Shown here: positions 1 to 22,675 of the stretch, one piece after another | How the letters are laid out: every line of letters begins with the position of its first letter | Position numbering within the stretch: the stretch's first letter is position 1 | Assembly (NCBI GenBank): GCA_016202915.1 | Contig: JACQNT010000049.1 | Location: 1-22,675, forward strand | Length of the DNA: 22,675 bases | Origin: Acidobacteriota bacterium | Lineage (GTDB): Bacteria > Acidobacteriota > Polarisedimenticolia > Gp22-AA2 | Reading direction: 5' to 3' | Program-made: the position numbers and the translations under genes | The notes under the pieces: model-generated | Seen by the model: only the letters and a program-made list of their open reading frames with translations | What the model was told of the DNA's origin: nothing | Database searches by the model: none

Positions 1-675
1 AGGGGGGAGTCGCACTACAAGGGCGGCGACTACGCCTCGGCGTCGCGCTACTTGGCGGCCGAGGTGGACCTGCATCCCGAGCGCTTCTACCCGTCCTACC
101 TGCTCGGCCTGGCGCTCTGGAAGGAGGGGCGGCTCGAGGATTCGATTGCCGCGCTGCATCGCGCCGCCCTGATCGACCCCGCCTCGGTGAAGGCCCAGGT
201 GAACCTAGGTCGCGTCCTCAACGACGCCGGACGCTTCGAGGAGGCGCTCGCCGCCGCGACGGAGGCGAGCGCGCTCGACCCGGAGGACTCGGCCGCGCTC
301 AACGTAAAGGGACGCGCCCTGCTCACCGGCGGCCGTCGCGAGGAGGCGATCGCCTCGTTCCGATCCGCGGTCGAGAAGGATCCGGGCAACGCCTACGCCC
401 TCAACAACCTGGGGTACGCGCTGATCGGCGACGGGCGTCATGCGGAGGCGGTGCCGCATCTCGAGGAGGCGGTGCGGATCCGTCCCGGTGTCGGCTACTT
501 CCACAACAACCTCGGCATGGCCTACGAGAGGACGGGCCGCAGGGAGGAGGCGAGGGAGGAGTACCGGAAGGCGGTCGAGGCCGGTGGATCCGAGGCCGCC
601 GCGAAAAACCTCGCGCGGCTCGAGGCGATTGCCGGCGCCGGGGAAACGACGGTCCGGGACGCGGCCGAGGAATGA
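1..675 (+). CDS. TPR-repeat protein, C-terminal part (5' end outside the window)
   Basis: Frame 1 is open from base 1 with no upstream stop. Repeated 34-aa TPR-like units (AYALNNLGYAL..., GYFHNNLGMAYERTGRREEAREEYRKAVE). Stop at 673-675. Confidence 0.7.
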   Translation, partial: RGESHYKGGDYASASRYLAAEVDLHPERFYPSYLLGLALWKEGRLEDSIAALHRAALIDPASVKAQVNLGRVLNDAGRFEEALAAATEASALDPEDSAALNVKGRALLTGGRREEAIASFRSAVEKDPGNAYALNNLGYALIGDGRHAEAVPHLEEAVRIRPGVGYFHNNLGMAYERTGRREEAREEYRKAVEAGGSEAAAKNLARLEAIAGAGETTVRDAAEE

Positions 676-697
676 TGGCGCGCGATCGCTCGAGCGG

Positions 698-725
698 TTG
701 CTTGACCAATCGACGCGCCTATATT
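698..725 (+). promoter_or_regulatory. Candidate sigma70-type promoter, TTGCTT-16-TATATT
   Basis: -35 TTGCTT at 698-703 and -10 TATATT at 720-725, read directly. Sits upstream of the small membrane ORF. Confidence 0.3.
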
Positions 726-813
726 AGCCTTGCCCGGCGTTTCCGAAGGGACCTGGTCGGGGGTGGCGGCAAACGCCATCCCCGTTGTCGCGCAATCGAG
801 GGATGACTCGTTT

Positions 814-987
814 ATGGACATGTTCGTTCTCTTCTTCGTCATTTTTCTCTGTGTGCTGTTCGGTCTCGGGGTCAGCGCGCTGGCCCTGTCCCTGCTCTTC
901 AGGCTCATGGTGAAGATGTCGGGGACCCGCGGCGCCCGCGTTGCGGTCGCCGCGGCGAGCGCCTCCTCCCAGACCCCTCCGGGCTAG
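814..987 (+). CDS. Small hypothetical membrane peptide (~57 aa; a TTG at 730 would give 85 aa)
   Basis: ATG at 814 preceded by GAGGGA at 797-802. One strongly hydrophobic helix (FVLFFVIFLCVLFGLGVSALALSLLF) followed by a basic tail. GC-rich third codon positions fit the host coding bias. Confidence 0.4.
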   Translation: MDMFVLFFVIFLCVLFGLGVSALALSLLFRLMVKMSGTRGARVAVAAASASSQTPPG

Positions 988-1076
988 GAGCCTGTCCGGA
1001 CGTTTCCCGAACACAGGATTGACCGTCTCGTGGGTTCGGCCGCCCGCCCGGCCCGCCGTCCGCCGGCCGTCCAGGG

Positions 1077-2504
1077 CTACCGGCCGGTCGAGACCGTGGC
1101 GAGGGGCGCCGGCCGCTGCGTGCCGTTCAGCAGCACGTAGAACAGGTTGTCCTGGAAGCCGCGGTTGGCCGGAAGCAGCCCGTGCGACTCGCAGAAGAAA
1201 AAGGTCGAGGCGAAGTCGGTCCGGCCGCCCGTCGCCGCGGGCGCGCCAGCCGGGCCGTCCACGTCGATCGCCAGCAGCGACCGGGCCGTCACGCTCCCGT
1301 CGCCGGGCGAGAACATCAGGGCCTCGATCGGCCCGGGGCCGCGGTCGGGCGAGGCCCTGGCTTCGAACAGCGTCACCGGCCCCTCGGGGGTCTGCTTCAG
1401 GATCACCCGGTCGAGGGTCGGGACGCAGTCGGAGCCGAACAGATGGATCGGGACCGGCGAAGCGCGCCCCGCGTCCCGGTCCAGGGCGCCCCGGAAGGCG
1501 CGCGCGCGGTCCAGGGCGGCCTGCAGGAAGCGCTGCATGCGCGCCGGGTCCCCGGGCTCCGTCCGGGACCTGGGGTCGAAGACCGACCAGCGGTTCCTCA
1601 CCCAGGCCGCGGCGTCGTAAAGATCGGCCTCGAGGGGCCGGCCCTCCGGATCGATGAACCGCCGGCCGCCCGTGGGCAGGAGCTGGTAGATGGAGGGCAT
1701 GGTGAACAGCGCCTGCCGCGCCAGGGCCCGGGAGAACCCGGTGTGCAGGATCTTGAAGGCGGACATCGCGCCCCGGCGCGGCGTGCCGATCAGGACGATC
1801 CTGCCGAGGTCGGCCGCGCCGGCGTACGTGACCGGATGCTCCTTCCCGTCGCCGGTCACGTCCCTGCCGCCGTACTTCATGTAGTAGTCCGCCACCAGCC
1901 CGCCCATGCTGTGCGCCACGATGTCGAAGCGCAGGGCCGGGTTCTTGAAGCGTGACTTGATCCGCTCGATGGCGCGCCCCAGGCCGATGGCCGCCTCGAT
2001 GTTGTCGCGGCGCCAGTCGTAGTAATAGACGAAGCAGGTGTCCCCCGGCCGCGGGTCGTTGATGTCGCCGATCCGGTAGCGGCCCACCTCGCGCAGCGCC
2101 TCCAGGATCGCGCCGTAGAACTTCACCCCGACGAACGTCTCGTAGATGTCGTAGGGGACCAGGTTGTCCCGGTTCTCCTGGATCGGCAGGCGATCGATCG
2201 GCAGGCTCAGATCGTCGAGCCGGTCGCGCTTGAGGAGGCTGAGCAGGCGTCCCCAGACCGATTCGTTGGTGTGGCGGTTGCGCAGCTTCGATCCCAGGAA
2301 GCCCGGGATCACGATGACCGGGTTGCGGGGCATGGCGGCCGATTCCTGGTGGATGCGGGCCATGTCGTACCGGCCGAACACCGCGCACTGCAGGACCGAT
2401 GCGGCCGCGAGCAGCGCCGCGAGCAGGAGGCCCAGGCCGACCCGCGGCGAGGGCGCCGGGCGGCCGGTGGGTGGCGCCGGGCTTCCGGGTGAGGCAGTGG
2501 CCAT
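1077..2504 (-). CDS. Secreted alpha/beta-hydrolase, LCAT/PGAP1-like lipase/acyltransferase family
   Basis: ATG at 2504 (the track ORF starts at an upstream TTG). GGGGAG RBS. N-terminal signal peptide (VGLGLLLAALLAAASV). PGFLGS motif and nucleophile elbow AHSMGG (GxSxG). Roughly 150-aa C-terminal extension. Confidence 0.8.
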   Translation of the reverse strand: MATASPGSPAPPTGRPAPSPRVGLGLLLAALLAAASVLQCAVFGRYDMARIHQESAAMPRNPVIVIPGFLGSKLRNRHTNESVWGRLLSLLKRDRLDDLSLPIDRLPIQENRDNLVPYDIYETFVGVKFYGAILEALREVGRYRIGDINDPRPGDTCFVYYYDWRRDNIEAAIGLGRAIERIKSRFKNPALRFDIVAHSMGGLVADYYMKYGGRDVTGDGKEHPVTYAGAADLGRIVLIGTPRRGAMSAFKILHTGFSRALARQALFTMPSIYQLLPTGGRRFIDPEGRPLEADLYDAAAWVRNRWSVFDPRSRTEPGDPARMQRFLQAALDRARAFRGALDRDAGRASPVPIHLFGSDCVPTLDRVILKQTPEGPVTLFEARASPDRGPGPIEALMFSPGDGSVTARSLLAIDVDGPAGAPAATGGRTDFASTFFFCESHGLLPANRGFQDNLFYVLLNGTQRPAPLATVSTGR

Positions 2505-2571
2505 CGTGTCCGCTCCCCTGATGCAAGGGTGAAATCCGGCGGGACAACGGGCAGGCCGCCGCGGGGAGGCA

Positions 2572-2600
2572 AATATAGGTTTCGGCGGGGACACATTCAA
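2572..2600 (-). promoter_or_regulatory. Candidate promoter TTGAAT-17-TATATT for the lipase gene
   Basis: On the minus strand, -35 TTGAAT (plus 2595-2600) and -10 TATATT (plus 2572-2577) with a 17-nt spacer. About 60-nt leader to the ATG at 2504. Confidence 0.45.
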
Positions 2601-2660
2601 CGCGCGTGCCGGCCGGCGCGTGCGGAGACGCCGGCCCGGACGGGCCGGCCCGAGCGCGGT

Positions 2661-4763
2661 CTAGCGGGAGGGGGCGGAGCCGGCCGGTTCGAGGGGGAAC
2701 TTTCCGGAGTACCTGAGCATCTGCATGGTCAGGTCGGAGGCGTACTCGATCCGGGCGTCGATCACCTCGCCGGCAGCGTCCCGGACCGGCACCACGTCGG
2801 GCATCACGAAGGCCACGTAGGAAGGGATGCCGGCGCGCTCGGCGCGCCCGACGACCTCGTCCCGCAGGGCGGGAGCGATGCGGATGGCGAACCGCTCCAT
2901 CAGGTCCCGGGCGGCCGCGAAGTCCCCCTCCCCCTTGATCCTCTGGACCTCGGCCAGGAGGTCGGCCACACCCCGGCGCATGGCGGCGATGTCCTTCACC
3001 CGCATGTAGGTCCTGCCGTCCCGGCGGACCCGCTCCACCGCCCCGGTCACCTCGCGCAGGTGGCCGACGATCAGGTGGATCGCCCGCATGTGGTCGTCCT
3101 CGAGGACCTCCCCCTGGCGGATCCTCCGCAGCATGTAGAGATCGTCGGTCGCATAGTCCCGGTACGCCGCCTCGGCGACCTCCGCCGAGCGGACCGCGCC
3201 GATCTCGACCAGCTTCGGATCGAAGAAGTGGTGCAGGGCGATCAGCTCCGCGCGGGCCTCCTCCAGCGCGGAGTAGTGCTCCCGGAGATGGTCCCGGGGA
3301 TCTCCCTGGAGAGCGTCGCTGACCTTGCCGGAGGCGTGGCCGAGGACCTCGTGCATCGCCGTGTGCAGGAGGGCGATGTCGGCGCCGTGCGCCTCCTGGA
3401 GCGGGCGGTCCTCCGGGAGGAAGAACTCCGCCACCTTCCTGGAGCGCGCCGCCCGCTCCGCGGAGTCCATCACGTTGACGAGCGACACGCTCTTGTTGCC
3501 GTGGCGCTCCCTGATCGCCTCCTCGTTCGGCAGGTTGATGCCAACCGGGGGCATCGGGCCGCTGTCCCCGACGGCGACCAGGACGTTCACGGCGTTGGCG
3601 ATCGGGATGTTGAATTCCTTCCTCGTGTAGCGCTCGTCCCACGGGGCGCGGTCCTCGAAGTACCGGGCCAGGCCGGCGAGGTCCTTCTGGATCCGGTTCA
3701 TGCGGCGATCCACGAAATAGACCAGGCCCTCGAACGCCCCCTTCTGGCCGCGCGGGTCCTTGTACGTCTCGATGAACCCGTTGACCGTGTCGACGGGCGC
3801 GTCGTGCCGCACCCAGGCGATGTTGTAGCGCCGGAACGCCTCCGGATCGCCGCCGGCGAAGTAGTCGATGAGGCGCCCCAGGATCGCCGCCTGGGCGGGG
3901 TCCGCGAAGGCGCGGGCCTTCTCCAGGAAGCCGATCGCCGTCTGCAGCTCCGCGGCGTAGCGGCCGGGAGGGACCTCCGCGCCGGCGCCGGAGGCGCCGC
4001 CGGCCCGGCGGCCGGCCCGGTACACCTCCTCGACCACGGAGCCGCCGCGCTTCACCAGCCGGGAGTTGAGCGCGTGCCTCTCGTCGAAGCCGCGCAGATC
4101 ATCGAGGGTGACCCCGGCGTGGAAATTCACGCTGCTGCAGGTCAGGATGTCCTGCCCCGGCTGCGGCGTCTTGCAGGTCGACAGGGGCTCGAAATCGGGG
4201 TCGAAGATCGCGCGCCGCAGGCGGGCGAGCTTCGCCTGGAGCGACTCGCCGAGCGCCAGGCGGATGCGCGCCCCGTCGCGCACGGCGGCCCTGGCGGCCC
4301 CCTCGAGCTGCTCGAAGGTGAGCTCCGGGACGAACTTTCTTCGCGTCCGGTCGTTGTGGTTGCCGTTGTTGATCCAGTACAGCTTCAAGTATTGATGCAG
4401 GGCCTCGCGGACGTCCCCGGGGATCTCCCGCGGGTGGGTCAGGATCTCCTCCAGGAGATCGCGCACCTCCAGGCCGTCCCGCCCCATCTGGTCGTAGAAG
4501 ATGTCGCGCCCGGCGATGGCCGCCCGGCAGAGGTAGTAGGCGAGCGCCCTCTCGCGGGGCGACAGGTCCTCGAAGCCGTCGGCGTACAGGCGCGCCACGG
4601 CGAACTCCCCGACCGTCTCGAGGAGATACAGGCGGGTATCAGGCTCTGTGGCGGATCGGTCCATGGTCCTGGTGCCGGTGTCCGGGCAGGCGACCGTGAC
4701 AAGAGCCGTGGCCAGGCTGCATGCCAGGATGCGCGCCCCCGGCGTGGAGTCGTGCCGTTTCAT
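2661..4763 (-). CDS. Dipeptidyl-peptidase III (M49 family zinc metallopeptidase)
   Basis: 700 aa with ATG at 4763. The two M49 signature motifs HEVLGH (HExxGH) and EEARAE (EExRAE) are present. N-terminal hydrophobic signal, possibly a lipoprotein (ACS/VAC). Confidence 0.85.
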   Translation of the reverse strand: MKRHDSTPGARILACSLATALVTVACPDTGTRTMDRSATEPDTRLYLLETVGEFAVARLYADGFEDLSPRERALAYYLCRAAIAGRDIFYDQMGRDGLEVRDLLEEILTHPREIPGDVREALHQYLKLYWINNGNHNDRTRRKFVPELTFEQLEGAARAAVRDGARIRLALGESLQAKLARLRRAIFDPDFEPLSTCKTPQPGQDILTCSSVNFHAGVTLDDLRGFDERHALNSRLVKRGGSVVEEVYRAGRRAGGASGAGAEVPPGRYAAELQTAIGFLEKARAFADPAQAAILGRLIDYFAGGDPEAFRRYNIAWVRHDAPVDTVNGFIETYKDPRGQKGAFEGLVYFVDRRMNRIQKDLAGLARYFEDRAPWDERYTRKEFNIPIANAVNVLVAVGDSGPMPPVGINLPNEEAIRERHGNKSVSLVNVMDSAERAARSRKVAEFFLPEDRPLQEAHGADIALLHTAMHEVLGHASGKVSDALQGDPRDHLREHYSALEEARAELIALHHFFDPKLVEIGAVRSAEVAEAAYRDYATDDLYMLRRIRQGEVLEDDHMRAIHLIVGHLREVTGAVERVRRDGRTYMRVKDIAAMRRGVADLLAEVQRIKGEGDFAAARDLMERFAIRIAPALRDEVVGRAERAGIPSYVAFVMPDVVPVRDAAGEVIDARIEYASDLTMQMLRYSGKFPLEPAGSAPSR

Positions 4764-4793
4764 CGAACCCCCGGTTGAAGCTGAGGGCGCATG

Positions 4794-4799
4794 ATTATA
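4794..4799 (-). promoter_or_regulatory. Perfect -10 hexamer TATAAT (minus strand) about 30 nt upstream of the DPP3 start
   Basis: Plus-strand attata at 4794-4799. A possible TTGCCA -35 lies inside the 3' end of the upstream protease gene, but the spacer is too long, so the -35 assignment is uncertain. Confidence 0.3.
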
Positions 4800-4830
4800 G
4801 AGGATCGGCGCGGGAGGGTGGCTGGCAAGG

Positions 4831-6345
4831 CTACAGGGCGTCCGTGGCGCTCAGGATCCCGCCCAGGTACAGTTCCCGCTTCTCTCCCGCCCGGGCGCGG
4901 AGGCGCACGCCGATGAAGAAGTCGAATTCGGAATACGCGCTCTGCAGGAGGCGCTCGAGCCCCTCGATGTCCTTGACCTGTCGCCAGCGGGCGGTGTCTC
5001 GCTCAGCCCGCTCGAGATCCTTCTTGACGAGAAGGCTCTGGAGCAGATCACCCGGCGCCACCTTTTCCGCCGCCGCCTCCGATCCGGGGAGCACCCTGGT
5101 GACCATCAGGCCCGACGAGCCGCGCGGCGCGATCTCGAACCCGCCGTAGAACCGGAGCAAATCGGCTCCCTCCAGACGGGGACGGTCCGGCCGGAGCGCC
5201 AGGGTGACCGGGACCGTGAGGCGCTCCCGGGCCCGGGCGATCTCGATGCTCCAGGCCTCGTCCGGCCTGGCGCCGAGGAGCCTGGCGTGGACCCGGGCGG
5301 TCGAGAGATCCTCGTCCCCCTGGATCTTCAGCAGGCCGTCGCCGCGGCGCAGGCCGGCCCGGGCGGCGGGGCTCCCCGGGAACACGTTCTCGATAACCCG
5401 GCGCACCTCGGATGGCAGGGAGTACGTGGAGCGGGTCTCCGGATCGGCGGCGATGGTGTGGATGCCGATCCAGGGACGCCCTGGCCGCCCGGCGCGGATC
5501 CAGGCCAGGGCCCTCTCGATCCATTCGAGCGGAATGGACCAGCGGACGCCGATGTCCGGTCCCATGATCATGTGGCGGCCGACCGGCAGGGCCGTGCTCA
5601 TGCCGACCAGTTTCCCCGCGTCGTCGATCATCGGCCCTCCCGCGAACCCCGCGGGCAGTGAGGCATCGGTCTGGATGTAGTCCTCGATCGGATGAATCCT
5701 CTGGCCTCCGCGGTGCAGGCCGCTGACTACGCCCGCCGACGAGGACAGCTCATGCGCCGCCAACCCGCCGGAAGGGAAGCCCAGGGCGTTCAGCGACTCT
5801 CCCAGTCGCAGGGGGCCCCTGCGCCGCTCCAGCGGCGGCACCTGCTTGAGGTCGGCCTCAAGGAGCGCCACGCCGATGAGCGGGTCCATGCCGATCACCC
5901 GCGCCGGGACGCCGCGGCCGTCCAGGGAGCGCAGGGACACCTCCCTGGCGCCGTTCAGCAAGCCGGCGTCGCTGACGAATTCGCCCGGGGCGATGGCGAA
6001 GGCGCTCCCGAGGATCGACCCGACCTCGACCGACTCGCCGTAAACGATGGCCCCGAAGGCCGAGGTCAACTGCTTGTCGTGCACCGCCGTCAGCTGCACG
6101 ACCGACCGCCGGGCACCCGGACGGTCTGCCGCCTGGACGGCCGGCCCGGCCGGCGCGGCGCCGACCTTGCGGCCGCAGCGGGTGCAGAAGGCGGCACCAG
6201 GCTCAGTGGGGGCGCCGCAGGCCGGGCAGCGATCGTGGGAAGCCACGGGGGGCTCGGCGGTTGCGGGGGGTTCGGCTGCGACGGGAGCGGCCAGCCACGC
6301 CGCCAGCACCAGGAGGAGAGCGAGGGAGCGTCGTCGCGTCATCAT
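4831..6345 (-). CDS. HtrA/DegP-like pseudo-protease with N-terminal C4 zinc-ribbon and PDZ domain (triad His->Gly, Asp->Gly, Ser->Ala)
   Basis: 504 aa. Signal peptide MMTRRRSLALLLVLAAWLAAPVAA. Zinc-ribbon CPACG-x10-CTRCG. Trypsin-fold core aligns with the upstream active paralog, but the triad positions read SDAGL (His lost), GVALL (Asp lost) and GFAGGP (Ser lost). PDZ-like C-terminal region. ATGA start/stop overlap with the upstream gene at 6345. Confidence 0.85.
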   Translation of the reverse strand: MMTRRRSLALLLVLAAWLAAPVAAEPPATAEPPVASHDRCPACGAPTEPGAAFCTRCGRKVGAAPAGPAVQAADRPGARRSVVQLTAVHDKQLTSAFGAIVYGESVEVGSILGSAFAIAPGEFVSDAGLLNGAREVSLRSLDGRGVPARVIGMDPLIGVALLEADLKQVPPLERRRGPLRLGESLNALGFPSGGLAAHELSSSAGVVSGLHRGGQRIHPIEDYIQTDASLPAGFAGGPMIDDAGKLVGMSTALPVGRHMIMGPDIGVRWSIPLEWIERALAWIRAGRPGRPWIGIHTIAADPETRSTYSLPSEVRRVIENVFPGSPAARAGLRRGDGLLKIQGDEDLSTARVHARLLGARPDEAWSIEIARARERLTVPVTLALRPDRPRLEGADLLRFYGGFEIAPRGSSGLMVTRVLPGSEAAAEKVAPGDLLQSLLVKKDLERAERDTARWRQVKDIEGLERLLQSAYSEFDFFIGVRLRARAGEKRELYLGGILSATDAL

Positions 6346-7952
6346 CAGTAGACCGGCGGGGCAAGAAGGTCGGGAAGGAGGCTGAAGTAGGTGCGCCGTT
6401 CGGGTTTGCCGTCCTCGGTACGGACCTCCAGGGGCACGATGTAGGCGGAGCTCGCCACCGTGCCCTTCTGACCGTCCATCTCCCCGAAGATGTGGCCGTT
6501 CTCCGAGCGGATGATGTCCCGGAAGGTGTCGAAGCGGCGAACGTGCCTGCTGTAAACCCGCACGATGGTGTCGCCGTTCTTGTATCCCGCCTCGGCGCCC
6601 CGCCCCCCGGGGACCAGATCCTTGATCAGGAGGCCGTGCCGCGAGGTCGGCCCGGTCGTCACCTCGACGAGGTTGGCCTGCAGGGCCTCCCTGATTTCAT
6701 CGACCGGGTCGAGCAGAATGCGGTCCGGGCGCGTGCCGGGCGCGACCGCGGCGTCCGTCTCCTGTCCGGCACGCAGGAGTGTGAGCCCCAGGGGCGGGCT
6801 GCCAGGCGAGGCGGCGAGCAGGCGTGCCCCGGCCTCGGCCACCGTCGCCACCTTCTGTCCCCGCACCGCGAGGATGATGTCGCCGGGACGCACACCGGAT
6901 GACTCGGCGGGCGAGCCGGGAACGACGTACGCGACCAGCGGCTGCGTGACGGCCGGTTCGAGACCGAACCGGGCGCGCTGGCGATCATCCGGCGCCACCA
7001 ACCCCATGCCGAAATAGACCCTCTGGGGACGGGTCTTGTGGGACATGATCTCGACCATCGGGCCGACATCGCCGGCCGGCACGGCGTAGGCCAGGCTGGG
7101 GCTGGGTCCGCCGAGCAGGGTCCCTGCCAGGCCGCCGCGCAGATCGATGAGCGGGCCGCCGGTGCATCCTCCCGGCAGGGTGTGATCGGTCCGCAGGAGG
7201 TTCTCGAAGGCGACGAGGCTGGTGCCGGACTGTCCCGTCGCCGTGATCCGGCCGCGGTGCAGCGACTGCGGAAGGTAGTGGACGAGATCCTCCTCCATCG
7301 CGACGGGGTAGCAGATCGCCCAGGCTCCTTCACCCGTCGCGGGTTCGGATTCGGCCGGCTGCAGGGGCGCCGACCCCTGGAGATCGGCCCGCAGCAGGCC
7401 GATGCCGGAGGGGATGTCATAGCCCAGGATCTCGGCGGCGACGAGCCGGTTGTTGTAGGTGCGGACCTGCGGCGCGCTCGCCCGCTCGAGTACGCGGGCG
7501 GAGGTGACGAAGAGGCCCGGGCCGCCGTAGGAGAAGGCGGTCGCGAAGGCCTTGTGCCTGCCCGGCTTGAAGTCCATCAGGCGGTACCGGGTGATGAGCC
7601 TCTGCAGATCCGTCGGCAGGAGTTCCTTCGGATTGAGATCGTCCTTGACCACCACGAGCCCGACGACTGAGCGGCTGATCGCTTCCAGGCGACGGGCGGC
7701 CTCCGGCCCGGTCAGAGTGCGGAGGTCCCAGCCGCAGCTGGCGCAGTGGCGCCAGGCGCCGTCGCACCGGTAGCCGCACCGGGGGCAAATCCTCTGCGCG
7801 GTCGCCGGCCGGGCGGCGCCCTCGGGCGGGAGGGCAGGAGGCGCCGGACCCGCCGGCACCGGCAGCCCGGCCAGCGCGCCCGCCACGACGCCGGCGCTGA
7901 GCAGCGCCATCAACCACAGGAGAGTCTCAGAGGACGATCGCCCAGGACTCAT
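6345..7952 (-). CDS. HtrA/DegP-like pseudo-protease with N-terminal zinc-ribbon and PDZ domain (triad His->Arg, Asp->Gly, Ser->Thr)
   Basis: 535 aa. Hydrophobic N-terminus, zinc-ribbon CPRCGYRCDGAWRHCASCG. TSARV where TNAHV is expected, GIGLL where DLALL is expected, and GCTGGP where GNSGGP is expected. Two PDZ-like segments. The start at 7952 overlaps the stop of the upstream gene by 26 nt; an alternative ATG lies at 7910. Confidence 0.85.
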   Translation of the reverse strand: MSPGRSSSETLLWLMALLSAGVVAGALAGLPVPAGPAPPALPPEGAARPATAQRICPRCGYRCDGAWRHCASCGWDLRTLTGPEAARRLEAISRSVVGLVVVKDDLNPKELLPTDLQRLITRYRLMDFKPGRHKAFATAFSYGGPGLFVTSARVLERASAPQVRTYNNRLVAAEILGYDIPSGIGLLRADLQGSAPLQPAESEPATGEGAWAICYPVAMEEDLVHYLPQSLHRGRITATGQSGTSLVAFENLLRTDHTLPGGCTGGPLIDLRGGLAGTLLGGPSPSLAYAVPAGDVGPMVEIMSHKTRPQRVYFGMGLVAPDDRQRARFGLEPAVTQPLVAYVVPGSPAESSGVRPGDIILAVRGQKVATVAEAGARLLAASPGSPPLGLTLLRAGQETDAAVAPGTRPDRILLDPVDEIREALQANLVEVTTGPTSRHGLLIKDLVPGGRGAEAGYKNGDTIVRVYSRHVRRFDTFRDIIRSENGHIFGEMDGQKGTVASSAYIVPLEVRTEDGKPERRTYFSLLPDLLAPPVY

Positions 7953-9537
7953 CGAAGGCCACCGAAGTCAAGGGATACTGGTCCTCTCCGCAATGGATCG
8001 CCGCGGCGAATCGCCCGCCCAGGTAGGCCCGTCCCAGGGCGCGGCGCAGGTCGTCGAGACCGCCGACCTGCACGACCCCGGGCAGCTTCTTGTAATCGAC
8101 AAGATCGATCCAGGTATCGGGCCAGTCCTGCGCCGGCAGTACGCTCGTGAGGCGGCAGCCGTCCGACAGCCCGTACTTGCGGGCCACGCTGAATTCGTCG
8201 GTCATCCGCAGAGTCACGCCCTTCCCGCCCGGCTCCTCCTCGACGCGCACCATCAGATACCGTGCCAGGTCAAGGATCGGGTCGATGCGGGGTTCCTCCG
8301 GGCGCGCGACGGTCGTCACCGGAAGCTCCAGGACCTGGCCGGTGCGGTCCAGGGTCATGCGCAGGCTCACCCCAGGTCCGACACTGGCGACCGCCTCCTG
8401 GAGGAGGTACGTGGCGGCGGCCTCGCGGCCGTTGATGCCAAAGAGGACATCTCCCGGGTTGAACCCGGCCCCCGCTGCGGGCGATCCCGCCAGGACCGAC
8501 TCGACCACCGAGCCTGTGGCCCGCTTCACCGTGAACCGCTGGAGGGCCTCCGCATCGACCGGGCGGACCTGGACCCCCAGGAATCCCCGCTCGTAAGTGC
8601 CCCGCTGCCGCAGGCGCTCCATCACCAGACGGGCCATCTTCGAGGGGATTGAGTAGCCCTGCCCCTTGGCCTGGTGGAAGCCCATGTTGCTCACCCCCAC
8701 GACCCGTCCCAGCAGGTCCACGAGGGGCCCGCCGCTGTTGCCGCCGGTGATGGAGGCGTCGGAGTGCAGGAAGTTCTCCACCTGCTGGAGGCCGGTGCGC
8801 AGCCGCGTCATGCTGGAGATCGTCCCCCGGGTAACCGAGATGCCGAGGTCGAGTGGATTGCCGATCGCCCAGGTCTCCTCGCCGAGGCGGACTTGGTCCG
8901 AATCACCCCAGGTGAGCGGGGGAATCGAGCCCGAATCGATCTTGAGGAGCGCCAGGTCGCTGGCGCGGTCGATCCCCAGGACGCGGGCGGGGAAGCTGCG
9001 GCCGTCCTGCGTTTCGACGGTCAGCCGGGCCTGGGTTCCGAAAGGGCTGGCGACGTGGGCGTTGGTGACGATCTCGCCGTCCGGAGAGACGGCGAACCCG
9101 GATCCCGCCAGACGGCCCTCGTCGTCGAAGGATTCGAGCCTGCCCTTGTAGCCCCGCAGGCGGGTCGAACGCTCGATCACCGGGTACCTCAGCTTCGCGG
9201 CCGCCTTGACCCGGACCCGGACGACCGAGCGGGTGGCGCGGCGGACCGTCTCCTGGATCTCCCCGGCCGACAGTGTCTCGGGAGCCCGCAGGAAGCCGCC
9301 CGCGTAGCGAACCGGATCGATGGCAGGGAGCGGACTGCCGTCCTTGAGGCAGAAGCGGCTGCCGGCGCGGTTCTGCGCCCCGCAGACCGGGCAGAAGACG
9401 GAGGCCGAGTCACGGACCGGCTGCAGTTGCGCGGAGCCGGAGTCCGGTTCCTGCGCCGGCCCGATGTCCGTCGCCGGGAGCAGCAGCATCGCCGCGATCG
9501 GCGTCGCGTTGCGCCATGAGGATCGTCGGGTGTGCAT
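7927..9537 (-). CDS. HtrA/DegP-family serine endoprotease with intact catalytic triad, N-terminal 3-Cys ribbon-like motif and PDZ domain
   Basis: ATG at 9537 with a GGGAGA RBS. The longer GTG (9684) and ATG (9672) starts would overlap the divergent OPT promoter. Catalytic motifs TNAHV (His), DLALLKI (Asp) and GNSGGP (Ser) are present. CPVCG-x10-C follows the signal peptide. PDZ: GFLGVQV...GDVLFGINGR. Confidence 0.85.
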   Translation of the reverse strand: MHTRRSSWRNATPIAAMLLLPATDIGPAQEPDSGSAQLQPVRDSASVFCPVCGAQNRAGSRFCLKDGSPLPAIDPVRYAGGFLRAPETLSAGEIQETVRRATRSVVRVRVKAAAKLRYPVIERSTRLRGYKGRLESFDDEGRLAGSGFAVSPDGEIVTNAHVASPFGTQARLTVETQDGRSFPARVLGIDRASDLALLKIDSGSIPPLTWGDSDQVRLGEETWAIGNPLDLGISVTRGTISSMTRLRTGLQQVENFLHSDASITGGNSGGPLVDLLGRVVGVSNMGFHQAKGQGYSIPSKMARLVMERLRQRGTYERGFLGVQVRPVDAEALQRFTVKRATGSVVESVLAGSPAAGAGFNPGDVLFGINGREAAATYLLQEAVASVGPGVSLRMTLDRTGQVLELPVTTVARPEEPRIDPILDLARYLMVRVEEEPGGKGVTLRMTDEFSVARKYGLSDGCRLTSVLPAQDWPDTWIDLVDYKKLPGVVQVGGLDDLRRALGRAYLGGRFAAAIHCGEDQYPLTSVAFDESWAIVL

Positions 9538-9568
9538 GGGGGTCTCCCGATGGCCGAGGATGCGCCAC

Positions 9569-9598
9569 ATTCTATGGGAACCGGACGCGCGGCCGCAA
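9569..9598 (-). promoter_or_regulatory. Candidate promoter TTGCGG-18-TAGAAT for the protease operon
   Basis: Minus-strand -35 (plus 9593-9598) and -10 TAGAAT (plus 9569-9574). About 25-nt leader to the ATG at 9537. Confidence 0.4.
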
Positions 9599-9634
9599 CG
9601 CCCCGCGGCCCCACAATCGCCGGGACGCCGTCCG

Positions 9635-9663
9635 TTGACACCTCCGGGGGGCTGAGGTAAAGT
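9635..9663 (+). promoter_or_regulatory. Candidate promoter TTGACA-17-TAAAGT for the OPT transporter
   Basis: Consensus -35 TTGACA at 9635-9640 and -10 TAAAGT at 9658-9663. About 90-nt 5'UTR before GGAGAGG and the ATG at 9759. Confidence 0.5.
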
Positions 9664-9758
9664 CCCGCGCATCGCACGACGCACCCCGCACCTGGATTTC
9701 GAGCTGTCCGCACCGGCGCATGAGGATCAACAGCAGCAAGGATCGAGACTGAGGAGAG

Positions 9759-11771
9759 GTGGGCATGCGAACCGAATCGCGAGCGGGCGCGGCGACCGCG
9801 GAGAAGGCGTTCCGGCCGTTCGTCGCCGACACGGCCACGGTCAAGGAGTTCACCCCCAAGGCGGTCCTCCTGGGCGCCTTCTTCGCCGTCCTGTTCGGCG
9901 CGGCCACCGTCTACCTGGCGCTCCGGGCCGGCGTCACGGTCAGCGCCTCCATCCCGATCGCCGTCCTGGCGATCGCCGTGTTCAAGAGGATCGGCTCGAC
10001 CATCCTGGAGAACAACATCGTCCAGACGATCGGATCGGCTGGGGAGTCGGTGGCGGCCGGGGTCGTGTTCACCGTCCCGGCCTTCCTCTTCCTGGCCTCG
10101 GCCGCCGGCGGGGAGCGCTTCTTCAAGTACTGGCCGATCCTGATGCTGTCGATGGCGGGCGGATTCCTGGGCGTCCTTTTCATGGTCCCGCTCCGGCGCA
10201 GTCTCATCGTGCAGGAGCACGGCGTCCTGCCGTACCCGGAGGGGACTGCCTGCGCCGAGGTGCTGGTCGCGGGCGAGCGGGGTGGCGCCATGGCCCGGAT
10301 GGTCTTCAACGGGCTGTGGATGGCGATGATCTACAAGCTGTTCAACACCGTCCTCGGCTTCTTCAAGGAGGTTCCATCCTACGTCACGGGGAGGAGCGCC
10401 CCCCTTCCCAACGCGACCGTAAACGCCGAGATCGTCCCGGAGTACCTGGGGGTCGGATACATCATCGGGCCGCGGGTGGCGGGGATCATGGTGTCAGGGA
10501 GCATCCTGGGGTGGGTGGCCCTGACGCCGCTCCTGTCGCTGTTCGTCAGCGAGCAGCAGCTCCACGACCAGCTGCGCTCCCTGGGCTTCACGCAGGGCTG
10601 GATCGACACGCACGGGCTCAACGAGCAGTTCTACCGCGGCTACGTCCGCCTGATCGGCGCGGGGGCGGTGGCGATGGCCGGGATCATGACGCTGGCGAGG
10701 ACGCTGCCGACGATCTGGTCGGCGTTCCGCGCCAGCGTCCGGAGCCTCGGCGGCGGGACCGGAGGCGGGGTGATGGCGCGGCGCACCGAGAGGGACATCC
10801 CGATGTCGGTCGTGCTGGGCGGCTCCGCCGTGCTGGTCCTGGTGATCGCCCTGTTCATGCCGGGCCTGCCGACCCGCTTCCCGGGAAGCCTCCTGCTGGC
10901 GTTGCTCATCGTCGCCTTCGGGTTCTTCTTCGTCACCGTCTCGTCGCGCATCGTCGGCATCATCGGATCGACCAGCAACCCGATCTCCGGGATGACGATC
11001 GCCACGCTGATGGGGACCTGCATGTTCTTCATCCTGATCGGATGGGCCGGGGACGTGTACCAGACCGCCGCCCTGGTCGTGGGCGCCATCGTGTGCATCG
11101 CCGCGGCCAACGCCGGCGCCACCTCGCAGGATCTCAAGACGGGGTACATCGTCGGCGCCACCCCCTGGCTGCAGCAGATCGGCCTGGTGATCGGCGTCTT
11201 CGCGTCGGTGTTCGCCATCGGCGGCACGCTGTTCCTGATGCACCACTCGGGCTACGGGCCGATTGGATCCGACAAACTGCCGGCGCCCCAGGGGACCCTC
11301 ATGGCGACGCTCATCCAGGGGATCCTCGGCCAGAACCTCCAGTGGGGCTTCGTGTTCGTCGGGGCGGCGCTCGCCGTGATGGTGCAGGTCATGGGGATTT
11401 CCTCCCTGGCCTGGGCCGTCGGCGCCTACCTGCCGCTCTCGACCACGATGCCGATCTTCATCGGGGGGATGATGCGGCTCATCGCCGAGAGGGTGGGCGG
11501 CAAGAGGGAGGAGTCGGAGGTCTCATCCGGGATGCTCTACAGCACCGGCCTGGTCGCGGGAGGATCGATCGGCGGCGTCCTGATCGCGGCCCTGTCGGCC
11601 GCCCCCTGGGGCGAGGGGAATCTCCTGGAGGTCGTCAACATCGGCCACCGCTGGCGCATCGTGGCGATGCAGGGGGTGGCCGCCGACCTGATCGCCCTCG
11701 CCGTCTTCGGGTTCCTGTGCCTCCTCCTCCTGCGGGCCGCGAGGAAGAAGATCGAGGGGATGGAGGCCTGA
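9759..11771 (+). CDS. OPT-family oligopeptide transporter
   Basis: 670 aa with many TM helices. The N-terminal region FTPKAVLLGAFFAVLFGAATVYLALRAGVTVSASIPIAVLAIAVFKR is characteristic of bacterial OPT-family permeases. Strong RBS. Confidence 0.9.
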   Translation: MGMRTESRAGAATAEKAFRPFVADTATVKEFTPKAVLLGAFFAVLFGAATVYLALRAGVTVSASIPIAVLAIAVFKRIGSTILENNIVQTIGSAGESVAAGVVFTVPAFLFLASAAGGERFFKYWPILMLSMAGGFLGVLFMVPLRRSLIVQEHGVLPYPEGTACAEVLVAGERGGAMARMVFNGLWMAMIYKLFNTVLGFFKEVPSYVTGRSAPLPNATVNAEIVPEYLGVGYIIGPRVAGIMVSGSILGWVALTPLLSLFVSEQQLHDQLRSLGFTQGWIDTHGLNEQFYRGYVRLIGAGAVAMAGIMTLARTLPTIWSAFRASVRSLGGGTGGGVMARRTERDIPMSVVLGGSAVLVLVIALFMPGLPTRFPGSLLLALLIVAFGFFFVTVSSRIVGIIGSTSNPISGMTIATLMGTCMFFILIGWAGDVYQTAALVVGAIVCIAAANAGATSQDLKTGYIVGATPWLQQIGLVIGVFASVFAIGGTLFLMHHSGYGPIGSDKLPAPQGTLMATLIQGILGQNLQWGFVFVGAALAVMVQVMGISSLAWAVGAYLPLSTTMPIFIGGMMRLIAERVGGKREESEVSSGMLYSTGLVAGGSIGGVLIAALSAAPWGEGNLLEVVNIGHRWRIVAMQGVAADLIALAVFGFLCLLLLRAARKKIEGMEA

Positions 11772-11811
11772 CCCGGATCGCGCCCCCCGAGGCGCCTCCC
11801 TGCCTCACGAC

Positions 11812-13194
11812 GTGACCACGCTCCGCCGCGAGCTGCGGCTGTGGGACCTGGTCCTCCTGAACGTGGTCGCCATCACCGGCTTGAGGTGGTGGCTGACCTC
11901 GGCGGGAGGATACGGCTACGCCGCGCTGCCGCTGTGGGGGCTGGCGTTCCTGTGCTTCTTCGTCCCCTCCGGCCTCGCCGTCATCGACCTGACCACCCGC
12001 TACCCCGAGGAGGGGGGCATCTACGCCTGGACCAAGCGCGCCTTCGGCGACGGCCACGGGTTCATCTCCGGCTGGTGCCTGTGGACCAACAACCTGATCT
12101 ACTTCCCCCACTTATTGATCTTCACCGTCGGGAACTTCATCTTCATGCTCGGGCCGGAGCGGGCCAATCTGGAGGACAGCCCCCTGGTCATGATGGCGGC
12201 GTCGCTGCTCCTTTTCTGGATCGCCGTCTGGATGAACGTGCGGGGGCTGCGCTACGGCCGCTGGCTGAACAACCTCGGGGCGTTCGGCACCTGGGTCCCG
12301 GCGACGCTGCTCACCCTCCTGGGGGCCTGGGCGGTCGCGCGCTACGGGGCGGCCACGCCGTTCGCGGCGTCCGGCCTGGTCCCGGTGTTCAGCCTGGGGA
12401 CCGTGGCGTTCTTCGCGCAGATCTGCTTCGGCTACTCGGGCCTCGAGCTCGGATCGATGATGGGAGAGGAGATCGTCGAGCCGCGGAAGAACGTGCCCCG
12501 CGCCATCCTGATCGCCGGCGCGATCATCACCTTGATCTACATGCTCGGGACCGCGGCCCTGCTGTTCGCGCTGCCCCAGAGCGAGATCGGGATCCTGAGC
12601 GGCGTCGGCGTCGCCATCGCGGCGGTCCAGGAGAAGATGGGGCTCGGGTTCCTGGCGGGGATCTCGGCGCTGCTGATCGCCCTCGGGGGGATGGGGGGCG
12701 TCAGCGCCTGGCTGGCCGGATCGTCCCGGATCCCGTACGTCGCGGGGATCGATCGCTACCTGCCTGCGTCATTCGGCAGCGTCCACCCGCGCCGCGGATC
12801 GCCGCACGTCGCCCTGCTCGTCACCGGGGGCGTGTCGAGCCTGCTGATCGTGATGAGCTTCGCGGGGGCCGGCGTCAGGGAAGCCTACCTGCTCCTCGCC
12901 GACTTCACCATCGTCGTCTACTTCATCCCCTACCTCTACCTCTTCGCCGCCCTCATCCGGCTGGGCGTCCCCGGGACCGTCACGCCGGGCGTCATCCCCG
13001 TCCCGGGCGGGCGGCCCGCCACCATCCTGGTCGGCGCCGTGGGCTTCCTGACCACCGCCACGGCGATCCTCTTCGCCTTCAGCCCCCCCGAGGGGACCAA
13101 CCGCTGGGTCTTCGTCGGGAAGATCCTGGGCGGCTGCGTCCTCCTCCTGGTCCTGGGGTGGCTCCTCTACAGGCGCGGCCGCCGCGCGGCCTGA
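11812..13194 (+). CDS. APC-superfamily amino-acid permease
   Basis: 460 aa, about 12 TM segments. N-terminus LRRELRLWDLVLLNVVAITG is typical of the APC family. GTG start 40 nt after the OPT stop with no clear SD, so it is probably co-transcribed. Confidence 0.8.
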   Translation: MTTLRRELRLWDLVLLNVVAITGLRWWLTSAGGYGYAALPLWGLAFLCFFVPSGLAVIDLTTRYPEEGGIYAWTKRAFGDGHGFISGWCLWTNNLIYFPHLLIFTVGNFIFMLGPERANLEDSPLVMMAASLLLFWIAVWMNVRGLRYGRWLNNLGAFGTWVPATLLTLLGAWAVARYGAATPFAASGLVPVFSLGTVAFFAQICFGYSGLELGSMMGEEIVEPRKNVPRAILIAGAIITLIYMLGTAALLFALPQSEIGILSGVGVAIAAVQEKMGLGFLAGISALLIALGGMGGVSAWLAGSSRIPYVAGIDRYLPASFGSVHPRRGSPHVALLVTGGVSSLLIVMSFAGAGVREAYLLLADFTIVVYFIPYLYLFAALIRLGVPGTVTPGVIPVPGGRPATILVGAVGFLTTATAILFAFSPPEGTNRWVFVGKILGGCVLLLVLGWLLYRRGRRAA

Positions 13195-13201
13195 ACGGGG
13201 G

Positions 13202-13231
13202 TTGGACCCCGGCGCGCCGCGCCGGTATACT
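13202..13231 (+). promoter_or_regulatory. Candidate promoter TTGGAC-18-TATACT
   Basis: -35 at 13202-13207 and -10 at 13226-13231. GGAGG RBS at 13254-13258 precedes the ATG at 13264. Confidence 0.45.
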
Positions 13232-13263
13232 CCGCGGCATCACCAACCAAAAGCGGAGGAACC

Positions 13264-13731
13264 ATGATGCAGATGTCCAAGCCCCAGGAAGAGCACCGCA
13301 AGCTGCAGGGCTTGGCCGGCACCTGGACCGGCGAGGAGAAGATCCACCCCTCCCCCTGGGACCCGAAGGGGGGCGCCGCCACCGGCCGCATCCAGTCCCG
13401 CATCGACCTGGACGGATTCTTCCTCATCTCCGACTACGTCGAAGAACGGGGCGGCCAGACGAGCTACAGGGGACACGGCGTCTTCGGGTACGACACGAAC
13501 GAGCGCTGCTACACGATGCACTGGTTCGACTCGATGGGATCCCCCTGCCAGTCAGCCGCCCGCGGCAAGTGGGAGGGGAACGTCCTGAGGTTCGAGAACA
13601 AGCACCCCATGGGACACAGCCGCTACGTCTACACCTTCGAGGGGGAGGGCCGCTACGCCTTCAAGATCGAGAATTCGCAGGACGGCAAGCAGTGGGCGAC
13701 CTTCATGGAAGGAAAGTACACGCGCCGGTAG
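13264..13731 (+). CDS. DUF1579-family protein
   Basis: 155 aa. The N-terminal motif EHRKLQGLAGTWTGEE resembles the H-x-x-L-x-x-L-x-G-x-W-x-G hallmark of DUF1579. Good RBS and coding-type codon usage. Confidence 0.7.
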   Translation: MMQMSKPQEEHRKLQGLAGTWTGEEKIHPSPWDPKGGAATGRIQSRIDLDGFFLISDYVEERGGQTSYRGHGVFGYDTNERCYTMHWFDSMGSPCQSAARGKWEGNVLRFENKHPMGHSRYVYTFEGEGRYAFKIENSQDGKQWATFMEGKYTRR

Positions 13732-13788
13732 CGGCCCGGGCGCCGATGGGTGCAGGCGCTCATGGAGCGCTCCGCGCGCGGGGCGCGG

Positions 13789-14073
13789 TCAGCGATCGGA
13801 GTGCCCCAGGTCCCTCCCCGGAGCGACCCGGTCGCGCACGATCTGCTTCAGCTCCTTGAGTTCGGGGAAACGCCCCCTCTCCTGGCGCGACCAGACCACG
13901 TCGCCGTCCAGGCGCACCTCGAACACGCCCCCGGTCCCCGGGACCAGCACCACTTCCCCCAGTTCCGCCTCGAAGGTGGTCAGCAGCTCCTGCGCCGTCC
14001 AGGCGGCGCGGAGGAGCCAGCGACACTGCGTGCAGTAGCGGATCTCCAGCCGCGGGCGGCGGGCCGCCGTCAT
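13789..14073 (-). CDS. Rdx-family (SelW/SelT-like) redox protein, Cys-containing CxxC form
   Basis: 94 aa: RLEIRYCTQCRWLLRAAW...VVLVPGTGGVFEV...GRFPELKELKQIVRD matches the Rdx fold signature. CTQC is not a Sec-containing motif (no in-frame TGA). ATGA overlap with the upstream gene. Confidence 0.8.
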   Translation of the reverse strand: MTAARRPRLEIRYCTQCRWLLRAAWTAQELLTTFEAELGEVVLVPGTGGVFEVRLDGDVVWSRQERGRFPELKELKQIVRDRVAPGRDLGHSDR

Positions 14074-14621
14074 TCCGACGGTTTCATCGTGGCGTGCTCG
14101 TGGAGGATCTTCCAGTCCTCGGCCGTCTTCTCCAGGACCAGCGACAGCGCCCCCTGGATCTGGGTGCTCCCCTGGGCGGTGGCGATGGTCATCGTGTAGG
14201 GCGCGACGGCCAGAGCGTGGTCCGTCCCGAGCGGGGTGACGTCGGGAGAGCCGAGGGACATCTTGAAGCCGCGCTCCTCGCCCCTCATCCTGCCGGCGCT
14301 GGCCCGGATCGCCTCCCAGCCGCGGGTGATCTCCCCGCTGTCGATCGACGCGACGCCCGGCTTCCTGCTGAAGAGATCCATGAGGGCCGCCGCGTTGGCC
14401 TTGTTGACCGCGTCGGTGTAGGCGCGCAGCAGCCTCTGCACTCCCTCCCGCGGTGCCGCGGTGGCCGGGGCAGACGGGGCAGACGAGGCAGACGGGGCGG
14501 CTGGGGTTGAAGCGTGTTCCTTGGGGGACGGGGAGGGCGGGTTGGGCGCATCCTCACGGGCGATCGCGTCCGGCCCGCCGAGCAGACAAGCGAGCGCGAC
14601 CAGAATCGGCAAGCGTGACAT
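14070..14621 (-). CDS. Secreted NTF2-like (SnoaL/DUF4440-like) protein with Pro/Ser/Ala-rich linker
   Basis: ATG at 14621 with a GGGGAGG RBS. Signal peptide MSRLPILVALACLLGG. PSAPSAPATAAP linker, then an NTF2-like core (LLRAYTDAVNKANAAALMDLF...ITRGWEAIRA). Confidence 0.65.
   Translation of the reverse strand: MSRLPILVALACLLGGPDAIAREDAPNPPSPSPKEHASTPAAPSASSAPSAPATAAPREGVQRLLRAYTDAVNKANAAALMDLFSRKPGVASIDSGEITRGWEAIRASAGRMRGEERGFKMSLGSPDVTPLGTDHALAVAPYTMTIATAQGSTQIQGALSLVLEKTAEDWKILHEHATMKPSE
14470..14496. repeat. Three tandem 9-nt units (GCAGACGRG) encoding the PSAPSAP linker
   Basis: gcagacggg gcagacgag gcagacggg, read directly. Confidence 0.6.
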
Positions 14622-14672
14622 CTTCGTGTCCTCCCCTAACCGGCGATTTGTCTGTGCGGCGTCCTTGCCAGG

Positions 14673-14731
14673 AATATACGCCACCATCCCGCCGGCGGCA
14701 AGTCGGGGGGCCCCTGAGGTATCCCCAGTTT
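14673..14731 (-). promoter_or_regulatory. Promoter TTGCCG-17-TATATT plus conserved upstream 21-nt motif (AAACTGGGGATACCTCAGGGG)
   Basis: Minus-strand -10 (plus 14673-14678) and -35 (plus 14696-14701). The motif lies at plus 14711-14731, 9 nt upstream of the -35. The same motif and spacing recur at 22499-22519. Confidence 0.45.
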
Positions 14732-15180
14732 GAGGCGCCGACCCTGCGCCCGCCGGACACGGGTCCGCGTCGCTGCGCGACGCTCCCCTCGCCTCGCGCC
14801 GCCCGCCGCGCCGCACCCCGCGCGTCGGGTCCCCGGCGCTCGGTCTCGCACGGTCCATCGGGCGCAGGGCACGGCGCCTCACTCTGCGGCTCCGTCACCA
14901 GGTTCAGGCCAGCACATCTGCCCCGCCGTCAGCCAGGCGGGCGTCCGCCGCTGGTCCGGACATGAAGGGGAGATCTGATAGAGGCCCGACTTGGAGCGCA
15001 GGCCCCGCCGCGTTGCGAGGCCCTGCGGAAGTGAGCGGGGGCGCCGCGCAAGGCGCGCTTGGCGTGCGCGCAGCGGTGCGGGTCGCGAACGGAGCGGAGC
15101 CGAGCGGCGAGAGCCGCGGAGGCGTGCCTCGCGGCGCGGCGGGGCCTGCGCCCCAAAGTGGTGATATCTGGGTGGGCGCC

Positions 15181-15990
15181 TCAACGCGCCATCTCCCGCA
15201 CCTCCACCCCCTCCGGCGGGACGAAGCGGAACAGCGTCTCATCCAGGTCCCCGACCTGCGTGACCAGGCTGAAGCGGTACGTGACCCGTCCCCCCAGGGG
15301 ATCGACGGCGGTGAGGACCCGGACCAGGTGGTCCGGCCCCGGCTCCAGCAGCAGGTACCGGTACTCCGCCGAGGGCGACCGCGGCGTCAGCAGGAGGGGG
15401 CGCGGTCCGTTCTCGGGCCGGGGGCCCCAGTCGATGTCGAAATCGCCCGTGAGATCGATCCGGCCGCGCATCAGGAGCGGAACGCCGCGCCCCGCCTCGA
15501 TCGATCGAAGGGGCGCCACCAGCACCTGCCGCTCCTCCGGCAGGTACAGCCAGCTCCTGCGCCCGTCTGCGACCGCCAGCTTGCCGCGCGGCTCGTCGTA
15601 CTCCCAGCGCATGCGGCCGGGGCGGAGCAGATAGACGGTGCCCCGCTCAATCTGAGGCCGCGGCAGCCCGGGCGACTCGACCGTCTGGGTGAAGCGCGCC
15701 ACCAGGCCCCGCATCCCGTTCAACGCCGCCTCCACCCGCCGCGCCTCCGAGACCGCGTCATCCGGAGCGGCGGCCCGGGCGTACGCCAGGGGCGCCAGCA
15801 GGACGGCCGCGCGGAGGACGCGCCCCGTGCGGCGGTGCCCCGCGGGGCCGGCTCGTTTGACACTCCGGGTGGCGTGCGCTACACTCGCGCCCCGCTTGCG
15901 CGCCGCTCCACGCGCCGCGCTGCCGGGAGCATCCGGCCGGACGCCCGGCGCGCCGGCGCGGCGCACCCCGGCGGAGACCCCCGAGATCAT
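15181..15990 (-). CDS. LolA-like (outer-membrane lipoprotein carrier / RseB-like fold) protein; start uncertain
   Basis: The core RGTVYLLRPGRMRWEYDEPRGKLAVADGRRSWLYLPEERQV matches the LolA signature region, preceded by the hydrophobic VLRAAVLLAPLAYA. The in-frame ATGs at 15990, 16017 and 16050 give a long Arg-rich N-terminus and overlap the divergent gene and its promoter. No canonical start codon lies immediately before the signal peptide. Confidence 0.55.
   Translation of the reverse strand: MISGVSAGVRRAGAPGVRPDAPGSAARGAARKRGASVAHATRSVKRAGPAGHRRTGRVLRAAVLLAPLAYARAAAPDDAVSEARRVEAALNGMRGLVARFTQTVESPGLPRPQIERGTVYLLRPGRMRWEYDEPRGKLAVADGRRSWLYLPEERQVLVAPLRSIEAGRGVPLLMRGRIDLTGDFDIDWGPRPENGPRPLLLTPRSPSAEYRYLLLEPGPDHLVRVLTAVDPLGGRVTYRFSLVTQVGDLDETLFRFVPPEGVEVREMAR
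15857..15885 (+). promoter_or_regulatory. Candidate promoter TTGACA-17-TACACT
   Basis: -35 at 15857-15862 and -10 at 15880-15885. About 97-nt GC-rich leader to the ATG at 15989. Confidence 0.45.
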
Positions 15991-17257
15991 GCTCCGGAAG
16001 AAGGCCCGCATCCTGATCGTCGTGCTCGCCGTCCTCGGCGCGCTGAACATCGTCTACATCCCCGGCGGCTCGTTCGCCGTGCGCGAGTCGCCCGGCGCCG
16101 CCCTGCCGCTCGGCCCGGGCCTGCACCTGCGCGTGCCACTCTACCAGAGGGTGTACCGCTACGACAGCCTGCCGGTGACGCTGGACCAGCCGGTCACGAT
16201 CGTGACCAAGGACAGCGCCTCCTTCACGCTCCCCGTGACGATCTCGGCCCGCGCCTCCCAGGGAGACGTCCTCACCTTCCACCGCGGACGCGCCGGGCGC
16301 GAGTCGAGGACCTACATCGAGGAGAGGGCCCGGGAGGCCGTCCTGGCCGCCGCCCGGGAGATCAACGCCGACGAGATCCTGGCCCGGGACGCATCCACCC
16401 TCCTCGGGCCCGCCGTCTCCGCCGCGCTGATCAGCCACGGCATCGCCGACGACGGCCTCAAGGTCGGCCGCCCCACTCCCCAGGTCGTGCTGAACGCGGT
16501 GGTCGATTACCTGCGCCGCGATCTGGCGGCCTCCGCCCGCCGTCTCGCCGAGCGCGCGCTCGCGGGGAACCCCAGGGAGGCGCTGTACCACGCCGCCATG
16601 GGGGCGGTGCTGCAGGCCGAAGGGAAGACGGCGGCGGCCGAGGACGCCTATATCGAATCCCTCTACCTCGATCCCGCGGCGCTCGAGCCGATGAGCCGCC
16701 TCAACCTGATGTACCAGACGACGAACGACCCGGACAAGATCCTCCGGCTGGAGCGCCTCCTGGTGGCGAGCCTCGAGAAGAAGAAGGAATCATCAATCCA
16801 TTACGATTGGCTCGGCCAAGTCTATCTAAGGACCGGCCACTTCGACAAGGCCGAGATGGCCTTCAAGACCGCCATCGGCCTGGCGCCCAGGGAGGCGGCC
16901 TTCCACATCAGCCTCGGCAGCCTGAGGGTGAAGCAGGGGAAGTACCAGGAAGGCCGCGCCGCCTATGAAGAGGCCCTGGCACTGCACCCGAACCATCCCC
17001 TGGCGCTTTACAACCTGGGCGTCGCTTACGCCGTGGAGGGCCAGACCGACAGGGCGATCGAGGTGTTCCACCGGGCGGAGCGCTCCGGCCCTCCCGGCTA
17101 TCCCCTGCTGAACTCCCTCGGGCAGGCCTACGAGGTCAAGGGGGATCTCAGGCGCTCCGCCGAGTACCTGCGTCGATCGCTGGCGATCAACCCAAGGCAG
17201 CCGGCGAGGCAGGCCGAGCTGAAACGCATCGAGTCGCGCCTCAGGAAGCGGGGCTGA
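15989..17257 (+). CDS. Membrane-anchored SPFH (band-7)-like domain fused to TPR repeats
   Basis: ATG at 15989 (the track ORF starts at an earlier in-frame codon). N-terminus MLRKKARILIVVLAVLGALNIVYIPGG is a TM anchor. PGLHLRVPLYQRVYRYD...IVTKD...YIEERAREAVLAAAREINADEIL resembles the SPFH/HflC core. The C-terminal half has at least 4 TPR units (ALYNLGVAYAVEGQTDRAIEVF...). Confidence 0.7.
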   Translation: MLRKKARILIVVLAVLGALNIVYIPGGSFAVRESPGAALPLGPGLHLRVPLYQRVYRYDSLPVTLDQPVTIVTKDSASFTLPVTISARASQGDVLTFHRGRAGRESRTYIEERAREAVLAAAREINADEILARDASTLLGPAVSAALISHGIADDGLKVGRPTPQVVLNAVVDYLRRDLAASARRLAERALAGNPREALYHAAMGAVLQAEGKTAAAEDAYIESLYLDPAALEPMSRLNLMYQTTNDPDKILRLERLLVASLEKKKESSIHYDWLGQVYLRTGHFDKAEMAFKTAIGLAPREAAFHISLGSLRVKQGKYQEGRAAYEEALALHPNHPLALYNLGVAYAVEGQTDRAIEVFHRAERSGPPGYPLLNSLGQAYEVKGDLRRSAEYLRRSLAINPRQPARQAELKRIESRLRKRG

Positions 17258-17270
17258 GCGTCCCGGGCCC

Positions 17271-17891
17271 TCAGGAGCCTGTCCGGGAAATGGCAATGGC
17301 CGCCCGCCGCCGCCGTCTCATCCGCGCGATCGCCAGGACCGCGTAGAGCGCCAGGAAGATCGCGATCCCCCAGACGTAGCGCCGGAAAACGACGCGCACC
17401 TCCTCCCACGACGACCCCAGGCTCGTCCCGGCCCACCCGATGAGGCCGATCCACATGAGGTTACTGAGCGTCGAGTAGAAGGCCACCGGCCGCCATCCGA
17501 GCCGGCCGATCCCCGCCGCGTACAGGAAGAATCCGCGCAGGCCGGGCAGGAACCGGTTCGCGAGCAGGAGCACCGGCCCGAAGCGGGCGAACCCGCGCTC
17601 CAGGCGCGCCAGCTCGAATCTGGCCCACTCCGAGCGCAGGAGGAAGTACGAGCGCCCCAGGTGGCGGCCCAGCCCCCAGGCGGTCAGCGCCCCGGCGACG
17701 CTCCCCAGCAGGGCCGAGGCCACGACCGCCGGGAGCGGCAACACGCCGGCGCCCGCCAGGAAGCAGGCGAACAGGATGGTCGAGTCGCCCGGCGCGGGCG
17801 GGAACATGTACTCGAGCCAGGCCATCAGGACGACGAGCAGCAGACCGGCCCACGGAGAAGCCCGGAGCGTCTCCTGGATCGCCTCGCTCAT
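17271..17891 (-). CDS. DedA-family (VTT/SNARE-associated) membrane protein
   Basis: 206 aa, multi-TM. FPPAPGDSTILFACFLAG and NRFLPGLRGF match the DedA family. ATG at 17891. Confidence 0.85.
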   Translation of the reverse strand: MSEAIQETLRASPWAGLLLVVLMAWLEYMFPPAPGDSTILFACFLAGAGVLPLPAVVASALLGSVAGALTAWGLGRHLGRSYFLLRSEWARFELARLERGFARFGPVLLLANRFLPGLRGFFLYAAGIGRLGWRPVAFYSTLSNLMWIGLIGWAGTSLGSSWEEVRVVFRRYVWGIAIFLALYAVLAIARMRRRRRAAIAISRTGS

Positions 17892-17907
17892 GGCGCGCCC
17901 GGCCCGG

Positions 17908-18288
17908 TCAGATCTTCTCGACCAGGTCGCCCAGGAAGGGGATGGCCCAGCGTTCGCCGCGCATCGCCTTGATCACGCAGACGAGGGCCAGGGCGAGATA
18001 CAGGAGCACCAGGTTGACGAGCGCGAAGGCGAACAGCCAGGCGAACACCTTGGAGAGCGTCGCCAGGATGGCGCCGACGAAGATGAGCGCCAGGAAGATC
18101 AGGCAGGACACGCCGCACAGGATCAGCCCCTGCTTGGCGTGCCAGCGGACGTACTCCCGGCGCGTCACCATGAACGGCACCAGCGCCAGGACCCAGAGGT
18201 AGGAGAAGACCAGCATGACCTTGTCCTCCTCGTCCAGGTCCTCGGGGGTGACCGGGACTTCCTCGGCGGCGAGAGGATCGGTGGTCAT
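17908..18288 (-). CDS. DUF4870-family small membrane protein
   Basis: 126 aa. Acidic N-terminus, then KVMLVFSYLWVLALVPFMVTRREYVRWHAKQGLIL, characteristic of DUF4870. 16 nt upstream of dedA on the same strand. Confidence 0.75.
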   Translation of the reverse strand: MTTDPLAAEEVPVTPEDLDEEDKVMLVFSYLWVLALVPFMVTRREYVRWHAKQGLILCGVSCLIFLALIFVGAILATLSKVFAWLFAFALVNLVLLYLALALVCVIKAMRGERWAIPFLGDLVEKI

Positions 18289-18299
18289 GCGCAGGCTGT

Positions 18300-18328
18300 T
18301 TTATAATGGCCGCCCAGCCGCTTGTCAA
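18300..18328 (-). promoter_or_regulatory. Promoter TTGACA-17-TATAAA giving a (near-)leaderless DUF4870-dedA transcript
   Basis: Minus-strand -35 (plus 18323-18328) and -10 (plus 18300-18305). Only 11 nt separate the -10 from the ATG at 18288. The plus-strand TATAAT at 18302-18307 overlaps it face-to-face and may serve mutS. Confidence 0.45.
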
Positions 18329-18379
18329 GGAAAGCCAGAGGGAGGCTCCGGACCGGCGCGAACGAGCCGCGCGAGGGCC

Positions 18380-21037
18380 ATGGACACGCTGACGCCGATG
18401 CTTCGCCAGTACCGGAAGATCAAGGCGGAGAACCCCGACGCCATCCTGATGTTCCGCCTCGGCGACTTCTACGAGATGTTCTTCGACGACGCCCTGGCGG
18501 CGTCGAAGGCGCTGTCGCTCACGCTCACCTCGCGCGGCCGCGGCACGCAGAACGAGGCGCCGATGTGCGGCGTGCCCTACCACGCGGCGGAGGGGTACAT
18601 CGCGCGCCTCATCCGCCAGGGGTTCCGCGTCGCCGTCTGCGACCAGGTGGAGGACCCGCGCGTCGCGAAAGGGATCGTCAGGCGCGCCGTCACGCGGGTC
18701 GTCTCCCCCGGCACGCTGACCGACCCGGCGCAGCTCCCGGCGCGCGAGCCGAACTTCATCGCCGCGCTCCTGCCCGCCGGAGACCCGTCCCGCGGGCGGA
18801 CTGCGGACGGAGTGGGATGCGCCTATCTCGACCTGTCCACGGGCGACTTCCGACTGGCGGAGCACCGCGGGGCCCGGGCGCCGGAGTCCCTCGCCGAGCA
18901 GGTGTCCTCCTTCCGGCCGCGCGAGATCCTCCTGCCGGAAGGGGTCGCCGCGGAAACCCTCCTGCCGCGGCCCGTGCTCGAAGGGATCATGATTCGCGGC
19001 GTCCCCTCCTGGACCCTCGGCAGGGAGAGCGCCTACAGGGCCCTCCTGGGCCTCCTGGGGACCGCCTCGCTCGAAGGGTACGGCTGCGAGGACCGTGACC
19101 TGGCGATCGGCGCGGCCGGCGGCCTGCTGCACTACCTGCAGCAGGTCCACAAGGCCGACCTCAAGCACGTCACCCGCCTCGCCTGGCACGAGGAGGGAGA
19201 CTGCATGGTCCTCGACGCCGTCACGCGGCGCACCCTGGAGGTGGCGGAGAACGCCCGGGACGGCGGGCGCGACGGGACGCTCCTCGGGATCCTCGATCGC
19301 ACCGAAACGGCCATGGGCGGGCGTCTGCTGCGCGACTGGATCCTGCGGCCCCTCCTGTCGGTCGAGGCGATCGAGGAGCGCCTCGACGCCGTGGAGTCCT
19401 TCCTGTCGCAGCCGGCCGAGCGCGCCGCCATCCGCGCCACCCTCGGGCGCGTGCACGACCTCGAGAGGCTCCTGGCCCGCTGCTGCCTGGGGACCGCCAA
19501 CGCGCGCGACCTCGTGGCGCTGCGCGACTCCCTCCAGGTCCTCCCCTCGATCGCCGGGCGCGCCGTGGCGCTGACCGCCCCGGCCCTCAGCCGGGCCGTC
19601 CTGGGTCTGGACGTTCTCGGAGATCTCCACGCCCGCCTCGGCGCGGCCCTCGCCGACGACCCTCCGGCCACCCTCCGCGAAGGCGGGCTCCTGCGCGACG
19701 GCTTCAGCCCGGAGCTCGATGACCTGAGAAGCATCCGGCGCGACGGCCGGGCGTACCTGGCCTCGGTCGAGACCCGCGAGCGGGCGCGCACCGGGATCGC
19801 CTCCCTGAAGGTCCGCTACAACAAGGTGTTCGGCTACTACATCGAGGTGAGCCACGCCAACCGCGGCCTGGTCCCCTCCGACTACGAGCGCAAGCAGACG
19901 CTGGTGGGGGCGGAGCGCTACGTGACTCCGGAGCTCAAGGAGTACGAGGCCAAGGTGGTGACGGCGCAGGAGAGGATCGAAGCGCTGGAGTACGACCTGT
20001 TCACGGCGCTGCGCCAGGAGGTGGCCTCCGCCGCGGCGCGCCTGCGGGCCACCGCGCGGGCGCTGGCCACCCTCGACGCCCTCGCCTCCTTCGCCGAGGG
20101 CGCCGCGGCGCACGGATACGCCCGCCCCCGGGTGGACGAGTCGACGCGGCTGCGCATCGTCGGAGGGCGCCACCCGGTCGTCGAGCTTTTCTTGAAGACG
20201 GAGCGCTTCGTGCCCAACGACTGCCTCGTGGACACCGCGGACCGGCAGATCCTGATCCTGACCGGGCCCAACATGGGGGGCAAATCGACCTACCTCCGGC
20301 AGGTGGCCCTCATCGCCCTGATGGCGCAGGCGGGATCGTTCGTGCCGGCCTCGGAGGCCGAGATCGGCCTGGTGGACCGGATCTTCAGCCGCGTCGGGGC
20401 CTCCGACAACCTGGCCCGCGGCCAGAGCACCTTCCTGGTGGAGATGATCGAGACGGCGAACATCCTCAACAACGCCACCCCGCGATCGCTCATCCTGCTC
20501 GACGAGGTCGGGCGCGGCACCTCGACGTTCGACGGGCTGTCGATCGCCTGGTCGGTGGCCGAGTTCCTGCACGACAACCAGGGAGTCGCGGCGCGCACCC
20601 TGTTCGCGACCCACTACCACGAGATGATCGAGCTGGCGCTTTTGAAGCCGCGGGTCCGGAACCTGACGATGGCGGTGCGCGAGTGGAACGACACGATCGT
20701 CTTCCTGCGCCAGGTGATCGAAGGCGCGGCCGACAGGTCCTACGGGCTCCAGGTGGCGCGCCTCGCGGGCCTGCCGCCGGCGGTGATCGACCGGGCGCGC
20801 GAGGTCCTGGCGAACCTGGAAGCGGAGGAGCTGTCGCGCGACGGCCGGCCGAAGCTGGCCCGGAGGCTCACGGCCGAGCCGGGGGCCTCCCCGGCGGCCG
20901 AGCCGGCCCAGCTCGGCCTGTTCGCGCCGGAGGAGGATCCCGTCGTCCGGGCGCTGCGGCAGGCGCCGATCGACACGCTGACGCCCCTCGAGGCGCTCAA
21001 TCTCCTGGCTGATCTGAAAGCGCGCCTGGCGGAATAG
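18380..21037 (+). CDS. mutS: DNA mismatch repair protein MutS
   Basis: 885 aa with ATG at 18380 (GAGGG RBS). N-terminal MLRQYRKIKAENPDAILMFRLGDFYEMFFDDA mismatch-binding domain. Walker A GPNMGGKST, STFLVEMIE and DEVGRGTSTFDG motifs are present. Confidence 0.95.
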   Translation: MDTLTPMLRQYRKIKAENPDAILMFRLGDFYEMFFDDALAASKALSLTLTSRGRGTQNEAPMCGVPYHAAEGYIARLIRQGFRVAVCDQVEDPRVAKGIVRRAVTRVVSPGTLTDPAQLPAREPNFIAALLPAGDPSRGRTADGVGCAYLDLSTGDFRLAEHRGARAPESLAEQVSSFRPREILLPEGVAAETLLPRPVLEGIMIRGVPSWTLGRESAYRALLGLLGTASLEGYGCEDRDLAIGAAGGLLHYLQQVHKADLKHVTRLAWHEEGDCMVLDAVTRRTLEVAENARDGGRDGTLLGILDRTETAMGGRLLRDWILRPLLSVEAIEERLDAVESFLSQPAERAAIRATLGRVHDLERLLARCCLGTANARDLVALRDSLQVLPSIAGRAVALTAPALSRAVLGLDVLGDLHARLGAALADDPPATLREGGLLRDGFSPELDDLRSIRRDGRAYLASVETRERARTGIASLKVRYNKVFGYYIEVSHANRGLVPSDYERKQTLVGAERYVTPELKEYEAKVVTAQERIEALEYDLFTALRQEVASAAARLRATARALATLDALASFAEGAAAHGYARPRVDESTRLRIVGGRHPVVELFLKTERFVPNDCLVDTADRQILILTGPNMGGKSTYLRQVALIALMAQAGSFVPASEAEIGLVDRIFSRVGASDNLARGQSTFLVEMIETANILNNATPRSLILLDEVGRGTSTFDGLSIAWSVAEFLHDNQGVAARTLFATHYHEMIELALLKPRVRNLTMAVREWNDTIVFLRQVIEGAADRSYGLQVARLAGLPPAVIDRAREVLANLEAEELSRDGRPKLARRLTAEPGASPAAEPAQLGLFAPEEDPVVRALRQAPIDTLTPLEALNLLADLKARLAE

Positions 21038-21055
21038 GGCGGAGGACGTGGGCGG

Positions 21056-21424
21056 TCAGACCTCGATGGCGCCCTCCAGCTTGGGGAAGGTCGGGATGGT
21101 CATCTCCAGCCCGGCCATGTGGTAGTAGCCGCCGGCCTTCCCCGGCAGGACCACGAAGCGCATCTCCGCCCCCGCCGCGCGCGCCTTGTGGTAGGCCTCC
21201 GGGGCGGCGCTGGCCACCGTATCGTCGGCGAAATGCGATCCCGTCAGGTCGATCACGACCCGGCGCGCTCCCGACCGGAGGAGGCTGTCGACCTCTTCCA
21301 GGAAGCGCTTCTCGGGAGTTCCCGCGGCGAACTTCCCGCGGACCTCGAGGACCCACCAGCCGCCCAGCGAGCGGCTCTCGATGCGGCAGAGACCGCGACG
21401 TCTGAACCATGACAGTGGTGTCAT
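21056..21424 (-). CDS. STAS-domain protein (anti-sigma-factor antagonist-like) with Asp at the usual phospho-Ser position
   Basis: ATG at 21424 with a GGAGGG RBS. 122 aa aligning to the adjacent STAS protein: RRVVIDLTGSHFADDTV versus KNVVLNLGGVSYMDSAG. Confidence 0.7.
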   Translation of the reverse strand: MTPLSWFRRRGLCRIESRSLGGWWVLEVRGKFAAGTPEKRFLEEVDSLLRSGARRVVIDLTGSHFADDTVASAAPEAYHKARAAGAEMRFVVLPGKAGGYYHMAGLEMTIPTFPKLEGAIEV

Positions 21425-21461
21425 CGTTTGGCCCTCCGTTTCGTGGGCCTCGCCGGACACC

Positions 21462-21485
21462 CGGTGGACGGGATCGGTGGACGGG
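21462..21485. repeat. Direct repeat cggtggacggg x2 (13-nt period) in the intergenic region between the two STAS genes
   Basis: Read directly at 21462-21472 and 21475-21485. Confidence 0.5.
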
Positions 21486-21573
21486 TTGGGTGGGGGCGCG
21501 GTGTCGCGGTGTGGCCCCGGTGCGGCAATCATCGGCCTCCCGGGGGGCTTCCGTCAAGAGGAGAGAAGGAAAC

Positions 21574-21909
21574 CTAGAAGCTGGCCAGGGCCTCCCGCTC
21601 GTCGCGGAAGATGTCGAAAATCTCCTGGAGTTTGGTCAGGATCAGGAGATCCTGGACCTTGCCGTTCGGGTTCAGGAGCTTCAGCGACGCCCCCTTCTCG
21701 GTGGCCCGCTTGTAGCACGCCACGAGCTCCCCGATCCCGGCGCTGTCCATGTAGGACACCCCGCCCAGGTTCAAAACGACGTTCTTGCGCCCCTCGTCGA
21801 GGAGGGCGCCGACCGCCTGCTTCAGCTTGATGTCCCCTTCGCCGATCGTGATCTTCCCCGACAGATCCACGACGGTGACCTTCCCGTGGTGCCTGGCGTT
21901 GGCCTTCAT
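21574..21909 (-). CDS. STAS-domain anti-sigma-factor antagonist (RsbV/SpoIIAA-like)
   Basis: 111 aa. VLNLGGVSYMDSAGIGELV carries the conserved phosphorylatable Ser. GGAGGAG RBS. ATGA overlap with the upstream kinase gene. Confidence 0.85.
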   Translation of the reverse strand: MKANARHHGKVTVVDLSGKITIGEGDIKLKQAVGALLDEGRKNVVLNLGGVSYMDSAGIGELVACYKRATEKGASLKLLNPNGKVQDLLILTKLQEIFDIFRDEREALASF

Positions 21910-22370
21910 CCTCTCCTCCGTTTCATGACCTCGCCGCCGCGGCCCGCCCCGCCGACGTGCTCCAGTCTCTTCTCCAGGACGACCTCGGTCCCCTTCCCGC
22001 GGCGGCGCAGGAAGGTCACCTGGTCGACGAAGTGCTTCATGAAAAAAATCCCCCGGCCGCTGGTGCGGAAGATGTTTTCCGGGTCGAGCGGATCGATCGT
22101 CCGGTCCCAGTCGAACCCGGGGCCCTCGTCCCGCACCCGCACCCGGAAGAGATCGGAATTCTGCTCGAAGGCGATCTCGACCGGCTTGGTGGCCTCCATC
22201 CCGTTGCCGTGCTTGATGGCGTTGATGACCGCTTCCCGCACCGCCAGCCCGATGTTCAGCGCCGCGTTCTTCGAGAAGCCCGCCTCCCGCGCCAGGTCCT
22301 CCGCCACCTCGTGGACGAGGTCAACGTAGGCGATCCGGCTCCACAGCCTGAGCTTGACCTTTCTGCCCAC
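21906..22370 (-). CDS. Anti-sigma regulatory factor, Ser-protein kinase (RsbW/SpoIIAB-like, GHKL ATPase)
   Basis: N-box EAVINAIKHG, G1 box RDEGPGFD and G2 box GRGIFF are present. The proposed GTG start at 22370 gives ~154 aa. The track ORF extends to 22628 through low-complexity sequence that contains a promoter, so the start is uncertain. Confidence 0.65.
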   Translation of the reverse strand: MGRKVKLRLWSRIAYVDLVHEVAEDLAREAGFSKNAALNIGLAVREAVINAIKHGNGMEATKPVEIAFEQNSDLFRVRVRDEGPGFDWDRTIDPLDPENIFRTSGRGIFFMKHFVDQVTFLRRRGKGTEVVLEKRLEHVGGAGRGGEVMKRRRG

Positions 22371-22459
22371 GTCCCCGGGGTCTCCGGACGGCCCGGTCCC
22401 GATGGCCTGGAACGCGGGACTCGAGTAGCGGCCGCGCTGGGTGCTCTTGAGTACGCCGC

Positions 22460-22519
22460 ATGGTAGCCAAACGGCCGCGGGGGTGTCAATTGCCGCCGCC
22501 TCTGAGCTATCCCCAGTTT
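22460..22519 (-). promoter_or_regulatory. Promoter TTGACA-18-TACCAT plus second copy of the upstream 21-nt motif (AAACTGGGGATAGCTCAGAGG)
   Basis: Minus-strand -35 (plus 22484-22489) and -10 (plus 22460-22465). The motif lies at plus 22499-22519, again exactly 9 nt upstream of the -35. Confidence 0.4.
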
Positions 22520-22675
22520 CTGGGGGCAGCGCCTCTGCCCCGCGGGGCACGCGGTCGCCGTGGCCGGATCGGCAGAGACCGCCGACGGCCGCGTCGCCGC
22601 TCTGCTCTCCCGCGCCCGGCCGCGGCACACCCCGCGGCCACGGGCGCGCTGCGAGAAGGCCCCGCGAGCCAGAGG

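What the first reader, a model, noticed from the sequence alone, without database searches (positions are those of the whole stretch)
2661..13194. Proteolysis-to-import locus: protease trio + DPP3 diverging from OPT oligopeptide and APC amino-acid permeases via a shared promoter hub
The 221-bp intergenic region 9538-9758 contains back-to-back sigma70-like promoters: TTGCGG-18-TAGAAT leftward and TTGACA-17-TAAAGT rightward.

Leftward: the HtrA-like trio, then an M49 dipeptidyl-peptidase III, which has its own perfect TATAAT.

Rightward: an OPT-family oligopeptide transporter and an APC amino-acid permease.

This is a coherent endoprotease -> dipeptidyl-peptidase -> peptide/amino-acid uptake cascade, arranged for co-regulation from one intergenic region.
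Basis: inference. Interest (0 to 1): 0.6.

Follow-up and report, generated by a model that had tools for sequence, protein, structure and literature searches.

The report
Peptide-uptake locus hosting HtrA-like cassette
In this uncultured acidobacterium, a conserved pair of operons for peptide trimming and peptide/amino-acid import has a separately movable three-gene operon between them, encoding one real and two catalytically dead HtrA-type proteases, so it is a neighbourhood of independent units and not one co-regulated proteolysis-to-import cascade.

Summary
Conservation in relatives supports all three far beyond chance.

(1) Only the first "protease" (A, 7927-9537) keeps the His/Asp/Ser catalytic triad. 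B and C have lost all three residues in every orthologue examined.

(2) A-B-C is a self-contained operon. B follows A in 47 of 48 loci and C follows B in 31 of 31. It carries its own promoter. It sits next to OPT in 12 of 44 loci that can be judged, and next to M49 in 9 of 26. Its phylogeny disagrees with that of its flanks.

(3) The conserved unit is the divergent pair OPT-APC | M49-LCAT-like. Relatives have this pair with no trio, or with other peptidase genes in the gap.

(4) There are at least three separate promoters. The spacing between the two divergent ones varies from 7 to about 62 nt, and I found no shared operator.

So a DPP III-OPT-APC peptide-scavenging neighbourhood is supported. 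A single hub driving an endoprotease-to-import cascade is not. The one-active, two-dead, zinc-ribbon HtrA trio is the unusual item here.

The parts
1077..2504 (-). LCAT-like alpha/beta-hydrolase gene with a signal-peptide-like N-terminus. A gene in this position follows M49 in relatives.
   Evidence: Pfam LCAT E 6.8e-5. The probable start is the ATG at 2504, preceded by GGGGAG. Homologues at 56-79% identity follow M49 in the loci compared. In the loci without the trio, a gene of 440-487 residues occupies this position; three of the five have a Pfam LCAT hit on record.
2572..2600 (-). Promoter-like TTGAAT-17-TATATT in the M49/LCAT-like intergenic region
   Evidence: Promoter scan. The same pattern ending in TATATT occurs in 5 of 14 related loci. 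The evidence is weak.
2661..4763 (-). M49 dipeptidyl-peptidase III gene, probably encoding an exported lipoprotein
   Evidence: Pfam PF03571, 152.6 bits against a cut-off of 21. HEVLGH and EEARAE motifs are present. In orthologues with a full N-terminus, a signal peptide ends in an L-A-[AG]-C lipobox.
4794..4799 (-). -10 element TATAAT of the M49 transcription unit
   Evidence: Read from the sequence. TATAAT or TATACT is conserved in all 11 aligned loci and in loci without the trio, L157-L160. There is no conserved -35 element.
4831..6345 (-). Gene C: DegP/DegQ-like pseudoprotease (signal peptide, zinc ribbon at residues 40-57, degenerate protease domain, PDZ)
   Evidence: Pfam. The triad positions read VSDAGL / GVALL / GFAGGP. 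His, Asp and Ser are replaced in all 11 orthologues. Best PDB sequence match is AlgW/DegQ, E 4e-29. The start overlaps the stop codon of B by 1 nt.
6345..7952 (-). Gene B: DegP/DegQ-like pseudoprotease (signal or anchor, zinc ribbon at residues 56-76, degenerate protease domain, PDZ1, PDZ2)
   Evidence: The triad positions read VTSARV / GIGLL / GCTGGP; the triad is lost in all 14 orthologues. AlphaFold2 model: pLDDT 85, pTM 0.80. Foldseek best match is DegP 3cs0, E 2e-28, over about 455 columns. The family is small and confined to one lineage. It overlaps gene A by 26 nt.
7927..9537 (-). Gene A: active HtrA-type serine protease (signal or anchor, Pro/Ala-rich linker, zinc ribbon CPVCG..RFCLKD at residues 49-66, protease domain, PDZ1, PDZ2-like domain)
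   Evidence: VTNAHV / SDLALL / GNSGGP are conserved in all orthologues. Best PDB match is DegQ, E 6e-47. AlphaFold2 model pLDDT 80. About 110 orthologue clusters at 49-63% identity.
9569..9598 (-). Promoter of the A-B-C operon, TTGCGG-18-TAGAAT
   Evidence: Read from the sequence. Conserved as TTGCnn-N17/18-TAnnAT in 15 of 15 block loci. A match to TTGNNN-N16-19-TANNAT occurs upstream of A in 49 of 56 loci whatever the neighbour (41 begin TTGC), against 1% of shuffles.
9635..9663 (+). Promoter of the OPT-APC operon, TTGACA-17-TAAAGT, with a GC-rich spacer
   Evidence: Promoter scan, 10 of 12 positions. The -35 element is invariant in all 15 aligned loci. It is also present in loci without the trio, L157-L160.
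9765..11771 (+). OPT-family oligopeptide transporter gene
   Evidence: Pfam OPT E 2.9e-87. TIGR00733 332 bits against a cut-off of 182.5. The ATG at 9765 and the GGAGAG Shine-Dalgarno sequence are conserved.
11812..13194 (+). APC-superfamily amino-acid permease gene, 40 nt downstream of OPT
   Evidence: AA_permease_2 E 4.9e-53. The nearest NCBIfam model is GadC-like but far below its cut-off, 222 against 650. It follows OPT in the related loci that extend far enough on that side.

Best explanation
The region is a composite of two modules that are conserved independently. It comprises at least three transcription units.

**Module 1: the conserved core.** This is the divergent pair [OPT-APC] and [M49 DPP III - LCAT-like hydrolase]. 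M49 is a probable lipoprotein. I infer that it trims dipeptides from oligopeptides outside the cytoplasm. I also infer that OPT and the APC permease import the peptides and amino acids. Each operon has its own sigma70-type promoter.

**Module 2: a self-contained A-B-C operon lying between them.** It has its own promoter. It encodes three paralogous DegP/DegQ-like proteins, each with a signal peptide or anchor, a zinc ribbon, a protease domain and PDZ domain(s); a second PDZ is modelled for A and B. Only A can be catalytic. B and C are conserved pseudoproteases.

The gene order is fixed, the genes overlap in a way that implies translational coupling, and HtrA proteins are built on trimers. From this I infer that A, B and C work as a hetero-oligomer in which B and C supply substrate binding or regulation to the single active subunit.

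**Shown:** gene identities, loss of the triad, conservation of order, conservation of the promoters, and the variable location of the trio.

**Inferred:** export, the substrates, the hetero-oligomer, and any nutritional role of the trio.
For: **The trio as a unit**
- Gene order is conserved: B follows A in 47 of 48 loci and C follows B in 31 of 31.
- The triad is kept in A and lost in B and C in every orthologue examined.
- A and B overlap by 23-26 nt in nearly all loci, and B and C overlap by 1 nt in the window.
- B has a full DegP/DegQ fold including both PDZ domains. A has the same architecture.
- The trio's promoter moves with it.

**Where the trio sits**
- It is adjacent to OPT in 12 of 44 loci and to M49 in 9 of 26. 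It is never adjacent to one without the other (8 both, 14 neither, 0 mixed).
- Elsewhere its neighbours are unrelated.
- OPT-APC | M49-LCAT-like lie directly back to back, with no trio, in L158, L159 and L160. In L157 other peptidase genes fill the gap. The same OPT promoter and M49 -10 element are present in all four.

**Separate histories**
- In situ replacement of OPT by a distant paralogue keeps an OPT gene at this position.
- The trio tree conflicts with location and with the flanks. Block-containing loci never form one side of a split (0 of 200 bootstraps). L156 groups with L011 and L080 sits inside a clade without the block, both at 100%.
- Window against L156: flanking genes are 79-86% identical, the trio genes only 50-55%.

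**Export of M49**
- Orthologues carry a lipoprotein-type signal sequence.
Against: - There is no expression, localisation or biochemical data of any kind. Everything rests on sequence comparison of metagenome assemblies.
- The hetero-oligomer is inferred only. B and C could act separately, for example as chaperones.
- Signal peptides and the lipobox were judged by eye and by regular expression, not with a trained predictor. The window's own M49 lipobox (VTVAC) is atypical.
- The trio is still found in the OPT|M49 gap in about a quarter to a third of lineages, spread across the trio tree. This leaves room for a real functional tie to peptide use.
- The neighbour-joining trees are simple, and deep branches are poorly resolved.
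Confidence: 0.62

Rival explanations
1. One co-regulated cascade is driven from the 9538-9758 hub: three HtrA endoproteases cut proteins, DPP III trims the products, and OPT and APC import them.
For: All the genes and both divergent promoters exist. The 8-gene block recurs with different outer flanks in the window, L073, L074, L080, L108 and L156.
Against: - Two of the three proteins lack the catalytic triad.
- M49 has its own conserved -10 element. The trio and OPT promoters are each conserved separately, at variable spacing, with no shared motif.
- The trio is absent from this position in 14 of 22 loci that can be fully judged. It is also absent in L158, L159 and L160.
- There is no riboswitch or structured leader.
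Confidence: 0.12
2. A looser functional link. The trio is transcribed separately but still belongs to peptide nutrition. A periplasmic or surface A-B-C complex generates oligopeptides that DPP III and OPT then use, and this is why selection keeps returning or retaining it in this gap.
For: - The trio lies in the gap in lineages scattered over its tree.
- The same gap holds other peptidases (tricorn-like S41 and M28) in L157.
- Peptidase genes are common near these loci: S9 in L074, M1 in L073 and L158, M28/M20 and M29 in L161.
Against: - Most trio loci have unrelated neighbours.
- From established knowledge, characterised HtrA/DegP/DegQ proteins act in envelope protein quality control and regulated proteolysis, not in bulk nutrient digestion.
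- If the gap is the ancestral position and the trio left it several times, the pattern is explained without any selection.
Confidence: 0.25
3. Pure historical synteny. Not even M49, OPT and APC are functionally linked; they are simply neighbours on a conserved chromosomal backbone.
For: The M49 side sits in a longer conserved run (LCAT-like, TPR, sigma54 regulator with its kinase, HU, ATP_bind_3) in L073 and L156-L160.
Against: - The genes beyond APC differ between loci, while OPT-APC stays beside M49.
- OPT was replaced by a distant paralogue at exactly this position.
- In a 52%-identical M49 locus, an OPT gene is still within 4 kb, together with M28/M20 and M29 peptidases.
Confidence: 0.1

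Closest known systems
Porphyromonas gingivalis dipeptide production and import (periplasmic DPPs plus POT/OPT transporters; PMC8048996)
   Same: Exopeptidases that release dipeptides are combined with oligopeptide transporters, including an OPT-family member, and an amino-acid transporter, as a route for using peptides as nutrients.
   Different: In P. gingivalis, DPP3 has no signal sequence and is considered cytoplasmic and not nutritional. Here the M49 orthologues carry lipoprotein-type signals. That paper describes a pathway, not a conserved divergent M49|OPT gene pair.
MamE / MamO of magnetotactic bacteria (active HtrA plus HtrA-like pseudoprotease; PMC4794232)
   Same: An active HtrA protease is encoded together with a paralogue that has a degenerate active site. 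That paralogue is retained and promotes the active partner's proteolysis through non-catalytic functions.
   Different: - MamO carries a TauE transporter domain and a di-histidine metal site, and it acts in magnetosome biomineralisation.
- Here there are two pseudoproteases, each with a zinc ribbon. B is modelled with two PDZ domains. There is no magnetosome context.
- MamE and MamO models score far below their cut-offs.
E. coli DegP/DegQ and Legionella DegQ
   Same: Protease domain followed by PDZ1 and PDZ2. These are the best sequence and fold matches for A, B and C.
   Different: - DegP and DegQ are homo-oligomers of active subunits.
- A, B and C all score below the degP_htrA_DO cut-off: 255, 104 and 129 bits against 416.
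- They also carry an N-terminal zinc ribbon that my limited literature search did not find described for HtrA proteins.
Arabidopsis Deg5-Deg8 complex (PMC4877387)
   Same: Two HtrA paralogues assemble into one hetero-oligomeric complex at 1:1 stoichiometry.
   Different: Those complexes are built from homo-trimers of two active proteases. [quoted passage not shown] A mixed assembly with one active and two dead paralogues would be a different arrangement.

Membership tests
HtrA / S1C serine proteases (gene A) | His-Asp-Ser catalytic triad in the TNxHV / D / GNSGGP motifs | tested here: met
   VTNAHV, SDLALL and GNSGGP are present in the window and in the aligned orthologues that cover each motif. 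H161, D194 and S268 are invariant among 27 sequences.
HtrA / S1C serine proteases (gene A) | Chymotrypsin-fold protease domain followed by at least one PDZ domain | tested here: met
   Pfam Trypsin_2 at residues 145-282 and PDZ at 316-408. AlphaFold2 model with protease, PDZ1 and a PDZ2-like domain. PDB match DegQ, E 6e-47.
HtrA / S1C serine proteases (gene A) | Score above the curated 'Do family' cut-off (TIGR02037) | tested here: not met
   254.7 bits against a cut-off of 416.2. A is a divergent member, not a standard DegP/DegQ/DegS.
HtrA / S1C serine proteases (genes B and C) | His-Asp-Ser catalytic triad | tested here: not met
   In B: His to Arg, Asp to Gly, Ser to T/L/S/P/N. In C: His to Gly or Ser, Asp to Gly, Ser mostly to Ala (also Thr or Ile). 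This holds in all 14 B and 11 C orthologues. They have the HtrA fold but are not proteases.
HtrA / S1C serine proteases (genes B and C) | DegP/DegQ-like fold (protease domain, PDZ1, PDZ2) | tested here: met
   B model pLDDT 85; Foldseek match to DegP 3cs0, E 1.8e-28. C matches AlgW/DegQ by sequence, E 4e-29. The structure of C was not modelled.
HtrA oligomers | Trimer as the basic unit; here proposed to be a mixed A/B/C assembly | not testable with these tools
   Only single-chain prediction is available. The support is indirect: fixed gene order and overlapping genes.
M49 dipeptidyl-peptidase III | Zinc-binding motifs HExxGH and EExR(K)AE, and a Pfam PF03571 score above the gathering cut-off | tested here: met
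   HEVLGH at 471-476 and EEARAE at 501-506. 152.6 bits against 21.
OPT oligopeptide transporter family | Curated family model TIGR00733 / PF03169 | tested here: met
   332.2 bits against 182.5; Pfam E 2.9e-87 over the full model. The substrate was not tested.
APC superfamily, GadC-type antiporter | Equivalog score for glutamate or glutamine / GABA antiporters | tested here: not met
   221.9 bits against a cut-off of 650. It is an APC permease (AA_permease_2, E 4.9e-53) of unknown specificity.
Divergent operon pair under one shared regulatory region | A conserved operator or fixed promoter geometry shared by both arms | tested here: not met
   The spacing between the two -35 elements ranges from 7 to about 62 nt, and nothing is conserved between them. 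Only chance-level repeats occur in the hub. Each promoter also occurs without the other.
Divergent operon pair under one shared regulatory region | Conservation of the divergent arrangement in relatives | tested here: inconclusive
   Trio|OPT holds in 12 of 44 loci. M49|OPT holds in all five further M49 orthologue loci examined at 62% identity or more, with or without genes in between.
Sigma70-type promoters | -35 and -10 hexamers at 16-19 nt spacing, conserved in position upstream of the gene | tested here: met
   OPT: TTGACA-17-TAAAGT, conserved in 15 of 15 loci and in loci without the trio. Trio: TTGCnn-18-TAnnAT, in 49 of 56 loci against 1% of shuffles. Transcription start sites cannot be tested here.

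The most novel reading that the evidence does not exclude
A, B and C assemble into an obligate mixed HtrA oligomer with one catalytic and two dead subunits. This could be a 1:1:1 trimer or cages built from such trimers. The N-terminal zinc ribbons and the conserved C-terminal tails (A ...DExWPIIL, B ...LAPPVY, C ...PTxAL) would mediate assembly or act as internal PDZ ligands. This would be an asymmetric, built-in regulated HtrA machine of a kind not described for bacteria. Separately, the operon's history differs from that of its flanking genes, so it has moved or been exchanged as a unit.
Probability: 0.3. Interest if true: 0.65.

Novelty: new variant of a known kind. Interest (0 to 1): 0.4.

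Why it matters
A tidy-looking functional 'cascade' on one stretch of DNA turns out to be two modules with separate histories, and two of the claimed enzymes are dead.

What remains is useful in two ways.

First, there is a conserved pairing of an exported-looking DPP III with OPT and APC transporters. This gives a testable hypothesis for peptide scavenging in a poorly known class of soil Acidobacteriota. It also bears on the function of bacterial OPT transporters, which are little characterised.

Second, there is a small, lineage-restricted HtrA variant with one active and two inactive paralogues, each carrying a zinc ribbon, in a fixed operon. If the three proteins form one complex, it would be a natural example of an asymmetric HtrA assembly. 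That would inform how pseudoenzyme subunits regulate oligomeric proteases.

Tried and rejected
- **Rfam.** At gathering thresholds on the whole window, and at E <= 1 on 9450-9850, nothing was found.
- **OPT leader.** The roughly 100-nt leader (9670-9770) folds no better than shuffled sequences, z = 0.27. A riboswitch or attenuator is rejected.
- **Shared operator in the hub.** Only short repeats at chance level and no conserved block between the promoters.
- **GC-rich dyad in the OPT promoter spacer.** It is enriched across loci (stems of 5 bp or more in 42% against 14% of shuffles). It is weak in the window itself and partly driven by base composition. I kept it as a side note, not a finding.
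- **Conserved partners of the trio outside the OPT/M49 gap.** Clustering of neighbouring ORFs found no family shared by more than 3-4 loci. Pfam contexts are unrelated.
- **Tree of A alone.** It was too poorly resolved. I replaced it with a concatenated A+B+C tree with bootstraps. A first bootstrap attempt timed out.
- **A -35 element for the M49 TATAAT.** None lies at 16-19 nt.
- **Wrong start coordinate for A.** 9538 gave stop codons. The ATG is at 9537.
- **Canonical membership for A, B and C.** Membership as DegP, DegQ, DegS, MamE or MamO was considered and rejected on curated cut-offs.

Full report
**What the window is.** The 22,675-bp window is 70% G+C. It is identical to a contig of an uncultured Acidobacteria genome bin: protein P0001 is 100% identical and sits on a 22,675-bp contig. 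Its nearest relatives are labelled Candidatus Polarisedimenticolia or Acidobacteriota.

Codon-position G+C and Pfam give this gene map:
- TPR protein, 1-675(+)
- LCAT-like hydrolase, 1077-2504(-)
- M49 peptidase, 2661-4763(-)
- three Trypsin_2/PDZ genes: C 4831-6345(-), B 6345-7952(-), A 7927-9537(-)
- OPT, 9765-11771(+)
- APC permease, 11812-13194(+)
- then DUF1579, SnoaL, LolA, an SPFH/TPR protein, a DedA-like protein, MutS and a STAS protein

This is ordinary chromosome, not a mobile element.

**Checking the observation.**
- M49 has HEVLGH and EEARAE motifs.
- OPT passes the curated TIGR00733 model.
- The permease is APC-superfamily, of unknown specificity.
- The rightward TTGACA-17-TAAAGT (9635-9663) is the only hub hit in a promoter scan. 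That scan found 3 sites in 12 kb against 0.5 expected.
- The leftward TTGCGG-18-TAGAAT is present at 9598..9569. It matches only 8 of 12 consensus positions, so it was not listed by the scan.
- TATAAT precedes M49 at 4799..4794, without a usable -35 element.

**Are the promoters real?** Conservation answers this better than consensus scores.
- In 15 loci with the same arrangement, the intergenic DNA is barely alignable except for two islands. One is TTGACA (invariant)-17/18-TA[G/C/A]A[G/T]T before OPT. The other is TTGCnn-17/18-TAnnAT before A.
- A pattern search finds exactly one such site in the 450 nt upstream of A in 49 of 56 loci, against 1% of shuffled sequences. This holds whether or not OPT is the neighbour.
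- The M49 -10 element is TATAAT or TATACT in all 11 aligned loci.
- Both the M49 -10 element and the OPT promoter are also present in loci that lack the trio.
- The two divergent -35 elements lie 7 to about 62 nt apart, with nothing conserved between them.
- The window's hub has only chance-level repeats, no Rfam match and an unstructured OPT leader.

The hub is therefore two independent promoters placed back to back. M49 has a third.

**Synteny around gene A.** Scans of genome and metagenome collections returned about 70 orthologous loci.
- B follows A in 47 of 48 non-redundant loci that have room for it. C follows B in 31 of 31.
- OPT is the divergent upstream neighbour in only 12 of 44 loci. 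M49 is downstream in 9 of 26.
- Where both sides can be judged, 8 loci have both, 14 have neither, and none is mixed.
- Outside the OPT/M49 gap the trio has unrelated neighbours: citrate synthase and a pseudouridine synthase, DUF3179 and a PQQ-like protein, a P-type ATPase.

**Synteny around M49.**
- Loci of M49 orthologues at 74%, 68% and 62% identity (L158, L159, L160) have APC-OPT directly divergent from M49. The LCAT-like gene follows M49, and there is no trio.
- L157 (71%) has an alpha/beta-hydrolase, a tricorn-like S41 peptidase, an M28 peptidase and a saccharopine dehydrogenase in the gap.
- L156 (86%) has the full block.
- Even at 52% identity (L161), an OPT gene lies 4 kb away, with M28/M20 and M29 peptidases nearby.
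- In the L074/L158 lineage the OPT gene is only 34-35% identical to the window's. The adjacent APC (73-74%) and M49 (73-74%) are orthologous, and the promoter is conserved. This is replacement by a paralogue in place.
- L074 and L158 share M49 at 91-92%, APC at 93% and OPT at 87%, yet only L074 has the trio.

The conserved unit is therefore OPT-APC | M49-LCAT-like. The trio is an optional occupant of the gap.

**The trio's history differs from that of its flanks.**
- In a concatenated A+B+C neighbour-joining tree (1,389 columns, 200 bootstraps), the 11 loci with the block never form one side of a split.
- L080 (block) is nested within ten loci without it, at 100% support. L156 (block) is sister to L011, which has no M49 downstream of C, also at 100%.
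- The window and L156 have the most similar flanks: M49 86%, LCAT-like 79%, OPT 82%, APC 80%. Their trio genes are only 50-55% identical, no closer than between the most distant pairs.
- Other pairs with similar flanks have much closer trios. L002/L108 have flanks at 92-96% and trio genes at 74-85%.

Either the trio has moved or been exchanged several times, or it left an ancestral position repeatedly. In both cases it behaves as a separate cassette.

**What the trio is.**
- A keeps VTNAHV / SDLALL / GNSGGP in all orthologues.
- B has His to Arg, Asp to Gly, and a variable residue at the serine position.
- C has His to Gly or Ser, Asp to Gly, and Ser mostly to Ala. These changes hold in all orthologues.
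- All three best match DegQ, DegP or AlgW by sequence, but lie below the curated cut-offs.
- The model of B (pLDDT 85) has a zinc ribbon (54-76), protease domain (96-303), PDZ1 and PDZ2. It matches DegP and DegQ over about 455 columns.
- The model of A (pLDDT 80) has the same layout.
- In A and B the N-terminus is a charged and then hydrophobic signal or anchor, followed by a Pro/Ala-rich linker and then the zinc ribbon. In A the ribbon reads CPVCG..RFCxKD; in B it reads CPRCGY..W..C..CGWD. C has a signal-peptide-like N-terminus and then a CxxC...CxxC ribbon.
- The A/B overlap of 23-26 nt is conserved and encodes B's conserved MxxGRSSSE start.
- The C-terminal tails of all three proteins are conserved.
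- The B family is tiny. There are 62 clusters at 90% identity, then a drop from 360 to 87 bits. Among 1.84 billion representative proteins there are only about five full-length representatives.

**Mechanism.**

Shown:
- three or more promoter-bearing units;
- one catalytic and two non-catalytic DegP/DegQ-like paralogues in a fixed, overlapping operon;
- a conserved divergent M49|OPT-APC pair.

Inferred from family knowledge:
- M49 is an exported lipoprotein. It would release dipeptides from oligopeptides, and OPT and the APC permease would import peptides and amino acids.
- A, B and C form a hetero-oligomer, since HtrA proteins are trimer-based. B and C would contribute PDZ- or zinc-ribbon-mediated binding or regulation.

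Whether the trio feeds peptide uptake is open. I put that at about 0.25.

**Comparison with what is known.**
- The peptide side resembles the DPP/POT/OPT scheme of P. gingivalis. DPP3 there is cytoplasmic (PMC8048996).
- The active-plus-dead pairing resembles MamE/MamO (PMC4794232).
- Hetero-oligomeric Deg complexes are known for plant Deg5/Deg8. These are built from homo-trimers of active enzymes (PMC4877387).
- My literature searches found no description of zinc-ribbon HtrA proteins or of a one-active, two-dead operon. The library is limited.

**Verdict.**
- Observation: confirmed.
- Interpretation: partly supported.
- The locus itself is an ordinary, if neat, peptide-utilisation neighbourhood.
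- The trio is a new variant of the HtrA theme.
- Interest: 0.4.

Noticed in passing
L074 7759-9738 and L158 7729-9783, compared with window 9765-11771: In one sub-lineage the OPT gene at this position is a different OPT subtype. It is 34-35% identical to the window's OPT and 55-56% to the OPT of L161. The adjacent APC, M49 and the OPT promoter remain orthologous.
   Followed up: partly
L157 2273-9892: In one relative, the gap between OPT and M49 holds an alpha/beta-hydrolase, a 1121-aa tricorn-like S41 peptidase, an M28 peptidase and a saccharopine dehydrogenase in place of the HtrA-like trio.
   Followed up: no
window 9641-9657, and the equivalent promoter spacers in 17 loci: The spacer of the OPT promoter carries a GC-rich dyad. 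Examples: L001 CACCCCGGGGTG, L125 GCCCCCGGGGGC, L080 GGTATACC. Stems of 5 bp or more occur in 42% of loci against 14% of shuffles. It is weak in the window itself (CCTCCGGGGGG). It could be an operator for OPT alone.
   Followed up: partly
window 7152-7169 and B residues 214, 232, 257, 263: The B family has invariant C214, H232, H257 (TDH where HtrA has TDA) and C263 (GCxGGP where HtrA has GNSGGP), clustered around the dead active site. This suggests a metal site or a disulfide, as in MamO's repurposed site. The geometry was not checked.
   Followed up: no
window 7927-7952, and the C-termini of A, B and C: The A/B overlap of 23-26 nt is conserved and encodes B's conserved N-terminal MxxGRSSSE motif. 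All three proteins end in conserved hydrophobic tails: A ..DExWPIIL, B ..FPDxLAPPVY, C ..LxPTxAL. These could be internal PDZ ligands.
   Followed up: partly
window 4664-4763 (M49 N-terminus): M49 orthologues carry a lipoprotein-type signal ending in L-A-[AG]-C. Many gene callers instead start at an internal Met about 10 residues before the conserved RPYLLE motif, so annotated lengths fall into two classes, about 651-665 and about 680-700 aa.
   Followed up: partly
window 2505-2660: The listed TTG start of the LCAT-like ORF (2600) is probably wrong. ATG 2504 with GGGGAG upstream fits the orthologue lengths. The 156-nt gap holds TTGAAT-17-TATATT (2600..2572), and the same pattern ending in TATATT recurs in 5 of 14 related loci.
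   Followed up: partly
L001 and L006 (contigs JBGPED010000070.1 and JBGPED010000124.1): One genome bin holds two trio loci, one in the OPT/M49 gap and one elsewhere. Their assembly coverages are 17x and 67x. Either one genome has two trios or the bin is chimeric.
   Followed up: no
L009 (DASRAU010000024.1), which matches L109: A 205-kb contig labelled Verrucomicrobiia carries a typical acidobacterial-type A-B-C trio. Its gene A region is the same as that of metagenome locus L109, which suggests a binning or labelling error.
   Followed up: no
L034, L037, L145, L146, L148, L150, L152, L154, L155: Other Acidobacteria loci show two adjacent HtrA-like protease-domain matches within about 1.7 kb on one strand. 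These may be tandem genes or proteins with two protease domains. They are unrelated to the trio family.
   Followed up: no
window 15181-17257: The LolA ORF (15181-16050, minus strand) overlaps the longest plus-strand ORFs of the SPFH/TPR gene (14962 or 15689 to 16968/17257). The true start of the plus-strand gene was not resolved.
   Followed up: no

What the first reader, a model, noticed from the sequence alone, without database searches (positions are those of the whole stretch)
4831..9537. Translationally coupled trio of HtrA-like paralogs: one active protease followed by two catalytically dead copies
Three consecutive minus-strand genes share the same architecture: signal/anchor, Cys-ribbon, trypsin-fold core, PDZ.

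Alignment of the cores shows the first gene (7927-9537) keeps His (TNAHV), Asp (DLALL) and Ser (GNSGGP). The second has His->Arg, Asp->Gly and Ser->Thr. The third has His->Gly, Asp->Gly and Ser->Ala. So all three triad residues are lost in both downstream paralogs, while they remain full-length with PDZ domains.

The genes overlap: 26 nt between the first and second, and an ATGA overlap at 6345 between the second and third. This implies stoichiometric co-expression.

HtrA proteases work as trimers or higher oligomers. An operon that fixes a 1:1:1 active/inactive paralog ratio suggests an obligate hetero-oligomer in which the dead subunits act as PDZ-bearing substrate receptors or allosteric regulators. 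Such an arrangement is not known to me for bacterial HtrA.
Basis: partly seen in the sequence, partly recalled or inferred. Interest (0 to 1): 0.85.

Follow-up and report, generated by a model that had tools for sequence, protein, structure and literature searches.

The report
One active, two dead HtrA paralogs
A three-gene operon conserved in uncultured Acidobacteriota encodes one working periplasmic HtrA protease followed by two ancient copies that have lost every catalytic residue yet are kept intact, so they most likely act as non-cutting partner subunits of the protease.

Summary
Three consecutive minus-strand genes (7927-9537, 6345-7952, 4831-6345) each encode signal peptide, Cys ribbon, trypsin-fold domain and two PDZ domains. 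Gene 1 keeps His/Asp/Ser. Gene 2 has Arg/Gly/Thr and gene 3 has Gly/Gly/Ala at those positions. One correction: the g2/g3 junction is TGATG (1-nt overlap), not ATGA.

The dead copies are not decaying. Each belongs to a sharply bounded orthologous family (about 62 and 94 clusters, 41-59% identity) in which the triad is lost throughout. The 110 gene-1 orthologs all keep it. The order g1-g2-g3 is kept in about 30 loci wherever the contig reaches, including two remote lineages (37% and 59% GC). The 26-nt g1/g2 overlap is exact in 18 other loci.

New findings: all three families end in conserved hydrophobic C-terminal tails, the PDZ1 carboxylate-binding loop sequence is retained, and the L3 sensor loop is better conserved in the dead copies than in the active one.

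Best reading: a hetero-oligomeric HtrA particle, most simply a g1.g2.g3 trimer, with one catalytic site. Physical association is inferred, not shown.

Precedents exist (MamE/MamO, Deg5/Deg8, DEG7), so this is a new variant of a known kind.

The parts
7927..9537 (-). g1: active HtrA (536 aa). Signal peptide, CxxC..CxxD ribbon, protease domain with His161/Asp194/Ser268, PDZ1, degenerate PDZ2-like domain, conserved tail FDESWAIVL-COOH.
   Evidence: Identical to an NCBI protein of 536 aa on a 22675-bp contig.
6345..7952 (-). g2: pseudoprotease (535 aa). Signal peptide, CxxC..CxxC ribbon, protease fold with Arg153/Gly183/Thr264 at the triad positions, PDZ1, PDZ2, tail ..LAPPVY-COOH.
4831..6345 (-). 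g3: pseudoprotease (504 aa). Signal peptide, CxxC..CxxC ribbon, protease fold with Gly128/Gly158/Ala235 at the triad positions, PDZ1, PDZ2, tail ..ILSATDAL-COOH.
7927..7952 (-). 26-nt g1/g2 overlap. The g2 ATG lies inside the Asp-Glu codons (gATGag) of the conserved g1 tail.
   Evidence: Identical 26-nt geometry in L001-L013 and in L020/21, L024, L026, L030, L031. In L022 it is replaced by an ATGA overlap.
6343..6347 (-). g2 stop / g3 start junction TGATG (1-nt overlap).
   Evidence: In relatives the junction ranges from a 4-nt overlap to a gap of about 14 nt.
9055..9057 (-). g1 catalytic His161 codon. Asp194 is at 8956-8958 and Ser268 at 8734-8736.
   Evidence: H/D/S are kept in all 110 family clusters wherever the column is present.
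7494..7496 (-). g2 Arg153 at the His position. Gly183 (7404-7406) is at the Asp position and Thr264 (7161-7163) at the Ser position.
   Evidence: In the family, Arg occurs in 53/63 and Gly in 61/63; the Ser position is unconstrained.
5962..5964 (-). g3 Gly128 at the His position. Gly158 (5872-5874) is at the Asp position and Ala235 (5641-5643) at the Ser position.
   Evidence: In the family, Gly/Ala/Ser occur in 90/95, Gly in 93/95 and Ala in 82/95 at these three positions.
9340..9393 (-). g1 Cys ribbon CPVCGAQNRAGSRFCLKD. The g2 ribbon is at 7725-7787 and the g3 ribbon at 6172-6228.
   Evidence: Such a ribbon is present in only 1 of 61 other HtrAs sampled.
7930..7956 (-). Conserved C-terminal tail of g1 (FDE[ILV]WPI[IV][LF]-COOH). 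The g2 tail is at 6348-6371 and the g3 tail at 4834-4857. Proposed PDZ ligands (inference).
7200..7241 (-). g2 L3 sensor loop (ATGQSGTSLVAFEN). g3 L3 is at 5680-5721 and g1 L3 at 8773-8814.
   Evidence: L3 conservation is 0.70 (g2 family) and 0.76 (g3 family) against 0.63 in the active family.
9569..9598 (-). Sigma-70-like promoter of the trio: TTGCGG (9598-9593), 18-nt spacer, TAGAAT (9574-9569). A Shine-Dalgarno GGGAG lies at 9548-9544, before the ATG at 9537.
   Evidence: The block is conserved in 4 of 5 aligned relatives. It lies inside the longer GTG-9684 ORF, which argues for the 9537 start.
2661..4763 (-). Context: Peptidase_M49 (DPP III-like) with a lipoprotein-type signal, 67 nt downstream of g3. 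An LCAT-like alpha/beta hydrolase follows at 1077-2600.
   Evidence: Linked to the trio only in the closest relatives (L005, L010, L020, L024).
9759..13194 (+). Context: divergently transcribed OPT oligopeptide transporter (9759-11771) and amino-acid permease (11812-13194).

Best explanation
The locus is a conserved, co-transcribed and translationally coupled operon for three exported DegP/DegQ-type paralogs. Each has a signal peptide, a metal-ribbon-like knuckle, a protease fold, PDZ1 and PDZ2.

Shown:
- g1 is a canonical serine endopeptidase by sequence.
- g2 and g3 descend from one ancestral copy that lost the catalytic Asp (to Gly) and then duplicated.
- Both have lost all three triad residues in essentially every known member, yet remain under purifying selection.
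- The three genes are always found together, in this order.

Inferred:
- The three proteins assemble in the periplasm into one hetero-oligomeric HtrA particle. The simplest form is a g1.g2.g3 heterotrimer, because the trimer is the universal HtrA building block. It may stack into larger cages through the PDZ domains.
- The particle would have a single catalytic site per trimer.
- The dead subunits would contribute peptide-binding PDZ domains, a substrate-holding but non-cutting cleft, and their conserved L3 sensor loops. In HtrA trimers L3 acts in trans on loops LD/L1/L2 of the neighbouring subunit (DegS/DegP mechanism, established knowledge). They would therefore gate or activate g1.
- The conserved hydrophobic C-terminal tails of all three proteins are proposed to be built-in PDZ ligands that hold the particle together or set its activation state.
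- In the nearest relatives the operon sits between peptide and amino-acid importers and an exported M49 peptidase. This suggests extracytoplasmic protein breakdown for nutrition. That link is not conserved in distant relatives.
For: Fold and architecture:
- Pfam, NCBIfam and PDB sequence matches for all three proteins.
- AF2 models of g2 and g3 are confident (pLDDT 84.7 and 86.1, pTM 0.79) and match DegP/DegQ over about 430-450 columns.

Triad status by family:
- F1: H/D/S kept 106/106, 107/107 and 110/110.
- F2: Arg 53/63 and Gly 61/63; the Ser position is free.
- F3: Gly 93/95 and Ala 82/95.

Selection:
- Mean column identity is 56% (F1), 50% (F2) and 55% (F3).
- There is a sharp score gap to ordinary HtrAs.

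Co-occurrence and order:
- g1-g2-g3 is found in every locus that reaches far enough: L001-L017, L020-L026, L028-L032.
- It is also found in two remote lineages, L103 and L104.
- The flanking genes differ between loci.

Coupling:
- The 26-nt overlap is exact in 18 other loci. Where the internal ATG is lost it is replaced by ATGA.
- The g2/g3 junction runs from a 4-nt overlap to a 14-nt gap.
- There is no terminator inside the trio.

Common origin:
- A shared N-terminal ribbon, present in only 1 of 61 other HtrAs.
- NJ tree: F2+F3 group together and F1+F2+F3 separate from the others in 50/50 bootstraps.

Hints of partnership:
- Conserved tails with a fixed end in all three families.
- The g2 tail is unstructured with low confidence in the monomer model, although its sequence is nearly invariant.
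- The sequence aligned to the PDZ1 carboxylate-binding loop (GFLGV / YFGMG / WIGI) is retained.
- L3 is more conserved in the dead families than in the active one, although their protease domains are less conserved overall.

Precedent:
- MamO promotes MamE-dependent proteolysis (PMC4794232).
- A degenerated HtrA domain mediates oligomerisation in DEG7 (PMC3194040).
- A self-supplied PDZ ligand controls the Deg2 oligomer (PMC3481350).
Against: - No test of physical interaction was possible. No multimer prediction, no co-purification data and no usable co-variation signal are available.
- HtrA paralogs are usually described as homo-oligomers (PMC3194040 abstract).
- Translational coupling does not enforce 1:1:1 ratios.
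- The tail-to-PDZ idea rests only on conservation and on one low-confidence tail. The g3 tail is predicted with high confidence (pLDDT about 87), so it may simply pack onto its own domain.
- The L3 conservation difference is modest (0.70 and 0.76 against 0.63).
- For MamE/MamO, the closest precedent, the passages read here do not describe a stable hetero-oligomer.
- The nutritional context holds only for the nearest relatives.
Confidence: 0.55

Rival explanations
1. Independent non-catalytic chaperones. g2 and g3 each form their own homo-oligomers and act as periplasmic holdases or scaffolds. They are co-regulated with the protease g1 but do not share a particle with it.
For: - DegP retains chaperone activity when its catalytic Ser is mutated (established knowledge). 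Deg2 has dual protease-chaperone activity (PMC3481350).
- HtrAs are normally homo-oligomers (PMC3194040).
- The dead copies keep the cleft-forming GG-P motif and the PDZ1 carboxylate-binding-loop sequence.
- Nothing here tests interaction.
Against: - It does not explain why exactly two dead paralogs always accompany one active paralog, in fixed order with coupled translation, across lineages from 37 to 74% GC.
- It does not explain why L3, a loop whose known role is inter-subunit activation of a catalytic site, is kept in proteins that have no catalytic site.
Confidence: 0.25
2. MamO-like repurposing. One or both dead paralogs have acquired a new ligand- or metal-binding activity at or near the former active site, and influence g1 only indirectly.
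For: - g2 has invariant Cys214, Cys263 (next to the dead Ser position), His232 and His257 around the former active site.
- Arg at the His position is conserved in 53/63 members, so the site is not drifting freely.
- MamO binds metal through a di-His motif on the same fold (PMC4794232).
- All three proteins carry an exported Cys ribbon.
Against: - The Cys pair may just be a periplasmic disulfide.
- g3 has no comparable invariant His/Cys set.
- There is no metal-related gene context.
- This reading is compatible with, rather than exclusive of, a hetero-oligomer.
Confidence: 0.12
3. The downstream copies are decaying pseudogenes or annotation artefacts.
For: Two related scaffolds carry frame breaks: L014 in g2 and L015 in g1. 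L027 holds only the C-terminal part of g2.
Against: - Intact ORFs of about 500 aa occur in about 62 and 94 clusters at 41-59% identity, with dozens of invariant positions.
- GC3 is 0.81-0.88, typical of coding sequence in this genome.
- The AF2 folds are confident.
- One of the two frame breaks is in the active gene, which points to assembly error.
Confidence: 0.01
4. A hidden or shifted catalytic apparatus. g2 or g3 is still a protease that uses other residues, for example Thr264 or Cys263 with His257 in g2.
For: - g2 in this window has Thr at the nucleophile position.
- It has an invariant Cys one residue earlier and an invariant His seven residues earlier.
Against: - The nucleophile position in the g2 family is Leu, Thr, Ser, Arg, Ala or Gln, so it is unconstrained.
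- The Asp position is Gly in 61/63 and 93/95 members.
- Three independent alignments agree on the columns.
- In MamO the equivalent Thr is dispensable (PMC4794232).
Confidence: 0.04

Closest known systems
MamE / MamO (and LimE/LimO, duplicated MamE1/MamE2) of magnetotactic bacteria
   Same: - An active HtrA and a catalytically degenerate HtrA paralog are encoded in one gene cluster.
- The pseudoprotease is retained by selection and promotes proteolysis by the active one.
- Duplication followed by triad loss happened repeatedly.
- MamO also has Thr at the nucleophile position (PMC4794232).
   Different: - One dead partner, not two.
- MamO carries a TauE transporter domain and a di-His metal site. 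MamE has magnetochrome haem motifs (own knowledge).
- The context is the magnetosome island.
- No N-terminal ribbon, no conserved C-terminal tails and no overlapping genes are reported.
- Here both His and Asp are replaced, and the module occurs in Acidobacteriota-type MAGs.
Arabidopsis Deg5-Deg8 complex of the thylakoid lumen
   Same: Two HtrA paralogs work together. One of them, Deg5, has had no protease activity detected (PMC3640471). That they form a hetero-complex is from my own knowledge (Sun et al. 2007), not checked here.
   Different: - Both keep a full triad.
- Deg5 lacks a PDZ domain.
- The genes are nuclear and unlinked.
- The described assembly is two homotrimers stacked, not mixed trimers.
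Plant DEG7
   Same: A degenerated, inactive HtrA protease domain is kept because it mediates oligomerisation of an active one (PMC3194040).
   Different: The active and dead domains are fused in one polypeptide. It is eukaryotic, with one dead domain per active domain.
E. coli DegP/DegQ and DegS (canonical HtrA)
   Same: - Same fold and domain order: protease, PDZ1, PDZ2.
- The L1/L2/L3/LD loop framework is retained.
- PDZ binding of hydrophobic C-termini, with L3-to-neighbour activation, is the mechanism borrowed for the model (established knowledge).
   Different: - These are homo-oligomers with three active sites per trimer.
- They have no ribbon.
- The activating C-termini come from substrates or outer-membrane proteins, not from the protease itself.
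- TIGR02037 scores here are below the curated cut-off (254, 104 and 129 against 416).
Arabidopsis Deg2 internal PDZ ligand
   Same: An HtrA supplies its own PDZ ligand to lock an oligomeric state (PMC3481350). This is the nearest precedent for the tail hypothesis.
   Different: The ligand is an internal strand acting in cis on PDZ2, not a free C-terminus, and the assembly is a homo-hexamer.
Chloroplast ClpP/ClpR core (analogy only)
   Same: A protease ring is built from catalytic and non-catalytic paralogs (PMC6508832).
   Different: It is an unrelated fold (ClpP), ATP-dependent and eukaryotic.

Membership tests
HtrA / MEROPS S1C (Deg/HtrA proteases) | Trypsin-fold protease domain of the Trypsin_2 type | tested here: met
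   All three proteins score above the Pfam gathering cut-off of 27.6: 116.4, 48.1 and 70.3 bits. Foldseek matches the g2 and g3 models to DegP/DegQ with E about 1e-29.
HtrA / MEROPS S1C (Deg/HtrA proteases) | Catalytic triad His-Asp-Ser | tested here: not met
   Met for g1 (H161, D194, S268). Not met for g2 (R153, G183, T264) or g3 (G128, G158, A235). g2 and g3 are therefore homologs of the family but not peptidases of it.
HtrA / MEROPS S1C (Deg/HtrA proteases) | At least one C-terminal PDZ domain | tested here: met
   PDZ, PDZ_2 and PDZ_6 hits in all three proteins. A second PDZ-like domain is seen in the alignment and in the models.
HtrA / MEROPS S1C (Deg/HtrA proteases) | Extracytoplasmic location | tested here: inconclusive
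   N-terminal hydrophobic segments precede the ribbon in 96%, 78% and 94% of family members by a simple hydropathy test. No dedicated signal-peptide predictor was available.
HtrA / MEROPS S1C (Deg/HtrA proteases) | Trimer-based oligomer | not testable with these tools
   Only monomer prediction was available.
DegP/DegQ 'Do' subfamily (NCBIfam TIGR02037) | Score at or above the curated cut-off (416.2 bits) | tested here: not met
   254.4 (g1), 103.6 (g2) and 128.8 (g3) bits. This is the best-matching model, but none of the three is a member by the curated threshold.
MamO-type HtrA pseudoprotease | Degenerate catalytic triad in a retained HtrA fold, encoded next to an active HtrA | tested here: met
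MamO-type HtrA pseudoprotease | C-terminal TauE-like transporter domain and magnetosome-island context | tested here: not met
   No such domain appears in the Pfam scan. The neighbours are transporters, peptidases and housekeeping genes. NF040961 MamO matches g1 only weakly (57.7 bits against a cut-off of 800).
MamO-type HtrA pseudoprotease | Surface di-His metal-binding motif | not tested
   g2 has invariant His232 and His257. Their spatial relation, and equivalence to the MamO positions, could not be examined.
Hetero-oligomeric HtrA (Deg5/Deg8-like) | Physical association of different paralogs in one particle | not testable with these tools
   Only indirect evidence is available: fixed synteny and coupling and conserved tails.

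The most novel reading that the evidence does not exclude
An obligate asymmetric ABC heterotrimer, the first natural HtrA particle with exactly one active site per trimer. Two ancient pseudoprotease subunits would act as dedicated sensor or activator subunits through L3-to-LD/L1/L2 contacts in trans. The conserved free C-termini of the three subunits (..WPIIL, ..APPVY, ..PTxAL) would dock into one another's PDZ domains as built-in ligands, replacing the substrate-derived C-termini that activate DegS and DegP.
Probability: 0.3. Interest if true: 0.8.

Novelty: new variant of a known kind. Interest (0 to 1): 0.62.

Why it matters
HtrA regulation is understood through symmetric homotrimers, in which every subunit is both sensor and enzyme. 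Trans-activation has had to be studied with artificially mixed trimers.

A natural, evolutionarily fixed set of one active and two dead paralogs would separate the sensing or holding role from the cutting role at the genetic level. That would make inter-subunit allostery directly testable.

It would also be a clean bacterial example of complexity arising by duplication and loss of catalysis, as seen in the ClpP/ClpR core (PMC6508832) and, from my own knowledge, in the proteasome beta ring.

The module also marks a poorly known, uncultured acidobacterial lineage. In the nearest relatives it sits beside peptide importers and exported peptidases, so it may bear on how these soil and sediment bacteria feed on protein.

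Tried and rejected
- Pseudogene decay. Rejected on family-wide conservation and intact ORFs. The frame breaks in L014 and L015 hit g2 and g1 alike and look like scaffold errors.
- Misplaced triad columns. Rejected because phmmer-to-PDB, a family-wide MAFFT alignment and a merged three-family alignment all agree.
- Programmed +1 frameshift fusing g1 to g2. Considered because g2 is in the +1 frame and the overlap is conserved. Rejected for three reasons: the bases before the stop are not a conserved slippery site; L022 and L103 use a 4-nt overlap in a different frame relation; and a fusion would bury the g2 signal peptide.
- The 26-nt overlap as a constraint in its own right. It is better explained by the conserved g1 tail, whose Asp-Glu codons happen to contain the ATG. 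The hydrophobic tail persists in L022 and L023, which lack that ATG.
- A conserved larger operon with M49, the LCAT-like hydrolase, OPT and the permease. This holds only for the nearest relatives. The flanks in other loci are S9, M14 and M42 peptidases, a TonB-dependent receptor, an ECF sigma factor, or unrelated genes.
- tRNA and Rfam scans of the window found nothing.
- Metagenome scan with the g3 profile. Most of the 80 returned loci were ordinary HtrAs, because the back-translated patterns were generic. Only L023-L032 were orthologs.
- Literature searches for this trio, for HtrA with a zinc ribbon, and for Polarisedimenticolia proteases found no description of it.

Full report
**What is in the sequence**

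The window is a complete 22,675-bp contig of an acidobacterial MAG. Its g1 protein is 100% identical to an NCBI entry on a contig of that length. GC content is about 70%.

Codon-position GC picks out three consecutive minus-strand genes:
- g1, 7927-9537
- g2, 6345-7952
- g3, 4831-6345

All three match Pfam Trypsin_2, PDZ families and zinc-ribbon families. Their best NCBIfam model is the DegP/DegQ 'Do' subfamily, although all three score below its curated cut-off.

- g1 has His161, Asp194 and Ser268.
- g2 has Arg153, Gly183 and Thr264.
- g3 has Gly128, Gly158 and Ala235.

The g1/g2 overlap is 26 nt. The g2/g3 junction is TGATG, a one-base overlap, not ATGA.

The g1 start at 9537 is supported by three things. 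A GGGAG lies five bases upstream. A TTGCGG-18-TAGAAT promoter-like block lies inside the longer GTG-9684 ORF, and that block is conserved in four of five aligned relatives. No terminator-like site lies on the minus strand within the trio.

**Are the dead copies real genes?**

Yes. Each of the three proteins defines a sharply bounded orthologous family in the 5.8-billion-protein collection:
- about 110 clusters for g1 (49-63% identity, then a drop from E 1e-91 to 1e-58)
- about 62 clusters for g2 (41-55%, then 1e-102 to 1e-19)
- about 94 clusters for g3 (45-59%, then 1e-86 to 1e-31)

. Source names point to Acidobacteriota, class Candidatus Polarisedimenticolia.

The triad columns behave as follows across these families:
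- The g1 family keeps His, Asp and Ser without exception.
- The g2 family has Arg at the His position in 53/63 and Gly at the Asp position in 61/63. Its Ser position is unconstrained (Leu, Thr, Ser, Arg, Ala, Gln and others).
- The g3 family has Gly/Ala/Ser at the His position, Gly at the Asp position in 93/95, and Ala at the Ser position in 82/95.

Mean column identity is 56%, 50% and 55% for the three families. The dead copies are therefore almost as constrained as the active one.

AlphaFold2 models of g2 and g3 are confident (pLDDT 84.7 and 86.1, pTM 0.79). They superpose on DegP/DegQ over about 430-450 columns, including two PDZ domains.

**Synteny and coupling**

In 17 orthologous loci from species-representative genomes and about a dozen more from metagenomes, the order g1-g2-g3 is found wherever the contig reaches. 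No gene is ever inserted.

An exhaustive profile search shows that the g2 family is compact: only a handful of 50%-identity representatives. It also turned up two intermediate-scoring proteins. Both sit in the same kind of trio, active then dead then dead, with tight junctions. One is on a contig of 59% GC and the other in a MAG of 37% GC. The module is therefore older and wider than one class.

The flanks are not conserved. The M49 peptidase, LCAT-like hydrolase, OPT transporter and amino-acid permease seen in the window recur only in the nearest relatives. Elsewhere the neighbours are S9, M14 or M42 peptidases, a TonB-dependent receptor, an ECF sigma factor, or unrelated genes.

The 26-nt g1/g2 overlap is exact in 18 other loci. 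The reason is visible in the alignment: the g2 ATG lies within the Asp-Glu codons of a conserved g1 C-terminus (..VAFDE[ILV]WPI[IV][LF]-stop). Where that ATG is absent (L022), g2 starts at an ATGA overlap instead. Coupling is therefore maintained by another route. The g2/g3 junction ranges from a 4-nt overlap to a gap of about 14 nt.

**Origin**

The three proteins are 27-29% identical to each other over nearly their whole length, including the N-terminal ribbon. That ribbon occurs in only 1 of 61 other HtrAs sampled.

In a neighbour-joining tree each family is monophyletic. g2+g3 group together, and g1+g2+g3 separate from 31 other HtrAs, in 50/50 bootstrap replicates. Long-branch effects and the small outgroup are caveats.

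The shared Asp-to-Gly change fits one loss in a common dead ancestor followed by a second duplication.

**Features that bear on mechanism**

(i) All three families have an N-terminal hydrophobic, signal-like segment followed by the ribbon. The g1 family has an invariant CxxC..CxxD (96/96). This argues for metal binding rather than two disulfides.

(ii) The oxyanion-loop GG-P motif and the sequence aligned to the PDZ1 carboxylate-binding loop are kept in the dead copies.

(iii) The L3 sensor loop is more conserved in the dead families (0.70 and 0.76) than in the active one (0.63). This holds even though their protease domains are less conserved overall (0.65 and 0.68 against 0.74). g2 also has a conserved 8-residue insertion in the LD region.

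(iv) Every family ends at a fixed position in a conserved hydrophobic tail:
- g1: ..FDE[ILV]WPI[IV][LF]
- g2: ..D.LAPPVY
- g3: ..[WY]E[IL]LTPT.A[LFI]

The g2 tail is nearly invariant, yet it is unstructured and of low confidence in the monomer model. That is what one expects of a linear motif that binds elsewhere. The g3 tail is predicted with high confidence, so it may pack in cis.

(v) g2 has invariant Cys214 and Cys263 (adjacent to the dead nucleophile position), His232 and His257.

**Interpretation**

The core conclusion is well supported: an ancient, selected module of one active and two non-catalytic HtrA paralogs that are co-expressed.

My preferred mechanism is a hetero-oligomeric particle, most simply one subunit of each kind per trimer. 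The dead subunits would provide PDZ-based recognition, a non-cutting cleft and trans-acting L3 loops. The tails would serve as built-in PDZ ligands. This is inference from four things:
- the threefold architecture of all HtrAs
- the invariable 1+2 gene set
- the coupling
- the conservation pattern

It borrows the established DegS/DegP activation scheme and has precedents: MamO promoting MamE-dependent proteolysis (PMC4794232), DEG7's degenerated domain mediating oligomerisation (PMC3194040), and the self-supplied PDZ ligand of Deg2 (PMC3481350).

No tool here could test subunit contacts. I therefore put the hetero-oligomer reading at about 0.55. The rivals are separate homo-oligomeric holdases at about 0.25 and a MamO-like new binding function at about 0.12. 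Decay and a hidden catalytic site are close to excluded.

**Novelty**

Active-plus-dead HtrA pairs are known in magnetotactic bacteria and in plants.

The searched literature does not describe the following: a conserved three-gene set matching the trimer's three positions, with two pseudoproteases of common origin, exported ribbons, conserved C-terminal tails and overlapping genes, in Acidobacteriota-type lineages. I class it as a new variant of a known kind, of moderate to high interest to HtrA and pseudoenzyme specialists.

Noticed in passing
window 9538-9758 (intergenic region between g1 and the OPT gene): A block GGACT(c/t)TACCTCAGCCCC..GG.GTGTCAAC is almost invariant in five related loci. 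On the plus strand it reads as a sigma-70-type promoter for the OPT/permease genes: TTGACA 9635-9640, 17 nt, TAAAGT 9658-9663. A second conserved pair, TTGCGG 9598-9593 and TAGAAT 9574-9569, faces g1. There is no sign of an ECF/sigma-E-type promoter of the kind that drives E. coli degP (own knowledge).
   Followed up: partly
window 9340-9393, 7725-7787, 6172-6228: All three HtrA paralogs carry a zinc-ribbon-like knuckle directly after the signal-like segment, so presumably in the periplasm. The g1 family has an invariant Cys3-Asp set (96/96); the other two have Cys4. An exported zinc ribbon on an HtrA is unusual, and its role (metal site, or specificity of trimer assembly) is unknown.
   Followed up: partly
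window 7311-7313, 7164-7166, 7257-7259, 7182-7184 (g2 Cys214, Cys263, His232, His257): Two Cys and two His are invariant in the g2 family and lie in segments around the former active site. Cys263 sits directly before the dead nucleophile position. They could form a disulfide that fixes loop L1, or a metal site. Distances could not be measured with the tools available.
   Followed up: no
window 2661-4763 and 1077-2600, minus strand: The M49 (DPP III-like) peptidase begins with a lipoprotein-like signal (..LVTVAC). The LCAT-like alpha/beta hydrolase has an N-terminal hydrophobic segment. Both are probably exported, which is unusual for DPP III. Together with the divergent OPT and amino-acid permease genes, the neighbourhood looks like an extracytoplasmic protein-to-peptide-to-uptake locus. 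This holds only in the nearest relatives.
   Followed up: partly
L103 2591-7172 and L104 4215-8789: Two remote versions of the trio, on contigs of 59% and 37% GC, have the same order and the same pattern: H/D/S, then R/E/G or Y/G/L, then dead. The called g2 of L104 is truncated. Its ORF opens upstream with a signal peptide and a CPSCGYRC..CISCGFE ribbon starting about 7 nt after the g1 stop. The taxonomy of these two contigs was not established.
   Followed up: partly
L006 and L010 (both from MAG JBGPED01); L012, L008, L011: One MAG bin holds two complete, divergent trios (g1 is 55% and 60% identical to the window). This means either two paralogous copies per genome or a mixed bin. Some orthologous loci sit in MAGs labelled Binatia, Verrucomicrobiia or Dongiaceae, which suggests mis-binning or horizontal transfer.
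   Followed up: no
L014 546-1732, L015 2-1404, L027 3840-4229: There are frame breaks with missing residues in g2 of L014 and in g1 of L015, both from one study's curated scaffolds. L027 holds only the last 130 residues of g2, preceded by an ordinary HtrA. These are probably assembly artefacts, but real decay in single lineages is not excluded.
   Followed up: partly
window 14070-22628: The remaining genes are a SnoaL-like protein (14070-14882, minus), LolA (15181-16050, minus), an SPFH/Band7-TPR protein (within 15689-17257, plus), a VTT/DedA protein (17271-17891, minus), MutS (18215-21037, plus), and a STAS protein (21056-21532, minus) with an HATPase_c_2 anti-sigma-type kinase (21906-22628, minus). 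There are no tRNA genes and no Rfam matches.
   Followed up: partly

What the first reader, a model, noticed from the sequence alone, without database searches (positions are those of the whole stretch)
21056..22370. Orphan partner-switching module: kinase + canonical STAS + second STAS with Asp in place of the phospho-Ser, no sigma factor nearby
The operon order is RsbW-like GHKL kinase, then a STAS antagonist with an intact DSAG serine (ATGA-coupled), then after a 149-nt spacer with its own RBS a second STAS protein. In the second STAS the aligned position reads ADDT, Ser->Asp, a natural phosphomimetic.

No sigma-factor gene follows; mutS is convergent. A non-phosphorylatable, phospho-mimicking STAS paralog next to a canonical one suggests a decoy or output component in a sigma-independent partner-switching circuit.
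Basis: partly seen in the sequence, partly recalled or inferred. Interest (0 to 1): 0.6.

Follow-up and report, generated by a model that had tools for sequence, protein, structure and literature searches.

The report
Kinase, STAS, and acid-locked STAS
An uncultured soil Acidobacterium carries an ordinary protein-phosphorylation switch (a kinase and its serine-bearing partner) next to a second, separately transcribed partner-like protein whose switch serine is permanently replaced by a negatively charged residue; this is a lineage-specific variant of a known kind of signalling module, and its function has not been tested.

Summary
On the minus strand lie an RsbW/SpoIIAB-like Ser kinase (22370-21906), an ATGA-coupled canonical STAS with D55-S56-A-G (21909-21574), a 149-nt spacer, and a second STAS (21424-21056). 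HMM, profile-profile and structural alignments all place Asp68 of the second STAS in the phospho-Ser column.

New findings:
- The second STAS defines a tight family confined to Polarisedimenticolia-like Acidobacteriota. Its phospho-site is D or E in 82 of 85 aligned rows, with repeated D/E interchange.
- It has its own conserved sigma70-type promoter, so it is a separate transcription unit, not the third cistron of the operon.
- It is adjacent to the kinase-STAS1 pair in 32 of 39 informative loci, in two gene orders. One clade has it elsewhere, twice near an orthologous sigma54 activator.
- No sigma gene was seen in any examined flank (up to 10 kb). Related kinase-STAS1 pairs sit beside FHA-GAF-PP2C phosphatases and GGDEF cyclases.

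Best reading: a phosphorylation-immune, charge-locked accessory STAS that mimics phospho-STAS1 and is controlled by its abundance. That mechanism is inferred, not shown.

A precedent exists in YtvA (E168/E202), and sigma-independent partner switching is well known. I rate this a new variant of a known kind, of moderate interest.

The parts
22460..22489 (-). Promoter-like site of the kinase-STAS1 operon (TTGACA-18-TACCAT)
   Evidence: Found by the scan. The same TTGACAC...TTTGGCTAC[CG]AT element lies about 115-153 nt upstream of the kinase in most related loci, in both gene orders.
21906..22370 (-). RsbW/SpoIIAB-like GHKL serine kinase, 154 aa, GTG start
   Evidence: PF13581 scores 4.6e-27. phmmer matches RsbW 6m36_A at 3.5e-08 and SpoIIAB. 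The N-box LAVREA..NA..HGN, the G1 motif D.G.GF and the G2 motif GRG are invariant in 32 orthologues. The JGI gene call on L001 gives the same 154 aa.
21574..21909 (-). STAS1, canonical anti-sigma-antagonist-type STAS, 111 aa; Ser56 codon at 21744-21742
   Evidence: PF01740 scores 1.6e-17 and TIGR00377 scores 70.9 bits, above its cutoff. SYMDSAGIGELVAC is invariant in 35 orthologues. The start overlaps the kinase stop as ATGA. Identity is 81-94% across the full-length loci where STAS2 is only 56-70%.
21528..21557 (-). Promoter-like site of STAS2 (TTGACG-18-GATGAT) inside the STAS1-STAS2 spacer
   Evidence: Found by the scan. TTGACG plus a TATnnAT-like -10 lies 83-140 nt upstream of the STAS2 ATG in 28 of 30 distinct loci, including loci where STAS2 precedes the kinase or stands alone.
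21425..21520 (-). Predicted STAS2 leader of about 96 nt. It holds conserved motifs: GACACC at 21505-21500, GGTGTC at 21461-21456, CCCGTCCACCG twice at 21485-21475 and 21472-21462, and the SD GGAGGG at 21437-21432.
   Evidence: Shown in alignment A2. There is no Rfam match. The consensus fold is weak and the folding z-scores are unremarkable.
21056..21424 (-). STAS2, divergent single-domain STAS, 122 aa. Asp67 codon at 21226-21224, Asp68 (phospho-site column) at 21223-21221, Thr69 at 21220-21218.

Best explanation
**Shown**
- The kinase and STAS1 form a standard RsbW/RsbV-type phosphorylation switch. The kinase has intact ATP-binding motifs, STAS1 has an invariant DSAG serine, and the two genes are translationally coupled.
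- STAS2 is a genuine STAS fold. Its phospho-acceptor position is permanently acidic: Asp here, and Asp or Glu across the family.
- STAS2 is transcribed from its own conserved promoter.

**Inferred**
- STAS2 cannot be toggled by the kinase and is locked in the charge state of phospho-STAS1.
- It most likely acts in the same network as a constitutive mimic of STAS1~P. In that role it would not be held by the kinase. It would instead occupy the partner(s) that recognise the phosphorylated form: the FHA-GAF-PP2C phosphatase encoded elsewhere, and/or a downstream effector.
- Its influence would then be set by its abundance (own promoter plus long leader) rather than by phosphorylation.
- The circuit's output is probably not an adjacent sigma factor.
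For: - **Phospho-site column:** fixed by HMM alignment, profile-profile alignment and the structural model.
- **Acidic residue conserved:** D in 59, E in 23 and N in 1 of about 85 aligned rows, with D/E interchange on several branches. Random loss of regulation would instead give A, G or N, as seen in other non-Ser STAS.
- **Linkage to the kinase-STAS1 pair:** adjacency holds in 32 of 39 informative loci and survived a transposition from downstream of STAS1 to upstream of the kinase.
- **Separate transcription:** both units have their own conserved promoters.
- **STAS1 looks like the hub:** it is far more conserved than the kinase or STAS2.
- **Non-sigma neighbours in relatives:** kinase-STAS1 pairs neighbour FHA-GAF-PP2C and GAF-GGDEF genes, never sigma genes.
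- **Phosphatase present in the class:** the same phosphatase architecture exists in Polarisedimenticolia.
- **Literature precedent for a phospho-form partner:** the phospho-form, or an S56D mimic, of the STAS protein HsbA has its own partner, the cyclase HsbD (PMC5085249).
- **Literature precedent for a natural mimic:** natural Glu residues at STAS phospho-sites in YtvA are interpreted as phosphomimics (PMC3019169).
Against: - No interaction, phosphorylation or expression data exist.
- Asp and Glu imitate phospho-Ser imperfectly.
- An acidic residue at a helix N-terminus could be purely structural.
- One STAS2 clade sits away from any kinase, so physical linkage is not obligatory.
- The most conserved STAS2 segment (PGxAGGYYHMAGLE, residues 94-107) differs completely from STAS1. 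This argues against STAS2 being a faithful surface mimic of STAS1~P.
- I could not show that the phosphatase and STAS2 occur in the same genome.
Confidence: 0.35

Rival explanations
1. Stressosome-like co-antagonist. STAS2 plays the role of RsbR/YtvA. It forms a hetero-complex with STAS1 (RsbS-like) that holds the kinase. Its fixed negative charge replaces the constitutive RsbR-T171 phosphorylation that primes phosphorylation of the Ser-bearing STAS.
For: - YtvA carries Glu at the two RsbR phospho-sites (PMC3019169).
- The component list is the same: one kinase, one Ser-STAS and one acidic STAS.
Against: - STAS2 has only about 12 residues before the STAS fold and no sensor domain.
- The kinase matches RsbW and SpoIIAB. 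No RsbT chain appears at E<=0.01.
- STAS1 matches RsbV, SpoIIAA and TM1442 rather than RsbS.
- The gene order is not R-S-T.
- The kinase-STAS1 pair exists widely without STAS2.
Confidence: 0.2
2. Phosphorylation-independent STAS with its own, unrelated partner. The acidic residue is a structural helix cap or a ligand or partner contact. Adjacency to the kinase pair is historical. STAS2 works elsewhere, for example on the sigma54 enhancer-binding protein found beside it in two orphan loci.
For: - The orphan clade lacks an adjacent kinase.
- In L015 and L042, STAS2 lies beside orthologous sigma54 EBPs with a conserved short N-terminal domain (68% identity).
- STAS2 has its own promoter.
- It has a unique invariant motif, GGYYHMAGLE, that STAS1 lacks.
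- Acidic residues occur sporadically at this column in unrelated STAS proteins, in 5 of 153.
Against: - Adjacency is retained in two gene orders across divergence down to 56% identity.
- The EBP association comes from one clade, so it is effectively a single event. It is absent from the other orphan loci.
Confidence: 0.25
3. STAS2 is still a kinase substrate, phosphorylated one residue downstream (Thr69 here; Ser or Thr in most homologues). On this reading it is a second regulated antagonist rather than a locked one.
For: - Position 69 is S or T in about 73 of 85 aligned family rows.
- Some STAS proteins have two adjacent serines whose acceptor is uncertain, for example RbaV S56/S57 (PMC8256260).
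Against: - Position 69 is Ala in 10 members.
- Canonical STAS proteins also carry S, A, T or G at +1 without using it.
- All alignments are ungapped and place Asp68 on the acceptor column.
Confidence: 0.08
4. Classical sigma control. The kinase is an anti-sigma factor for a sigma factor encoded elsewhere in the genome. STAS1, and perhaps STAS2, are its antagonists.
For: - The best named matches of the kinase are RsbW and SpoIIAB.
- Only a 22.7-kb contig of this MAG is available.
Against: - Kinase scores are far below the RsbW and SpoIIAB equivalog cutoffs: 53.7 against 145, and 51.6 against 135.
- No sigma gene appears in any flank examined, up to 10 kb.
- Neighbours in relatives point to PP2C and c-di-GMP components.
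Confidence: 0.12

Closest known systems
RsbW-RsbV / SpoIIAB-SpoIIAA partner-switching pairs (Bacillus)
   Same: A small GHKL Ser kinase with N, G1 and G2 boxes is translationally coupled to a single-domain STAS carrying a DS[SA]G serine.
   Different: There is no adjacent sigma gene or phosphatase. Scores are far below the equivalog cutoffs. A third component, an acid-locked STAS, is attached.
YtvA (and Lmo0799), RsbR-family STAS proteins of the stressosome with Glu at the phospho-sites
   Same: A natural acidic residue replaces the phosphorylatable residue of a STAS domain in a protein that works alongside phosphorylatable paralogues. It is interpreted as a phosphomimic (PMC3019169).
   Different: YtvA has an N-terminal LOV sensor and sits in an RsbR/S/T stressosome. 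STAS2 is a bare STAS domain next to an RsbW/RsbV-like pair.
HsbR-HsbA-HsbD (Pseudomonas) and SiaABCD: sigma-independent partner switches with c-di-GMP output
   Same: The phosphorylated STAS, or its Ser->Asp mimic, has its own partner, a diguanylate cyclase (PMC5085249). Acidobacterial relatives of this kinase-STAS1 pair are flanked by a PP2C phosphatase and a GAF-GGDEF protein.
   Different: In the window lineage neither PP2C nor GGDEF is adjacent. Those systems use a single STAS whose state changes, not a second permanently acidic STAS.
Chlamydia RsbW with two antagonists RsbV1/RsbV2; mycobacterial RsfA/RsfB (recalled from memory, not tested here)
   Same: One kinase or anti-sigma factor is served by two STAS proteins with different regulation.
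   Different: Those second STAS proteins are phosphorylatable or redox-regulated, not acid-substituted at the acceptor site.

Membership tests
STAS domain (Pfam PF01740) | Score at or above the Pfam gathering threshold | tested here: met
   STAS2 scores 31.7 bits and STAS1 scores 63.6 bits, against a cutoff of 22.6.
STAS domain (Pfam PF01740) | SpoIIAA-like alpha/beta fold | tested here: met
Anti-sigma factor antagonist (SpoIIAA/RsbV type, TIGR00377) | Score at or above the NCBIfam cutoff (53.45) | tested here: not met
   STAS2 scores 16.7 bits, which is not met. STAS1 scores 70.9 bits, which is met.
Anti-sigma factor antagonist (SpoIIAA/RsbV type, TIGR00377) | Phosphorylatable Ser/Thr after the conserved Asp at the N-terminus of helix alpha2 | tested here: not met
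   STAS2 has Asp68 in that column, and the family has D or E there. STAS1 has Ser56, invariant across orthologues.
Anti-sigma factor antagonist (SpoIIAA/RsbV type, TIGR00377) | Binds and antagonises a cognate anti-sigma kinase | not testable with these tools
   Only gene adjacency to the kinase is available.
RsbW/SpoIIAB anti-sigma serine kinases | HATPase_c_2 domain with N, G1 and G2 ATP-binding boxes | tested here: met
   PF13581 scores 4.6e-27. The boxes are invariant in 32 orthologues and align to RsbW and SpoIIAB.
RsbW/SpoIIAB anti-sigma serine kinases | Equivalog-level score (RsbW 145, SpoIIAB 135 bits) | tested here: not met
   The scores are 53.7 and 51.6 bits.
RsbW/SpoIIAB anti-sigma serine kinases | Cognate sigma factor gene in the same operon or neighbourhood | tested here: not met
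   No sigma gene was detected among the window ORFs scanned, nor among the called genes within 10 kb on long related contigs. A distal sigma factor cannot be excluded.
Stressosome (RsbR-RsbS-RsbT) | RsbR-type protein with an N-terminal sensor domain plus a C-terminal STAS | tested here: not met
   STAS2 is 122 aa, and only about 12 residues precede the fold.
Stressosome (RsbR-RsbS-RsbT) | RsbT-type kinase and RsbS-type STAS | tested here: inconclusive
   The sequence search of solved structures returns RsbW and SpoIIAB for the kinase, and RsbV, SpoIIAA and TM1442 for STAS1, but not RsbT or RsbS. No dedicated RsbT or RsbS profile was scored.
Sigma-independent partner switch with PP2C input (HsbA/SiaC/SypA-like) | Cognate PP2C (SpoIIE-family) phosphatase | tested here: inconclusive
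   None is adjacent in the window lineage. An FHA-GAF-PP2C is adjacent to orthologous pairs in other Acidobacteriota. In Polarisedimenticolia it sits at a second locus. Presence in the same genome is not shown.

The most novel reading that the evidence does not exclude
STAS2 is a new regulatory device: a dose-controlled, phosphorylation-immune mimic of a phospho-STAS. It couples a partner-switching network (two kinase-STAS pairs and an FHA-GAF-PP2C) to a non-sigma70 output. It could do this by titrating the phosphatase, or by binding the short N-terminal domain of the sigma54 enhancer-binding protein found beside it in orphan loci.
Probability: 0.15. Interest if true: 0.6.

Novelty: new variant of a known kind. 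Interest (0 to 1): 0.38.

Why it matters
Partner-switching modules are among the most widespread bacterial signalling devices. How they are wired when no sigma factor is attached remains poorly understood.

This locus offers a natural experiment. A STAS protein has been fixed by selection in the 'phosphorylated' charge state, is expressed from its own promoter, and sits beside a normal kinase-STAS pair. If it acts as a mimic of the phospho-form, it would show that cells can tune such a switch by the dose of a locked paralogue rather than by kinase-phosphatase balance. It would also extend the single documented precedent, YtvA, beyond the stressosome.

The practical impact is limited, because the family is confined to an uncultured acidobacterial class.

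Tried and rejected
- **Longer ORF from ATG 21532 (158 aa): rejected.** Gene callers mostly give 122-aa homologues (61 of 79), all starting at the equivalent Met. A 13-nt indel in near-identical L001 breaks that frame. A conserved promoter overlaps it.
- **Register shift putting Thr69 on the acceptor column: rejected as the alignment.** HMM and hhalign alignments are ungapped.
- **Asp68 as an acyl-phosphate acceptor: unlikely.** Glu replaces it in 23 members.
- **Structured RNA or riboswitch in the STAS2 leader: not supported.**
  - No Rfam hit, even at E<=10.
  - RNAalifold gives only -2.3 kcal/mol with one 5-bp stem.
  - Folding z-scores range from -2.0 to +1.1 in 10 loci.
- **Sigma54 promoter upstream of STAS2: none found.**
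- **Sigma factor or PP2C elsewhere in the window: none found.**
- **Complex modelling (kinase:STAS2, STAS1:STAS2): not attempted.** The structure tool returns no inter-chain confidence.
- **Literature search for an acid-substituted single-domain STAS next to an RsbW-like kinase:** it found nothing beyond YtvA/Lmo0799.
Full report
**1. What is in the sequence**

The window is an entire 22,675-bp contig of an Acidobacteria MAG. Three genes lie on the minus strand at its right end.

- Kinase: 22370-21906, GTG start, 154 aa. It matches PF13581 (HATPase_c_2, E 4.6e-27) and, among named families, RsbW and SpoIIAB, although far below their equivalog cutoffs. In the PDB sequence search its best relatives are RsbW (6m36_A) and SpoIIAB.
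- STAS1: 21909-21574, 111 aa. It starts in an ATGA overlap with the kinase stop. It passes the anti-sigma-antagonist model TIGR00377 (70.9 bits against 53.45) and carries YMD55-S56-AG.
- STAS2: 21424-21056, 122 aa. It follows after 149 nt, with a GGAGGG Shine-Dalgarno 7 nt upstream. It passes Pfam STAS (31.7 bits against 22.6) but not TIGR00377.
- mutS ends at 21037 on the plus strand, convergent to STAS2.

The rest of the window encodes peptidases, transporters, LolA, a Band7/TPR protein and similar genes. No sigma factor or PP2C was detected among the ORFs scanned.

**2. Is Asp really at the phospho-site?**

Yes, by four independent routes.

- I built a profile from 26 STAS2 homologues and aligned 153 other STAS stretches to it. 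Column 67 is the canonical Asp (135 of 153). Column 68 is the canonical acceptor (Ser 122, Thr 9 of 153).
- Profile-profile alignment of the STAS2 family against the STAS1 family is ungapped over 84 columns (probability 96.5%, E 8.5e-10). It pairs D67 with D55 and D68 with S56.
- An AlphaFold2 model (mean pLDDT 83.5) places A66-D67-D68 in the beta3-alpha2 loop, with helix alpha2 starting at residue 69. That is where the phospho-Ser of SpoIIAA sits.

Gene callers mostly give 122-aa homologues (61 of 79), all starting at the equivalent Met. The near-identical contig L001 carries a 13-nt indel inside the putative extension.

**3. The acidic residue is selected, not accidental**

The family has 79 clusters in the 5.8-billion-protein search, all at 57% identity or more. 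Position 68 is Asp in 59, Glu in 23 and Asn in 1 of about 85 aligned rows. Asp67 is essentially invariant. D/E interchange occurs on several separate branches of the family tree.

By comparison, other STAS proteins that lack Ser/Thr at this column mostly carry A, N, C or G. Only 5 of 153 have D or E.

The +1 position is Ser/Thr in most members but Ala in ten. This argues against it being an essential acceptor.

The D/E interchange also argues against an acyl-phosphate role for the Asp.

**4. How wide is the family, and what travels with it?**

A full HMMER scan of 1.84 billion cluster representatives found only one full-length representative plus fragments above 87 bits. Scores then drop to 54 bits for generic STAS proteins. 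The family is therefore a single tight, isolated clade.

Named records are Acidobacteriota, 'gp22', or Candidatus Polarisedimenticolia, a class of Acidobacteriota. A few SMAG contigs carry other phylum names but have identical synteny. These are probably mis-binned.

Gene arrangement across the 39 loci with enough flank:

| Arrangement | Loci |
|---|---|
| comM-(Ank)-kinase-STAS1-STAS2, then convergent mutS (the window's order) | 21 |
| comM-STAS2-kinase-STAS1, then convergent mutS | 11 |
| STAS2 away from any kinase (one clade) | 7 |

On the STAS2 tree the second order is monophyletic, as is the orphan group. Each therefore represents one rearrangement event.

Two orphan loci place STAS2 next to orthologous sigma54 enhancer-binding proteins (68% identical, with a conserved short N-terminal domain). 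The other orphans do not.

The orphan contigs L045-47 come from the same samples as contigs L031/L032. Those carry comM-kinase-STAS1-mutS without STAS2.

**5. Two transcription units, not one operon**

The consensus scan found two sigma70-like sites on the minus strand, against 0.1 expected. One is upstream of the kinase (22489-22460). The other is inside the STAS1-STAS2 spacer (21557-21528).

Both are conserved:

- TTGACG-N17/18-TATnnAT lies 83-140 nt upstream of STAS2 in 28 of 30 distinct loci, whatever the gene order.
- TTGACAC...TTTGGCTAC[CG]AT lies about 115-153 nt upstream of the kinase in most loci.

STAS2 therefore has its own promoter and a leader of about 96 nt. The leader holds conserved motifs: GACACC...GGTGTC and a repeated CCCGTC[CA]NCC. 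I found no Rfam match, only a weak consensus fold, and no unusual folding energy. I do not claim an RNA element.

**6. The core switch and its relatives**

Identity to the window proteins across the same loci:

| Protein | Identity |
|---|---|
| STAS1 | 81-94% |
| Kinase | 58-79% |
| STAS2 | 56-70% |

The SYMDSAGIGELVAC segment of STAS1 and the kinase N, G1 and G2 boxes are invariant, even in distant loci. STAS1 has more than 2,500 homologues at E<1e-10.

In other Acidobacteriota, where STAS1 is about 70% identical, the kinase-STAS1 pair sits next to a divergently transcribed FHA-GAF-PP2C phosphatase. In some of these loci a GAF-GAF-GGDEF protein lies immediately downstream. STAS2 is absent there.

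Polarisedimenticolia MAGs encode the same phosphatase architecture at another locus. There it is paired with a second kinase'-STAS1' pair (the STAS is 60-61% identical to STAS1). That locus also lies beside an FHA-GAF histidine kinase and a REC-sigma54 activator.

No sigma-factor gene appears in any of these neighbourhoods. The lineage thus appears to have a multi-component partner-switching network, with STAS2 as a lineage-specific add-on.

**7. Mechanism**

Shown:
- A competent-looking kinase/Ser-STAS pair.
- A STAS paralogue-like protein that cannot accept phosphate at the canonical site and is fixed as acidic.
- Independent transcription of that protein.
- Conserved but not obligatory linkage to the kinase pair.

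Inferred, at about 0.35 confidence: STAS2 imitates the charge state of STAS1~P. It is not sequestered by the kinase, and it engages proteins that recognise the phospho-form (the phosphatase and/or an effector). Its effect would be governed by expression level.

Literature support:
- HsbA~P and HsbA-S56D bind the cyclase HsbD (PMC5085249).
- The Glu residues of YtvA at the RsbR phospho-sites are read as phosphomimics (PMC3019169).
- Sigma-independent partner switches are well documented (PMC8256260; bioRxiv 10.64898/2026.04.08.717354).

Against a faithful mimic: the most conserved STAS2 surface motif (PGxAGGYYHMAGLE) has no counterpart in STAS1.

Rival explanations:
- A stressosome-like co-antagonist role. 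This is weakened by the missing sensor domain and by the RsbW/RsbV-like rather than RsbT/RsbS-like affinities.
- A phosphorylation-independent STAS with an unrelated partner, such as the sigma54 activator.
- Phosphorylation at Thr69.
- A classical distal sigma target.

**8. Comparison and novelty**

The kinase-STAS1 pair is an ordinary member of the RsbW/RsbV kind, without an attached sigma factor.

STAS2 is a member of the STAS superfamily but fails two defining features of anti-sigma antagonists: the model cutoff and the phosphorylatable serine.

A naturally acidic STAS phospho-site has a precedent in YtvA. What is new here is a bare single-domain STAS with a selected D/E, its own promoter, and attachment to an RsbW/RsbV-like pair in an uncultured acidobacterial class.

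I rate it a new variant of a known kind and score its interest at 0.38. The concept is not unprecedented, and the function remains inferred.

Noticed in passing
window 21425-21557 (- strand): STAS2 has its own conserved sigma70-like promoter and a leader of about 96 nt. The leader holds an inverted repeat GACACC/GGTGTC (21505-21500 and 21461-21456) and a tandem CCCGTCCACCG repeat (21485-21475 and 21472-21462). The near-identical contig L001 has only one repeat copy. There is no Rfam hit and no convincing RNA fold, so these may be protein-binding DNA motifs.
   Followed up: partly
L015:2724-4076 and L042:3686-4945: In two 'orphan' STAS2 loci the gene lies 204 nt or about 3 kb downstream of orthologous sigma54 enhancer-binding proteins. 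These are 68% identical, have no receiver domain, and share a conserved N-terminal domain of about 70 aa. In L042 a GT4 glycosyltransferase lies between them. This is a possible functional link, but it rests on one clade.
   Followed up: partly
L048:345-8668 and L050:358-8722: Polarisedimenticolia MAGs carry a second module. An FHA-GAF-PP2C phosphatase is divergent from another RsbW-like kinase plus a 113-aa Ser-STAS (60-61% identical to STAS1). This sits beside an FHA-GAF histidine kinase and a REC-sigma54 activator. The same FHA-GAF sensor module therefore appears wired to two different outputs.
   Followed up: partly
L029:1704-5947 and L030:893-3290: In other Acidobacteriota the orthologous kinase-STAS1 pair is followed directly by a GAF-GAF-GGDEF diguanylate cyclase. 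In L029 it is also preceded by the FHA-GAF-PP2C. The arrangement is reminiscent of HsbR-HsbA-HsbD and SiaABCD, and it hints at c-di-GMP output.
   Followed up: no
window 4831-9684 (- strand): There are three tandem trypsin-like/PDZ (HtrA-like) protease genes, two with an N-terminal zinc-ribbon. Nearby lie an M49 peptidase (2661-4763), an OPT oligopeptide transporter (9759-11771) and an amino-acid permease (11812-13194). Together they look like a peptide-scavenging neighbourhood.
   Followed up: no
L010, L011, L020, L021, L025 (record titles): These contigs have the same acidobacterial comM-module-mutS synteny, with 56-69% STAS2 identity. Their records are titled Patescibacteria, Binatia, Cryosericum, Verrucomicrobiia and Dongiaceae MAGs. 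They are probably mis-binned contigs in the SMAG catalogue.
   Followed up: no
L001:1690-4364; L012:10392-12934: On these related contigs mutS is split into two adjacent pieces, as two gene calls or two alignment segments. It is intact in the window, so an assembly frameshift is likely.
   Followed up: no
window 21091-21147 (STAS2 residues 93-111): The most conserved stretch of STAS2 is PGxAGGYYHMAGLExxIPT. It occupies the position of helix alpha3, yet AlphaFold predicts it as a low-confidence coil (pLDDT about 65). It may fold only on binding a partner.
   Followed up: no
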